In this document: positions 1 through 64,000 of the stretch, in pieces | How the letters are laid out: each line of letters starts with the position of its first letter | How positions within the stretch are numbered: the first letter of the stretch is position 1 | From: Squalus acanthias | Lineage: Eukaryota | Length of the DNA: 64,000 nt | Direction: 5' to 3' | Assembly: GCA_030390025.1 (NCBI GenBank) | Contig: CM059431.1 | Span: 147,004,001-147,068,000, forward strand | Program-made: the position numbers and the translations under genes | Notes under the pieces: model-generated | Databases searched by the model: none | What the model was told of the DNA's origin: nothing | What the model saw: only the letters and a program-made list of their open reading frames with translations

Positions 1-1680
1 TGACCCAGGCCCACTCCCCACTGACCCGGCCCCACACCCCACTCACCCAGCCCCACACGGATACCTCTCTGAACCAGCCCCACACCACACTGAACCAGCC
101 TCACACTGACCCAGCCCCACACCCCACTCACCCAGGCCCACACCCCACTTACCCAGCCCCACACCCCACTGACCCAGCCCCACATCCCACTGACCCAGCC
201 CCACACCCCACTGACACGGCCGCAGACTCCACTGAACCTTCCCCACATCCCACTGACCCAGCCCCACACCCCACTGACCCAGGCCCGCACCCCACTGACA
301 CAGCCCCACACCCCACTTTCCCAGCCCCACACCGATACCTTTCTGGACCAGCCCCACACCACACTGACCCAGCCTCACACTGACCCAGTCCCACACCCCA
401 CTGACCCAGGCCCTCACCTCACTGGCCAGCCCTACACCTCACTGGCCAGCCCCACACCTCACTGACCCAGCCCCACACCCAACTGACCCAGCCCCACACC
501 CCACTGACTCAGCCCCACACCGCACTGACCAAGCCCCACACCGCTCTGAACCAGCCCCACACCCCACTGACCCAGCCCCACACCCCACTGACCCAGCCCC
601 ACACCCCACTGACCCAGCCCCACACCTCACTGGCCAGCCCCACACCTTACTGACCCAGCCCCATACCCCACTGACCGAGCCCCACACCTCACTGGCCCAG
701 CCCCACACCTCACTGACCTTGCCCCACACCCCACTGACCCAGCCCCACACCCAACTGACCCAGTCCAACACACACTGACCTAGCCCCACACCCCACTGAC
801 CCCGCCCCACACCTCACTGACCCAGCCCCACACCCCACTGACACAGCCCCACACCCCACTGACCCAGCTCCCCACCCCAATGACACAGCCCCACACACAC
901 ACCCCACTGACCCAGCCCACACCTCACTGACACAGCCCCACACCGCACTGACCCTGCTCCACACCCCACTGAGCTAGCCCCACACACACACACCACTGAC
1001 CCAGCCCCGCACCTCATTGACCCAGCCCTGCACCCCACTGACCAGCCCCACACCCCACTGACGCAGCCCCACACTCCACTGACCCAGCCCCACAACCCAC
1101 TGACACGGCCGCAGACTCCACTGCACCTTCCCCACGTCCCACTGACCCAGCACCACAACCCACTGACCCAGGCCCACTCCCCACTGACCCGGCCCCACAC
1201 CCCACTCACCCAGCCCCACACGGATACCTCTCTGAACCAGCCCCACACCACACTGAACCAGCCTCACACTGACCCAGCCCCACACCCCACTCACCCAGGC
1301 CCACACCCCACTTACCCAGCCCCACAGCCCACTGACCCAGCCCCACATCCCACTGACCCAGCCCCACACCCCACTGACACGGCCGCAGACTCCACTGAAC
1401 CTTCCCCACATCCCACTGACCCAGCCCCACACCCCACTGACCCAGGCCCGCACCCCACTGACACAGCCCCACACCCCACTTTCCCAGCCCCACACCGATA
1501 CCTTTCTGGACCAGCCCCACACCACACTGACCCAGCCTCACACTGACCCAGTCCCACACCCCACTGACCCAGGCCCTCACCCCACTGACCCAGCCCCACA
1601 CCGATACATCTCTGACCCACACCGACACCCCACTGATCCAGCCTCATACCGACACCCCACTGACGCTGCCCTGCACTGAC
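1..1680. repeat. C-rich 21-bp minisatellite (unit CCCACACCCCACTGACCCAGC), running off the window start
   Basis: Tandem copies are directly visible. The 7-codon period explains the GQWGVGL/GSVGCGA ORFs. Bases 1-417 recur at 1164-1580. Confidence 0.95.
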
Positions 1681-1764
1681 ACAACAATAACCCGCTCTTA
1701 CACAGACACCCCACTTATACAAATCTACGCCTATACCTCACTGACACAGAATGTTAGTAGTAAT

Positions 1765-1960
1765 ATGGAATTCCCTTCCCAAATATTGTGGATTACGTGT
1801 CTAATTAATTTTTCATACAGAGAATAACGGATTTTTATTACTTAAGGATTTTGAGCGAAATGAATCAAAGGCAGGTAGATGTGGTTGAGATAAAGATCAG
1901 CAATAATCCCATTAAATGGACGAGCTTGAGGAGCTGAATGGCCTCCTTCGATGTTCCTCC
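1765..1960 (+). mobile_element. Degraded CR1 LINE 3' fragment
   Basis: gatcagc...aatgga...gagctgaatggcct resembles the CR1 3' end at 53040-53110. Confidence 0.55.
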
Positions 1961-2940
1961 ATTTAATCATCTGCTGAATAATAAATTCCAGTATTTGTTG
2001 AATGTAAAGTTTAACCGGAGTTTCTGGACAATGACTTCAGCACTGGAGGGTTTGAACGGCCCCTTTAAACGAAGGTGATTGGCTGTTTTTATTTAAGGCT
2101 GAGCTTCATCTGTTGTCACAGAATTCCAGTGGGGTAAAGATAAGATAATCGGTGCGAGAGAATCGAGGGTAAACCTTGTAAAATATAATTCGTAAAAATT
2201 CCCCACTGTAAAACCCTGAAAGTTATCGATGTATTTATTTCGGAGTCAGTCAAAAGTTCTATACAAGATATCGCCTATCTACAGAATTAAATTACAAAGG
2301 TCCTGAAATTGCTGTTTTTATGAACTACCCTGATGTTGAACTGATGTGTCCAGGATTCTGTATCGCAAACTATATCCGCCCCCCACGCACCCCATTAATT
2401 AATACTCTTGTTTTTTAATACGGTAAACAGTGAGTCAGGTCAGAACAACGCGCTCCCTGGTGCCGTTTCGGAGTCTCCGCCTCTTCCGGCCGAGTCCCCG
2501 CAGTTCTCCCGCACCACCTGGCGGGACAGGACAACACTTGCACAGAAGCTTGTTGTGTTGAGTGTGAGCGGCACAGTGCAGTCCGTCTAACTGATCTGCT
2601 TTATCCGCAACACTGCAAAAACACGGCCTGGCTGCGCCGGGCCATTTTATTTGTGCAGGTTTAAGGACCCCAACTGCGGTGCTCAGGCCTGTGCCCAGTT
2701 TGTCTACGTTACTTTTCTGGATTATTCCGGTACTGGGTGAGAGCTTTACAGACAGGATATTCGTTCCTGATATTTCGGGCGTCATTAATCAAAACGTTTT
2801 ACAATCGTTAATACCAACACAGACAATGTCAGTAATATCAGCTCTATAAACCTGCTCCTTATAGAGTCACCACTGGGTTAAAACTGCTCTCATACTGAGA
2901 GGGTAATGAGAGATTTATTAATAGAGTCTTGGGCAATGCT

Positions 2941-3588
2941 TCTGCCAGGTGTGTATGTGGTTTCACAGTTAATCAGGCTCCTGCCAGGTGTGTATGGGGC
3001 TTCACAGTGTATCAGCATCCTGCCAGGTGTGTATGTGGTTTCACAGTGTATCAGGACCCTGCCAGGTGTGTATGGAGTTTCACAGTGTATCAGGATCCTG
3101 CCAGGTGTGTATGCGGTTTCACAGTGTATCAGGATCCTGCCAGGTGTGTATGGGGTTACACAGTGTATCAGGATCCTGCCAGGTGTGTATGGGGTTTCAT
3201 GGTGTATCAGGGTCCTGCCAGGTGTGTATGGGGTTTCACAGTGTATCAGGATCCTGCCAGGTGTGTATGGGGTTTCATAGTGTATCAGGGTCCTGCCAGG
3301 TGTGTATGGGGGTTCACAGTGTATCAGGATCCTGCCAGGTGTGTATGCGGTTTCACAGTGTATCAGGATCCTGCCAGGTATGTATGGGGTTTCAGAGTGT
3401 ATCAGGATACTGCAAGGTGTGTATGGGGTTTCAAAGTGTATCAGGATCCTGCCAGGTATGTATGTGGTTTCACAGTGTTTCAGGATCCTGCCAGGTGTGT
3501 ATGGGGTTACACAGTGTTTCAGGATCATGCCAGGTCTGCATATAGAATCACTGTATATCAGGTTATTGCCAGGTGTGTATGGGGTTTC
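2941..3588. repeat. 39-bp minisatellite (GTGTGTATGGGGTTTCACAGTGTATCAGGATCCTGCCAG), about 16 copies
   Basis: Direct tandem copies. The 13-codon period gives repetitive ORFs on both strands. Confidence 0.95.
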
Positions 3589-4539
3589 CCAAGTACAACA
3601 GTTGTTCAGATTTACTCACACAATGCTTGTCAAAATCATCCTTATTGCTGTGGTCGGGAATATTCTGGATGGAAATATGGAACGAGTGGTCATTGATGTG
3701 TTAAATTATCCTCCACTCGGTTTTACACAGGCTGGTGGATTTTTCATTCCATTTTTCATCACACATTTGTGTTGAATATTTTAGGTTCTGAGATTTATTT
3801 TCTGGTATTTTATGAACATGATATTTATCCGCATACACAATATATAGCTTGGTGTGATCCTCTGGTCTCTATGGGCAGTGACATTGTCCGTGTGTTCATG
3901 GAGTTGTGCCCTGGTTGATGCTTCTATTTGAATATATTGACCATATCCCTCATGGTGTCAGCACCTGACTAATGAGCACTGCAGGAAGTGAGGACATTTA
4001 CCGCTGTTCCACTAATATTAACACCAATGTTGTGAATCATGTAACTTTAAACAGTGATGTGATGCACAGCATTTATGTTTGGAATCTTTCGAGGTTTGAC
4101 AATCTCAAGAATGACCATAAGTATATAAGTGGTAGATTTGCCTGCTGTTTTACAATCACAATTCTCCACTTGTGCACGTGTCTCGCTGTGTATGTCCAGG
4201 CACGGAAGACCAATCAAACTCTCAGTCAGCGTCCCTTCCTTCCCCACTGGGGAAATGTAAAAGCGATTCAGTCTCGGATCAGTAATTTCCACAAACTATA
4301 GTTCAAGTTATTTTCCGACTTTAATTTATAACCCAGTTTCAGAACTTGTAAAATTAAATTATCTGCTGCTTAAGTCAGGCTGTCACTAGTATAATAAACA
4401 CGCAACAGCACCAACTTTCATTTCCACCTACATTAATTACATTAGTTACACAAGTTTAGTTACAACATTTAAATTTTAAATAGATATTCATGATCCTTTC
4501 TACCTGTTGTAATTTGAGTGGTTGATTATATAAGCTCGA

Positions 4540-7500
4540 GTGATCAGGATCCTCCTCTCTGTGTGAAAGTTGGTTTCTGCCCTGTGGTCAGTTTCGAACT
4601 AATACATTCCTGACATTTGTTTCTCTCCACAGTGAGCGGCCTCTGTTGTTTACACAGCCGGTTTGACAATAACCGCCTCATTAACGTGAATTTATGTCAC
4701 CAAAAACATTAATCTCGGCTCCATTTGCCCTCCTAATTCGCATACGTTTCTAACTGAGTTTATCGGATTTCGTCGCGTTAACAGTGATTAAATATTAGAA
4801 TTAATCGGGGACAAGTTTTATCTCCGAAATTGCTCCGATCCAGTGGCAGGATCGTGTTCAGTCCGACCTCAGGGAACCAGAGGTTGATTTTCCAGATGCT
4901 CAGCACAGAGCGATAATCGGCCAGTGCCAATCAGTTAACCCTTTACTGGGCTGAACTGTGTGTTCGGTCTGAACTACGGGCCCCGCCGTTGTCAGTTAAG
5001 TTAAATATATTGGGCACCAAACAGTTCAGTGAGTGAAAACACCGCGCGTTATTGTAAAAAAATAAAAGCATACGGAGTAAGAATGGATCACATTCGCACC
5101 CCTGTCTGACTAAACTGTGAATTCTACAATAGGGAGGAGGCGCCGCTGGACCACAATGGATAAAGCCCCAGAGTTGGTCTGCACTGTCGGAGGTGCCGTC
5201 TTTCGGATGAGACGTTAACCCGAGGCCCCGTCTGAACTCCCAGGTGCACGGAAACGATCCCATGGCACTATTTCAAAGAAGAGCAGGGGAGTTATCCCCA
5301 GTGTCCTGGCCAATATTTATCTCTCAACCAACATAAAAAACCCCGAATATCTGGTCATTATAACATTGCTGTTTGTGGGAGCTTGCTGTGCGCAAATTGG
5401 CTGCTGCATTTCCCACATTACCACATTACTTCATTGGCTGTAAAGCGCTTTGAGACGTCCGGTGGTCGTGAAAAGCGCTCTATAAAAATGCAAGTTTTTC
5501 TTTTTTTCTTCTTTCCGGCTTTCTGTCCCGCACCCGCTTTAAAATGTGTCTGTGGGAGACTGGTGGAGACCAGGAGTGGGTTTAGTCCTGAAATCCCCGG
5601 TGTAAAATGAACTGTCCTCAGTCACAGTCTGAACCCTCACTCACAGAATAGCCGCATCCCCGCCGCTGAGGGAATATATCAAGCCGCGGGTAATAATCTT
5701 TAGAGAGGAAGAGTAATAGGAGAAATGGAATAAAACACAGAAATGAAGCTTAGAAGCTACATTAACCTTACCTTGATCCCGCAAGAATTTTCTGTCTCTT
5801 TATTTCCGTGTAGATTTTACGAGTTACATCCTTGTTATTTCACTAGAACCGATCATGCAGAAGTTCCTTGTTTGATTTGAGCAAGTCACAAATTGTTAAT
5901 TTAATCTGATCCTTGTTCTGTAAGACTCAGAACTCCGCCCTCTGTGTGAAAGCTGCTGCCCGCCCTCAGGGTGGATTTCAACTCAAACATTCCTCATTGG
6001 CGTCAGAACAGGAAGCGGCCTCACTGGTTAAATCAAACCCAACCGGTTTGGCAATTCGCTGCCACCTCACCTATAAACGAAGTTAGTTATAACATTTACT
6101 TCATCTCTTCTTCCAGGGAAGTTAAGTAAAACAGAGATTTGCTAAAGGTCTCGGGGCCCACCCACCTTATGGTAATTTGAATAATTACTTTTACTACAAA
6201 GATCATTAATTGAATTCCTCCTGTCTGTGTGAAAAGTGGTTTCAGCCTGAAACCGGTTTCCGTCTAAAACATTCCTGAGGTTTGTTTCTGTCTAAAGGGA
6301 TCAGTCTGTCTGATTTTTCGGCCAGGTTGACAATAACCGCCTCATTAACATGAATTTATTTCAGCATAAACACAAGTCCCTGCTCCATTCTCTCAACTAT
6401 TTCACAGGTTTTCCTGACTGAGTTGAACAGTGATTTCTCGGTTATGCAGCATTTCATTGTTATAATTAATCGGCAGTAGTTCTATCTCCGAAGTTGTTCC
6501 GATCGAGTGACGAGATCGTGTTCAGACCGGCCTTAGGGAATCAGAGGTTCATTTTCTAGGTGCTCGGCACAGAGCGATAATCGGCCAGCGCGAATGTGTT
6601 AACCCTTTACTGAGCTGAACTGTGTATTGGGTCTGAACTGCTGGTCCCGCCTTGGATGAGTTAAATAAAACTGTGCTGGACACCAAACGGTTCAGTGAGT
6701 AAAAGTCCGCACTGAGTTCCCAGGACCAGGTTCCAAACCCTGTTTACTGAATTGCAAATTATATCATGGGAAGGAGGAACCGCTGGACTTGCCTGGGTAA
6801 AATCCCCAGAGTTCGTGTTCCTGCTTTCTGTCCCGCAATCGGTTTAAAATGTGTCTGTGGGGAAACTGGTGGAGACCAGGAGTGAGATTAAACCTGAAAT
6901 CCCCGGAATAAACTGGACTGTCCTCATTCACAGTCTGAGCCCACACTCACAGAATAGCCGCAAACCCGGTGCTGGAGAACTGATCAAACCGCGGGTAATA
7001 AGCTTTAGAGAGGAAGAGTAACAGGAGAAATGGAAGAATTAAACACAGAAATGAAGCTTGGAAGCTACATTAATCTTACCCTGATCCCGCAAGTATTTGC
7101 TGTCTCTTTATTTCCGTGTAGATTTTGTGAGTTACATCCTTGTTATTTCACTAGAACCGATCATGCAGAAGTTCCTTGTTTGATTTGAGCAAGTCACGAA
7201 TTGTGAATTGATCTGATCCTTGTTCTGTGAGATTCAGAGCTCCGCCCTCTGTGTGAAAGCTGCTGTCCGCCCTCAGGGTGGATTTCAACTCAAACAATCC
7301 TCATTGGCTTCAGAACAGGGAGCGGCCTGTCTGGTCAAATCAAACCCAACTGGTTTGACGATTCGCTGCCACCTCACCTGTAAACAAAGTTAGTTATAAC
7401 ATTTACGTCATCTCTTTTTCCAGGGAAGTTAAGTAAAACAGAAATTTGCTAAAGGTCTCGGGGCACTCCCACCTTATGGTAATTTGAGTAATTACTTTTA

Positions 7501-10060
7501 CTACAAAGATCATTAATTGAATTTCTCCTGTCTGTGTGAAAAGTGGTTTCAGCCTGAAACCGGTTTCCGTCTAAAACATTCCTGAACTTTTTTTCTGTAT
7601 TAAGGGATTATTCTGTCTGATTTTTCGGCCAGTTTGACAATAACCGGCTAATTAACATTAATTGATTCCAGCAAAAAAACACAAGTCCCTGCTCCATTCT
7701 CTCACCTAATTCACAGGCGTTCCTAACTGAGTTAAACAGTGATATCTCGGTAATGCAGCATTTCATTGTTATAATTAATCGGGGAGTAGCTTTATCTCCA
7801 ACTTTGCTCCGATCGAGTGACGGGATCGTGTTCAGACCGACCTCAGGTAACCAGAGGCTGATTTCCCAGGTGCTCGGTACAGAGCGATAATCTGGATTGC
7901 GAATGTGTTAACCCCTTACTGAGCTGAACTGTGTGTTTGGTCTGAACTGCTGGTCCCGCCTTTGATCAGTTAAATACAACTGTGCTGGACACCAAACGGT
8001 TCAGTGAATAAAAGTCCGCACTGAGTTCCCAGGACCAGATTCCCAGATCTGTTTACTGAACTGCAAATTCTAACATGGGAAGGAGGCGTCGCTGGACTTG
8101 GCTGGATTAAATCCCCAGAGTTCGTGTTCCTGCTTTCTGTCCCGCAACCCCTTTAAAATGTGTCTGTGGTGAGACTGGTGGAGACCAGGAGTGGGTTTAA
8201 CCCTGAAATCCCCGGAGTAAAATGGACTGTCCTCAGTCACAGTCTGAACCCTCACTCAAAGAACAGCCGCAACCCCGGTGCTGGAGAACATATCAAACCG
8301 CGGGTAATAAGCTTTGGAGAGGAAGAGTAAAGGGAGAATTGGAATAAAACACAACGAAATGAAGCTTAGAAGCTACATTAACCTTACCCTGATCCCGCAA
8401 GGATTTTCTGTCTCTTTATTTCCGTGTAGATTTTGCGACTTACATCCTTGTCATTTCACTAGAACCGATCATGCAGAAGTTCCTTGTTTGATTTGAGCAA
8501 GTCTCAAATTGTGAATTTGATCTAATCCTTTTTCTGTGAGATTCAGAGCTCCGCCCTCTGTGTGAAAGCTGCTGACCGCCCTCAGGGTGGATTTCAACTC
8601 AAACATTCCTCATTGGCGTCAGAACAGGGAGCGGCCTCACCAATCAAATCAAATCCAACCGGTTTGACGATTCGCTGCCACCTCACCTGTAAACAAAGTT
8701 AGTTATAACATTTACTTCATCTTTTCTTCCAGGGCAGTTCAGTAAAACAGAGATTTGTTAAAAACCCCGGGGCCCTGCCACCTGTTAATAATTGGAGAAA
8801 TCACTTTTACTACAAAGATCATTAATTGGTTTCCTCCTGTCTGTCTGTAAGGCGGTTTCAACCTGAAACCGATTTCCGTCTAAAACATTCCTGAACATTT
8901 TTTTCTGTCTAAAGGGATCAGTCTGTCTGATTTTTCGGCCAGTTTGACAATAACCGGCTAATTAACATTAATTGATTCCAGCAAAAAATCACAAGTCCCT
9001 GCTCCATTCTCTCACCTAATTCACAAGCTTTCTTAACTGATTTAAACAGTGATTTCTCGGTTATACAGCATTTCATTATTATAATTAATCGCGGACTGGA
9101 TTTATCTCCGACTTTGCTCCGATCCTGTGACCTGGTCGCCTTGAGACCGACCTCTGGAAACCAGATGCTGATATTCCAGGTGCTCGGCACAGAGCGATAA
9201 TGGGCCAGTGCGAATGTGTTAACCCTTTACTGAGCTGAACTGTGTGTTGGGTCTGAACTGCTGGATACGCCTTTGATCAGATAAATAAAACTGTGCTGGA
9301 CACCAAACGGTTCAGTGAGTAAAAGTCCGCACTGAGTTCCAAGGATCAGGTTCCCAGCCCTGTTTACTGAAATGCAAATTCAAACATGGGAAAGTGGCGC
9401 CGCTGGACTTGGCTGGGTTAAATCCCCAGAGTTCGTGTTCCTGCTGTCTGTCCCGAAACCGCTTTCAAATTTGTCTGTGGGGAGACTGGTGGAGACCAGG
9501 AGTGAGATTAACCCTGAAATCCCCGGTGTAAAATGGACTTTCCTCAGTCACAGTCTGAGCCCTCACTCACAGAATAGCCTGAACCCCGGTGCTGGAGAAC
9601 ATATCAAACCGCGGGTAATAAGCTTCAGAGAGGAAGAGTAAAGGGAGAAATGGAGGAATAAAACACAGAAATGAGCTTAGAAGCTATATTAAACTTACCC
9701 TGATCCCGCAAGGATTTTCTGTCTCTTTATTTCCGTGTAGATTTTGCGAGTTACATCCTTGTTATTTCACGAGAGCCGGTCATGCAGAAGTTCCTTGTTT
9801 GATTTGAGCAAGTCACAAATTGTGAATTTGATCTGATGCTTGTTCTGTGAGATTCAGAGCTCCGCCCTCTGTGTGAAATCTGCTGCCCGCCCGCAGGACG
9901 GATTTCAACTCAAACATCCCTCATTCGATTCTGAACAGGGAGCGGCCTGTCTGGTCAAATGAAATCTAAGCGGTTTGACAATTCGCTGCCGCTTCAACTG
10001 TGAAAAAAGTTAGTTATACAATGTTATCCCTTCTTGTTACAGGGAAGTTCAGTAAATCAG
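4540..10060. repeat. Tandem macro-repeat, about 4 copies of a ~1.31-kb unit of unknown nature
   Basis: Anchor ctacaaagatcattaattg at 6194, 7501 and 8810. Anchor agagcgataat near 4907, 6571, 7881 and 9191. The first unit is lengthened by a SINE. Confidence 0.93.
5179..5514 (+). mobile_element. 5'-truncated Deu-domain SINE (SacSINE1/DeuSINE-like) inserted in macro-repeat unit 1
   Basis: Core gcactgtcggaggtgccgtctttcggatgagacg and a (CTTT)-like tail. Absent at the equivalent site in units 2-4. Homologous to 53647-54110. Confidence 0.85.
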
Positions 10061-10304
10061 ACACATGGTGAGAAAGAAATTGTTACATTTCCATCTGGGA
10101 TATTGTTTGATAAAAGTTCCATTGATTTAATGATATTTGCGCTTTGAGCCCATTGTCCCCGAGCCAGTATCTCGTCAGTGAGCTCAGAGGAGGCTGTTTC
10201 TGTATGTTAGAACATTAACAATTTAACTGCCGATTTTAACTATCCCTGAGCATCAATCGCCTGAGTTACTGGGGTAATGATTACTGACTTTCCACAGTTA
10301 CATT

Positions 10305-12110
10305 TAGAGTCATAGAGTCATAGAGTTATACAGCACAGAAAGGGGCCCTTCGGCCCATCGTGTCCGCGCCGGCCATCAAGCCCTGTCTATTCTAATCCCA
10401 TTTTCCAGCACTTGGTCCGTAGCCTTGTATGCTATGGCGTTTCAAGTGCTCATCTAAATGCTGCTTGAATGTTGTGAGGGTTCCTGCCTCGACCACCCTT
10501 TCAGGCAGTGAGTTTCAGATTACAACCACCCTCTGGGTGAAAAAGTTTTTCCTCAAATCCCCTCTAAACCACCTGCCCCTTATCTTGAACCTATGCCCCC
10601 TGGTTATTGACCGCTCTAATAAGGGGGAAAGTTCCTTTCTTTCTACCCTATCTACGCCCCTCATAATTTTGTACAACTCAATCAGGTCCCCCCTCAGCCT
10701 TCTCTGCTCGAAGGAAAACAACCGCAGCCTGTCCAGTCTCTCTTCATAGCTGAAACGCTCCAGCCCAGGTAATAACCTGGTGAATCTCCTCTGCAACCTC
10801 TCCAATGCAAGCACATCCCTACTATAATGTGGCGACCAGAACTGCACACAGTATTCCAGCTGTTGCCTAAATAGCGTTTTGTACAGCTGCATCATAACCT
10901 CCCTGCTCTTATATTCTATGCCTCGTCCAATGAAGGCAAGTATCCCATATGCCTTTTTAACCACCTTCTCTATCTGTACTGCTGCCTTCAGGTGTCTATG
11001 TACATGCACACCAAGTTCTCTCTGATCCTCTGTCCATCCTACGGTCCTACCATTCATTGTGTATTCCCCTGCCTTGTTGGTCCTCCCAAAATGCATCACC
11101 TCACACTTTTCAGGGTTAAATTCCATTTGCCACTGTTCTGCCCATCTAATAAACCCGTCTGTATCCTTCTGTAGTCAAAGGCTTCCCTCCTCGCTATTTA
11201 GCACTCCACCAATTTTCGTGTCATCTGCGAACTTACTGATCATACCTCCTACATTTAAATCTAAATCATTAATGTACACTACAAACAGCAAAGGACCCAG
11301 CACAGATCCCTGCCTTACACCACTGGACACAGGCTTCCAGTCACAAAAACAACCTTCGAACATCACCACCTGCCTCCTGCCACTAAGCTAACTTTGGATC
11401 CAGTGCGCCAAATTGCCCTGGATCCCATGTTCTATTAGCTTCTTTACCAGTCTCCCATATGGGACTTTGTCAAAAGCCTTACTGAAGTCCATATAGACTA
11501 CATCAACAGCACTACCCTCATCCGCAGTCACCACCTCGAAAAATTCTATCATATTGTTTAGACATGATCTCCCCCTGACAAAGCTATGCTCACTATCCTT
11601 GATTAATCCTTGCCTCTCCAAGTGGAGACTAGTTCTGTCCCTCAGAATTTTTTCCAATAATTTCCCTACTATTGATGTTAGGCTCACTGGCATTTAATTC
11701 CCTGGTTTATCCATACTACCCTTCTTGAATAATGATAGTACGTTAGCTGTCCTCCAATCCCCTGGCACCTCCCCTGTGGGCAGAGAGTTTCTGAAAATTT
11801 CTGTCAGAACGCCTGAAATCTCCTCCCTTGCCTCACAGAGCAGCCTGGGATACATCTCGTCAGGGCCTGGGGATTTATCCACTTTTAAGCCCGCTAAAAC
11901 CCCTAGTACCTCCTCCCTCTCAATACTAATTTGTTTAAGTATATCACAATCCCCCTGCCTTATTTATATGCCTAAATCGTCCTTCTCCATAGTGAACACA
12001 GATGCAAAATATTAATTTAAAACCTCACCCACATCTTCCGGCTCTACACACAGATTGCCACTTTGATCCCTAATGGGCCCTATGCTTTCCCGGGATTTCC
12101 TCTAGCCCTT
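10305..12110 (-). mobile_element. 5'-truncated CR1 LINE (ORF2 RT, disrupted)
   Basis: ORF fragments with KSPGPD, PVSLTS, MDFSKAFD, QGSVLGP and KFADD, plus a (TAGAGTCA)n tail at 10305. Confidence 0.93.
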
Positions 12111-12331
12111 TTACGTAAGAAGACTACTAGGCACTTGGTCTAGGCGTTAAACAAGGCTTTAATCAACTGTTTTACAACATGGAGGTCTAGTTGTGACCTT
12201 TTTTAGTTCCTGTTAAGAATGTCCAGCGCAAGCTGGGCACGTGCCCGAGTATTTATACTCTCCCTGGACAGCGCCACCAGCCCAATAACATTTCATAAGT
12301 CATTTCCACATGAATGACAAGATTCATGTCA
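12111..12331 (-). repeat. Gypsy 3' LTR (degenerate termini)
   Basis: Aligns to 16727-16947. Confidence 0.85.
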
Positions 12332-12443
12332 TTCTTCCCGCCTGAAAGATTGGAAGTCCGGCGACTTCCTTCTATCGGATTAATCGGACTAATAATAGCC
12401 GCAGTCGTTTGGATCTCCGTTTGTGGCTGGAAAACACGTCTCC

Positions 12444-15400
12444 TCAGACCGTGTCTTGGTCCCTGGGTCGCTTGCTTCGTACCGGCGGGCTGGCAGAGCT
12501 CCTGTCGCCTGGATCGACCTGAGGGGGACTGCGGAGATCGTGGCTCCGGGTGCAGGCCACCACAGGTGCAGAGCTGGCTTCATCCTGCTCAGTTGACGGT
12601 GATTGACCAGCGTCCTGGCTTCGGGTGGCCATCCGGCGGGGATTGCTCTGTTCCTCGGGTTGATCCGGCGGAGTAGCTGGCAGATCACTTGATGTCCCGG
12701 GTAGGGCGTCATCCTCAGAGGAGTGCAGAGTATCGGCGTCGTTTATATGGATCTCTCTATCGATTGGGTCCGTGGGACCGGTTGGGCAGGGAGCCAGATC
12801 CCAAAGTGAAACTGTGGAATTCCGGCCATCAGGGTACCGCACGTACGCATCTGTAGGATTGACATCCGTTAGCTCCACCTTGTCGATGAGGGGATTACTC
12901 TTGGAGGACGGACGAATCTTCGGAGCAGCACGGATCCAGGAGCTGCCAACCATGATGGTAGGGACGTCCCATGAGTGGAGCGATGCTGGAACCCGAAGAA
13001 TTGTTCGTAAGGAGTAACATTGGTGGATGTAGAAAGAAGAGACCTGATGCAATGCATCGCGTCAGAGAGCAGAGTTTCCCACTGCTGGTCTGGTAGATTG
13101 TGTGGCCTCAGTGCAAGACGAACAGCGTTCCAAATGATAGCGTTGTATCTCTCAACCTGTCCGTTTCCAATATGATGATACGGTGTAATTTTACTTTTGG
13201 CAATTCCCCGTTGGGAAAGATAACTTTTGATTTCGCTTGACATGAAGGAGGGAACCCGATGAGTGGATGAAATTGGCCATACCGTAAAGGGAAAAGACCT
13301 GATCGAGGCATTTGATCACTGTGGAAGTAAGCATATTGGGACAGGGGAAAGCAAAGGGAAAGCGTGAATATTCGTCCACCATAGTAAGCAAGTAGGTGTT
13401 TCGCGTTGAGGAAGGCAATGGCCCTTTAAAGTCAATGCTGAGTCGTTGCATAGACTGTGTAGCGTGTATGAGCGAGCCATCCGACGGACGGAAGAACTGT
13501 GGTTTTAATTCCGATCAAATTCTACAAGCGGAGCATGTTCTTTTCATGTCTTCCGTAGAAAATGTGAGATTTTTAGATCACACAAAGTGCAACATACGGG
13601 TAACGCCAGGGTGGCATAAGTCAGTATGAAGATTTGCAAGAGTCGAAGTTGACATGGAAGAGCAGAATGCAAGCATGAGTGTATCCGGGGCCACATTCTC
13701 CTTGCCGGGTAGATATTGTATGATGTAGCCAAAAGCGGCCAATTCCATCCTCCAGAGCTGTATTTTGTTATTCTTGATTTCAGTGCATTTCCTGTTATCC
13801 AGCATAAAGGCCACCGAGCGCTGATCGGTTATGAGCGTGAAATGGCGACGGGCGAGAAAATTACTCCATTTACATAGTGCCTCAATGATAGCCATAGCCT
13901 CCTTCTCGACAGGAGGGTACTGGAGGTCGCTACCCTGCAAAGTTCTAGACAGAAAGGCAACGGTTCCACGACCTTGATTCAAGGTAGCCAAGATCACCAC
14001 CTCCGATGCATTGCACTCGACAACGAATGGGAAATTTTCATCGATGGAATGAAGCGCGGCTTTTTCCAGTTGTTGCTTGAGGAGGTCGAATGCTGAAATA
14101 GCCCTCGCCTCCAACGGAAATGACTTTGCGTGAAGCAGGGGCTGGATGTTGTCGGAAAAGTGAGGTATCCACTTCGCATAATAGGCGAACATGCCGAGTG
14201 CCCAATGAAGAGAGCTGAGATTCGTAGGAGGAGGGAGCTCCTGAAGCGGACGAAGTCACTCCGGATCCGGTTTGATGACACAATTGCCAACCCAATGGCC
14301 AAGGATGTTGACTGATGGTACTGATTTCACAGATTTGAACTCATTTAAGGTTAAGTTGCGACGACGGAGAAATTCAAGAAATTTCTGGAGTTTGGCATCA
14401 TGCTCCTTCTGGTCATGAGCAGTAATGGTGATATTACCAAGATATGGAAAAGTGTCTGTTAAGTTCTCCTGTTTGACTAGGCTATCCATTGCCCGTTGAA
14501 AGACGGCCACCCCATTGGTGACCCCGAATGGAAGGCGACGAAACTGGTAAAGCAGACCACTGGCCTCAAAAGCCGTATACTTTTCGTCAGAGTCCTTTAT
14601 CGGTACTTGATGGTATGCGCTCTTTAAGTCAAACGTTGAAAATACCTTGTAGTTAGCAAGGTTATTGACCATGTCATCGATGCGTGGTAGTGGGTAGGCA
14701 TCCAGGTCGGTATAATGGTTAATAGTTTGCGAGTAGTCGATGCAAATACGTTTCTTGTGTTGCTTCAGAGAATTTTTAACAACGACGACTTGAGCCCATA
14801 GAAACATAGAAACTTGGAAGATAGGAGCAGGAGTAGGCCTTTCGACCCCTCGAGCCTGCTCCGCCATTCAATGAGATCATGACTGATCATCCAAAATCAG
14901 TACCCTGTCCCTGCCTTTTCCACATATCCCTTGATCCTTTTAGCCTTAAGAAATATATGTAACTCCTTCTTGAATATATTTAATGAATTCGCCTCCACTG
15001 CCTTCTGTGGCAGAGAATTCCACAGGTTCACCACTCTCTGGGTGAATAAATTCCTCCTCTTCTCTGTCCTAAATGGCTTACCCCTTATCTTCAGACAGTG
15101 ACCCCTGGTTCTGGGCTCCCCGACCATCGGGAACATCCTTCCTGCATCTAGTCTGTCTAGTCCTGTTAGAATTTTATAAGTTTCATTGAGCCCGCCAGGA
15201 AGATGAACATGGCTCAATGATACCGTCAGCTAGAAGGCGAGAGATCTCTGCCTCGATAAAGGAAAGGTCATCTTGGCTGAAACATCGTGATTTAGTGGCT
15301 ATGTGCTTACATCGGTGGGGGAAAGATTGACAAACAAGGAGGGCTCGTCGAGTGAAGCCGCCGAAAGTGCACAAAACGGTACTTTGGAAATCGTAAGCTC

Positions 15401-15841
15401 CGGCTTTGATCCTCCAAACTCGAAAGTGAGTCTTTCGTGTTGTTTTTGGTAATCCTGTCCCAGGAGCACATCACTGCATAGGTTTTTGAGCACCCTGAGC
15501 CGGGTAGAGAAATAAGTGCGGCCATTGCGAATAAGGTCGACAAGACAAAAGCTGGCAGAGTTAGTGGTCAGTGTCGTCAGTGCCATTGCAATTTCCCTGT
15601 CCGAGGCGTAAATACGAAGTTTTAACTTACTGACAGCCTACTCACTGATGAAGCTGTCAGAGCTGCATGAGTCGAATAATGCACTCAAAATGTGTCCATT
15701 TACCGAAAACTTTGTGCAGCATGGGACATGCTTTGGGGAAAACAGCTGTGATGGGAGGAGGGGCAGTTTTATCCTTGACAGCTGTAACATTAGTAGTGGC
15801 TCTTGGGGGAGGAGCAGCTTTATAGATGACAGCTGTAACAT
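12444..15841 (-). pseudogene. pol: Gypsy pol remnant (PR-RT-RH-IN) with multiple frameshifts and stops
   Basis: ALFDSCSSDSF (PR); DAYPLPRIDD, LPFGVTNG and YLGN (RT with a mutated YxDD); ECNAS...EKEA...TDQRS (RH); IDFKGP...VDEYSRF...GNGQVERYN (IN). Confidence 0.9.
14798..15185 (-). mobile_element. CR1 3' fragment nested in the Gypsy RT
   Basis: (CATAGAAA)n tail and the YKILTGLDRLDAGRMFP ORF2 end, flanked by duplicated TTGAGCCC (14790-14797, 15186-15193). Removing it restores WRAQ-VVVVKN. Confidence 0.92.
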
Positions 15842-15859
15842 TATTAGTGCCTCTTGACT

Positions 15860-16626
15860 GACATACTTTCGAGAATGGTCTTTCTTACTGCAATAATTGC
15901 AGATTGCATTACGAGCAGGACAACATTTTCTATAATGAAATGCACCGCCACAGAAGAAACACTTACTTACAGATTGCCAAGATGCCGCTAGGGTACGGTC
16001 GTCATCAGCTAGGATAGAGTCATCATCAGTGAGGGCTTCCGCCTGAGGCTTATCGGAGGTGTCACTAAAAGTGATAGCAGCAGCCTATGCTTGTGGTAAA
16101 AGAAAGGCATCTGCTTTTTTTTTGCCAAGTATTGAGAATATGCCTGGTTATAGGCAGTTTGGAACTCGTGGGTTTTATTCTCCAGCCGACTCTGGCGTAT
16201 GAAGGGAGACGCAATTCCATTAATAAAAGAATCACGAATTAACTCCTCCTGGTACTGCTCAGCTGAGAAAGCCTTGAGATTGCAATCTTTGCTGAGCCAG
16301 CGAAGCTTTTGAAGGGATTCGTCAAGTGATACACCGGGTTGTTGTCGAGTTGTGGCCAGTAGGTGGGGAGCAAAAATTTCGTTTGGGGCCTTAACATATA
16401 GGTGCTGTAAGATTCGGATAGCGGAGTCATAGTTTACACAATCTTCGATATAGTCAAACACATAAGGGGATACATAACTGGCAATTATCTCTAACTTATC
16501 AGGAAGATTCTCACCACATGCACTGAGGTAGTTGCTGAAGGTACGATACCAGTGTTTCCATACCTTAGCAGTTGTAGGTGAATTCGGGTCCAGGTCAAGA
16601 CAAGCGGGTCGGAGTAGTTTCTCCAT
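15860..16626 (-). pseudogene. gag: Gypsy gag remnant
   Basis: ORF 16009-16626 (MEKLLRP...WKHW...IRDSFINGI), plus a frameshifted CFFCGGAFH...CPARNAICNYCSKKDH knuckle at about 15860-15965. Confidence 0.85.
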
Positions 16627-16726
16627 GATGGATTAATTAGTATCTCAGGTTCCCTTCTACCGTTTGACTCGTAGCCGTCTGTTCCCAAAACTACTCAGAG
16701 CGTGGAGCAGGTCCAAATGATTAAAT

Positions 16727-16947
16727 TGTCGTAAGAAAACTACTAGGCACTTGGTCTAAGCGTTAAACAAAGCTTTAATCAACTGTTTTTCAACATGGAG
16801 ATCTAGTTATGTCCTTTTATCCTAGTTCCTGTTGAGGAATGTCCTTAGCAAGCGAGGCCCATGATCGAGTATTTATACTCTCCCTGGACAGCGCCATCAG
16901 CAGGCCGCCCAGTATTACTTCATACATGAATGACAAGATTCATGACA
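16727..16947 (-). repeat. Gypsy 5' LTR
   Basis: TGTC...GACA termini; aligns to 12111-12331. Confidence 0.88.
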
Positions 16948-16949
16948 GT

Positions 16950-19665
16950 TTGTATAGGGTCACCACCTGTAATGTTAGAGTAGGGTCAACACTGCTAATG
17001 TTAGTTTGGGGACACTACCAGTAATGCTAGAGTATGGTCACCACCAGTAATGTTAGAGTAGGGTCACACCAGTAATGATGAAGTACGGTTACCATCAGTA
17101 ATGATAATGTAGGGTCACCACCAGTAATGATAGAGTAGGGTTTCCACCAGTAATGTTAGTGTAGGGTCCCCAGAATAATATTAGATTAGGGTCACCAGAA
17201 TTAATGTTATTCTAGGGTCACCACCACTAATGATAGAGTAGAGTCACCACGAGTAATGTTAGTGCAGGGTCACCACTAGTAATGCAAGTGTAGGTTCGCC
17301 ACTACTAATGTTAGAGTAGGGTCACCACCAGTAATGTTAATGTAGGGTCACCATCTGTAATGTTCCAGTATGGTCACCACCTGTAGTGTTAGTGTAGGGT
17401 CAGCACCAGTAATAATAGAGTAGATTCACCACCACTAATGTTAGGGCAGGGTCATCACCAGTAATGTAAGAGTAGGGTAAATACAAGTAATGTTAGAGTA
17501 GGATCACCTCCAGAAATGTTATAATAGAATCAGCACCAGTAAAGATAGTGTAGGGACACCACCAGTAATGATAGAGTAATGTCATCACAATTAATGTTAG
17601 AGTAGGGTCACCACGAATAATGCTATACAAGGATCACCGCCTATAATGTTAGAGTAGGGTCATCACGATTAATGCTAGCGTAAAGTTACCATCAGTAAAG
17701 TTAAAATGGGTCGCCGTCAAATTGTTACATTATGATCACCATCATGTTAGAATAGGATTAACGCTATTAATTTTAGAGTGCGTTCCTCAGCAGTAATGCT
17801 ATAGTACAGTACTCATCAGTAACGTCAGAGTATGGAGACCACATGTACTGTTAGAGTAGATGCACCACCAGTAATATTGGAGAAAGATCACCACCACTAA
17901 TGTTAGATTCGGTCACCATCAGTGTTAGAGTAGAATAAACACAAGTAATATTACAGTAGCGTTGCTGCCATTAACGTTTTAGTTGTGTCAACAGCAGTAA
18001 AATTAGAGTAGATTCACCCTCACTAATGTTAGTGCGGGTCACGTCTAATGATGTTACATTAACATCAACACCAGTAATGTTAGATAAGGGTCACCACCAG
18101 TAACGATAGAGTAGGGTAACCACCAGTAACGATAGTGTAGGCTCACCACCAGTAATGTTAGAGTTGGGTCAACAACATTAATGATAGATTAGAGTCATCA
18201 CCAATAATATTAGAGCAGGGTCATCATCAGTAATATTCGAATAGAATCACAGCCAATAATGTTAGAGTAGTCTCAACACCAGTAATGCTAGAAGAGGGAC
18301 ACCTCGAGATATGTTAGAGTAGAGTCACCACCAGTAATGATACAGTAGAGTCACCACGAGATATGTTAGAGCAGAGTCACCACCAGTAATGTTAGAGTAG
18401 AGTCACCACCAGTAATGTTACAGTAGAGTCACCACGAGATATGTTAGAGCAGAGTCACCACCAGTAATAATAGAGTAGTGTCATCACCAGTAATATTAGA
18501 GTAGAGTCATCACTAGTAATATTCGAATAGAATCACCGCCAATAATGTTAGAGTAGTCTCACCAGCATTAATGTTAGAGTAGGGTCACCACCAGTAATGT
18601 TAGAGTCGGGTCACCACGAGATATGTTAGAGTAGGGTCACCACCAGTAATGTTAGAGTAGCATCACCACGAGATATGTTAGAGTAGGGTCACCACCAGTA
18701 ATGACAAAGTAGAGTCACCACCAGTAATGATAGAGTAGAGTCATCACCAGTAATATTAGAGTAGGGTCATCACTAGTAACATTCGAATAGAATCACCGCC
18801 AATAATGTTAGAGTAGTCTCACCACCAGTAATGTTAGAGTAGGGTCACCACCAGTAATGTTAGAGTACGGTCACCACGAGATATGTTAGAGTAGAGTCAC
18901 CACCAGTAATGTTAGTGTAGGGTCACCAAGAGATGTGTTAGAGTAGAGTCACCACCAGTAATGTTAGAGTAGGGTCACCATCATTGATGATAGAATAGGA
19001 TCACCGCCAGTAATGTTAGTGTAGGGTCATCACCAAAAATATTTGAATAGGATTAACGCCATTAATGATAGGATAGTGCCAACACCTTTAATGTGAGATT
19101 AAAGTTACCATCAGTAAAGTTAGAGTGGGTCGCCGCCAAATAGTTAGATTATTATAACCACCATGTTAGAATAGAATTAACTCTATTCATTTTAGAGTGC
19201 GATCACCAGCAGTAATGTTAGAGTACAGTATTCATCAGTAACGTCAGAGTATGGATACCGCATGTAAATTTAGAGCAGATGCTCCACCAATAATATTGGA
19301 GTAAGGACAACACCACTAATGTTAGATTCCGGTCACCATAAGTGTTAGAGTAGAAAACACACAAGTAATATTACAGTAGGGTTGCCGCCATTAACGTTTT
19401 AGTAGTGGCAGCAGCAGTAAAATTAGAGTTGATTCACCATCACTATTATTAGTGCGGGGTCACGACTATTGATGTTAAATTAACATGAACACCAGTAATG
19501 TTAGAGTCGGGTCGCCACAATTAATGTTAGATTAGTGTCACTGCCATTAATGTTAGAGTACGGTCACCACCAGTAACGATGGAGTAGGCTCACCACCAGT
19601 AATGTTAGAGTAGGGTCACCACCAGTAATGATAGATTAGGGTCACCACCAGTAATGATAGAGTAG
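16950..19665. repeat. 26-bp satellite (GTAATGTTAGAGTAGGGTCACCACCA), left part
   Basis: Direct tandem copies of variable divergence; the array resumes in phase after the ERV. Confidence 0.95.
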
Positions 19666-20235
19666 TGTTGTAGGGGCTAATCGGAGCCTTAAGCGGACTA
19701 ACCATGAAGGAGAGTCGACGCGCTACCCGACTTAGCCCGACTGAGCAATAAAACTCAAACACCAATTTACACGGTTAAATGCGGGAGTACACTTTATTCA
19801 GAGCGCTCTGGGAGAGAATTGATGCACCCACGTGCAGTCACCGACCTCTCAAATAAGTCACTCTGGGGCACAGTATTTTATACATCCATCATTGATTACA
19901 TCGTGCTCACATGAGCATGTGATAGTCATTAGAATCCAATCAATTTTATGTATACAATTGTTAAGCATAGTAAATCAATTAACGTCAGGATACAGTTGAT
20001 GTGATCAGCCTCGTCTATGTGACAGTGTTATCTCGAGCCCTGTACCAGGATACAGTTGATGTGATCAGCCTCGTCTATGTGACAGTGTTATCTCGAGCCC
20101 TGTATGTTGCAACGTTGTCTGACAAGGCAGACTGCCAATCCATTGCAGAAAAGTCCTGTGTCAGCGAATTTAAAGTTCATTAACTGGATGAGTTTTTCTT
20201 CTCCGACATTTCTTTAATAATTTTCTCCTCCAACA
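19666..20235 (-). repeat. ERV 3' LTR (570 bp; 60-bp tandem duplication in U3; AATAAA at 19793-19798 on minus)
   Basis: By eye, identical to 27169-27678 except for one substitution and the duplication at 19987-20106. Confidence 0.96.
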
Positions 20236-20313
20236 CTCCCTTCTGTTGGTCCGGGGGCACGACCTTCTTGCCCCCAGGAAACCACTGCTCCGTGCCTCTT
20301 CACGGGGTCGACG

Positions 20314-21710
20314 CTACAGCCACTGGCTCATCTCTTGAGGGCTGGCTACCCCGGCGACGGTGTCATGCGTTTCCTCCATGGGCTGGAGATCGGTGTATCC
20401 TTCCTTTTCTTCGTCTTTGAGCAACGGCTCCTCTTCCCGTACGGCGCTGACTGACATTAGCTGGGTTGTGGCAATCTTACAACATGTCTTTAACAAGGTT
20501 ATCAAGCAACATACAGCGACACATATCATCACTATCACAACCATTACGTGCATAATCCAGGGGCCCCATTCTGTTAGCCCCAACCATTCTAGCCATGACT
20601 GTGTCGGTTCCCGGTGTAATTTCTTAATCTCTTCCTTCATGTGATTTACCAAGTTGGTGATGTTTTCCGAACTATCAGGGATGTAAGTACAACACTCTTG
20701 CCCGATCACCGCGCAAGTGCCTCCTTCCTTTGCAAGCAGGTAGTCCAGTGCCATCCTGTTTTGCATGGCCACTGTCCTGAGGGCTACCATTTCTGCGCTT
20801 ATTTCTGCAAGGGCTTCTGTGGTGTCGTTGGCTACCTTCTCGAGAATTTGGGCATTGTTAATGATTTCCCGTGCTAATTTACCCACCCCCCAGTGGGGGA
20901 AGGCGACGGCGAAGAATCGCTCAGTCTCCGTAATTCCTTGCCTGGTTCGATAACAATGGTGCTCCATGAGGGATTTGAGATGGTATACATAAGGCATAAC
21001 GTATCCCAGGTAACATGACCCGGTCCAATCTCTGGGCAGCCATGGGTACGCCTTGTGCCCGCATATAAAATATGTTCCATTGTAGGCCGTCATATCCATG
21101 TTTGCCCGAAAGATAGTGAAACCCATCTGACTATCTGTGGCCCGTCGGGTCCCATTCCACGGTTGGTTAGCAGACCAGTGGTATTAAACCACCAGCTTTC
21201 AAATGCCGTGTTCCCCTCCTCATATGTCACAAAGGTTTGGGTGCAATTACTATTTCCTGCCTCTAGGTTCACCTTCACCCCTCTACTTACACTCCTTGTC
21301 CAACATATTTCCCCGACGGGTCTTCCTACCCCGGTTGTGTTTGTTAGGGCGAAGAAGGGTGGATCTTTACTAGAGTTGTACTTGGGTTTGTAACATCCCT
21401 TAAATTGTTCCAATGGGTACCCTCCACCTCGGAACTCCTCCCTCGTGATGTCATGATAGCTGTTCTGGTCATTAAGCGCAAATTCTGCTAGTTCCGTGAG
21501 ATTCAGGGGTATGGGCCGCAGTGGTATCCCACCCTTACTGTGGATCGGAATATGACTACACACCCAACAGCTACTTTGCCCTGTCTCCTTTACGTATTCA
21601 TACGACATATATACAAAGGTATTCACCTGGAGCTCTCTTCGCTTACGGGAGCCCCTTTCCATTCCCGAAACAATGCATGTTAACGCTATTAAACACAGTG
21701 GTATCCCCAT
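20314..21710 (-). pseudogene. env: ERV envelope, gamma-type, one frameshift between about 21090 and 21185
   Basis: Signal peptide MGIPLCLIALTCIVSG, CWVC motif, ISD MQNRMALDYLLAKEGG, CX6CC (CAVIGQECC), and TM helix WIMHVMVVIVMICVAVCCLITLL. Split over two overlapping frames. Confidence 0.93.
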
Positions 21711-21909
21711 TTTTACTTGGAAGCAGGCACTGTCTATCACCGCGTCGTTGCCGCTTCTGGTAGCACTCTTGTATTAACATACAAACATAAAAACACAGTA
21801 GTTAGTACACCAAATGCAATAAGCCAAAGCACGAATGCAAACAGGTAAGGTAATTGGACATTTACGGGTCGCTTGATCTGTAGGTAAAAGAAACACAAAG
21901 AAGCGCCCA

Positions 21910-24900
21910 TTAGTTCATCTTTTCTCCATATATTTTTAATTGTGTCCAATGTTTCCAGACTCCCTTCCCCCTTATGTCCAGACAGGCACAGGTATCACCA
22001 CTAATTATAATTTCGTAGGGTCCGCTCCATTTTGGGGCGAAGCCTGGCTTGTCAGGCAGGACCTTCAGCATCACTTTGCTGCCCGCTGACGGCACGGAGG
22101 GTGTCATGACCCCCTCCTGTGCCTGATCCTGAAGTTCCTGATTGTCTCGTACGGCTTGGCGCATCCCCTTCAGTTGGGTGCTAAGCTCTAAGAAATAACG
22201 CCGTAGTCTGTCCTTTAAGGGGCCCACATCAGCCCCACCTGTTATGATGCCTTCTGGTAATTGCATCGCCCTTCCTGTCATTAGTTCATAAGGGGTCAGG
22301 CCTGTCGTACGATTCGTGGTGGCTCGTAACTTCATTAGGATAAGGGGTAAAACCTCAACCCATGTTTTCCCAGATTCCTGTATTGCCTTTGCTAAAGCGT
22401 TTTTGAGTGTTCGATTCATTCTTTCAACCATTCCCGAGCTCTGGGGGTGGTAAGGGATATGGAACTTCTGTTTGATCCCCATCAGCTGACAAATATTCTT
22501 TACTACACTCCCTGTAAAGTGCGTTCCTTGGTCAGAGTCGATTTGCAAGGGCACTCCCCACCGCGGGATTACTTCCTCGGCCAGGATTCTGGCTACCGTT
22601 AAGGCCGTGCAATTCCGCGTTGGGAAAGCTTCTACCCACCTTGTGAACTGGTCAATTATCACAAGGCAGTATATTTTTCCGTGGGACTGGGGAAGTGGTC
22701 CCGTAAGATCAATTTGTATGTGCTCCCAAGGACCTCGGGGTCTTGGCTGGTGGCCCATTCTAATTTTAATAGGCCGGCCAGGATTATGCTGAGCACAAGT
22801 GATACATCGCTGACAGTGCCTCGCGATGTCTCTTCCCATCCCCTTCCACCACCAATCCTTACTTAATAAGGAGCTCATTGCCTCTCTCCCTGTATGTGAA
22901 ATACCGTGATGTATCTCTAGCAGAGTCTGTTGTATGCACTCCGGTGCTACTACTTTACCTTCTTTTCGCCAGACTCGATCGGATCCTACTCCAGCTCCAT
23001 TTCTTACCCATGTTTCCTTTTCCGTGTCTGATGCTTCGTCTTGGACTTCCCAGATCTTTATTTCGTTCTCCGGGCTGTCTACGCTGCCCACCAGTACTTC
23101 GTTTATCTCCTCCTGTTCTAGAGCTGCCTGTGCTGCCCAATCAGCCGCCTGGTTCCCCTGGTGGCTGTCCCAGTCTGGGCTTGTCTTGTCTGGTTCTTTC
23201 TGATGGGCCTTAATTTTGATAACTGCCACCTGTTTAGGTCTTTTGCTTGCTTCTAGCAAGGCCTCTATTCGTCCCTGATGTTTGATGGGGTTACCTCCTG
23301 TGGTTATATACCCTCTACGTCCCCATGCTGTCATGTAGTCATGCACTACCCCGAAGGCATACCGGCTATCTGTGTATATATTGACTACCTGGTTCTTTGC
23401 TTCATTCAATGCTTGAGTCAACGCGACCAACTCTGCTACTTGGGCTGATAAGCTACCGTCTAACCGTCCAGATTTAACTACTTCCATCTTACTATTAACT
23501 ACTGCCCACCCGGTTCGGGGTTGTCCATTAATATATTTACGGGATCCATCTACATAGAATGTTTCCTCCACTTCCTCTAGAGGGGTGTCTTTGATAATCT
23601 CTTCTCCAATGTCCTCGTCTATTTTTTTTTACAACTGTGTGGGGCTCCTGTTCCCAGGATCCCCTCAGCTGGGTTCTCCCCTATGTCTCTGACTATGATG
23701 ATAGACTCGTTAGGGGGTAATAGAACTGCTTCCCACTTAGCTCTTCTCATGTTTGAGACAGATCTTAATTTTCCAGTATTTAGCATTTCCACCAAGGTAT
23801 GCTTGGTGTGCAAGACTATGTTCCCGGTCATTACTATAGGTTCGCTCACCTTTACTGCCCATGCTGCGCAGTCCAGTGCCGCTATACATCGCGAGAGTCC
23901 GGAGACTACCGGTCCTTCTGCGGTCGAGTAGTATGCCACTGGTCTGCGCTTATCGCCATGGTCCTGGGTTATCACAGCGGTGTAGAACCCGCCCTCATTG
24001 TCACAGTGAATATGGAAAGGTTTGTTCATATCTGGCAGCCCTAGTCCCGGGGCTGACAGTAACTCCTTCTTCAACTGTCCGTAAGCTTTTTCCTGTTCTG
24101 GGCCCCACTCTATGGACTCAAGGGCAGGCCTTCCTCCCTTTACTAACCTTTGGATAGGCTCAGCTATCTTAGCGAACCCGGGGACGAAGTTCCTGCTGTA
24201 GTTAAAAAGTCCTAAGACCTTCCTAACTCCCCTTATTGTCACTGGTCTGGGCATATCCCAGACTGCAGCCTTCCTATCCGTTGGCATCTCCTTTGTCCCT
24301 TGGGAAATGAGATGCCCTAGATACGTGACTTTGAACTTTCCAATCTGGGCCTTCCTAGGGCTAGCCTTCAGTCCTGCGTCCCTTAATGCTGTCAGTACTA
24401 TCTTCAGGGCCTTATTATGACCTGGAACTTTGTCCGAGGCTATCAGGATATCGTCAACGTACTGGAGGACCGTGCTCCCTGGTGGGAGCTCTGCACCCTT
24501 TAAAATATTACTCATTACCCGATGGAAGATCGCGGGGCTATTATGGAATCCTTGTGGCAGGCGGGTCCAGGTGTACTGTCTGTCTCCTACTGTGAATGCA
24601 AATTTCTCCTGAGACTCTGGATCCAATGGGAGAGCCCAGAATCCGTTGGCTATGTCCAACACTGTGAATATCTTGTGTTCGGGAGCCAGTCCGTTCAAAA
24701 TTGTGGACGGGCTGGCGACTATGGGGTGAAGCTTGGGCGTCACTTTATTCAAGGCCGTATAGTCAATTGTCAGCCTGTAACTCCCATCTGGCTTTTTAAC
24801 TGGCCACGTAGGGGAATTGGTTGTGCTCGTGGTTTCCCGAAGGACACCTCTTTCTACCAATCCCTTTACTATGTCTTCTACAGCTTTCTTTGCTTCTGGT

Positions 24901-25469
24901 TTAATGGGATATTGTCGGTGGGGTTTGTGTTCGGGTCCTGGGACGACAATGGGGTCAATCTTAACCATTCCTGTGTCTAACTTATCTTTTGCCCATACTC
25001 CTTGTACCGAGGCACACGTGTCCCCGTACCCATTGGTTTCCACTTGCCAGTCCCGGCTTACCGCTGTAGCCACTCCCACTTTGGTGGTATTATTGGTCAG
25101 ACAGTGCATACTAGTTTTATTCCCGTCCAAGTTTGGCCAAGTTATTTTCTTCTTACCACAATCAATTAATACCTGGTATTCTTTCATTAAGTCATTTCCC
25201 ATTATTGTTCCCTCATTATTCTTACACACGTAAAATCGCATAGGGATGAAAAAGTTATCTATTTCTACCAATTGGGTTGTGCTCAGAAAGGCAGGTGTTT
25301 TATCACCGCCAATCCCTGTGATGTAGACCTTTCTGTCCGTTATCGGGATGGGAAGGTCGGTCACGGATACTGAGGCACCGGTGTCCACTAGCATCTCACA
25401 CGGTCGGCCCCCTACTAGTGCAGACACATACATCCTTCCTTTGTCTCTTTTTACGGGGGCCGCTGACTG
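21910..25469 (-). CDS. pol: ERV pro-pol (PR-RT-tether-RNase H-IN), interrupted only at the A9 run (23622-23630)
   Basis: LVDTGA (PR); LPQGFHNSP and YVDD (RT); FYVDGS...AELVAL...YTDS (RH); HHCC, D-D-E and GPY (IN). In frame with gag after a single TGA. Confidence 0.93.
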
Positions 25470-26804
25470 TCACTGTGTCTCTTTCCACTGTTGATATAGT
25501 CTCTTTTCTTCGGGGGTCATGGTGACGTGGGTCGTCTCAGGTCTGCCATGTTTACTGAAACAAGTGGCCTCAGTATGGCCCTTCTTATTACAGTAAGTAC
25601 ATGTCTTCTTAGCCATACAATCTCTAATAAAATGTCCAGGCTTCCCGCAACCATGACATGCCCCCTTGGGTCCCACTGCCTGTTTTACCGCACTTACACT
25701 TTCCTGTTTAACCTTGACCGTACCTTCCTCTTTGGCTTTTAACCCGTCTACCCCACAAGCCCACTCTACTAGGTCGTCGTAATTCCTGGTTGTTACTACG
25801 CCCATCTTGATGATAGCCTGGTGTGCGGGAGACAAGCCATCTTTAAAGGCCTGAATGAAAGCGGGGTCAGTTCTTGCCGGCCCTGGTTGGCCTGATGACT
25901 CTCCATAAACAATAAACAGCCTTTCTCCATATTCGGAGGCCGCCTCGCCCTTTTGCTGCTTACAGGACGTTATCTTACTCCAATTAGTTGGGGCCTCTCC
26001 TAACACCCGCTGGATTTCTGTTTTAAACAGATTAAAGGGAGCCTGTTGTCGGTCTATTGTATCTGCCAATGGACATTGTTCAGTCCATCGACCGGTCTTA
26101 TAATCCGTATTGGCCTGATTGGGGGTGGTCTGCGTGAGGCGCCATCGGTCGACCGGACATGCTGCCCGGACCAACTGATGAACGTCACGCAGGTGGAGGC
26201 TGTGTCCCAGCCAAACCATATCTAGGTTTGCCCAGAACTTGGTGTTGGCACTTCGTGTTTGTAAGTTCCCCAGGTCTTTCAAAATCTGTTGTCTTTCTCC
26301 CGGGGTAAAAGGCTGAAAATCCGCCCTTGCCCCGGCGGCACCAGGCTGGCCCCTCATTTTAACGGGGGCCGCGAAATATTCTTCTGTTGTATCCCCAACT
26401 GTTTCTTCAGTTGGGGCTGTTGGTCCGGAAAGTCCGTACGGGGGGAGTGGATCTGTGTTACACCCCGTCCACCTTCCGGGACACATTCTACTTTGTTCTT
26501 GATTTATTCCCTCTAGTATTTCTATCTTCTTTTTTAAATCTGCTATTTCTCTGTTTTTGGCCTTCTCAGTCTCTCGGACCTTATCTACTTGCTCGATTAG
26601 TCCCGCCAATTGGTGTACCAAAAGAACTCCCGTTTTCTTGGTTTTCTCCCTTTTTTGCTTACGTACCCACTCTCGTTGTGACTCTAATGACTGGCTAACA
26701 TCCCAGCCATCTTTCTGCATTCTGTCTATCAGCGAACGTCTATCTGTCATGTAACTATTAATAAGGGACCCCGGGGGCCCCATCTTAATGTCCTTACCTG
26801 ACAT
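25470..26804 (-). CDS. gag: ERV Gag, 444 aa, intact
   Basis: PTAP and LPPY late-domain-like motifs, MHR-like CKQQKGEAASEYGERL, and two CCHC knuckles (CHGCGKPGHFIRDC, CTYCNKKGHTEATC). Confidence 0.94.
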   Translation of the reverse strand: MSGKDIKMGPPGSLINSYMTDRRSLIDRMQKDGWDVSQSLESQREWVRKQKREKTKKTGVLLVHQLAGLIEQVDKVRETEKAKNREIADLKKKIEILEGINQEQSRMCPGRWTGCNTDPLPPYGLSGPTAPTEETVGDTTEEYFAAPVKMRGQPGAAGARADFQPFTPGERQQILKDLGNLQTRSANTKFWANLDMVWLGHSLHLRDVHQLVRAACPVDRWRLTQTTPNQANTDYKTGRWTEQCPLADTIDRQQAPFNLFKTEIQRVLGEAPTNWSKITSCKQQKGEAASEYGERLFIVYGESSGQPGPARTDPAFIQAFKDGLSPAHQAIIKMGVVTTRNYDDLVEWACGVDGLKAKEEGTVKVKQESVSAVKQAVGPKGACHGCGKPGHFIRDCMAKKTCTYCNKKGHTEATCFSKHGRPETTHVTMTPEEKRLYQQWKETQ

Positions 26805-27148
26805 CGCCCGTCCGCTCTCCGATCACACTCTCCAGTAAACACTCACCGCCTCTCTTCACTCTCCCGTCCTTCTGGACTCGTGAACTCGTTTACCGATGTG
26901 TCTAGTTGCCTGGAGTTCCGGATCTCGCAAGCACCGCCCGCAGACTTTATCACAGGTTTTACTCTGTACCTTTAACCTACGGCCCAAAAATTTGACAGTG
27001 TAATGCAGAATACTCACAACGGTTCCCCCTCTGCCTTCCGAGAATACCCGGACCAAAAACCCCTATAAAGTGTACTCTCGCAAATCCCCTCAGATTCTTT
27101 CGGTTACTTGAGCCCGTTAACACTTGATCAGGGTGTCGGTACTCAGTA

Positions 27149-27166
27149 ACCCTGCTCGCAGCGCCA
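27149..27166 (-). promoter_or_regulatory. ERV primer-binding site, tRNA-Ser-like (TGGCGCTGCGAGCAGGGT)
   Basis: Starts with TGG 2 nt inside the 5' LTR. Its complement ACCCTGCTCGCAGCGCCA closely matches vertebrate tRNA-Ser 3' ends as I recall them. Confidence 0.8.
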
Positions 27167-27168
27167 AT

Positions 27169-27678
27169 TGTTGTAGGGGCTAATCGGAGCCTTAAGCGGA
27201 CTAACCGTGAAGGAGAGTCGACGCGCTACCCGACTTAGCCCGACTGAGCAATAAAACTCAAACACCAATTTACACGGTTAAATGCGGGAGTACACTTTAT
27301 TCAGAGCGCTCTGGGAGAGAATTGATGCACCCACGTGCAGTCACCGACCTCTCAAATAAGTCACTCTGGGGCACAGTATTTTATACATCCATCATTGATT
27401 ACATCGTGCTCACATGAGCATGTGATAGTCATTAGAATCCAATCAATTTTATGTATACAATTGTTAAGCATAGTAAATCAATTAACGTCAGGATACAGTT
27501 GATGTGATCAGCCTCGTCTATGTGACAGTGTTATCTCGAGCCCTGTATGTTGCAACGTTGTCTGACAAGGCAGACTGCCAATCCATTGCAGAAAAGTCCT
27601 GTGTCAGCGAATTTAAAGTTCATTAACTGGATGAGTTTTTCTTCTCCGACATTTCTTTAATAATTTTCTCCTCCAACA
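27169..27678 (-). repeat. ERV 5' LTR (510 bp; TATAAAA at 27379-27385 on minus)
   Basis: TG...CA termini; matches the 3' LTR. Confidence 0.96.
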
Positions 27679-30450
27679 GTAGGGTCATCGCAGTTAAAAT
27701 TAGAGTAGGGTCATCACCAGTAATATTAGAGTACGATCATCACTAGTACTGTTAGAGTAGGGTCAAAACCAGTAATGATAGAGTAGGGTCACCACCAGTA
27801 ATGATAAAGTAGGGTCATCAGCAGTAATGTTATTGTAGGGTCAACACCAGTAATGATAGAGTAGGGTCACCACCAGTAATGTTAGAGTAGCGTCACCATC
27901 AAACATTTTAGAGTAGTTTCACCAACAGTAATGATAAAGTAGGGTCATCAGCAGTAATGTTATTGTAGGGTCACCACCAAAAATGTTAGAGTAGGGTCAC
28001 CACCAGTAATGTTAGAGTAGCGTCACCATCAATCATTTTAGAGTAGGGTCACCAACAGTAATGAAGAAGTAGGGTCAGCACCAGTAATGTTAGAGTAGGG
28101 TCACCACCAGTAATGTTAGAGTAGCGACACCATCAATAATTTTAGAGTAGGGTCACCAACAGTAATGAAGAAGTAGGGTCACCACCAGTAATGATAGAGT
28201 AGGGTCATCACCAGTAATATTGGAATATAATCACTGCCAATAATTTTAGAGTAGAGACACCGCCAGTAATGATAGAGAAGTGTCTTCAACAGTAATATTA
28301 GAGTAGCGTCATCACCAGTAATATTAGAATAGAATCACCGCCAATAATGTTAGAGTAGAGACACTACCAGTAATGTTAGAGTCGGGTCATCACCAGTAAC
28401 GTAAGCGTAGGGTCACCGACAGTAATGTTACAGTAGGGTCATCACCAGTAATGATAGTGTGGGTTCACAACCAGTAATGAAAGAGTCGGGTCACCACCAG
28501 TAACGTTAGTTTAGGGTCACCACTAGTAATGTTAGAGTAGGGTCACCACCATTAATGTTAGATTAGGGTCACCAAAAGTAATGATAGAGTAGGCTCGCCA
28601 CCAGTAATGTTAGAGTAGAATGACCACCAGTAATGATATAGTAGAGTCATCACCAGAAATGTTACTGTAGGGTCACCAATAGTAATGTCAGTATAGGGTC
28701 ACCAATAGTAATGTTAGATTAGGGTCACCAGCTGTAATGTTAGTGTAGTGTCAGCACCAGTAATGGTAGTGTCGAGTCACCACCAGTAATGTTAGGGTAG
28801 GGTCGCCACCAGTAATGTTAGAGTAGGGTCACCAACAGTAGTGTTAGAGTAGGGTCACCACCAGTAATGTTAGAGTAGGGTCATCACCAGAATGTTAGGA
28901 TCGACTCACCACCTGTAATGATAGAGTAGGGCCACCATCAGTAATGTTAGAGTCAGGTCATCACCATTAATGTTAGAATATGGTCACAACCAGTAATCAA
29001 AGAATAGGATCACCGCCATTAATATTAGTGTACTATCCCCACCTTAATGTTAGTGTAGGGTCAACACCAATAATATTTGAATAGGATTACCGCCAGTAAT
29101 GATAGGATAGGGCCAACACCATTAATGTTAGCGTATAGTTACCATCAGTAAAGTTAGAGTGGGTCGCCGCCAAATAGTTAGATTATTATCACCAACATGT
29201 TAGAATAGGATTAACACTATTAATTTTACAGTGCGATCACCAGCAGTAATGTTAGAGTACAGTACTCATCAGTAACGTCAGAGTATGGAGACCACATGCA
29301 ATGTTAGAGTAGATGCACCACCAATAATATTGGAGTAATGTCACCACCACTAATATTAGATTCGGGTCACCATCAGTCTTAGATTAGAATAAACACAAGT
29401 AATATTACAGTACGATTGCTGCCATTAACGTTTTAGTAGTGTCAATATCAGTAAAGTTAGAATAGATTTACCATCACTAATGTTAGTGCGGGTCACGACT
29501 ATTGATGTTAAATTAACATCAACAGCAGAAATGTTAGAATAGATTCATCGCAAGTAATGTTAGAGTAGATTCACCACAGTAATGTTAGAGTAGGTTGTAC
29601 ACCAGAAATGTTACAGCAGGGTCACCCCCAGTTATAATAGCGTAAGTTCACCTTCAACAATGATAGAGTACAGTCACCACCAGTAATGTTAGAGTTGGGT
29701 CTTCACCATAATGTTAAAGTCGGTTCACCCACCTGTAATTATAGAGAAGGTAACCACCAGTAATGTTAGAGTAGAGTCACCACCAGTAATGTTAGAGTGG
29801 GTTCACCCACCTGTAATGATAGAGTAGGGTAACCACCAGTAATATTGGACTAGGGTCACCATCAGTAATGTTAGAATAGAATCACGACCAGTAATGTTGG
29901 GGTAGGGTCACCACCAGTAATGTTAGAGTAGAAACACCACCAGTAAGGATAGATTGGGGCCACCATCATTAATGATAGGGTAAGGTCATAAGCATTTATG
30001 TTAGAGTAGGGTCACCACCAGTAATGTTTGAATAGGATCACCGCCAGTAAATTCAGATTAGTATCACCACTAGTTATGTTAGTGTAGGGTCATCACCAAT
30101 AATATTTGAATAGGATTAGCGCCAGTAATGTTACGATAGGGCCAACACAATTAATGTTAGCCTATAGCTACCATAAGTAACGTTAAAGTGGGATCACCAT
30201 CAGTAATGTTAGAGTAGGGCATCACCAGTAATGTTCGAGTGTGGTCAGAATTTGTAATGCTAGATTAATGTCACCACCGGTAATGTTACAGTAGCGTCCC
30301 CACTGCTAATGTTGGAGTGGATTCACCACCAGTAATGTTAGATTAACATCACCACCATGAATGTTAGAATATGGTCATTACTGATAGTGTTAGAATAGGA
30401 TCATCACCAGCCATGTTCGAGCTGAGTCACCACTAGTAATCATTACAGTA
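27679..30450. repeat. 26-bp satellite, right part
   Basis: Same unit as 16950-19665. Confidence 0.95.
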
Positions 30451-30845
30451 CATAACATATTTAATTTATGCAATTAATGACTGATGTTTTCAGAGAATTA
30501 AAATTACGTCACAAGATCTAACGCAGTGTCCGGGAGGGATGTTCCCTTCAGCGTTCAGGGGGCATGCACAGAAAACATTCCCTCTGGGATTACTTTCTGC
30601 TCAATAATTTTAATGGAATGAGTTTCACGGACTGAGCTTTACAATTTCCCCAGTGGTGGCCATGCGCACTAAAGTGGAAAATCGCCCCTTGTTTGTTAAG
30701 TAACTGTAACTAACGCCACTTATTGTGTCACCTGATTTTCTCACCGGGGCAACGATTTTTGTATAAATTGGGAGCATTTACGGATCTCAGATAAACTCCA
30801 GTCGGAACCGTAAAGCGGGACAGAATTCACACATTCTTCAAAAAA

Positions 30846-32554
30846 ATGATACGGCCAACAATTCTACAGATAAGGGACATTTACTACCATTTGCTCGCAG
30901 CCTTCGGTGTTCCCGGTAAGTCAATGTATCCTGTTGACTAATAGTTGTTGACTATCTCAGTGTTAATGTAACAGATTCCGAGAATGTCCTCATTGCAGAA
31001 TCATTGATCCACCGGGATCAGTCGGTGAATATCAGAGGGAATGAAGCCACTCCGCGCGGCCGCTGAGGCGCTGTTCTGGTCGCTCGATCGTGGGCACCGG
31101 ACGCTCAACCTTCCTCCCTATACTGAGGGAGGGCGAGGCTGATTCACCGGCCCCTCCTACAGTACATAGATCACTAAAGAATGTGTTGCTCATTGCCCAT
31201 AGTAATCATCTGTTTCGCACCTTTGTCCTCTATCTATTTTAAGTTGATAATTCCTGGCACTTCAGCCACCTCCACCCAACACTGGACTTTGGATGGTAAT
31301 TTGAGAAATAACTGTTGCTCGCGGAGTTGCTCCCCTCCGCTCGGCAGCGTTTCGAATTAAATTGAACTGTTTTCTCTAAGCTGAATGTATTATTTGAATT
31401 ATATCTTTCCATTAATTGCCGTGAAATTATATTTCATACTTGACTGAAGTTTGCTGCAAGGACGGCGAATTTTCAGTCCCTCGATATTGAACTTTCAATG
31501 AGTTCATTTGTTTAAATAAAGTGTCGTTACCCTCGATTATATTAATGTTAAAAAATCTATGCGCATAACGCTGAATAGGGACAGTACCGAACATTTCCCC
31601 ACAATAAGCTGTGAGCTTTATCCGACTATCCCCGTTACTGACCTCTTCCACCAGTTTCTCACAGCGAACCTACTGACAATCCTGATTCTCTCCAGAGGAA
31701 ACTGCGGCCTTTCCAAATGTATCTCTGTTTACATGGTGGCCATGGCAACAGCAGATCTACTGGTCATGATCATCAGTATATTAGTGAACCGCATTATCAG
31801 TCATCACTTTCCACATTCCTTCCTGTCCTACAATTCCGTCTGTAAGATCATTATGTACATGCAATGTGTCACCCTGTATGTGTCGGTGTGGTTTACAGTC
31901 TCGTTCATATTTGACCGATTTGTAGCTATATCTTGTGAGACGTTTAAAACAAAGTATTGCACAGTGAGAACTGCGGCCGCGATTATAGCAACGGTCTCTG
32001 TCCTGATCTGTGTACAGAGCCTTCCTTTTTGGTTTGCATTTGAACCTGAGAGAATAATTCACAATGTTCACTGGGGTTGCCGTGCCAGAGTGGAGTTTTT
32101 TTCATCGCCTGCAGGTGCAGCATACTCCTGGTTGGAAAGTATTTTGGTTGCTTGGCTTGCTTTTGCTTTGATATTACTATTTAATTGTTTGACAGTCAGA
32201 CGCATTTTAGTGGCCAGTAGAGCCCGCAGGGGACTCCGGGGTCACAGCAGTGAGAATCAGAGCGATCCAGAGATGGAGAACCGAAGGAAATCCATCAGTT
32301 TACTGTTCACTGTATCGGGCAATTTTATACAGTTGTGGCTGAAAGCTATCGTTAGTTTTTTAACTACCAGACTGACAAACACGGCGCAGTATCGAAGCGA
32401 TTATGCAGCCCCTGCCTATATTGCCACTGAAACCGGATATATGCTCATGTATTTGAGCTCCTGTACAAACACATGTATTTATGCAGCTACTCAACCTAAA
32501 TTCAGGGAAGAGCTGAAGAATGTGGTGAAATGGCCTTGCACATTAATTGGTTAA
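30846..32554 (+). CDS. GPR139-like class A GPCR, two exons (30846-30915, 31665-32554), 319 aa
   Basis: Exon 1 MIRPTILQIRDIYYHLLAAFGVP ends at a G|GTAAGT donor, and the acceptor is tttctcacag|CG. The spliced frame is open, with AMATADLLV, FDRFVAI, DPEMENRRKSI and NTCIY motifs. A paralogue, so no symbol is given. Confidence 0.88.
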
Positions 32555-35289
32555 AAAATACAAAAAGTATCTAAAGCATCCTGTCCTAACTAGAGTTAAA
32601 TTACAGCAGGGGTTCCATTTGCGAATAGCCGTCTGTCCTTTAGGACGGATATGGTTTGTTGTTGTTAAAATCAACAATAATCAGAGAACGTTTCTTCCAC
32701 TTTGTACCGCGTGTTTGATGTCTGCTGCTTTCACCGGGTGAACAGAATCGATTCCGCTAAAACAGCGCGCTTCCCGCTCAAGATCCTAAGAGAACAGTCA
32801 AGACTGAGCTTCAGCAGTGGAGTAGAACGTGGGCGTCAGCGTGAACTGCCTCACACAAAAGTTAAGGATGGAATGTGACGCTCCAGTTTAATAAATATAT
32901 ACAGTTTCCGTTAATGTAGAAACAATGTGCTATAATGGTGGTGATTTGTAATTCTGCAATCTTGGTGTGAATGTTGCAGGCGCTGGTCTCCCCATCAGAC
33001 TCCGCCCCCCATTGACTCCTGGACCAATAGAACGGGGCCTGTCTCCTGAGCAGTGTCTAATGATGGAGACAGTAGGAACTTGACTCGTCAATGTGATATT
33101 AGACATCTTTGTTCACAGATATTTACCGAAAATTTCAACGGGTCATCAACATAGAGTGCTACGACAGGGGTGCAGACTATTCGACTAAACAGTCCTAGTC
33201 GGCGATTACCCTCCACCCTAACAATTAGTTCCAATCACTGTATCCGCTCTTTCTCAACATCCCTTCAACCTATTTGTATTCAACCATTTGTACAATTAAA
33301 TATTGATATAATTTCGGCCTCCGTTAAATTCACAGTCTCTCAACTTTCCATGTAAAGAGGTTCCACCTACCCTCAGTTCTAAATTTCTTACGTTTATTAT
33401 TTAATCAATGGCCATTCTTTACAGATCTCTCAACTAATGGAAGCAGTCCGATTCTATCTACCAGTTCCCCTCCCTGTTTAACTTAAATCACCTGAGTAAC
33501 CTGGCATTAATAGACAATATAGTAAAAGTCAGGAAAGTGTAGTTACAATTGCCAATTGATAGCTTTCTGAGGGAAATGGTTTTGTCCTTGTTTGTCCTGA
33601 ACAATGAGGAGAATGTATTGGTTAGCTTTTCACGATCTGTAACATCGGGACATACAGGGGGAGATTCTAACACCACCGGGCACCTGGTCCATTGATGGAT
33701 TTGCAGAAACGGCAGGGATGTCTTGTATCGGATATCTTGTGCTGGGTGATCCTGGGATGTCGATTTGTGAGCAAAAGTGATGTGTAGCCCGTGAATCAAC
33801 CAGCATATGACACACTTGTTGAAGATGCCCAGAGGAATGGGTCCATGACATGGTTAGTCACGTTGATAACACCACTGCGTAAAATGTTTAATTCGTCTCT
33901 AGAGAATGAAAACATGTGTAAAACCAATGGGTAGAGATCTGCGTAATTGAGTCGGTCGAGATACATACATGATACTGATGAGATATTGTTGAGTGATGGC
34001 CTGAAATTCTCTAACACCAACAGAGGGGGCACTTGGAGCACAGAGTTAATCAGACTGTCCTTAAGTCTGTTAATGTTATACTGTATTGGCTTCTTTTTGT
34101 ATTGTAGTAATTTCAATCTTTAGGCCTTGCCTGTTAAGTAGGGAAGGAGAAGTCAGTCAAAATAGCATTGCGCTGGCTGATGGGCCAGGGCTGACCCTGC
34201 AGCAATGGTCAGTTTCAGGACGAAGTAATGTGAGATTTAATTAAAGGCATGCCATCCCAAAGTGATTCATAATGTTTTAGAGCTCTTTAAGCGTTTGATA
34301 ACTTTTGAGAAAGTGTTACTTCTGCAAAGGTAAATATCTGGACATACATCATCATTTTTAATTGACATCAGTGATACAGAAACAAAGCAAGATTTATCGT
34401 TCAAAGTTTCACTTGTTAGAATTGCAATTATACGGATCAAGGGTGAAACTATCGATAAGATAACGAACTAAGGTGAAAATAAATATTAGCCCAATGGAGC
34501 AACACTGCTTGTTTAGTAAGGAATGCTATCGTGATTGATGAATATATGTAAATTAATTCCCCGTATATATTGAGTTGAATTTTAACTATTATTTATTTAT
34601 GTAATACAGAATTGTGAGGATTCCCAAATAGAGGGAGCGACAGAAATATATAAAAACGAGCTTCTTGTAATGAGTATTTGAAACACATTTTGAATTCCCA
34701 ACCAACCATCATCAGATGTGACTGTAATGTGTGCCTTTTAAGTGTATGTTTAATACAACTGCATGTGCTGCATGCTCAATAAACCGATGACACCTCACTA
34801 CATTTTTCAAGAACCTTGTTGAAAACCTTAATCTAACAATAGCCTCAGTACTTTAAATGTGAATGGGCTTCATTTATTAATTGTGATTAAATGTCCACTT
34901 TAGCCGTCACTTTTTAACGTCTCGCGTGATCCTGAGGTTCAAAAGCCAAACGCCACGTGATTTCATTTCCCCGTGTTTTCCAGGCTCTGCCAATCCGGCT
35001 GGCATCCAGCTTCTTTGGGAAGTGGTGGCGAGCTGCGGGCAGTTTTTTTTTGTATCGGCACATTCTCATTTAACTGGATTCAGATGACCAACTGTATTTA
35101 AGGCAGGAATCAGGCAGCAGCCAGAGATTTTAATTCTATCAGTTAGCGATGTAACTGCACCCAGCTCCAATCGTGAGACGGCGATGTGTTATCAACCATA
35201 TCATGTAATATCAACATGTAATATAGAGAGCAAAGGCATGAACAGGTTAACCATTACATTACTGTGTCAAATCGAGTACCATTTGGTTG

Positions 35290-36043
35290 TGATTCTCCTG
35301 TCCCTCTTTCTAATTAAATAGTTGTTGTGTTCCCTTGGGTTTCTCTATTTCTAATCAAAGAAATACTGTGTTTCCCTGACATTCCGTGCAGTCTATTTGT
35401 TATTAAACAGTAACTATGCCCCCCTGTGTCCTCCTTCTATCTACATGGTTATTATGTTCCATGAGGCCAGTTTCTAATTAAACCGTTACTGTGTTCTCCT
35501 AAAATTCCTGTTCTCTATTTATAATTAAATAGATAGTTTATTTCCTTAAGTTCCCCCATTCTCTGTTCCTAATCCCCGTGTTCCCCATTTTTAATTAAAC
35601 AGTTACTATGTTCACCTATCCCCCAATCCCCATTTATAATTATACAGTTACTGTGTTCCACTACATTCAACTTTATTCTATTCCTAATTAAAGAGTTACT
35701 GTGTTCCACGACATTCAACTTTATTCTATTCATAATTAAAGAGTTACTGTGTTCCACGACATTCAACTTTATTATTATTCTAATTAAACAGTTACTGTGT
35801 TCATCTAAATCCCCCTCTTCCCCATTTATAATTAAACAAATACTGAGTTCTCCTATATCCACCGTTCCCCATTTATAATCATCAGTTACTGTGTTCCCCT
35901 ATATACTCCGTTCCTCATTTATAATTAAACAGTTACTGTGTTCCCCTATATTCCACTATTCCCCATTTATATTTAAACAGTTACTGTATTCTCCAAAGTT
36001 TCACTGTACTTTATTTGTAATATAACAATGACTGTTTTCCACT
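35290..36043. repeat. AT-rich ~45-48-bp degenerate minisatellite (ataattaaacagttactgtgttcc core); resumes at about 37669-37800
   Basis: ttactgtgttccac occurs at 35648, 35696 and 35744. Confidence 0.85.
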
Positions 36044-36095
36044 AAAATGAGAAGTCGCACAACACCAGGTTATAGACCAACAGATTTATTTAAAA

Positions 36096-36132
36096 TTACA
36101 AGCTTTCGGAGCTGTCGCCCCTTCCTCAGGTA
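36096..36132 (-). ncRNA. Minimal type-I hammerhead ribozyme motif (Penelope left arm)
   Basis: Reverse complement of the motif at 37544-37580. Confidence 0.75.
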
Positions 36133-37543
36133 GAGTAACTGTGAGAGAATCTATCAGAATTCACAGAATATAAACACAGAGAAAATGCATTCAAATCTTT
36201 CCCTACATCAAAGACACACTAAGAGCACAGCCAAGACAATGAGATGTGTCCCAGGGGATCCAACGTGTCAAAACACCTGCTGGCTGCATATCCTCTCCAG
36301 TTGGCTTTGTTTCTTGTGTTTGTTTTTTTAAAAAAAGCTGGAAAGACCGGCAACGATGTCAAGTCACGTTCTGTATCATGACATGAACCCGATATCCCGA
36401 TTAAGGCCATCCTCATGAGTGCGGAACTTGGCTATCAGTTTCTGCTCGATGATTTTGCGTTGTCGTGTATCCCGAAGGCCGCCTTGGAGAACGCTAACCC
36501 GCAGATCCGAGGCTGAATGCCCCTGACTGCTGAAGTGTTCCCCGGCTGGGAGGCAACCCTCCTGCCTGGCGATTGTTGCACGGTGTCCTTTCATACGTTG
36601 TCTCAGTGTCTGCATGGTCTCGCCGATGTACCATGCTCTGGGGCATCCTTTACTGCAACGTATCAGGAAGACAACGTTGGCCGAGTCACATGAGAATGTA
36701 CCATGTACCTGGTGGGTAGTGTCCCCACGTGTGATGATGGTATCTGTGTCCATGATCTGGCATGTCTTGCAGAGGTTGCCATGGCAGGGTTGTGTGGTGT
36801 CGTGGTCGCTGTTCTCCTGAAAGATGGGTAATTTGCTGCAAACGATGGTACTTTTGAGGTTAGGCGGCTGCTTGAAGGCGAGTACTGGAGGCGTGGGGAT
36901 GGCCTTAGCAAGGTGTTCGCCGTCATCGATGACATGTTGAGGGCTGCAAAGAACATGGAACATGGCGTAGTTTCTCCGCTCCGGGGAAGTACTGGCCGAC
37001 GTTGTCTACCTGATACGTTGCAGTAAAGGATGCCCCAGAGCATGGTACATCGGCGAGACCATGCAGACACTGAGACAACGTATGAACGGACACCGCGCAA
37101 CAATCGCCAGGCAGGAGGGTTGCCTCCCAGTCGGGGAACACTTCAGCAGTCAGGGGCATTCAGCCTCGGATCTGCGAGTTAGCGTTCTCCAAGGCGGCCT
37201 TCGGGATTCACGACAACGAAAAATCATCGAGCAGAAACTGATAGCCAAGTTTCGAACTCATGAGGATGGCCTCAATCGGGATATTGGGTTCATGTCACGA
37301 TACAGAACGTGATTTGACATCGTTGCCGGTCTTTCCAGCTTTAAAAAAAAAAACAAACACAAGAAACAAACCCAACTGGAGAGGATATGCAGCCAGCAGG
37401 TGTTTTGACACGTTGGACCCCCTGGGACACATCTCATTGTCTTGGCTGTGCTCGTAGTGTGTCTTTGATGTAGGGAAAGATTTGAATGCATTTTCTCTGT
37501 GTTTATATTCTGTGAATTCTGATAGATTCTCTCACAGTTACTC

Positions 37544-37580
37544 TACCTGAGGAAGGGGCGACAGCTCCGAAAGCTTGTAA
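37544..37580 (+). ncRNA. Minimal type-I hammerhead ribozyme motif (Penelope right arm)
   Basis: tac-CTGAGGA-a-ggggc(gaca)gctcc-GAAA-GCTT-gta: CUGAnGA and GAAA cores, 5-bp helix II, palindromic AGCT helix III, and helix I tac/gta. Confidence 0.78.
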
Positions 37581-37804
37581 TTTTAAATAAATCTGTTGGA
37601 CTATAACCTGGTGTTGTGCGACTTCTCGTTTTTGTCCACCCCAGTCCAACGCCGGCATCTCCACATCATGTTTTCCACTGAAGTCACGTTTATTCTACTT
37701 CTAATTAACAGTTGGCGTATTCTTCTAAATTCGCCTGCTCTGTATTTGGAATTAAAGAGTTACTGTATTATCGGGAATTCCCCTTTGTTCCCTATTTTCC
37801 GTTG

Positions 37805-39346
37805 TGTCCTCTCCGTGCTCATTTTGTCCACGAAAATGCTCTCCCGACCCTATTCCCACTAAACTGCTGATCACCCAGCTTCCCTTTCTAGCCCTCATGT
37901 CAGCTGATATTATGAACTGTTCCCTCAGCTCTGGCACTGTCCGCTCCCTTTCAAATCTGCCGTCATCGCCTCTCCTAACAAATCCACATTTGACCCCTCT
38001 GTCTTTGCAAACTACCGCCCCATCTCCAACCTTCTATTCCTCTCTTTGACCATATAGTCGTCTCCCAGATCTTTCTCACAACTCCATGTTTGAATTTTTA
38101 CTGTCAAGTTTATGCCCTTGTCACTGCACTGAAACCGCCCTTATTGAAGTCAAACGTGATATTCTTATGGGTCTGTCAATATGGTGCATTTTGCGTTCTC
38201 GGTCTTCACGGTTGACGACACCATCCTCCTTTAACGCCACTCCTACATTTTCCAGCTGAGTGAACTGCCTTTATCTGGTTCCACTCCTCCCTATGTAGTC
38301 ACAGCCAGAGAATATCCTGCAATTTGTTATATTCGAGCTTTCACACCGTTACCTCTGGTGTCCACGAAGTTTATATTATTTCGCCTGTCTATCTATATTC
38401 TGCCCCTTAGCGTCATCATCCATATATACATTGACGACGCATCTCTCTAACTTAGTAACAGCTCTCTCCACACCTCCACTGATTCTGTGATATCAAAGTA
38501 TTGACTGACATGCAGTCCTGGATGAGTCAACATTTACTTTAATAAAAGAGTGGGCAGGCTCATTCCATTGTCTTTGGTCCCAGCGACAAACTCCGTCCTC
38601 TCGCCACCGGCTATATCTCCCGCCCTGGCCAATGTCTCAGGCTGAAACAGACTGTTCACATTCTCGGCCTCCCAATTGACCCTGAGTTGACCTTCTGTCC
38701 CCAGATCGTCTCCATCACAAAGACCGTGTAACCGCACGCAGCTCCGCCCCTTCTGCCGCTAAACCCCTCCAGGCTTTGCCGCCTCCAGAATTGGTTTATC
38801 CAAAGCTATCCTGTCCCGACTCCCATCTTCCACTCTCCATAAACTGTGAAGTTCACCCGAAACTCTGCTGCCCAGAACCGAACTCGCACCAAGGTCCATT
38901 CACACATCACCCTCTGTTCAGTGAACTACATCGGATCCTGTTCCAGCAACGGCTCGTTTTTAAAATTCTCATTCTCTTGTTCAAATCCCCCCATGGCCCC
39001 GCCGCTCCCTATCTGTGAAACCTCCTCCAGCCCAAGTATCCTCCTAGAACTGTGCATTGCTCATTCTCTGGCCTCTTTTGTATCCTCCACTTACTTCTCC
39101 CCATCACTGGAGGAGGTGCCTTTAGCTGTCTGGGTCCTAAACTCTGGAATCCACTCCCTAAGCCTCTCCATTTCTCTCCTTTAAAACTGTCCTTTGAACC
39201 TACCTCTGATCACGCTTTTGGTCACCTGTCCTTATGGCTCCTTCTTTCGTTCGCTATCATATTTTGTCTGATTACGCTCACTTAACATGCCTTGGGGTAT
39301 TTTAATAAGTTAAATGCGCTACACAAGTGAACGTTGTTGTTGTTGT
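37805..39346 (+). mobile_element. Degraded L2-clade LINE, 3' part
   Basis: CSPDPIPTKLL...NCSLSSG, NYRPISNL, LHRILFQQRLVFKIL, and a (TTG)n tail. Confidence 0.85.
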
Positions 39347-41009
39347 AATGAACAGTCCATCCTGGTCAGTCCCGTCACCCACACATATCTTGATTGTTCG
39401 GTCCATTTACAATGATCAGTGGGTTTCGGCAGTGGTGATGATTATCTTGTTATAACAAGTCCATCCTGGCCAATCCCGTCACTCACATGTATCTAGGTGG
39501 TTCGGTACATTTACAATGATCCGTGGAGTTGGGTTGTACTGATTCAATCAGTGGGACTGAACCGCTGATCCTCGCAATCTTCTGGTTCAACACAGGAAAG
39601 GAATCTGACCCCGATTCACAATGCGTTCATCTGCAATCAGCACTGGGGCAGAGAGTGTCACAGTTTAGCCACTGTTCTCATCTCATGGGCCCTCAATTGC
39701 TCCCTACAGACTTCACCATGTCAAGCTGGACTCTATCTGCCCTGCACAGACGATGGAAAGTATTGGCTCCGAAAGGGGTTGCTGTAATGGTAAAAACGAG
39801 AGGGAGGAATGTGACGCCTCACTTTAATATCCCACTGTCCAGATTATCCACTAGCTGATGGAGAATAAACCCGTGATTGATCACCGAAGCAACGTTATCC
39901 CTGACCATAAATGGTAGCGTGATGGGAAGGATCCAGATGTGGAGAACACTCCACCCTTTGGATGCTGCCAGCTCCACCTTGCGGTGTTATGCTGAATATC
40001 CGACTGTTCCATATAAAGAGCGCATGCGCTTCACGTGCAAGAGGGAAAGAATGAGTTTACACGAAAACCCCGGCTGGTCGGTAGAAAACCGAGAGCCTCC
40101 GTTTATTGGTCAATCACAAGTAGTGATGAAACGTGCACAATTCAGTCACTAGAACCCAGTCCACTGACACTGGATCCATAACACTCAGAGCAATGCACCG
40201 TGAGGTCTCCGGCAATCCAAACAATAACATTAAATGAGCATTGAGTGGGCGGCCGTCGGGCTGGGAGGTTGTGGTAAGTGGACCAAAGAAAGGCTCTCAA
40301 CTACCAATCTTACAATCCAATGGCTACTGAAAGGCAGGCGATGATCAGTGACCTGCCCGGAGCAGCCAGGGTAACATGAGTCAGTGACCCATGTAACAGT
40401 GCGCTATAATAACCATGTTCAACCTTTGCCAATTCCCAGGCCTCATTTGCTTGATCACCAGATAATTGGATAGCAATGTGCAGGAGGTTCCTCAATACCC
40501 TTCAGATCACCCCAACCTTCCCCGAGAGGCCTTCCTTCAATAAGACCGACATGTCTGAAATAAGTGGATGACTCACATGACGCATATTATCTGCTTTCTG
40601 CCTTTGTTATCACCCACATTAAGAACCGCTTTCTGGGCCATGGATAAAGCCAAACGGAGCGGTTAAACTCTCTGCACTTTATTCTGAAAGGAGAAAAAAC
40701 CTAACACCAAAAATAAGGAAGTGCCGCCTCAGCCCCACAAGTAACATGCTGGACAGCATCAGTCAATCAGCTCACAGCCGCCTATTGGAAAAGGCCCAAT
40801 GAGGAGACGGGAGAGTCCGAGATAAAAGGGACTATAATTGTAGGAATCGGCAGGGGCACCGGGGGTAATCAAAAGAGGAAATCACACAGAATGGTTTCCT
40901 TTCATTTTTGCACTATTTGGATAAGGGAAGATAATTTGGGTAATGTGGGTTGTCCCGGCGAGTTAGACGTGTTACAAAACATATAGAGAGTGACTGGAAA
41001 ACTTTCAGC

Positions 41010-41490
41010 AAATATTTACAAGATTTATATCAGAACTGAGAGGTTATAACTATCAGGAAAAATTGAACAGGCTGGGACATTTTTCTCAAGAAAAGAGAAG
41101 GCTGATGGGTGACCTGATAGAGGGCTTTAAACTTATGAAGGGCTTTGATAGGGGAGATGTAGAGAAGATATTTCCACTTGCTGGAGTATCCTAAACTAGG
41201 GAACACTAATAATATTCCCTAATAAATCCAACAGGGAATTCAGGAGAAACGTATTTAAACAGATAGTTGCGAGCACGTGGAACCCGCTACAATATGCAGT
41301 AATTGTGGCAAATAGCTTAGATGCATTTAAGGGGAAGCTCGATAAGCACATGAGGGAGAAAGGGAAAAAATGATATGCTGATAGGTTTACATGAAGTAGG
41401 GTGGTAGGAGTCAATTGTGTGGAGCATAAACAGCGGCCTGGATCAGTGGGACCGAATGACCGATTTCTGTGCTGTAGATTCTATGTAATT
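41010..41490 (+). mobile_element. CR1 LINE 3' fragment
   Basis: gaaaagagaaggctgatgggtgacctgatagag (ORF2 C-terminal RRLxGDLIE), followed by a 3' UTR and ttctatgt tail. Confidence 0.8.
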
Positions 41491-42089
41491 GTTTGATAAA
41501 AGAGATTTCGGTTGTTTTCCGCTGGAAGCCTCAGTAGTTGTGGAGGAGCGCTCCGTGATAACGGGACAGGTTTAATTTTCAGATGTCTCTGAGCTTAGTT
41601 CTGTTCCGATGCCGCCTCTGACCTGCAGTCACAGATATCTGACAGCGGGCACTGGGCTCTCTTGGGCGACTTCTTCCTGAAGTAAGTCTCCAGCTGCCTG
41701 CTTGCCCTGCTGCTCCTCATCATTTCCCTCTTCCTGCTCTACATAGACTCAGCTACAGGGGAAGTTTCAAGAAATCACTCAGCGCCGGTGGTGATGGAGA
41801 AACCGTTCATGAGCTGGAGATAGTAAAAGGCCAAAAACATGGACTCTTCAGAAAGAAAGTTTCCCCACGTGCACAATCCTAATAAAGTGGTTCCAATTGG
41901 AATCGCTCCTGACAACCGCCAACACGCAGCATCTCTTTGGTGGGAGTTTGTGAATCGGAATACGGACGGTAGAGGGGGAAAGTCCAATATTATTTATCTC
42001 CCATTTTCATCCAGTGAGCAGAGCGGGTGCTGGAAATGTTGGATAGTCAGAAAATCAGCGGCAGACATTTCCACCGCATGTTCTGCATC

Positions 42090-42635
42090 GGTCACCTCTT
42101 GTGTAAGTGTCGTGTTTCACCAGTATCGGAGGAGCGCGGTCACACATAGTGGAAGTGCAGTGGTTGCACCAATACCGGAGGAGTTCGCTCATCTCCAGTG
42201 TAAGTGTAGGGGTACCACCAGTACCGGAGGAGTTCGGTCACCTCCAGTGTAAGTGTAGGGTACCACCAGTACCGGAGGAGCTCGGTCACCTCCAGTGTAA
42301 GTGTAGGGTACCACCAGTACCGGAGGAACTCGGTCACCTCCAGTGTAAGTGTAGCGTACCACCAGTAACGGAGGAGCTCGGTCACTTCCCGTGTAATTGT
42401 AGCGGTACCACCATAACCGGAGGAGATCGGTCACTTCCAGTGTAAGTGTAGGGTACCACCAGTATCGGAGGAGCACGGTTACCTCCAGTGTAAGTGTAGG
42501 GTGCCACCAGTAATGGAGGAGCTCGGTCACCTCCAGTGTAAGTGTAGGGTACCACCAGTAACGGAGGAGCTCGGTCACTTCCAGTGTAAGTGTAGGGTAC
42601 CACCAATACCGGAGGAGCTCGGTCACCTTTAATGT
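42090..42635. repeat. 48/49-bp satellite (GTAAGTGTAGGGTACCACCAGTACCGGAGGAGCTCGGTCACCTCCAGT), left part
   Basis: Direct tandem copies; 16-aa periodic ORFs. Confidence 0.93.
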
Positions 42636-42845
42636 AGGGAGAGAGATGGAGTCGGTGGCTACGGAACGGGAATCGTGGCGGGTACCGAACACAATGGCTT
42701 CTGTCTTCCCAAAACTTAGTTGGAGGAGAGTTCTGCTCATCCAGTGCTGGATGTAGGACAAGCAGTGCGACAATTTAGAGACAGTGGAGCTGTCGCGAGA
42801 AGTGGTGGTGAGGTACAGCTGGGTGACGTCAGCGTACATGTTCCC
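42636..42845 (-). mobile_element. L2 LINE RT fragment (inverted)
   Basis: MYADVTQLYL...WMSRTLLQLSFGKTEAIVFG. Confidence 0.85.
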
Positions 42846-42849
42846 CATC

Positions 42850-43809
42850 GGAAATCACATCATCAGTTTCCACATATGCACCTCTCCCGACCCCTCCACC
42901 TTCTCTAAACTGTCACATTGCTTGTCCGACATCCATTACTGGATGAGCAGAACGTTCTTCAAACTAAATGTATGGAAGACCAAATTAATGTTCTTAGTTC
43001 GCCACCACGAGGACCGTTCCCTACCAAAGGACTCCATTCCTCATTCTGGCAAATGTCTGAGGCTGATCCAGGCAGTTTGCAACCTTGTGACATATTTGAC
43101 TTCGATTTGAGCTTCTAACCACATAACCACATCATCACTAAAACCGCTTATTGCCACCTCTGGAACATCCCCCGACCATGACCCTGTCTCAGCTCATCTC
43201 CGGCTGAAACCCTCATCCAAGCTCTTCTTACCTCTAGACTTGTCTATTCCAACGCACTCCTGGCCGGTCTCCCACGTTCAACTTGCCTTAACTTGAGGTC
43301 ATCCAAGACGCTGCTCACCGTCTCCTAACTCGAACTAAGCCCCGTTCACACATTATCCCTGTGCTCGCTGACCAACATTGGCTCCCAGTTAATAAACGCA
43401 TTGATTTTAAAATTCTCATCCTTGTTCTCAATTCGGTGCAACGCCTCGCCCCTCCTTATCTCTGTAATCTCCTCAAGCCCCACAACCCCCGAGATATCTC
43501 TGCTTCTCCAATTCCAGCCTCCTGAGCTTCGCTGATTTCAATCTCTCAAACATTGGCGGCCGTGCCTTCAGCTGCTAAGGCCCTAAGCTCTGAAATTCCA
43601 GCCATAAACCTCGCCGCCTCCCTACTTCTCTTTCGTCCTTTAAGACGCTCGTTAAAACCTGCCTCTTTGATCAAGATTTTGGTTATCTGAACTAATATCT
43701 CCCTGTATTGCTTGGTGTCAATTCTTGTTTGATAACACTCCTGTGAAGCGCGTTGGGAAGTTTTAATAGTTTAAAGGCACCATAAAAAAATCAAGTGTTT
43801 GTTGTTGTT
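42850..43809 (+). mobile_element. L2 LINE 3' fragment
   Basis: SKLSHCLSDIHYWMSRTFFKLNVWKT, SRLxYSNALLAG region, and a (TTG)n tail; homologous to 38440-39346. Confidence 0.87.
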
Positions 43810-45955
43810 AAGTGTAAGGCTACCACTAGTACCGTAGATTCACCATCATCGCTGGTGTAAGTGTAGCGGACCACGTGTACAGGACGAGCTCGTTAACCAC
43901 TCGTGTAAGTGCAGGGGTAACATCGTACTGGAGGAGCAGGTACACTTCTGGTGTATGTGTAAGGTACCACAGGTACTGAAGGAGCACGGTCACTACTAGT
44001 GTAAATGTAGGAATATCACTAGTACCGAGGAGCACTGTTATATCTAGTTTAATTATCCGGGTATCACTAATACAAGAATAACATGCTGACACCTAGTTTA
44101 AGTGTAATGGTACTACTTGTACCGGAGGAGGCTGGTTACCTCTCGTTTAAGTTTACTGGTACCACTAATGTAGAGGAGCACGCTCACCTCTAGTGTTAGT
44201 GTAGGGGTAACACTAGTGTAGGAGGAGCACGGTCACCTCTAGTTTAAGTGTAGGGGTACCACTAGTGTCGTAGGAGCACGGTCAACACTACTGTTAGTGT
44301 AGGGGTACCACTGTTGTAGGATGTGCATGGTCCACACCAGTGTTAGTTTAGGTGTACCACTAGTGTAGAATGTGCATGGTCAACACTACTGTTAGTGTAG
44401 GGGTAACAATGTTGTAGGATGTGCATGGTCCACACCAGTGTTAGTGTAGGGGTACCACTAGTGTAGGATGTGCATGGTCAACACTAGTGTTAGTGTAGTG
44501 GTACCACTATTGTAGGATGTGCATGGTCAACACTAGTGTTAGTGTAGGGGTACCACTAGTGTAGGATGTGCATGGTCAACACTAGTGTTAGTATAGGGGT
44601 ACCACTAGTTTAGGAGGTGCATGGTCCACACTAGTGTTAGTGTAGGGGTACAACTAGTGTAGGATGTGCATGGTCAACACTAGTGTTAGTATAGGGGTAC
44701 CACTAGTTTAGGAGATTCATGGTCCACACTAGTGTTAGTGTAGGGGTACAACGAGTGTAGGAGGAGCCCGGTCAACAGTAGTGCAATTTTATTGATACGA
44801 CTATTCCTGGAGCACCATGCACCAATTTAGTGCAAATGCAGGGTTACCTCCAGTATAAGTATAGTGTACAACTAGATGAGCACTGTCAGCTCTAGTGTCA
44901 GTGTAATGATACCACTAGTAAAGGAGAAGCACTGTCACTGTAAGTGTAAGTGTCAATAGTACAGGAGGTGAATGCTCATATCTAGCATAAATGTACGTAC
45001 AAGTACTAGAAGATCAATGTCCCATATAGTGTCAGTGTCGGTTACCTGAGGAGCAAGGTCACATATAGTGTCAGTGCCGGTTACCTGAGGAGCAAGGTAC
45101 ATTTTGAGTAGCACGTTCACATCAAGCGTATGTTTTGGGGACCACATGTACAGGATGAGCACGGTTACATCTTGTGTAAGTGTAGGGGAATGTCAAGTAC
45201 CGAAGGAGCACTGTCAATCCTAATGTAAATGTATGGAAACCACTGATGCCAGAGGAGCACGGCCACCTCTAGTATAATTTAAGTGATACCACCAGTATCA
45301 GAGGAGCACGGTCACCTTTAGTGCAAGTGTAGGGTACCCATAATACCGGTGATACACAGTCACATCTACAGTCAGTGTAGGGGTCCCACTAGTACCGGAG
45401 GACAGCGTTCACCATTGATGGACGTTTAGTGATACCACTTTTACCGGAGGCTCTTGCACAATCCTAGTGTAAGTGTAGGGGTAACACTGGGACAGGAGGG
45501 ACACGGTCACATCTAGTGTAAGTGTAGGGGTAACACTGGGACAGGAGGGGCACGGTCACATCTAGTGCCAGTGTAGGGGTAACGCTGGGACAGGAGGGGC
45601 ACGGTCACATCTAGTGTAAGTGTTGGGGTCCCACTGGGACAGGCGGGACACGGTCACATCTAGTGTCAGTGTAGTGGTAACACTGGGACGGGAGGGACAC
45701 AGTCACATCTAGTGTCAGCGTTGGGGTACCAATGTACAGGAGGATCACACGCACATCTAGTGTATGAGGTGGTTTCCACGAGTACCGGAGGTGCACTGTC
45801 AATAGCAGCACGTTCAACTCTATTAATGTACTAGTAACTGAGGAGCATGGACACATCTAGCGTAAGTGTACGGTGCCAGTAGTACAGGAGGAGAACTGTC
45901 ACCTCTCACCTAAATGTAGTGTATCACTAGTACGGGAGAAGCACTGTCACCTCAA
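43810..45955. repeat. 48/49-bp satellite, right part with locally homogenised variants
   Basis: Same unit. Sub-blocks at 44200-44770 (gtaggatgtgcatggtcaacactagt) and 45465-45720 (gggacaggagggg). Confidence 0.9.
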
Positions 45956-46401
45956 ATGCTGCCAGATTGAGTTCATCACCAATATTGCAGGATTTGTTTT
46001 GCCGCTAGTTCTGGAGGAGTTGGTGCACTAGGAATGAATAAATGGCAGGGTCATGACGAATATTGCCTGGGGAGCTGCATTCACCAGGTCTGTAGGACTA
46101 GGATCAGCACCAGTACTGGGCGATTTCACCTCCTACTCGAAAACAATGTTTTAATTGTGTATTTTTTAAAACTGTCCAATAACAATGTCACATATTTCTC
46201 TTAATCTGACGCATCAGAAAAAAAAAATAACTTACCTGTGTCTATTTGTTCAATGAATGTAACTAATGCTAATTATGATTTAAACTGATTGACTCGGTGG
46301 AGGATTGATCTGTGGATAACTATAGGTTCCCTTCCATTGCTTCAGACGTGCACCCGTCAGAGACTTTGATCTCCTGCAGAATTCATCCATTCTCACAGAA
46401 A

Positions 46402-49400
46402 ATGGGGCGACCAACTATTCTTCTGATCAAAGAGATTTACTACCCGATTCTCGCGGCCGTCGGTGGCGCCGGTGACCTATTGCAACCTGTTTGTTGTTAA
46501 TCGGTGTGAATTGTATTCATGTACATACAGCCTGTTTTGATAAGGTAACGAGTTTTCTAGATGCCAGCAGTAAACAAATCCGATAACCTCACTGATGTTA
46601 CAATGTTCTTTGAAGCTACAACAGAAGGATTTTAGCGGATTTCCGGATCGTCTTGTCACCCCCTGCAGAGTGAGCGCTGCAGCAGCTCATTAAAATGTGT
46701 GGGTGGGTTTAGAAACATAGAAACATAGAAGATAGTAGCAGGAGTAGGCCATTCGGCCCCTCGAGCCTGCTCAGCCATTCAATGAGATCATGGCTGATCA
46801 TCCAAATTCGGTAACCTGTCCCTGCCTTTTCCCCATATCCCTTGATCCCTTTAGCCTTAAGAAATATATCTAACTCCTTCTTTTAATGAATTGGCCTCCA
46901 GTGCCTTTAGTGGTAGAGAATTCCACAGGTTCACCACTCTCTGGGTGAGGAAATTCCTCCTCATCTCTGTACTAAATGGCTTACCCCTTATCCTTAGACT
47001 GTGACCCCTGGTGCTGGACTCCCCGACCAATGGGAACATCCTTCCTGCATCTAGTCTGTCTAGTCATGTCACAATTTTATAAGTTTCAATGAGATCCCCT
47101 CTCATTCTTCTAAACTCAAGCGAGTATAAGCCCAATCGACCAAATCTCTACTCATACGTCATTCCTGCCATCCCAGGCATCAGCCTGGTGAATCTTCGCT
47201 GCACTCCCTCCATGGCAAGAACATCCTTACTCAGATAAGGTGAACAAAAGTGCACACAATACTCAAGATGTGGTCTCACCAAGGCCCTGTACAACTGCAG
47301 CAAGACATCCTTGTTTCTGTATTCGAACCCTCTCGCTACGAAGGCCAACATACCATTTGCCTTCTTAACCGCCTGCTGCACCTGCATGCTTACCTTCAGC
47401 GACTGGTGCACAAGGACACCCAGGTGTCGTTGCACTTCCCCTTCTCCCAATCTATTGCCATTCAGATAATAATCTGCCTTCCCGCTTTTGATTCTAAAGT
47501 GGATAACTTCGCATTTATCCACATTATAATGCATCTGCCATGATTCTGCCCAATCACCCAACCTGTACAAATCATACTGGAGTTTTTTGGCATCCTCCTC
47601 ACAGCACACACGCCCACCCAGCTTTGTGTCGTCTGCAAACTTGGAGATATTAAATCTAGTTCCCTCGTCTAGATCATTAATATATACTGTGAATACCTGG
47701 GGTCCTAGGCCCGATCCCTGCCGTACCCCACTAGTCACTGCCTGCCACTCGGAAAAAGACCCGTTTATTCCAACACTTTGCCTTCTGTCTGCAAGCCAGT
47801 CCTCTATTCAAGTCAATACCTTGCCCCAAATCCCATGTGCTTTAAGTTTACAAGCTAATCTCTTATGCGGGACCTTATCGAAAGCCTTCTGAAATTCCAA
47901 TTACATCACATCCACTGGTTCTCCCTCATCTATTCTACCAGTTACATCCTCCAAAAATCCCAGTAGATTAGTCAAGCATGATTTACCTTTTGTAAATCCA
48001 TGTTGACTTTGTCCGATCCTGTCACTGTTTTCCAAGTGCTCTGCTATTACATCTTTTATAATGGATTCTAGCAATTTCCCCACTACCGATGTCAGGCTTA
48101 TCGGTCTATAATTCCCCGTTTTCTCTCTTCACCTTTTTTGAATAGTGGGGTAACATTAGCTACCCTCCAATCCATGGGTACTGTTTCAGAATCTATCGAA
48201 TTTTGGTACATGATCAGCAATGCATCTACTATTTCTAGGGCCACTTCCTTAAGTTCCCTAGGATGTAGATTATCAGGCCTTGGGGATTTATAGGCCTTCA
48301 ATCCCGACAATTTCGCTAACACCATTTCCTTACAAATACTGATTTCTTTCAGTTCCTCCCGCTCATTAGACCCTATGATCCCCGACCTCTCTGGGAGGTT
48401 ATTTATGTCCTCCTTTTTGAAGACAGAATCAAAGTATGTATTTAATTGGTCTGCCATGTCTTTGTTCCCCATTATAAATTCCCCTGATTCTGACTGCAAG
48501 GGACCTACGTTTGACTTCACCAATCCTTTTCTCTTCACATATCAATAAAAGCTTTTACAGTCAGTTTTTATGTTCCCTGCAAGTTTAGTCACATACTCTA
48601 TTTTCCCCCTCTTAATTAATCCCTTTGCCCTTCTTTGCTGAATCCTAAACTGCTCCCAATCATCAGGTTTACTGCTTTTTCTGGACAATTTATAAGCCCT
48701 CGCCATGGATCTTATGCTATTCCTAATTTCCCTTGTTAGCCACGGTTGAGTCACCTTTTTTGCTTTTTTTTTGCCAAACAGGGATCAACAAATTCTGTAG
48801 TTCATCCATGCGATCTTTGAATGTTTGCCATTGCCTATCCACCGTCAGCCCTTTGAGTAACATTCCCCAATCAATCCTACCCAACTCGCGCCTCATACCA
48901 TCGTAGTTTCCTTTATTTAAATTCAGGACCCAAGTCTCCGAGTCAACTACTTCACTCTCCATCTTAATGAAAAATGTTATCATATTCTGGTCGCTCCGAC
49001 CCAAGTGGCCTCGCAAAACAAGATTGCAAATTATTCCTTTCTCATTACATAATACCCAGGCAATGGATCCAATACTAATCCTTTCTCACACTGCTCCGTG
49101 TTGACAATCACAGTGACAGGAGTAAAATGCTCTCTACAGGTATCTCCATATATATTTCAATCAGAGTCGGAAACATTATTCCTCTCCTCTCTCTTTCTTT
49201 CAGCGAACTTGGTGACAATTGTGATTCTCCCTCCCGAGGAAACTGAGGCCTTTCCAAGTGTATCTCTGTCTACATGCTGGCCATGGCAACAGCTGATCTG
49301 CTAGTCATGATCATTAATTTAAAAATGTATCATATTTTCAGTTATCACTTTCCATTTTTATTCCTGTACCACACTCCCGTGTGTAAGTTCATTCTATACA

Positions 49401-50108
49401 TGAATGCTGTCACCCTCGATTTGTCTGTTTGGTTCACCGTCTCCTTCACATTTGATCGATTTGTTGTTATCTGCTCCCAGAAGTTTAAAGCGCAGTATTG
49501 CACCGAGAAGTGCGGCAGCGATTATAACATCGTTCATGGTCCTAATCATTTTGAAGGACATCCCCGTTTTGATAGCATTTGAACCTGAACAAATAATTAA
49601 CAAAGTGCAGAGGGGCTGCCGGAAAAGTGTGGCATTTGTTTCCTCGCCTCCTGGTGTAGCCTAGCTCTGGTTTCAAAGCGCCTTGGGCGTTTGGCTTCCT
49701 TTTGCTTTGATTGCCTTGTTTAATTATTTGGCAGTCAGACGTATTTTAGTGGCCAGCAGAGCCCGCAGGAGACTCCGGGGTCACAGGATTGAGAATCAGA
49801 GCGATCCAGAGATGGAGAACCGAAGGAAATCCATCATTTTACTATTCACTATTTCGGGCAGTTTTATATTTTTGTGGCTTACATCTGTCGTGTGTTTGGT
49901 AACTACCAGACTGACAAATATCAATTATTACCGAGGTGACCGCACAGACCCTGCATATATCGCCACTGAAAGCGAAACAATGTTGACGTTTTTGAGTTGC
50001 TTTCAAAACCCGTGCATTTATGCAGCGACCCAAAGGAGATTCAGAGAAGAGCTGAAGAATGTGGTTAAATTCCCCTGGACCCTGATTCTGAGATTAGTAA
50101 GAAAATGA
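46402..50108 (+). pseudogene. GPR139-like GPCR pseudogene, two exons (46402-46471, 49204-50108)
   Basis: Exon 1 MGRPTILLIKEIYYPILAAVGGA. Exon 2 is paralogous to 31665-32554 but has a 2-nt insertion and TGA near 49230-49246, a frameshift near 49506, and TAG at 49662-49664. Confidence 0.9.
46710..49060 (-). mobile_element. 5'-truncated CR1 LINE in the pseudogene intron
   Basis: (CATAGAAA)n tail; KFADD, QHGFTKGKSCLTNL and LGRSDQN (endonuclease end) fragments. Confidence 0.93.
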
Positions 50109-51059
50109 GAATAAAAATAAACAAGTCAAACGAAGGCTTCCTCGTAACTAAATCTCATTATCCACCGTAGAAGGTCCTTCTTTCTGGTAATGTGAAAACT
50201 GGGTGAGTTCTTGTGTAAATATTTCTTCCATTTTGCAGCATGCGCTTGATATCTCCAATGCTTAATTTCTCATGCTGATTTCGTTGAGCAAATATAACCT
50301 ATTCCTGCAAATTTAGCACATTTCAAGTTCAGGGATCAAACATAACAATGATGAGGTTCAGCAGTGGACACGTGAGCAAAAGAGGAATCCACCTTACACT
50401 GCAGATACTGGGATAGGGCGCGCCACTTTACAATCATCAATAACGTTTCATTCGGTGCCAAAACAATCAAAGGTCTTGCGATCGCCGATATTGGTAATTT
50501 TCCTGGAAGTTTGGTGTGAATATTGCAGGCGCGGGTCTCTCTATCGGACTTCATTCCTCATTGACAAATAGAGCGGGCTCTTGTCAGGAGTTCAAATGGC
50601 GGAAACATTCGGAACTCAGCTCATCGATGTGACCTTTCACATCTTTTGTCCCAGATACTGACTTAAAATTTCGATTGTGCGCTGACTGGTGTCTCTCACT
50701 CAGCACAAAGATGGAGTCTGCTCTTGTTTTGTGCTGCCGACAAAAGTATCATAAGTAATATTATTGATATTCTGTCTCAATCAGTCTCCCAAACAAAGGT
50801 GTAAAGGAATGTAAAATGAAAGACGTTTCATAAAGTTATTCATTATTACAATTGTTGCAAGTGATCTGCTAAAACACTGCCAGAAATTCAGATAACATAC
50901 AAATAATATTCAGTATTCAGTGTTTGGATGAACATTTGCAGACTGTCAGAAAGAATCTTTGATCATTATCGTCTTATTATGTGGTTACACATTGTTGAAA
51001 ATAATAATTGAAAAATACCAGCACTTTGAATCAGTTACATATTGTTCATCGGTGATCTC

Positions 51060-51585
51060 GCCTGATTGTGGGAGAAATGCCAAGGAATGGGAGCAGAGTC
51101 TCAATGGGAAGGAGCTGAAGTGTGTGGATGGACAGCGAGGGATAGCAATCCAAATATTCAATTCCGAGAAAGTTCATGAGCAAACCAACAGGAATTACTG
51201 TTTTATAGACAGGGACATTAATCACAAGAATAAACCAGTGATGGCGAATCTTTACAAAATGTTGGTGAGACCACCGTTAGAATACCAGGTACAGCTCTGG
51301 CCCCTCATTGTGGAAAGGCCATTAAATCCACTGAGAGCGGGCATTGTTGATACATCAGGATGGTGCCACGGATCAGAACTATACTGGTGATGAGGGTCAA
51401 GTTATTGGGACTATTTGCACTGGAGCAGCGAAAGCTAATACACGATTTAATAGAGATTCTAAAAATTATTAACAGTTTCCTCAGAGTGAAGAGGAAGTGA
51501 TTATTCCATATAGTAAGGGAGCTTGCAATAAAGGGCGATCGACTTAAAATGCTCACAAAGCGTTTAGACGAAACTGCATTGCAGA
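51060..51585 (+). mobile_element. Old degraded CR1 fragment
   Basis: NLYKMLVRPPLEYQVQLWP and LEQRKLIHDLIE-like ORF2 C-terminus. Confidence 0.7.
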
Positions 51586-51594
51586 GTACTAAAA

Positions 51595-53130
51595 GGGGTA
51601 GCCATGGAAATAGTGGATGCAATGGTTGTCATCTTCCAAAATTCTATAGATTATGGAACAGTTCCAGCAGATTGGAGGGTGGAAAATGTAACCCCACTAT
51701 TTAAAAGAGGAGGAAGAGAGAAAACCGGGTACTACAGACCGGTTAGCCTGGCATCAGTAGTAGGGAAATTGCTGGAGTCTATTATGAAGAATGTGATAAC
51801 AGGACACTTAGAAAATATCAACGGGATTATACAAAGTCAACATGGATTTTTGAAATGGAAATCGTGCTTGACAAACCTACTTGAGTTTTTTGAGATGCAA
51901 CTGGTAGAATAGATAAGGGAGAACTAGTAGATGTGGTGTATTTGGATATTCAGAAGGCCTTTGATAAAGTCCCACATAAGAGGTTAGTGTGCACAGTTAA
52001 AGCACATGGGATTGGGTGTAATATACTGGCATGGATTGAAAATAGGTTATCACACAGGAAACAGAGAGTCGGAATAAATGGATCTTTTTCGGGTTGGAAG
52101 GCGGTAACTAGTGGGGTACCGCAGTGATCAGTGCTTGGGCCCCAGCTATTCACAATATATATCAATGACTTGGATGATTGAAACAAATGTAATATTTCCA
52201 AGTTTGCTGACAACACGAAACTAGGTGGGATTGTGAGCCGTGAGGAGGATGCAAAGACGCTTCAAGGCGATTTAGAAATGTTGAGTGAGTGGGCAAATGC
52301 ATGGCATATGCAGTATAACGTGGATAAATGCGAAGTTTACTGAACGGTGGAGTATTATTTAAATTGTGCTGGTTGGGAAATGTTGATGTACAAAGGGTCC
52401 TGCGTGTCCTTGTACACCAGTCACTGAAAGCAAACATGCAGGTGCAGCAAGCAGTTAGGAAGGCAAATGGCATGCTGGCCTTCATTGCAAGTTGATTTGA
52501 GTACAGGAGCAAAGATGTCTTACTACAGTTGTACAGGGCCTTGGTGAGACCACAGCTGGAGTACTGTGTGCTGTTTTGTTCTCCTGTTTTGGTATCCTTA
52601 TCTGAATAAGGATATACTTGCCATAGAGGGAGTGCAGCGAAGATTCACCAGACTGATTCCTGGGATGGCAGGACTGTAGTATGAGGAGAGATTGGGTCGA
52701 CTAGGCCTGTATTCACTAGAGTTTAGAAGAATGAGTGGGAATCTCATTGAAACGTATAAAATTCTGACAGGGCTAGACAGACTGTATGCAGGGAGGATGT
52801 TTCCCCTGGCTGGGGGGGGTCTACAGCGATGGGTCATAGTCTCAAGATACGGTGTAGGACATTTAGGACTGAGATGAGGAGATATTTCTTCACTCACAGG
52901 GTGGCGAACCTGAGGAATTCTCTCCTACAGAAGGCTGCGGAGGCCAACTCACTGAATATATTTAAGAAGGAGATAGATAGATTTCTAGACACAAAAGGCA
53001 TCAAGGGGTATGTGGAGAGAGCGGGAAATGGTATTGAGATAGAAGATCAGCCATGATTATATTGAATGGCGGAGCAGGCAAGAAGGTCCAAATGGCTTAC
53101 TCCTGCTCTTATTTTTCTATGTTTCTATGT
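51595..53130 (+). mobile_element. 5'-truncated CR1 LINE
   Basis: VPADWRVENVTPLFK, YRPVSLAS, LDIQKAFDKVPH, and a (TTTCTATG)n tail. Confidence 0.93.
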
Positions 53131-53646
53131 TTTTTTTCTATTTATTTTATTTATCAAGCGGCCAATGCTGGTCCTCACGATCAACCTGCTAGATACAATG
53201 AATAATGAAAAACCGATTTTTTAATCCTTAATATTGCTCCCGACGATGCCTCCTATTCTCTTTTAAATGGATAAATATATTTTAATTTCACACCCACTAG
53301 CTCTTTCATAACTACTTTCGCTTGTCTAATCTAGTGTTCGGACATCCTAGACCCGCACCACTGCCTGAGTCACACACGCGCACGGGTGAATTATTGGAAA
53401 ATTATGGAACCGCTTCCTCAGCTTTCATTCCATTGTCATTATTGGCTGAAGGTCACGGGCATTGCTCGACGCACAGAATCATAGAATCAGAAAGCCCATA
53501 AGGAGACCATGCGGCCTATCATGCCACTCTCGGCTCTTTGAACGAGGCATCCAATTTGTGCAACTCCGCTGCTCTTTCCCCACAGCCCAGCAAAACTTGC
53601 TTTTTCAAGTATATATGTAATTCCCTCTTGAAGTTATTATTTTATA

Positions 53647-54110
53647 CAGGTGTCAGCATTGACTGTGTGGTAGCACTCTCGCCTCTGCATCAGATGGCAG
53701 TGGTTATAGATCGCTCCAAAGTTTTGCACTTAAAATCTATGCTGACACCTCAGTGCAGTACTGAGTGTGTGCTGCACTGTCGGAGGTGCAGTCTTTCGGA
53801 TGGAACGTCAAACCGAGGCGCCGACTGCTCAGTCAGGAGGACTTAAAATATTCCACAGCATTATTTCAAAGAAGAGCAGGGGAGGTGTCCACACAGTCCT
53901 GGCCAATATTCATCCCTCGAACGACATCACTAAAACAGATTATCTGGTCATTTTCTCATTGCTGTTTGTGGGAGCTTGCTGTTCTCAAATTGGATGTCCC
54001 GCTTCCTACATTACGACAGTGAACACACTTCAAAAAGTACTTCATTGACTGTCAAGCGCATTGGGACGTCCGCAGTTCGTGAACGGAGCTGTAATCAGGC
54101 AATGCATTTC
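53647..54110 (+). mobile_element. Near full-length Deu-domain SINE with tRNA-derived head, between minus-strand CR1 3' remnants (about 53476-54330)
   Basis: gtggtagcactctcgcctctg head and the Deu core shared with 5179-5514. Confidence 0.82.
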
Positions 54111-56511
54111 TGGTCATAACAGCTCGCTATGTAAAAAAATCACCTCATCTCCTCGCTGGATTATTTGCCAATTACCTTAAATTGTGGCCGTGATTACCAA
54201 TGCTTCTGCCAGTGGAAACAATGCTGCCTTATTTAGTCAAAACCCCTCATAATTTTGAACAAATCTCTCCTGAACTTTGCATGCTCCTTGGAGAACTATC
54301 CCAGGTTCTGGCCATGTCGACAGTTTTCAGGTCTTTCACCTACTGTGAAGAAGGCCCCGCCCGAGACATCACATGCGGGCACTTCCAATATCACCTTGAA
54401 CGATTTCTTGATCAGTTTATATGATTATCCTTTATTTTTTATGTATAATCAACAATTTAATATTAAGCAAAATACATTTTAAGTATGTTAACCAATTCCC
54501 CTTTGAAACGGATCCAACTTCTTCCTTTAACGATTTTATCGATTCGCTTGTAATATTTTACCGATCGATATTTAAAAGCTGAGAACAAAATAAAATTGAT
54601 ATTTTATTAATCCAAAGTGTGGCTGTCTCCGTCTATTGTTTTCGAAACTTCCCCCTTACTTTCTCATCATGGCCCCGCTCACCTGGTTCCCTTTCTTTCT
54701 GTCGGATCCCACACTCTGCCCGATCCCAGTCTTACGGGTTTCCTCACTCTGCCAGTTACCAGTCCCACAGCTTCATGCAATCTGTCAATTCGCGATCTCC
54801 CCTTTGTTCGAGAATGGCCCCTAGAGTATCTGAGGCATAGAGTTCCAATGAAATGTGTTATTGATGTCACAGGAAGTGTTGGGCTTACCTCATTTGGACT
54901 GTGCGGACACCTCAGGTAAGCTAATCATAGAAATGGTATTTCCGCAATTTATATGTCACACAGCTCAGTACAAGAAATTCTAGGGATTCACAATTCCAGT
55001 TTTGAAGAAATTATTGAAAATTCTGCTTTCTATCTTTCGAACAGAGGAAACCTCCAGGTGATCTAATGCAAGTTTTAATGTTACGAGGAGAATGCACAAA
55101 TTACTCAAATTCTTCACTGTAGGAAGGACTTAAATCATAAATATCTACAAGTTCAAAACGTGAAATTAAGAGTAAGAAGGACCGCGGGACAGAACATTTC
55201 AGCTCATTGGGTAACTGCATTCTGTATGTTATTTATTGAATTAAGAGGAGGGTCATTCAGCACAAATCTCTTTATCTGATTCTGAAGTTGACAACTATCT
55301 TACCAAAATTTTATGAAATGGCAAACATAACCTTCTGTAAATAAACTACAACATCCATGTGCTGCGTAACACATGAAAAGGTAAACTGATGAATCTCAAT
55401 CTGAGGAGTTTAACAATCGATATACAAAGAAGAAAGCAGGAAAATTATCTTGAAAGAAGCGAATAGCATCAAAAACATACCTTAAATGGTGTACACCTGT
55501 CACGTCATATACTGCAGTTTAGGAGCCAATAATGGGAACTTTATTATTTAACGTTATTTTGTTAAGTTGCCGATTGATCCTAATCATCCTCACTGTCATT
55601 AATGGCATAGTTTGCGGTCTCTGCCCCTACTGTAACAAATCCAAAGCTGGCGACTCAGTTATATGCATTCCATTGAAGTACAAACAGAGGAATTCGGTTG
55701 TGTTGTGTTGAAGGGACCCATAACATCAAATACACGGAATCTCCTGTGTTGCAAATCCAAGTATCTTCCCACGTCGTGGAGATCCCATTGTTGGAAAGCT
55801 GGATTTTATTATTCTGAAAGATATATGCTGAGGAAGATGTTGAATCCTTCATTCACTCCTTTAACTCCTCACGAAGGAATTGGATTAAAGAGGAGTATGG
55901 GCGGGGTTATGCAGCTTTGCAGAATTGAGAGTTAAACGCACTGACGTGCACTGCGACTCTGCTGCATTCTGGGAGTTGTAGTCCACCCGTGACAGAGACG
56001 CAAAATGAACTGGTGCATTATGGGAGACCGGTACTGGGCTGAGTATCTTGATTTTGAAATTATTGCAAAATGTAAGGATCCGGCTCCAGAAAGAGATACA
56101 AGGTTGTGGTGAGACTACAGGATGCATTTATCACAGATAATTGCTGATAAACCCCATATGTTTACTTTCAATTCCAATTTAAAATGATTTTTATGAATGT
56201 ATTACCTTTACTTATGTATTGTAATGATTGTATATAGTGCGTGATGCGGTTCAGTTGAACCACTAGCAAAAATAAAATAATTTCTATAGTTTTCTGATTG
56301 ATGCCAATTACTCTTAAAGAAAAGTCTCGCGGAGGGTTCACGTGAATTTGTGTCTTTCTCTGCAGTCTGAGCTCTTCACTGTGAGCATCATCTCCCGAAG
56401 ATACTTTAAGATCCCACATCCGCTTCCCACAATCATTATCTCCGCTTTCTTAGTGCAGCATTTGTTAAATTTACACCCTACACTGCGGCTTACTGCGAAC
56501 AATGGCACGGG

Positions 56512-58295
56512 ATCATAGAATCATAGAATCATAGAATTATACAGTACCGAAGGAGGCCATTTTGCCCATTGTGCCTGTGCCGGCTCTTTGAACGAGATAA
56601 CAAATTAGTCCCACTGCTCTGCTACTTACTTTTTTTCATTTATTTTATACATTATGTTCCTTTTTTGTGCCAATTTCCTTAAATCTGTGTCCTCTGGTTA
56701 CCGAGAAAACTGCCGCTGGAAACAATTTATTAATTTTTACTTAATCAAAACCCTTCCTAATTTGAATTCAGCTTGGTGCTCCGCTGATCTTTTTACCCTA
56801 CATTTATCTTAACCTTACTTTTTTCTGTGATCAAATTTATATTTAATTTTGGCAAACATTTTGCTAACAGGTCTATCATGTAGTACTTTATCAAACGCCT
56901 TTTGAAAGTCCTATACACAACATCAACTGCACTATCCTCATCAACCCGCTCAGTTACTTCATGAAAGGAAACAATCAACTTCGTAAAACAATCCGTGCTG
57001 GCTTTCATTGATTAACCCACATTTTCCAAGTGCGAATTAAGTAGCTGTCGGATTATTGGGCCGGATATTCATTTCCCTACGGGTGTGTCCGCACCAGTTG
57101 GGACATCGGAAATGTCGGTTTCAGCCAAGCACAGCGCATGCGCTGAAAACAGACATTTCCGATCTATCAAGAATGTTCTCGACAGATCGGACCCCTGCCC
57201 TGGAGAAGGGCCTCTGCGGGCAGAAAGTTCCGCTTTCTGGAGACCCTCCGCCCGCAGAAAAATGTTAGAATGCTTTTGTCTGGTAAAACCAGGATAAGAG
57301 TTGAAAAAAGAAAAAAAAATCACTGTTTTATCATTTAAAAACACTTTTAAAAGAAGGTAAGTTTATCTTTAGCCCCGTAAAAACTTTAAATATGTTTTTC
57401 AAAAAAATATTTTTAGTTTAAAATAGTTAATTTATCGTTGTTTCAAATAATTTTAAAAAGGTGATTTAAAAAAAATATTTAAATTTTTCTATATTTTTTC
57501 ATTGATCTCCATTCATATATTTGACAGGTGTATCTGTCAAGTGCATGAACGGAAATTCCCATCTTCTATTGGCTCCCCATTGCCCACCTGATCCCAGGGA
57601 CGCTTGCGAACCGCCTGCGTCTCTGGGATACGTGGGCCCTGCACATTTTGAGTATGGAGAGGCCCAGGAGCGGAAGTATCGGCGCCTCGGGAGCCCTCAG
57701 GTCAGTTCGTAGATTTTTACAGATTGGAGTCCTCCGCACGCAGGAGGCCTCGGATCGGAAAATACGGCCCATTGTTTCTAAATGTTTCTGCACGACGTTA
57801 GGCTGACTGGCCTGAAGTTTCCAGGTTTATCCCTGTCGACTGAGAGCTGCCGACCTTTTTATTTATGTTTTTCCTGTATAATTTCTCTACTATCGCCTCC
57901 TTTACTGCGACATTGGCAGCATGCGTTTCTTTAGTAAGGACACATGCAAAGTATTCATGTAGTACCTGAGCCATGCCCCGTGCCTGCACAAGAAAACTTC
58001 CAAATCGGCCCCATCTTTGAGAGTGCCACACCCCCGGTGGATCCCTGCACCTCCTGCCCCTTCGCACCCTTCCGATGGCGACCAACTTACTATCCTCCTG
58101 AACTCATTGTGGTTGCGGGGTGACCACCTCCTGGAACATGTGATCGAGCAAATTCTCAGCCCTGCAGTGACGCCAGCCGCTCCGCAAGGTCAGAAACTCT
58201 GAGCTTAAGTTCGAGCAGATGGAGGCACTTCATGGACACGTGATTATCATGGACTGGTGAAGAGCCCTGGAGTTCCAACATGTCACAGGAATATT
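56512..58295 (-). mobile_element. Internally deleted CR1 remnants (tail, RT pieces, ORF1 zinc finger/leucine zipper)
   Basis: (ATCATAGA)n tail; EVTERVDEDSAVDVVY; CDMLELQ...DNHVSMKCLHLLELKLRVSDL (58156-58295). Confidence 0.75.
57058..57770. mobile_element. Non-autonomous DNA transposon (MITE, probably Harbinger-type), 713 bp
   Basis: TIRs GGGCCGGATATT and AAATACGGCCC; 3-bp TSD ATT (57055-57057, 57771-57773); interrupts CR1 sequence; AT-rich centre. Confidence 0.78.
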
Positions 58296-59446
58296 CATTG
58301 TTGTTATCAATGTAAGTTGCAGCATCTAAATTCCATAGAAATCGCAATGGAAGCTTAAAGAAAGTTTAAAAATAAACTAACATTATTTTAAATTAAACGA
58401 CCGTTCATAAAATAAATTTTCTTTCAAATAAATGAAATGAATTACATTAATTGAATTACCTTAAATTAAACTTCTTACAGTTTGTATGTTCAGTTGTTTT
58501 ATTTGACTTTTTCAGTTCAAGGATAATAAATAAATCACTAACATTTATGCCTACTGTTTTTTCGGGATCATTAGACTTGTGGACATCAGCTGTAGGCGTT
58601 GATTTTTTTCTCCGTTAATATAACATAAGATGTATTTAATTACGGCTGAGGTAAAGATCCCTTTACATTCTTCTAGCATTGTGTGGAACAAGAGGCAGAT
58701 TCTAATGTTAAGGACGGCCGTCAGACTCAGGATGGAGCTCTGTAATCCTGCACTAACAGTTTACAACGACAGAACAATCTGCACTGTTATAGAAACAAAT
58801 CCAACGCAATCATCGTGTTCCGACTTATAGATACATGATGGAGAACTTCGGGTGAGTTACATCCCAAATTTTTAACTCTTTCTTTCGACCCGATTATGCA
58901 ATACATTTTAAATAAATATTTACATCTGTTACTGAGTCTAAGGGGTAAAAATTCAGTTGGTTGCGCCTCCCGTTAGCGCCTTAAATGGGCGCTAATGGGG
59001 CGTTAAGGCGCTAACGCCCGGGCGCAGCGCTGTTTGCGCCGCTCGAGAACTTAACTTGAGATTGTGCGGCAGCGCTAAAACTTACCGCTGCGACCACCTG
59101 CGCGCGCAGATTGTGACGTCAGTCCGTGGTGCAACGCCCTTGGGGCGCCCCGGAGCGGAAATTGAGTGGCGCCCCCTGCCTTACCGCCTGGCGCTTCCAA
59201 CGACCGGAAGACTGGAACGTTATCAATCGGTCTGGGGCTGGGGGGGGGCGCTATTTAAAGGGGGCCTCTTCCTGTCTTTTTCTGTGGTCGACATTTATGC
59301 ACCACTCGTTCTGAGAGAGAGAGATTCGGAGAGAGAGAGAGACTTCTACATTGACTCAACGCTTTGTGAGTTAGTTTTGCCTAGTTCATCCTAACTTTGC
59401 TGCTACTTTCGTTGCTGTACCTCATTACTTTTCTGGCAAAGAGAAG

Positions 59447-60607
59447 ATGGGGGCTGCAATGATTGGGGGCGTCGTCCTGCTCCAGCTCAATCGGAGCAGA
59501 GTGAGACGCAGACAGAGAGTGGCAATGATGGCCAGACGGAGGAGGCCCATCAGGCGCATGTACAGGAGAGCTTACCCTCCCAGGGTATATCGTGAACAGC
59601 TCTCCTACATCCACATGTCCGAGGAGCTGTGTTTGCGAAGGCTGCGATTCAGCAAGGAGGTGGTCACTGAGCTCTGCCACCTGCTGCAGCCAGATCTGCA
59701 GCCTCAGCTGAGGTCCAGGACGTCTCTGTCGGTGGCAGTGAAGGTCACAGTGGCCTTGAACTTCTACGCCACTGGCTCATTCCAAGCTGCTGTTGGGGAC
59801 CTCGCCAATATCTCCCAGTTTGCGGTGCATCGCTGCATCCGGCAGGTCACCAATGCCCTCTTCACAAGGAGACGAGACTTCATCTCCTTCCCTATGACCC
59901 CAGACAAGCAGCATGACCGTGCTATGGGCTTTGCGAGGGTAGCGAGCTTCCCCATGGTGCAGGGCGCCATTGACTGCACGCATGTGGCTTTGCGTGCTCC
60001 GCGAGAGAATGCAGAGGAGTTCCGGAACAGAAAGGGGTTCCATTCCTTGAATGTGCAGTTGGTCTGTGACCACAGACAGGTGATTCTCGCTGTCAATGCC
60101 CACTATCCGGGCAGCTGCCACGATGCTTTCATCCTGCGCCAGAGTACTGTGGCAGAAATTTTCGAGGCACCGCATCAGCCAGTCGGTTGGCTTCTGGGGG
60201 ACAAGGGGTACGCATTGAGCACCTGGCTGATGACACCGCTCCGTGCGCCAAACACCCCTGCTGAGCTGCGGTACCAGGAAAGCCAACAAGCAACGAGGAA
60301 CATTATTGAGCGCACAATCGGCGTGCTCAAACAACGATTCCGCTGTCTGGACCATTCCGGAGGAGCCCTGCAGTACTCGCCTGAGCAAGTTTCCAAATTC
60401 GTAGTGGTGTGCTGCATGTTGCACAACATGGCAATCCTCAGGACGCAGCCAATGCCACCAGGCCTTGCAGCACCACAGGAGGAGGAGGAGGAAGAGGAGG
60501 AACAGGCCGAGGACGATGATCAGCAGCAGCACCAAGGCAGGAGGGCGGCCCACAATGGTCAAACTGCAAGGGCCGTCCGTCAACGACTAATAGCAAGCCG
60601 CTTCTAG
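59447..60607 (+). CDS. Harbinger DDE transposase (HARBI1-like family), 386 aa, intact
   Basis: GAIDCTHV, NRKGFHSLNVQLVCD, PGSCHDAFIL, LLGDKGY and RNIIERTIGVLKQRFRCL. TATA-like TATTTAAA at 59252; AATAAA at 60769-60774. Confidence 0.95.
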   Translation: MGAAMIGGVVLLQLNRSRVRRRQRVAMMARRRRPIRRMYRRAYPPRVYREQLSYIHMSEELCLRRLRFSKEVVTELCHLLQPDLQPQLRSRTSLSVAVKVTVALNFYATGSFQAAVGDLANISQFAVHRCIRQVTNALFTRRRDFISFPMTPDKQHDRAMGFARVASFPMVQGAIDCTHVALRAPRENAEEFRNRKGFHSLNVQLVCDHRQVILAVNAHYPGSCHDAFILRQSTVAEIFEAPHQPVGWLLGDKGYALSTWLMTPLRAPNTPAELRYQESQQATRNIIERTIGVLKQRFRCLDHSGGALQYSPEQVSKFVVVCCMLHNMAILRTQPMPPGLAAPQEEEEEEEEQAEDDDQQQHQGRRAAHNGQTARAVRQRLIASRF

Positions 60608-60901
60608 GGCCCCTGCCAGTGCTACAAACACGAATCAACCCAGCACGCAACCCCTAAGCCGGCCAAGGCACCAATAATTCCAACCACCAGCCATGTATAT
60701 TTTGAATACAGAAACTTATTTATTGTACAAACTCTGTGTGTGTCAATTCCTCATGACAAACTCATAGAAATAAACACAAAAAAACAGTCAATAATATAAC
60801 TGGTTCTCACAACCTGGAGATAATGTCCAAAACACTAAACAAAAGTTGGGCCATGAACCTCGGCCTTTAATAAAAAAATGACCAGCATTTTGGCACACCT
60901 C

Positions 60902-62728
60902 CTACTTTTTGCCCTTCGAGGGTGATCTCCTTCCCTTGCGCACTTCCCCCCTTCTAACCCTACTGCTCCTCCGTAATGGGACCTCAGTGGCTGCAGCAAG
61001 GCTGGTGGAAGGCTGCTGCTTGTCAGACCCTGACACTGCAGATGCCCCTGAAGGCCGGCCTCGACCACTTCTGGGCCTGGAGGGCCCGGCTGCAGACTGC
61101 ACCAACTCTGCATGGGCGGCAGCAGTCTGTCCTACAGGCGGTGGCAAGTGCAGTGGAGAAGTGACAGTGTTGGCAGCAGGAATGCTGTCATCGTGAGAGA
61201 GGACAGCAACTCCCTGCTCGCCCGACACACTGGCACTCCCACGGGGCAGCACTTCAGCATCCGGAGCAATTTGCCTGAGAACAGATTGCTGGCCTGCTGC
61301 GGCGCGGTGACAGCCCCGGGGACATGTGCACGAACCATCGAGGATGGCAGCAGTCAGTGCTCGCGTGGCCTCAATCTGAGTCTGCATGAGAGCAGGCTCA
61401 GATGGGTTCCTGGCAGCCAGTGACTGAATTGCAGCAGTAAGCTTTAGTGTGGCATCCGCCTGTGCTACAGCGAAGTGCTCCACACTCCTTGCCAGTGCCT
61501 CAATGCATTCGGGCACCCTTCCCACTGCACCCATGAGCTCAGTGTGCATGACCACCGCCTGGCTGTTCATTTCTGCAATCATCCGCTCCTCCTCTGCGTC
61601 CATTGCATTAGGAGTGTCTGGCATACTCTCCCTCTGGGGAGAAGGCTCCCGTTCTTCCCTCCCCCCCCCCCCCATGGCGTTGCTGCAGCCCGCTGGGTCC
61701 TGGAACTTCACCATCATCAGCCCCTTCCCCCCTGCTCCCCTCCGGGGAAGGCGTGTTCCCAGTGTGGCCATGGGCTTCCTCGGGAGAGGGTGGCACTGAT
61801 GCTCCGGCTTCCTCTTCCTCCTCAGCTGCAGCATCACTCCCAGTGGCAGCTTCAGGGACCATCTCCTCAGCTGGTGAATCACCATCTGAAAGCAGGGAGG
61901 TACAAGAGTGGCTTTAGCGTGAGGACAGGGTGGCAGTAAGGGAGGAATAAGTGCAGCGAGTTAGCAAGTTGGATTGAAAGTGTCAAAGGCTGGTATTGTG
62001 AGGGACAAGTGGAAGGACAGAGGACAAAAAGGTGATGACCTTACCATTGCTGTCCACAACGGGGTCGGCGTCTCCAGTGGCGACGGGACCGATCACCCGG
62101 CTTGCCACAATCCTGTGGACGCGCTCCTCCAGATCGCTGAGGGGTTGCAGCTGAAGCCGCCCTCCACCCGTCCGTTGCTGCTGTCTCCGATTATGAGCCA
62201 GCTTAGCCTGCAAGAAAAAGGACAGCATCTGAGTCAATATACAGCCATGGTCTTGCCTGATGTGCCTCCCATAGGTGAATAGCCCTTACAATATGCAGCC
62301 ATGGTCTTGCCTGATGTGCCTCCCATAGGTGAATAGCCCTTACTGTATGCAAAGTGTGGAATGTGTGTGTGTGTTTGATAAAAGGGCCATAGGTGTTGGA
62401 TGAGTGTTGTGCATTGGGGTTTTAAGACCCTCTGGCCATAGAGTGAGGTTGAGATGGAGGGATGGAGAGGTATTGAGAAAAAGCCACTCACCCTGACGAC
62501 CCGAGTGAGGTCGTTGAACTTTTTGCGGCACTGGACATGGGTCCTGGGCACCATGCTCCTGGAGGAGACGCTCTGAGCCACCTCCCTCCACACTCTTCTG
62601 AACTCGCGTGGCAAAGGCCTCCTGCCACTCTCTGGGAACAGCATGCATCGTCTGCGCTCCACTGCGTCAACCAGAGCATCCAAGGCCCGCTCGGTGAAGC
62701 GATGAGCGCGTTCTCTCACCCTCTCCAT
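60902..62728 (-). CDS. Harbinger Myb/SANT-like DNA-binding protein, 3 exons (62728-62492, 62207-62045, 61885-60902), one frameshift at the C13 run (61661-61673)
   Basis: RFTERALDALV...WREVA...RTHVQCRKKFNDL and RTGGG. Canonical GT-AG junctions in compatible phases. About 460 aa if the run is C12. Confidence 0.87.
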
Positions 62729-64000
62729 TCTTGGCAGCAAAATGGATTACAGGTCTCTCCAGGCTGAGATTCAAGGCTGCAATGAGCAGGGTGTGGCTGG
62801 GGAGCAAGTGGCCCCCCCCGCTTTAAGAAGTGTCCGGCGCCAGTGTGTCTGTGTTACCGCGCTAACTGGCAGCAGCTGCGCTGCGCTCGTGCGCTGAGTT
62901 AGCGCCTCACTCCTAGGCCTTTACGCCTTAAGAGAGGTGTGCAGCGCCTAATTTAGCGCTCCACTCACCTCCCGGGGCGGTAAAAGTGAAGTTTCCTGTC
63001 AGTGCCGATAATTAGCGCCAGGCGCTAATATTTGCGCGCGGACGATATTTGCGCCCAAAATGGGGCGCGACCTAATTTCTACCCCTAAGACTTTATGAGG
63101 TAGGTTTTATCTAAAAGAATTATAAACGGACCCGCAATGCAAATATTGGCACTGCCCAACTTCCTCTAACAGTAAAGTGTCTTCAAACAATGGGAGGCTA
63201 CTTCAAAAGTGTCGGTATTTTATAAATTAGTAATCGGAAAATAGGAAATATTTCAATCATTCCGTGATTTTACTGAACTTTCCTCCGCTTTAGTGAATTC
63301 TGCCGATTGGCAGCGGCGGATTATGCAGCCACACAATTTTCTTTTTCATTATAGTCAATGAAAAGGGAAATTCGGCGGAGTGTATGAGTGGCGCACAGTC
63401 CGCTCCAGCCAGATTTCCGCCCATGCCTAAATTGAAAATGACCTTAGTTTCAGAATATTCAGATTGCATGAATCCCAAATGGACTGATAACTACAGGCAT
63501 GCAGTAGATGGAAGGCACCGCGATAAAAATACAATCCGACTGGGAGAAAAAAAATGCATGCAAGCCAATCAGTTCAACATAAAAATAAACCAACAGAACA
63601 ATTTATATCTGCGGCGCCCATCAATTTCAGAAGGTGTGTAAAGATCGAGCTGACACAGCCTATTTATATGTGTAACCCGTTGCTGTGAATAGAAAAGCGG
63701 AAGCAGTCAGAGTCAGTCCTCTGACTTTCTTCCACATCCTGCAGTGTGAACAGTGGATTTACCCAGTTCGAAGAACAGCTTCGCTTCGACATCTTTCAAC
63801 CTGCAACTCATGTACTGCAGAACAAATTGTAAACAAGTTTCAAACGAGGCACTGAAATTAGCGGGCGGACAAAATGCTAGTTACTTGGCTCGAATCCTCA
63901 TCTCAAGCCGTTACACCGAGAAACGCTCTCAAACCCAGGTCCCCAGTGGTGCTGGACGGAGCTATGAATACACCGCCTTGCACTGGGGATACCCGTTCAA

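Follow-up and report, generated by a model that had tools for sequence, protein, structure and literature searches.

A provirus of 8,013 nt on the minus strand (27678 to 19666) of the window, i.e., the whole stretch of 64,000 nucleotides that was analysed, raises the question whether a shark genome carries a retrovirus young and complete enough to be replicating still. An earlier note on this DNA had described it as very recent, almost replication-competent, and belonging to a lineage that might be active. The reading favoured here, with a probability of about 0.8, is that the provirus in the window is one damaged member of a class I endogenous retrovirus (ERV) family with many copies in a shark genome, and that its near-identical siblings probably reached the germ line in a single burst, at a time depth comparable to that of ordinary allelic variation in the host.

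Anatomy of the provirus and damage private to it

The element is bounded by two long terminal repeats (LTRs) of the TG...CA type. The 5′ LTR (27169–27678, minus strand) has 510 nt, a single copy of a 60-nt U3 unit, TATAAA at LTR position 294, and AATAAA at position 378, and the 3′ LTR (19666–20235, minus strand) has 570 nt with the 60-nt unit present twice (19986–20104). Apart from this additional unit, the LTRs differ by a single substitution (19704 vs. 27207), the one that had already been picked out by eye. The target site duplication (TSD) GTAG is found on both sides (19662–19665 and 27679–27682, plus strand), and the provirus breaks a degenerate array of a 26-bp satellite (16955–30377). 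The primer binding site (PBS; 27149–27166, minus strand) is complementary at 18/18 positions to the 3′ end of the host tRNA-Ser(TGA). The tRNA pattern of the PBS was matched 47 times in the host genome (3.71 Gb), with the matching variant in 46 of 47 cases, whereas the reversed control pattern had no matches in this genome, and ARAGORN predicted tRNA-Ser(tga) at all three pattern-match loci scanned. A polypurine tract lies next to the 3′ LTR (20236–20247, minus strand). TSD, PBS, and purine tract are hence as intact as the earlier note had stated, and the paired LTRs, TSD, tRNA primer site, polypurine tract, and gene order gag-pro-pol-env, with a TM subunit in env, are those of a retroviral provirus.

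The leader (26805–27148, minus strand) is devoid of ATG and contains a putative splice-donor-like motif near 27017. It is followed by gag (25470–26804, minus strand), an open frame of 444 aa, as claimed previously, with two CCHC knuckles and a terminal TGA; Pfam profiles detected the knuckles and nothing else in gag. At the gag/pro junction (25405–25472, minus strand), TGA CAG TCA precedes a predicted 8-bp G+C stem. Pro-pol continues in frame with gag after the TGA and is split once, giving an open piece of 616 aa (23619–25469, minus strand; protease, reverse transcriptase (RT) with YVDD, and tether domain) and a second of 572 aa (21910–23628, minus strand; RNase H and integrase). Env consists of an N-terminal piece (21090–21710, minus strand) with a hydrophobic leader and CxxC, and a C-terminal piece (20314–21183, minus strand) with an immunosuppressive domain (ISD), CX6CC, and a membrane anchor; a gap of 78 nt separates its end from the 3′ LTR. 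The Pfam domains detected in the element were protease, RT, tether, RNase H, integrase, and, in the C-terminal piece of env, TLV_coat. The TM half of env resembles gamma-type fusion subunits, with syncytin-2 as the best PDB match (E 7e-22).

The host is an elasmobranch to judge from a receptor gene in the same window (31562–32551), as the 120 relatives listed (of 904) all come from sharks or rays; this agrees with the shark host proposed before. Its closest relatives among the matches listed are from Pristiophorus and Heptranchias (best 78%), which points to a squalomorph shark as the likely host, as far as best matches within an expanded gene family can indicate.

The coding damage was compared with 39 sibling proviruses (see below). 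The pol frame is broken in a mononucleotide run near 23619–23628, where an assembly error is possible on account of the run, and the env frame is broken within 21090–21183; neither break is present in any sibling. Further lesions were missing from the earlier count of two frame disruptions, both of which were seen: the predicted SU/TM cleavage site (20938–20949) is non-canonical in this copy and canonical in 38/39 siblings, and five consecutive residues that this copy has at the first catalytic motif of integrase are shared by none of them. Among the 6,933 internal positions, the window copy has 9 that are private to it. We infer that these lesions post-date or accompanied integration or arose in part from assembly. 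With two frame breaks and additional private changes, the window copy is dead, and its description as almost replication-competent cannot be upheld.

Relatives, classification, and the gag/pro junction

The nearest named Pol is the cluster of an uncharacterised Mustelus asterias gene (XP_078069418.1; 76% identity over pro-RT), followed by Heterodontus francisci XP_067870587.1 (55% over pro-RT) and by teleost elements (41–45%), so that there is no close described relative. The Mustelus sequence is the sister group of the element (support 100/99) with 80% identity over RT, and the two are regarded as separate families because of this 20% difference. Both the Mustelus and the Heterodontus sequences are automatic gene models, and no description of them as proviruses was found. 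The host genome itself contains at least four related families (Pol 56–68%). One of these has a primer site identical to that of the window, the primer sites of two more presumably correspond to serine tRNAs by their look, and one related family had no detectable env in 12/12 loci. Metagenome and viral contigs yielded 28 and 2 pattern matches, respectively, and no confirmed relatives.

Phylogenies of RT were built with 37 and with 27 rows, which were selected by hand from the matches with no row dropped. The element falls outside the MLV/REV clade and into a clade dominated by sharks (97/95), and its neighbours are elements of eel, herring, minnow, frog, and coelacanth (Pol identity 44–55%); these trees comprise neither named epsilonretroviruses nor a class II/III outgroup. 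Named epsilonretroviruses were likewise absent among the matches of protein searches with the element. In these trees, the position would fit class I, clade Mu (epsilon-like), as laid out in the available part of PMC6001957. Two features of class I are present. Pro-pol follows gag in frame behind a single stop, with the same junction in 32/39 siblings, an arrangement given as a class I feature in the accessible portion of PMC13517186, and Env is of the gamma type, with CxxC in SU as well as ISD and CX6CC in TM. The genus Gammaretrovirus does not accommodate the element, as RT lies outside the MLV clade, the junction is not UAG-G, and the host is no amniote (for the amniote host range of this genus, see PMC6001957, partial text). 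No accessory open reading frames were found outside gag-pol and env, the leader having no ATG and only 78 nt lying between env and the LTR, which excludes the genus Epsilonretrovirus as outlined in extracts of PMC13517186.

ZFERV, SSSV, and WDSV (PMC6001957, PMC13517186, PMC8672886, all in part) also have gag and pro-pol in one frame with a stop in between, and an aquatic host. As far as these partial texts go, SSSV and ZFERV share the UGA of the junction with the element, and the contexts differ (UGA-CAG-UCA here vs. UGAAGA in SSSV, UGACGA in ZFERV, and UAG in WDSV); ZFERV is 11.2 kb long vs. 8.0 kb here, with no space for accessory frames and two zinc knuckles in the present element. Chondrichthyan proviruses have been reported before. 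CmiERV II/III of the elephant shark (PMC4422223, partial text) cluster with epsilonretroviruses, but by their description have LTR divergences of 2.4–3.3% and ages of > 50 My, as opposed to 0.14% here (see below), and the catshark ERV-Spuma (PMC10699275) is, again by its description, foamy-like.

The stop context UGA-CAG-UCA is retained in 32/39 siblings and conforms to the type I CAR-YYA motif. This motif is listed for TMV in the available part of PMC13517186; the same portion gives UGAAGA, UGACGA, and UGAAGU for fish and frog retroviruses, in which readthrough is unverified. CAR-YYA as a conserved signal was rejected, since the junctions of related families within the host genome read UGA-CUA-G, UGA-AAG, and UAG-GUA. 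The 8-bp G+C stem, seven bases 3′ of the stop, was predicted in four of five related families. Its stability against shuffles was not significant (z −0.3 to −1.4), no compensatory change in it was found by eye, and it overlaps conserved protein motifs. Judged by the layout of the frames, readthrough of the TGA at the gag/pro junction is likely, with the CAR-YYA context as a candidate signal for it.

The sibling family and its presence under other organism labels

In the host genome, LTR, env, and RT probes each gave 40/40 scored matches at 98–100% identity; the first-look candidates (328 for LTR, 231 for env, 502 for RT) are not copy numbers. The fifty provirus loci examined were those most similar to the window copy, so the set leans towards young, window-like copies. 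Two full LTRs were present in 39 of these, and 11 were without both within the stretch examined. The flanks were distinct in all 39 paired siblings, and a TSD was found in 32 (4 bp in 22, 5 bp in 10; none in 7). The LTR pairs differ by 41 substitutions in 20,944 columns (0 in 18 pairs, 1 in 12, 2 in 6, and 3, 5, and 9 once each). As to the check proposed in the earlier note, a count of copies and LTR identities, the sampled loci give at least 39 paired siblings, 15 of them with LTRs identical including gaps. Frames are open in 25 (gag), 15 (pol), and 26 (env) of the 39, with all three open in nine, four of which also have identical LTRs; the lineage has intact members.

The 60-nt unit occurs in 1–3 copies per LTR in the family and is unequal between the LTRs of 5/39 siblings. 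Because its number varies family-wide, it is not usable as a dating event: the additional unit previously listed as a duplication is real, but is a repeat variant. Of seven loci with a single LTR, five are solo LTRs flanked by a TSD, and some solo LTRs are identical to the 5′ LTR of the window copy. Nine of the 39 siblings, at different sites, lack protease and RT through one and the same internal deletion, which suggests that this subfamily was copied in trans.

One solo-LTR locus, L061 (LTR 4698–5207, duplication GTCC), was compared with four sequencing runs. Its unique flanks differ from the host genome at 7/2002 positions in run X4 and at 4/2422 in run X16. Both runs are from organism D (two samples from two studies), and flanks this similar indicate that organism D is the same species as the host or a sister species. 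X4 and X16 each have a contig that stops matching at 4692 and has 24 letters more, and X16 has a further contig that begins to match at 5207, with 5 letters more; five letters at the junction fit either side, and the end-points amount to a skip of 514 nt, i.e., LTR plus duplication. L061 looks empty in both runs, as concluded from contig end-points with the joint itself absent among the matches listed. This one solo LTR supports at least one family insertion being unfixed or very young, and the family is apparently unfixed.

Of 24 listed runs, 20 contain half or more of the words of the element. They comprise runs of organisms A (share 0.92), B (0.91), C (0.91), D (0.76–0.85), and E (0.73–0.84), a run that has no label, and a metagenome from fish gut; none of the runs listed with the element was designated as RNA. 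A share of 0.92 corresponds to a difference of about 0.27% and a share of 0.84 to about 0.56%; in the host genome, one sibling gives a median share of 0.88 and all 39 together give 0.95. The element is 99.4–99.7% identical under four other organism labels. LTR pieces differ at 1/355 (A) and 0/189 positions (B), host pieces at 21/417 (A) and 9/359 (B), the latter figures stemming from four short, low-depth pieces (2.5–5%). If these host divergence figures hold, vertical descent fails to explain the identity of the element, and transmission or introgression stands at about even odds; cross-species spread is, in our estimate, a matter of one chance in two. L077, which had been considered as a unique host flank marker, was rejected, as it turned out to be a different ERV family.

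The presence under other labels might instead reflect shared ancestry, introgression, mislabelling, or cross-contamination, with no interspecies transmission, and the chance of this falls somewhat short of even. The organism labels are coded and carry no kinship information, A, C, and E come from one study, and one of the four short, low-depth pieces from A and B on which the host divergence is based starts in a repeat. Against this, host pieces that look single-copy differ at 13/217 (A) and 6/199 positions (B), compared with about 0.3% for the element (binomial p 2e-13 for A and 4e-5 for B for host vs. element divergence), A and B belong to different studies, and the LTR contigs have a depth of 64–69 vs. 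2–3 for single-copy pieces, unlike low-level contamination.

Age, mode of spread, and meaning

After removal of two outliers (5 and 9 substitutions), the LTR pairs show 27 differences in 19,793 columns (0.14%). The counts for 0/1/2/3 differences (18/12/6/1 in 37 pairs, mean 0.73) match a single Poisson distribution (expected 17.8/13.0/4.7/1.4; p = 0.77), which, given the bias in how the loci were sampled, speaks for one past burst rather than for insertions that continue. At substitution rates of 1e-9 (our own choice), 5e-10 (named in PMC10699275), and 2.2e-10 (PMC4422223, partial text), the LTR age is 0.7–3.1 My. At the pedigree rate of 7e-10 per generation (PMC10587355), it is about one million generations, and the first difference in a 530-nt LTR pair would take ~1.3 million generations. 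The single LTR difference of the window copy has a wide interval (0–1.1%). The divergence of 0.14% is at or below that of the L061 flanks in X4 and X16, and "very recent" accordingly holds relative to allelic variation in the host, but not necessarily in years.

An ongoing invasion, in which an infectious form circulates and germ-line insertions are still arising, appears doubtful. It would agree with the 15/39 identical pairs, including the 4/39 that are fully open as well, with the empty site at a family locus, with solo LTRs that have the sequence of the window's 5′ LTR, and with the near-identical element in runs of five organism labels. Yet there is no excess of brand-new copies over the one Poisson class, and the clock is slow, with the ~1.3 million generations given above to a first LTR difference. 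Present activity of the lineage, which the earlier note had considered possible, is not supported, as the LTR differences match a single past burst. Where the clock of the host runs very slowly, identical LTRs say little about present activity.

Selection among the copies was assessed after correction for the mutation spectrum, which gave omega values of 1.07 (gag), 0.79 (pol), and 0.76 (env) with p values of 0.64, 0.17, and 0.22, respectively. Raw pN/pS ratios of 0.4–0.7, considered as a selection signal, were discarded, as the signal was gone after transition and CpG correction. The absence of significant purifying selection among copies is expected when most differences post-date integration. 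Cleavage site, CxxC, CX6CC, and immunosuppressive motif are retained in 38–39 of the 39 siblings. A burst by intracellular retrotransposition, with env carried along as a passenger and still undecayed, would be in keeping with the non-significant selection on env, the amplification of the related env-less family in the same host genome (12/12 loci), and the spread of the deleted subfamily in trans. We consider it unlikely, since env is open in 26/39 siblings, as often as gag (25), the Env motifs are kept, and the element is possibly shared between species. The likeliest source of the burst is an infectious, Env-using phase, because intact Env frames are as frequent as intact Gag frames and runs labelled as other species contain the same element.

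A very improbable alternative is that env is a syncytin-like gene captured by the host. Its gamma-type motifs and the syncytin-2 match would suit this, as would a preprint (bioRxiv 10.64898/2026.05.06.723177) that reported 295 open Env frames from 16 chondrichthyans, many read as captured genes, and a shark cluster including squalomorph species. The candidates of the preprint share signal peptide, R-X-X-R, ISD, CX6CC, and nearby epsilon-like Pol with the family; they are read there as captured genes without gag, whereas env here lies within complete, young, dispersed proviruses. A single fixed locus with decayed gag, pol, and LTRs, as expected of a captured env, was not what was found: the genome contains dozens of scattered copies that have two LTRs, a PBS, a TSD, and an open gag, the env of the window copy is broken, and one family insertion looks unfixed. 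The preprint scored gag by profile PF03732, which gives no match to the 444-aa gag at E 0.01. The open env frames of the family would likely pass the filters used there, and some of the frames reported may belong to the ERV family of the window. Least credible of all is an old fixed insertion with LTRs homogenised by gene conversion: a tandem satellite site makes unequal exchange plausible and the LTRs differ in repeat-unit number, but the internal region is 98–99.7% identical to dozens of unlinked siblings with no more private positions than the nine given above, so that, given the sibling data, LTR identity is explicable without conversion and the integration is young, as had been proposed.

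In the one-burst reading preferred here, transcription would start in the 5′ LTR and reverse transcription would be primed by the host tRNA-Ser(TGA). Gag-Pol would be made by readthrough of the TGA in its CAR-YYA context, perhaps aided by the downstream stem, and a gamma-type Env from spliced RNA. Integration would leave duplications of 4–5 bp, and intact members would provide proteins for themselves and, in trans, for the subfamily without protease and RT. A more far-reaching version is offered tentatively, and we think it probably does not hold as a whole: an infectious epsilon-like retrovirus with TMV-type UGA-CAR-YYA readthrough recently crossed between several shark species, its copies being 99.4–99.7% alike in hosts with a tenfold greater divergence, and is still colonising germ lines as the first invading retrovirus of cartilaginous fishes, many "syncytin-like" envs being young copies of it.

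Wang and Han (2023; PMC10435555, partial text) listed 412 invading ERVs (ERVi) in 123 of 2,004 vertebrates, with ERVi in 0/13 cartilaginous fishes (Supplementary Data 8), none of them a squalomorph. Of the three marks of ERVi in the available part of that study, identical LTRs are seen in 15/39 and four intact genes in 9/39 siblings, and the window copy, with one LTR substitution and two breaks, has neither; as for polymorphism, one solo LTR of the family looks polymorphic. The available part of PMC11089739, which covers 2,018 clade I RT loci from six chondrichthyan genomes, describes no intact young families, and no description of the window's ERV family was found in the open-access literature. 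The family is a young, partly intact addition to a host class without recorded invading retroviruses.

Among jawed vertebrates with adaptive immunity, cartilaginous fishes form the oldest lineage, and the proviruses described from them date back tens of My. The family offers an alternative to the captured-gene view of open env frames in sharks, and its gag is overlooked by a common gag profile (PF03732). If the sharing between species is true, it would document recent retroviral host switching among sharks. With intact, near-identical, and apparently unfixed copies at hand, germ-line invasion in sharks is now testable with population reads.

Sibling proviruses of the window's ERV

Among the sibling loci (L001–L060), i.e., near-identical copies of the window's provirus in the shark genome, target duplications of 4 bp were found in 22 of the 39 copies with two full LTRs and of 5 bp in 10 of 39, all within one integrase family. 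Immediately behind the Env leader, a second basic motif, RKRR (window 21626–21710, minus strand), was present in 37/39 siblings and may be an additional processing site. In one copy (L004), gag is interrupted by a 1.7-kb insertion that matches nothing in the window.

Other features of the window

An open, single-exon GPR139-like receptor gene, identified by sequence comparison, lies on the plus strand (window 31562–32551) and belongs to a family expanded in elasmobranchs. Further minisatellites with periods of 21, 39, 48, and 49 were located at window 1–1602, 2942–3535, and 42088–45715, and by eye the 48/49-nt units are alike to the 26-nt satellite which the provirus interrupts. Decayed fragments of a gypsy-type LTR retrotransposon (window 12444–16632, minus strand) were recognized by eye from frames resembling gag, RT, RNase H, and integrase. 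An inverted repeat of 653 nt at 96% (window 36030–37646), accompanied by a GIY-YIG-like frame seen by eye, is likely a Penelope-type element; a similar element was inserted in one sibling (L012). The Harbinger-type DNA transposon (window 59375–62746) encodes an open DDE_Tnp_4 transposase of 410 aa, accompanied by convergent frames that resemble a Myb/SANT partner.

Related ERV families in the shark genome

Sibling L046 was integrated within a copy of another ERV family (flank L077:1200–4992), for which at least 40 copies at 95–99% were found (3,052 first-look candidates). Its env is open (422 aa) and related to that of the window's provirus, and its pol slot is decayed. Three additional related families were represented by L119–L126: the first (Pol 67–68%) had the same tRNA-Ser primer site as the window's ERV, an env of about 528 aa, and the junction UGA-CUA-G; the second (Pol 65%) had a different primer site, presumably another serine-type; and the third (Pol 56%) had the junction UAG-GUA. 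A further related family (L107–L118), whose Pol is 58% like the window's, had gag and pol frames that were both open (about 516 and 1187 aa, respectively), with a UGA-AAG junction between them, and no env was detectable in 12/12 loci. Many of its copies had identical scores, and six of the seven LTR pairs found were without mismatch. This family looks like an env-less burst, even younger than the window's family.

Follow-up and report, generated by a model that had tools for sequence, protein, structure and literature searches.

A fish endogenous retrovirus with a putative UGA-CARYYA readthrough junction and a downstream helix that pairs in register in distant relatives

A very young provirus on the minus strand

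The window, by which we mean the whole 64,000-nucleotide stretch of Squalus acanthias DNA that was analysed, contains on its minus strand an endogenous retrovirus (ERV) of the Retroviridae at 27678-19666, in which the order LTR-PBS-gag-pro-pol-env-PPT-LTR is complete and is accompanied by a target-site duplication of 4 bp (Table 1). Pfam matches (RVP, RVT_1, RT_RNaseH, RNase_H, rve, and TLV_coat) show protease, reverse transcriptase (RT), tether, RNase H, and integrase in that order, together with a retroviral transmembrane subunit (TM) that matches PF00429 at 2e-16; the 444-aa Gag gave no match to a gamma-type capsid in Pfam. The best PDB matches of the RT were gammaretroviral RTs, followed by foamy virus RTs. 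We take the primer binding site to resemble the 3′ end of a tRNA-Ser, and a covariance-model scan of 19600-27700 against Rfam returned no matches at E ≤ 1.

Table 1 Features of the provirus, in window coordinates
Feature	Position	Strand	Remarks
5′ LTR, 510 bp, TGT...ACA ends	27169..27678	-	target-site duplication CTAC at 27682-27679
Primer binding site	27149..27166	-	from sequence only
gag ORF, 444 aa, two CCHC zinc knuckles	25473..26804	-	
gag stop TGA, putative readthrough site	25470..25472	-	
CAGTCA, +1 to +6, CARYYA (type I) context	25464..25469	-	
Conserved helix, 5′ arm, +8 to +15, CGGCCCCC	25455..25462	-	
Inner 5-bp hairpin within helix loop, +24 to +48	25422..25446	-	predicted
Conserved helix, 3′ arm, +58 to +65, GGGGGCCG	25405..25412	-	Gly-Gly-Arg codons 9 to 7 before protease Asp
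pro-RT-tether frame, 616 codons, gag frame	23619..25469	-	ends at A-run break near 23620-23630
pol part with RNase H and integrase	21910..23628	-	different frame
env 5′ part	21090..21773	-	no Pfam match
env 3′ part, different frame	20314..21183	-	gamma-type TM, PF00429
Polypurine tract	20236..20244	-	
3′ LTR, 570 bp, 60-bp tandem duplication	19666..20235	-	target-site duplication CTAC at 19665-19662

The two LTRs differ by one mismatch over 569 aligned bases, and their difference in length corresponds to the 60-bp duplication of the 3′ LTR, a perfect tandem repeat (19986-20104) that is absent from the 5′ LTR. Because the LTRs are near-identical and the TGT...ACA ends, target-site duplication, primer binding site, and polypurine tract are intact, the provirus is a very young, full-length ERV. 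The pol frame nevertheless meets a stop at an A-run and env is split across two frames; with both broken downstream, a full Pol or Env cannot come from this copy. The element was matched in 20 of the 24 listed sequencing runs, which come from five coded organisms, one unlabelled run, and fish gut metagenomes. Shark, eel, and herring are the labels on its Pol relatives, and its host lineage is probably fish.

The provirus is surrounded by a 26-bp minisatellite array (16955-19665 and 27678-30440) with about 100 copies on each side. Elsewhere in the window, an intronless rhodopsin-family GPCR ORF of 344 codons lies on the plus strand at 31520-32554, and a DDE_Tnp_4 transposase ORF on the plus strand faces a 352-codon ORF on the minus strand within 59375-61960, a layout that we take to be that of a Harbinger-type transposon. 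Further decayed RT and RNase H fragments were found on the minus strand at 13578-14867 and 47148-47807.

The gag-pol junction and its relatives

On the minus strand, positions 25475-25461 read CAG TGA CAG TCA GCG, in agreement with an earlier account made from the letters alone (hereafter the sequence-only reading), which had left the strand unstated. The six bases after the stop fit CARYYA and make this a type I context, a stop codon followed by that hexamer, and the junction also fits the permissive pattern UGACANNNA that a passage of PMC10954755 reports from human ribosome profiling. The gag stop sits between nucleocapsid (NC) and protease, the DTG of which lies 29 codons downstream, and the frame is unchanged through RT and tether. 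The sequence-only reading had pro-pol continuing in the gag frame with no further stop; the shared frame stands, but it is open for 616 codons only, up to the stop at 23621-23619, with RNase H and integrase encoded in a different frame.

Multiplying the CAR and YYA codon frequencies of the window pol frame gives 0.0016, and none of the 597 other positions of that frame carries an in-frame CARYYA dicodon. Over both strands of the 64-kb window, 6 of 2539 TGA triplets are followed by CARYYA, the junction being counted among them. With several alternative known motifs allowed for, we estimate the chance of such a context at near 1% or below, and from these sequence comparisons the CARYYA context at the junction looks real and not a product of chance.

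Close copies were examined in contigs from 4 of the 24 listed runs (X3, X15, X2, and X16), which were aligned to 24700-26200. The stop codon carries no variant letter in any of the four: one X3 contig spans the whole junction, the covering contigs of X15 and X2 end no more than 31 letters from the junction and have all their differences elsewhere, and X16 has the stop and +1 intact, with two unplaced differences that make +2 to +6 uncertain. Because these copies are about 99.5% identical to the window, they rule out a private mutation and are too similar to show selection. A 98% identical Gag terminates at the same residue as the window Gag, and a search for a longer fused Gag found none among 6239 candidates, which is weak evidence. 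The nearest other Gag relatives (P0002-P0004) are 47-53% identical. Gag-based scans gave no loci from 315 candidate stretches in metagenome contigs or from 105 candidates in viral contigs; a single pro-RT query gave 0 of 2 in viral contigs, and scans of genome contigs gave 0 of 71 and 0 of 44. The 120 Pol homologues each begin with a start codon called by annotation, so that the junction lies outside them.

A profile search with pro-RT recovered four metagenome loci, representing two distinct elements, and one viral locus. The metagenome element L003/L004 is 42% identical to the window in pro-RT and has the junction GCA UAG CAA UUA GUG, which is the exact TMV motif and fits the full tobamovirus pattern xxA-UAG-CAA-UUA-xxG as set out in a passage of PMC3159437. 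The second, L001/L002, is 41% identical, and its junction CCA UAG CGC CAG GUG fits the furo/pomovirus pattern xxA-stop-CGx-xxx-xxG. The viral locus, L005, is 32% identical in pro-RT and reads UAG GGC GUU. Because UAG-GGC matches the hexamer given for snakehead retrovirus (SnRV) in a passage of PMC13517186, L005 is probably the SnRV record. All three distinct relatives have an in-frame gag stop 31-32 codons before the DTG.

Before counting contexts, we excluded L001 (99.7% identical to L002), L004 (98.8% identical to L003), L026 and L070 (on the contig of L005), L023 (its first in-frame stop does not correspond to that of gag), L025 (degraded), and L027 (the record of which has no upstream stop); the counts also omit L006-L013 and the RNase H-only matches L030-L069. 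CARYYA occurs at two of the four distinct elements of the clade described below (the window and L003/L004), with a chance from codon use of 0.002-0.005 per element, and at none of 12 gamma- or epsilon-like viruses outside it (10 usable gamma loci, L028 with UAG GAUCCA, and L029 with UGA AGAUGC). The leaky stop-CARYYA context named by the sequence-only reading thus recurs at the same junction of an independent relative, as UAG-CAAUUA. L003 is not the sister of the window element, and L002, which is the sister of L003, lacks the motif; since it is missing in two of four members, CARYYA is not required clade-wide. As to the conservation of TGA-CAR-YYA, which the sequence-only reading had put forward as a check, the TGA is unchanged in the four runs, the relatives have an in-frame UAG at the matching place, and the hexamer fits CARYYA in half of the clade members. 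The sisters L002 and L003, which differ in context (CGC versus CAAUUA), both have GUG GCC UC at +7 to +14, and G occupies +9 in all four clade members and in the 10 gamma loci.

We reconstructed one RT tree of 42 rows picked from 121 proteins and two quick RT trees of 24 and 25 rows; all were midpoint-rooted and constructed without foamy virus or ERV-L rows. In the 42-row tree the element falls outside the MLV and REV clade and is sister to a Heterodontus protein, with a support of 97/92 for its clade, L005 being absent from this tree. Grouping with the gamma- and epsilonretroviral RTs (MLV, REV, and WDSV) was not recovered: these formed separate clades from the element with support of 99-100 under a midpoint root only. 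The quick trees place the element, L002, L003, and L005 in an 11-row clade (SH-aLRT 97 and 95) in which L005 is not the sister of the element, and this clade may be wider than SnRV-like viruses, given that the trees contain no foamy virus or ERV-L rows. The contrast that the sequence-only reading drew with gamma- and epsilonretroviruses is accordingly slightly off, as the element lies outside that group. The UAG-G context and H-type pseudoknot of the gamma/epsilon class were not found at this junction.

A helix downstream of the stop codon

When the 80 bases that follow the stop were folded, as the sequence-only reading had also suggested, an 8-bp GC helix emerged between +8 to +15 and +58 to +65 before the relatives were known. 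The helix encloses a loop of 42 nt and has a mean pair probability of 0.99-1.00 in all five folding windows. A comparable helix starting at +7 to +10 was found for 2 of 566 other in-frame positions in the window pol, and the chance of eight Watson-Crick pairs with the amino acids held fixed is 0.0006.

We compared the register across elements by aligning the 3′ arm on the protease Asp. In the same register, L002 forms 8 of 8 pairs and L003 and L005 form 7 of 8 each (22 of 24 in the relatives), which gives 30 of 32 with the window included; this is the top score among 1446 registers, and none of 157 slid controls reached 30 (maximum 25). Changes on both sides are seen at three of the eight pairs, where C-G becomes U-A at +13 (L002 and L003), +14 (L005), and +8 (L003), and sliding the partner by 1-3 columns reduces pairing from 94% to 31-56%. 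A column-shuffle control was weak with four sequences, 40 of 500 shuffles equalling the paired fraction. The sample of four elements, with its weak shuffle control, thus shows compensatory changes in a helix that starts some 8 nt downstream of the stop. Since the relatives preserve this helix at one register, the simple linear signal proposed by the sequence-only reading is probably an incomplete description.

The predicted stability of the helix varies among the elements. It is part of the minimum free energy fold in three of the four (window, L002, and L005; +7 to +76 or +85), with a pair probability in L002 and L005 of 0.87-0.94 in two of five folding windows and at most 0.02 in the other three. 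In L003 the probability is 0.22 at best, local hairpins are favoured, and the helix wins in none of the five folding windows; its long-range helix energy is -10.7 kcal/mol, compared with -16 to -21 kcal/mol in the others. Whole-fold z-scores are modest (-1.4 for 80 nt, -2.3 for 70 and 121 nt, 0.2 for 120 nt, and -0.55 for 150 nt). We also sought a conserved second stem in the four elements: each has pairing of 5-7 bp or more between the loop and downstream sequence, but not in one register, and a pseudoknot with a conserved second stem was rejected for now. In L005 the loop at +25 to +41 has two further pairings with +99 to +129, of about 10 and 8 bp, which are out of register with the other elements and could represent a pseudoknot or a competing fold.

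The 3′ arm of the helix lies on the Gly-Gly (or Glu-Gly) codons 9 and 8 before the DTG. In all 10 gamma loci this G-rich strand pairs best with a C-run at +18 to +20, its pairing at +9 reaching 2-5 of 7, whereas at +9 the four clade members reach 6-7 of 7. From these alignments, the fish clade and MLV-type viruses appear to use the same strand with a different partner, either by common descent or by convergence on a G-rich stretch.

Two further groups of copies touch the helix region. A second family in X15 and X2, aligned to 25180-25439, has a protease about 82-84% identical to that of the window; its GCA GCC CCC corresponds to GCG GCC CCC in the window, and the following 20 bases have diverged; both helix arms differ at one pair (an A-A mismatch), and the rest of the visible helix is mostly kept. 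Contigs in X15 and X16 jump from 25438 to 23660-23679 and represent internally deleted copies without protease and RT; the deletion comprises 1758 bases, a multiple of three, with CC microhomology, and these copies have lost the 3′ arm of the helix but retain its 5′ arm together with gag and the region of the stop.

Readthrough mechanism and comparison with known systems

Judging from sequence comparison, it is very likely that some programmed readthrough occurs at this junction, and production of Gag-Pol by stop suppression, as the sequence-only reading proposed, is supported by the in-frame stops at the matching place in the relatives. The model we favour, with a probability of roughly 0.6, is that a leaky CARYYA context and a structural stimulator set readthrough together. 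Most ribosomes would terminate at the gag UGA and yield Gag; UGA in a CARYYA context would compete poorly for release factor, the helix would stand at the mRNA entry channel of the ribosome during stop decoding and add a pause, and an amino acid would be inserted by a few percent or more of ribosomes, this minority producing Gag-Pro-Pol. The helix would be the clade-conserved part, and the first six bases would vary (type I in the window and L003, CGC in L002, and GGC in L005). Passages of PMC13517186 describe spacers of 8 nt or more as typical of readthrough stimulators, and PMC3159437 provides in its passage on plant benyviruses a precedent for a type I context combined with a stem-loop. In this model each part would contribute to readthrough, and the helix would form in cells.

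It could also be that the linear UGA-CARYYA drives readthrough by itself and that the helix is a leftover or has another task, such as packaging, RNA stability, or the control of splicing. According to a passage of PMC13517186, type I motifs work without a structure downstream, and UGA-CARYYA alone gave about 15% readthrough in the mammalian reporter described in a passage of PMC4132726, equal to UAG, the hexamer tested being CAAUUA and not CAGUCA; L003, which has the perfect TMV context, also has the weakest long-range helix. Yet the helix begins at +8/+9, where known readthrough stimulators begin, it uses the strand that forms the 3′ side of stem 2 in the MLV pseudoknot, and members without CARYYA still keep it, and we consider this explanation unlikely. 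The converse division of labour, in which UGA-C and the helix act in a type II-like manner and CARYYA is incidental or reflects amino acids of the NC-protease cleavage site (Gln at +1), gains from the two clade members that share the helix without CARYYA, from the position of L003 next to a sister without the motif and apart from the window, and from the importance of a Gln near the NC-protease boundary in WDSV (in a passage of PMC13517186). Even with Gln fixed, however, YYA at +4 to +6 has a frequency of only about 0.06 in each of two elements, and L003 fits the whole of the longer tobamovirus pattern; we regard this division as rather improbable.

A nonsense mutation in a once-continuous gag-pol frame, or expression of pol by splicing or reinitiation, is largely refuted and in our judgement has very little probability. 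This copy does have two further breaks, and two distant NCBI gene models (P0133 and P0140) run from Gag into pol without a stop, although such models can splice round stops. Against this stand the unchanged TGA in the four runs, the Gag ending at the same residue in its 98% identical counterpart, the lack of a fused Gag in the candidate search (weak, as noted), and the in-frame stops of the three relatives. In P0140, from Mobula, Gag enters the protease without a stop, which could mean either that the copy is decayed and has a sense codon here or that the gene model bypasses the stop by splicing.

L005, the probable SnRV, shares with the window element an in-frame gag stop about 30 codons before the DTG, membership of the same supported RT clade, near-identical bases at +7 to +16, and the same helix with a C-G to U-A change; it differs in its UAG-GGC context, in its low pro-RT identity, and in not being the window's sister. 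A passage of PMC3835772 reports that no pseudoknot was found after the SnRV or WDSV stop. MLV and other gammaretroviruses, with UAG-G, an 8-nt spacer, and an H-type pseudoknot, resemble the window element in having an in-frame stop and a structure from +8/+9, and the diglycine codons before the DTG, which a passage of the review PMC13517186 assigns to the 3′ side of stem 2 in the MLV pseudoknot, occupy the position of the G-rich strand of the window helix, codons 9-8 before the DTG. They differ in the stop and its context and in the pairing partner of that strand, and no conserved second stem was found for the window element. With tobamovirus type I signals the window shares a hexamer that fits CARYYA and the G at +9 of the longer pattern; L003 is an exact TMV match, whereas the window has UGA instead of UAG and G instead of A at -1. 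The element is also an animal retrovirus with a long-range helix, while TMV has none and benyviruses have a local hairpin.

In its passages on type I contexts, the 2026 review PMC13517186 places them in plant viruses and describes them as absent from animal viruses, and it treats readthrough in epsilon and unclassified fish retroviruses as unverified, with cis-elements unclear. We found no openly licensed paper that reports either CARYYA or this helix for a retrovirus. As a tentative reading, held at slightly less than even odds, SnRV-related fish retroviruses might share an undescribed cassette, in which one helix made from the G-rich strand of MLV stem 2 is paired at +8/+9 and type I (CARYYA), type II-like (CGC), and type III-like (GGC) contexts, as well as UGA and UAG, are interchangeable ahead of it. 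If so, animal viruses would have their first type I readthrough motif, and the cassette would be a simpler relative of the gammaretroviral pseudoknot and possibly its ancestor; it would bring the three textbook classes of readthrough together on a single scaffold and bear on the origin of the MLV pseudoknot. If the helix is inert, what is left of the finding is two fish ERVs with a type I context. The junction and its three relatives provide a short and concrete element that lends itself to testing, also for exogenous SnRV, in which an earlier scan for pseudoknots had come up empty, and the comparison of these four sequences suggests how a little-studied group of fish viruses may control readthrough.

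Other systems resemble the window in single features. The sequence-only reading considered UGA unusual for a retrovirus, but UGA between gag and pro is already published and is not the unusual part: it is given for SSSV, ZFERV, and a toad ERV (RMERV) in a passage of PMC13517186 and for XtERV-S in one of PMC8278194. None of the listed contexts (UGAAGA, UGACGA, and UGAAGU) is CARYYA. XtERV-S further resembles the window in its TGT/ACA LTR ends, serine primer binding site, and combination of a class I TM with a class III pol, as described in a passage of PMC8278194. The features of the XtERV-S/ERV-L-like class III, a Gag without CCHC and a pol with dUTPase, are absent from the element, which has two CCHC knuckles in Gag and no dUTPase match in Pfam. 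The env of lokiretroviruses differs from the gamma type, in contrast to the TM of this element with its PF00429 match. A search of PMC7947760, on lokiretroviruses, with junction terms found no passage on readthrough, and the passages concerned of PMC12193657 do not discuss the gag-pol junction. L029 shares UGA (UGA AGA) but lacks the +9 helix, forming 3 of 7 pairs. The retrotransposons RIRE2, Kamikaze, and SIRE1 carry stop-CARYYA junctions and are plant or insect elements, not Retroviridae. A passage of PMC3441728 gives CARYYA as the canonical motif for junctions of LTR retrotransposons, and one of PMC2754532 names RIRE2 as a readthrough candidate.

Follow-up and report, generated by a model that had tools for sequence, protein, structure and literature searches.

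Does the locus at 58935..63092 of the analysed window (the whole 64-kb stretch of Squalus acanthias DNA) hold a complete, potentially active two-component Harbinger transposon, as was claimed in the initial annotation? The two-gene structure was found to be complete. The locus is a full-length shark copy of a Harbinger-type, cut-and-paste element with two genes and a member of a very abundant family. The window copy itself did not hold up as an active candidate, its Myb protein as assembled being 225 aa long; it is unremarkable, one of a very large number of members and in an early stage of decay.

The element was delimited to 58942-63085 (4,144 bp). The span initially given marks a real element, but its limits take in the target flanks. 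The termini and the target site, read from the sequence, are the following:

58935..58938, plus strand: left target-flank half-palindrome AGTC, the reverse complement of 63089-63092
58939..58941, plus strand: left target-site duplication TAA
58942..58953, plus strand: left TIR GGGGTAAAAATT, matching the right end at 11 of 12 positions; contig depth climbs here
63074..63085, minus strand: right TIR, GGGGTAGAAATT on this strand; an X6 contig departs from the window exactly behind 63085
63086..63092, plus strand: right duplication TAA (63086-63088) and target flank GACT

The right terminus, AATTTCTACCCC, ends at 63085 and forms imperfect 12-nt TIRs with the left one, the similarity being lost past position 12. 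The TIRs and the TAA duplication within the palindrome AGTC-TAA-GACT had been described before and were borne out; the flank palindrome is continuous over 4 bp. We infer the duplication, because no empty site was seen. The window site fits C|TNA|G, and among the few other right flanks sampled TAAG was present in 2 of 3. TAAGACT stood behind the right end in two further contigs, followed by divergence (X6 at 63093, X1 at 63092). In one X6 contig the right flank, AAGAGG, did not agree with TNA|G, and a left flank in that run was ambiguous.

Public contigs from 4 of 24 runs (X1, X3, X6, X17) were compared with the window. In all four runs the contig depth was high in every interior bin and fell outside the element. 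Loose ends were detected in run X6 at 58940, 63085 and 63093, and other contigs had different flanks. The boundaries are thus backed independently by contig depth and by the X6 loose ends. Compared between 21 interior and 7 flank bins, the median contig depth came to about 770x (X1) and 2,000x (X3), which was taken as a qualitative sign only and not read as copy number. The Harbinger family is very abundant and fairly homogeneous. The pieces from X6, which carries a second organism label, differed from the window copy at 26 of 3,957 nt (about 99.3% identity). A second copy or a matching MITE end was not found in the 64-kb window.

The transposase gene was assigned as follows:

59252..59259, plus strand: putative TATA-like TATTTAAA 5' of the transposase, by motif
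59447..60607, plus strand: intact transposase ORF, 386 aa, DDE_Tnp_4 (PF13359, E=5e-38)

The acidic residues D176, D226, D252 and E288 were all present, which upholds the earlier description of an intact DDE transposase. The triad D176, D252, E288 has DD35E spacing, with D252 taken by us as the second catalytic aspartate, and an HD motif lies at 225-226. In the structure model (mean pLDDT 82) the triad occupied strand, strand-end and helix positions. The catalytic glutamate, lost in many annotated shark homologs, is retained. PF13359 was detected in all 120 transposase homologs listed; the best 65 were named as cartilaginous-fish proteins, the top one being 65% identical. The PDB sequence search with the transposase returned a single chance match (E=0.43), and the fold search with its model gave solely weak DDE transposase or integrase matches (best E=4e-3, none with E<=0.001). 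Among 595 pattern matches in metagenomes there were no transposase relatives, and all 6 matches to the terminus pattern were chance 19-mers.

The database name of the homologs, 'putative nuclease HARBI1', would suit a pair of host genes domesticated in the manner of HARBI1/NAIF1, and no transposon. Such a pair would be single-copy and would lack TIRs and a duplication. Here TIRs, a duplication, very high depth confined to the element, differing flanks and a frameshifted Myb gene (below) were found; the multi-copy evidence refutes domestication, to which we assign next to no probability.

The second gene is convergent with the transposase and consists of three exons:

62492..62728, minus strand: Myb-like gene exon 1 with the Myb/SANT trihelix domain (PF13873, E=3.5e-9)
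62235..62351, unstranded: 54-bp tandem duplication in intron 1 (sequence)
62045..62207, minus strand: exon 2, matching P0006 with 56% identity in 34 aa (E=1e-8)
60902..61885, minus strand: exon 3, an acidic linker followed by a helical C-terminal region and a basic tail (homolog alignment)
61661..61673, minus strand: frame-shifting G13 run (C13 on the plus strand), premature stop at 61610-61608

The introns are GT-AG, with phases 0 and 1. Exons 1 and 2 are continuous in the homologs P0006, P0122 and P0128, and homologs at full length span all three exons. With the word-index search, one homolog of exon 1 was found among 158 candidates; for the C-terminal helper ORF, 8,000 candidates contained none. 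The full HMMER scan resulted in 11 homologs. Two of these, P0125 and P0131, look like unrelated helical-repeat proteins and were omitted from alignment A2, as were P0128, P0129 and P0130. P0121 had no significant match to the C-terminal helper ORF. For the complex of transposase residues 30-345 with C-terminal helper residues 15-135, the prediction, calculated without alignments, gave an uninformative score of 0.00.

As assembled, the helper protein stops at residue 225 of about 460 and its conserved C-terminal half is absent. The C13 run was identified as the lesion because four homologs (P0122, P0123, P0126, P0132) align in the upstream frame until 61665-61671 and in the downstream frame thereafter. 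Run lengths of 9, 12 or 15 open a frame of 459-461 aa. Neither gene showed a further lesion that breaks the frame, and the earlier reading of a three-exon Myb/SANT gene damaged only at the C13 run was confirmed. An autonomous Harbinger copy has both ORFs intact; as assembled, the window copy has a broken helper ORF.

Long-read assemblies often err in the length of homopolymers, and the C13 run could be an assembly error in a copy that is fully intact and autonomous. The otherwise undamaged frames of both genes and the near-identity of the X6 pieces would agree with this. However, the in-frame allele that was detected, C9 (four letters omitted at 61661), is four bases shorter rather than one. 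It was present in 13 X1, 8 X3 and 3 X6 contigs and in none of X17, whereas a one-base deletion at 61661 (C12, in frame) was absent from the 12 indels listed, of 28. The runs at 59240 and 62812 likewise differ in length between contigs, which shows that the family does undergo slippage. Because the in-frame allele is four bases shorter, a real copy-specific expansion of the run fits the contigs better than a one-base slip; an assembly error is possible and, in our judgement, unlikely, and an intact copy alone would not demonstrate activity. C9 made up 11-12% of the summed depth at the run in X1 and X3 (organism A), so that its majority status in organism A is not established. Since the family is abundant, its ends are sharp and the in-frame C9 occurs in three of the four runs, copies with both genes intact probably exist elsewhere in the family.

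The lengthened run may also be read as a slippage switch, by which frameshifted copies would produce a DNA-binding-only Myb protein that takes up the subterminal sites and damps the family in a dominant-negative self-control. Being located in the last exon, the stop spares the trihelix and exon 2, and stops in last exons usually evade nonsense-mediated decay. However, the homologs have just two residues at the run position and no long run, hence the run is not conserved, and ordinary neutral slippage suffices to explain it. The switch was considered highly improbable.

The two genes converge on a common 3' spacer containing candidate poly(A) signals:

60608..60901, unstranded: common 3' spacer, 294 nt (sequence)
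60769 and 60869, plus strand: AATAAA, candidate signals, that at 60869 missed by the initial annotation
60724-60719, minus strand: AATAAA, candidate signal
60871-60866, minus strand: ATTAAA followed by a GU-rich tract, candidate signal, also missed initially

When the spacer was shuffled by mononucleotides 5,000 times, only 76 of the shuffled sequences had AATAAA on both strands. The convergent hexamers at plus 60769 and minus 60719-60724 are present as reported, but overlapping 3' ends, said to be implied by them, are one outcome among the several pairings that four hexamers allow. Overlap as the necessary reading was rejected because the proximal minus-strand ATTAAA, paired with plus 60769, offers a non-overlapping option.

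Behind both ends a repeated motif was found:

58973..59254, unstranded: left subterminal array, 8 sites with at most one mismatch from TTAGCGCC, candidate Myb-protein sites
62858..63055, unstranded: right subterminal array, 7 sites with at most one mismatch from TTAGCGCC (sequence)

Each of the 15 motif sites is at most about 310 nt away from an end; the 3.6-kb interior contains no site. The commonest 7-mer occurred 9 times, compared with a maximum of 7 in 300 shuffles (corrected for motif choice). This subterminal GCGCTAA motif, new here, is probably a binding site of the Myb protein.

Copy identity had been proposed as a check on activity, and it pointed both ways: the X6 contigs are nearly identical to the window copy, but at 8 of the 27 substitutions listed at least 80% of the depth differed from it in all four runs. 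The window copy is at least 8 substitutions from the family majority and, at shark mutation rates, not recent. With the epaulette shark rate of 7e-10, as given in PMC10587355, 8 substitutions correspond to about 2.8 million generations if all arose after insertion. No empty-site joint was present among the 15 joints listed of 59, contigs showing presence and not absence. Contigs of X17, guessed to be RNA, extend into the introns, and no splice joint was among those listed; no run containing the sequence is recorded as RNA.

These data bear on germ-line transposition today from intact copies elsewhere, with the window insertion being recent and polymorphic. The abundance of both genes, the in-frame helper allele, the close match to contigs with a second organism label and the retained glutamate would be expected then. 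In contrast, empty-site joints were absent among those listed, and the substitutions separate the window copy from the majority, unless they are marks of a minor lineage. The near-identity across organism labels points to a spread before or around their split, and a fraction of 0.42-0.45 of the words was found in five further organism labels. Current transposition of this kind was judged rather doubtful. The family appears to have spread in the recent evolutionary past, and movement today is unproven. The family rather than the window copy is a reasonable assay candidate.

By analogy with zebrafish Harbinger3_DR, the Myb/SANT protein would bind the repeated GCGCTAA behind both ends, bind the transposase and mediate its nuclear import. 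Cutting at the short GGGG termini would be the task of the DDE transposase, as would insertion into C|TNA|G, the 3 bp being duplicated. The lengthening of the G run probably cost the window copy its full-length helper, so that it would be mobile only if a different copy provided the helper protein; this presupposes that the helper needs its C-terminal half. The window copy could still be a source of transposase.

A bolder proposal, which we hold to be unlikely, is that the family retains unmodified copies with two intact genes that transpose today into extended palindromes resembling AGTC|TAA|GACT. If true, the family would provide a vertebrate two-component Harbinger of C|TNA|G type that is active in its native form, a sequence-selective vector needing no reconstruction and a handle on the assembly of Myb helper, GCGCTAA arrays and transposase. 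Slipped copies like that of the window might act as DNA-binding-only dampers. Animal Harbinger biochemistry in the literature consulted rests on a single reconstructed zebrafish element. The abundant shark family offers a practical source for cell assays: its transposase is intact, an in-frame helper allele occurs naturally, the target is palindromic and a candidate binding motif is available.

That zebrafish element, Harbinger3_DR (Sinzelle et al. 2008, cited in PMC3016246, PMC9710019, PMC9392472), was shown to be active only once reconstructed. Two proteins are required there and two genes are present here, and the target is palindromic in both. Its Myb-like protein binds a repeated 9-bp subterminal motif, compared with the 7-8-bp candidate here, and its target is AAACACCWGGTCTTT with a CWG core, in contrast to C|TNA|G. 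The Harbinger of coelacanth, likewise a slowly evolving fish (Smith et al. 2012, cited in PMC5381603, PMC9179366), looks young and has been proposed to be still accumulating; expression was found in a transgenic cell line, whereas the shark family, compared with either system, is known from its sequence.

Harbinger-Snek of sea kraits, as described in PMC8437027, is a two-gene vertebrate Harbinger that has expanded massively; its intact copies stand beside broken ones, and it is possibly mobile still. It makes up 8-12% of the genome and was acquired by horizontal transfer 15-25 Mya, whereas the nearest homologs of the shark element are in other cartilaginous fishes. One sea krait assembly is reported to hold 269 fully intact copies, and RNA was mapped. 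Together with the 22 families of NuwaII in which both ORFs are intact, reported in PMC4482050, this indicates that the rarity implied by the initial annotation was overstated.

The closest likeness is to NuwaII of the PHIS superfamily (Harbinger-n_CPB of painted turtle, Harbinger-2_BF of amphioxus; PMC4482050). The shark element carries the features of two-ORF PHIS elements: an acidic-triad DDE_Tnp_4, a Myb/SANT gene, short TIRs with a 3-bp TWA/TNA duplication, and interspersed copies with flanks that differ beyond the termini, as seen in the depth confined to the element and the X6 loose ends. The window site agrees with the C|TNA|G target of NuwaII, whose published signature is C|TAA|G, and the ends begin with GG as in NuwaII (GGGG here); DDE_Tnp_4 and Myb/SANT ORFs and a length of about 4-5 kb are common to both. 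The TIR of 12 nt, taken from the single window copy, is shorter than the 13-46 bp of NuwaII, and the helper of about 460 aa is longer than the 154-395 listed; the placement with Nuwa is provisional. The word 'Harbinger' does not occur in PMC4255032. More recently than PMC4482050, the annotation of a shark assembly has come to include Harbinger-type repeats (PMC12498223). Taken as a whole, the explanation that we prefer and consider probable is that the element is a new member of the two-gene PIF/Harbinger group of Nuwa type, adding a cartilaginous-fish family to a group that PMC4482050 reported absent from sharks.

The Harbinger-type transposon of the window spans 4,144 bp and carries two genes, a transposase and a helper, the latter being a Myb/SANT gene.

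Components of the Harbinger element (window coordinates)
58942-63085, complete element, 4,144 bp (from sequence)
59447-60607, plus strand, transposase ORF, 386 aa (PF13359, E=5e-38)
62728-62492, minus strand, helper exon 1, Myb/SANT domain (splice signals; domain match)
62207-62045, minus strand, helper exon 2 (splice signals)
61885-60902, minus strand, helper exon 3 (splice signals)

The TIRs and the TAA TSD in a palindromic target, both reported in the initial annotation, were borne out: end-to-end comparison gave 11/12 identical positions (GGGGTARAAATT), and TAA was present on each side of the element, set in AGTC-TAA-GACT. In other contigs, two right flanks read TAAGACT before diverging and one reads AAGAGG, and one left flank was ambiguous. 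These mixed flanks suggest that C|TAA|G is a preferred rather than a strict target of the family. One contig of the public run X1 joined 63092 to 58942 (right end with TAAGACT, four letters, then left end), which suggests a head-to-tail pair of copies. A short repeat at ~63240-63425, directly to the right of the element, has elevated contig depth and an end resembling GGGCGGAAAT, and is possibly a MITE.

The transposase is intact, as had been annotated, and its open frame retains D176, D226, D252 and E288, the last being the glutamate that is gone from many annotated shark homologs. Its closest relatives were cartilaginous-fish proteins with identities of at most 65%, which assigns the window to a shark-like genome. 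The AlphaFold model (mean pLDDT 82) has D176 within a strand, D252 directly after one and E288 on a helix.

The three-exon helper model was confirmed by homologous proteins, since the alignment of P0122 spans all three exons and exons 1 and 2 are joined in P0006 and P0128. P0122, P0123, P0126 and P0132 followed one frame up to 61665-61671 and another from there onward; the frameshift therefore sits at the C13 run (61661-61673), where it had been proposed. The helper product as assembled has 225 aa, and run lengths of 9, 12 or 15 resulted in 459-461 aa. The lost part comprises a helical region, which is conserved, and a basic tail that may be a nuclear signal. In the alignment of the C-terminal helper region (A2), the region was ~45 residues shorter than in 6/6 homologs, with smaller pairwise gaps for two of them. 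Because a contig of run X6 across this region shows a 4-base gap alone, the shortening is a family trait and no lesion of this copy.

The C13 run was compared with public contigs of four runs (X1, X3, X6, X17), to which the whole contig comparison refers. Contigs lacking four letters at 61661 numbered 13 in X1, 8 in X3 and 3 in X6, against none in X17; the family therefore contains an in-frame C9 helper allele. The shorter allele made up all X6 depth at the site and 11–12% of that in X1 and X3; going by the contig indel rows listed, it need not be the commonest allele in organism A. As C13 and C9 lie four bases apart (contigs against this copy), real slippage fits better than a one-base consensus error, and the frameshift is probably true.

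The stretch or part of it was contained in 20 of 24 listed rows of public runs (11 studies), the share of its words reaching 0.82 in organism A and 0.71 in organism B. In organisms C-G the share was nearly constant, 0.42–0.45 (~97.6% identity if evenly spread), which fits either horizontal spread or a burst of older date that these organisms share. Contig depth was high over both genes and dropped at the element termini. The median depth of 21 interior bins against 7 flank bins was ~770x in X1 and ~2,000x in X3, ratios that are not copy numbers and are read solely as the mark of a very abundant family. In X6 (0.14 Mb assembled) the element was covered and the flanks uncovered, and the 8 listed pieces had 26 differences from this copy in 3,957 nt.

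Among the 27 in-element rows listed, at least 8 substitution sites were found where at least 80% of depth in 4/4 runs disagrees with this copy; only one of the 8 is a CpG loss. If they arose after insertion, they correspond to about 2.8 million generations at 7e-10 mutations per base per generation, a rate from another shark (PMC10587355). Alternatively, they could mark a minor lineage of the family. Whichever their origin, 99% identity in a shark is no sign of current activity. No empty-site joint was among the 15 joints listed from contigs of the four runs, a material that cannot show absence. Activity of the family today is unlikely.

AATAAA on both strands, from which overlapping 3' ends had been deduced, occurred in 76/5,000 shuffles of the spacer, so the hexamers are present above chance. 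However, the spacer holds four candidate hexamers, including minus-strand ATTAAA at 60871-60866, followed by a GU-rich tract, which paired with plus-strand 60769 leaves no overlap; overlapping ends are therefore possible, not implied.

The subterminal clustering of TTAGCGCC adds to the initial annotation. Six exact sites and 15 within one mismatch all lie within ~310 nt of an element end, and the top 7-mer count, 9, was matched in 0/300 shuffles corrected for a motif chosen from the data. At site 59071 the family letter in contigs yields a perfect motif.

Other features of the window
1-1602, minisatellite, period 21
2942-3588, minisatellite, period 39
5513-10061, tandem duplication, unit ~1.3 kb, ~89% identity
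12444-16632, minus strand, decayed LTR-retrotransposon-like gag/pol pieces, RVT_1 at 14256-14867
16955-19665 and 27678-30440, 26-bp tandem array, ~205 units, interrupted by the retrovirus insertion
19666-27678, minus strand, endogenous retrovirus, 4-bp duplication GTAG, paired LTRs
31520-32554, plus strand, 344-aa single open frame, 7tm_1 (rhodopsin-family GPCR), E=1.5e-20
35580-35991, minisatellite, period 48
36041-36682 and 36994-37635, inverted pair, 642 nt, 96% identity, overlapping a 209-aa ORF
42088-45764, minisatellite, period 48-49

The retrovirus LTRs are near-identical (1 mismatch/379 nt and 0/190), with a 60-bp tandem duplication in the left one; Gag, protease-RT, RNase H-integrase and TLV_coat env domains were detected, pol and env each being split over two ORFs. 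The 209-aa ORF had no Pfam match and is presumably similar to the endonuclease part at the end of Penelope-type elements.

Beyond the directly established anatomy, catalytic residues, exons, frameshift site, abundance, in-frame allele and motif clustering, a mechanism can be modelled on Harbinger3_DR of zebrafish and mPing (PMC9710019, PMC9392472 and PMC13668399). The helper would bind the subterminal arrays, and it would bind the transposase and import it; the transposase would excise the element and insert it with a 3-bp duplication. This copy would depend on helper supplied in trans.

Published vertebrate Harbinger families already include some whose copies are intact and possibly mobile. 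Laticauda colubrina has 269 intact copies (PMC8437027), both ORFs are intact in 22 NuwaII families (PMC4482050), and further cases are transcribed elements of teleosts (PMC9179366) and the coelacanth (as cited in PMC5381603). Harbinger-type repeats have been annotated in a shark assembly (PMC12498223), and Spy, which belongs to a different PHIS group, is a tool that is active in its natural form (PMC11304231). In the mostly open-access literature, judged by titles and abstract starts, neither this family nor an unmodified, cell-active vertebrate Harbinger was described. A 2024 survey reportedly covered 130 DNA transposons in human cells and may bear on vertebrate Harbinger activity.

At this insertion site, the target core C|TAA|G is the signature of NuwaII, a group known from turtle, Xenopus, bony fish and amphioxus (PMC4482050), and the modelled placement of D176, D252 and E288 agrees with the pattern given there for PHIS transposases. 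The TTAGCGCC arrays, as candidate sites, have a parallel in Harbinger3_DR, whose helper binds a 9-bp motif in the subterminal regions (as cited in PMC9710019).
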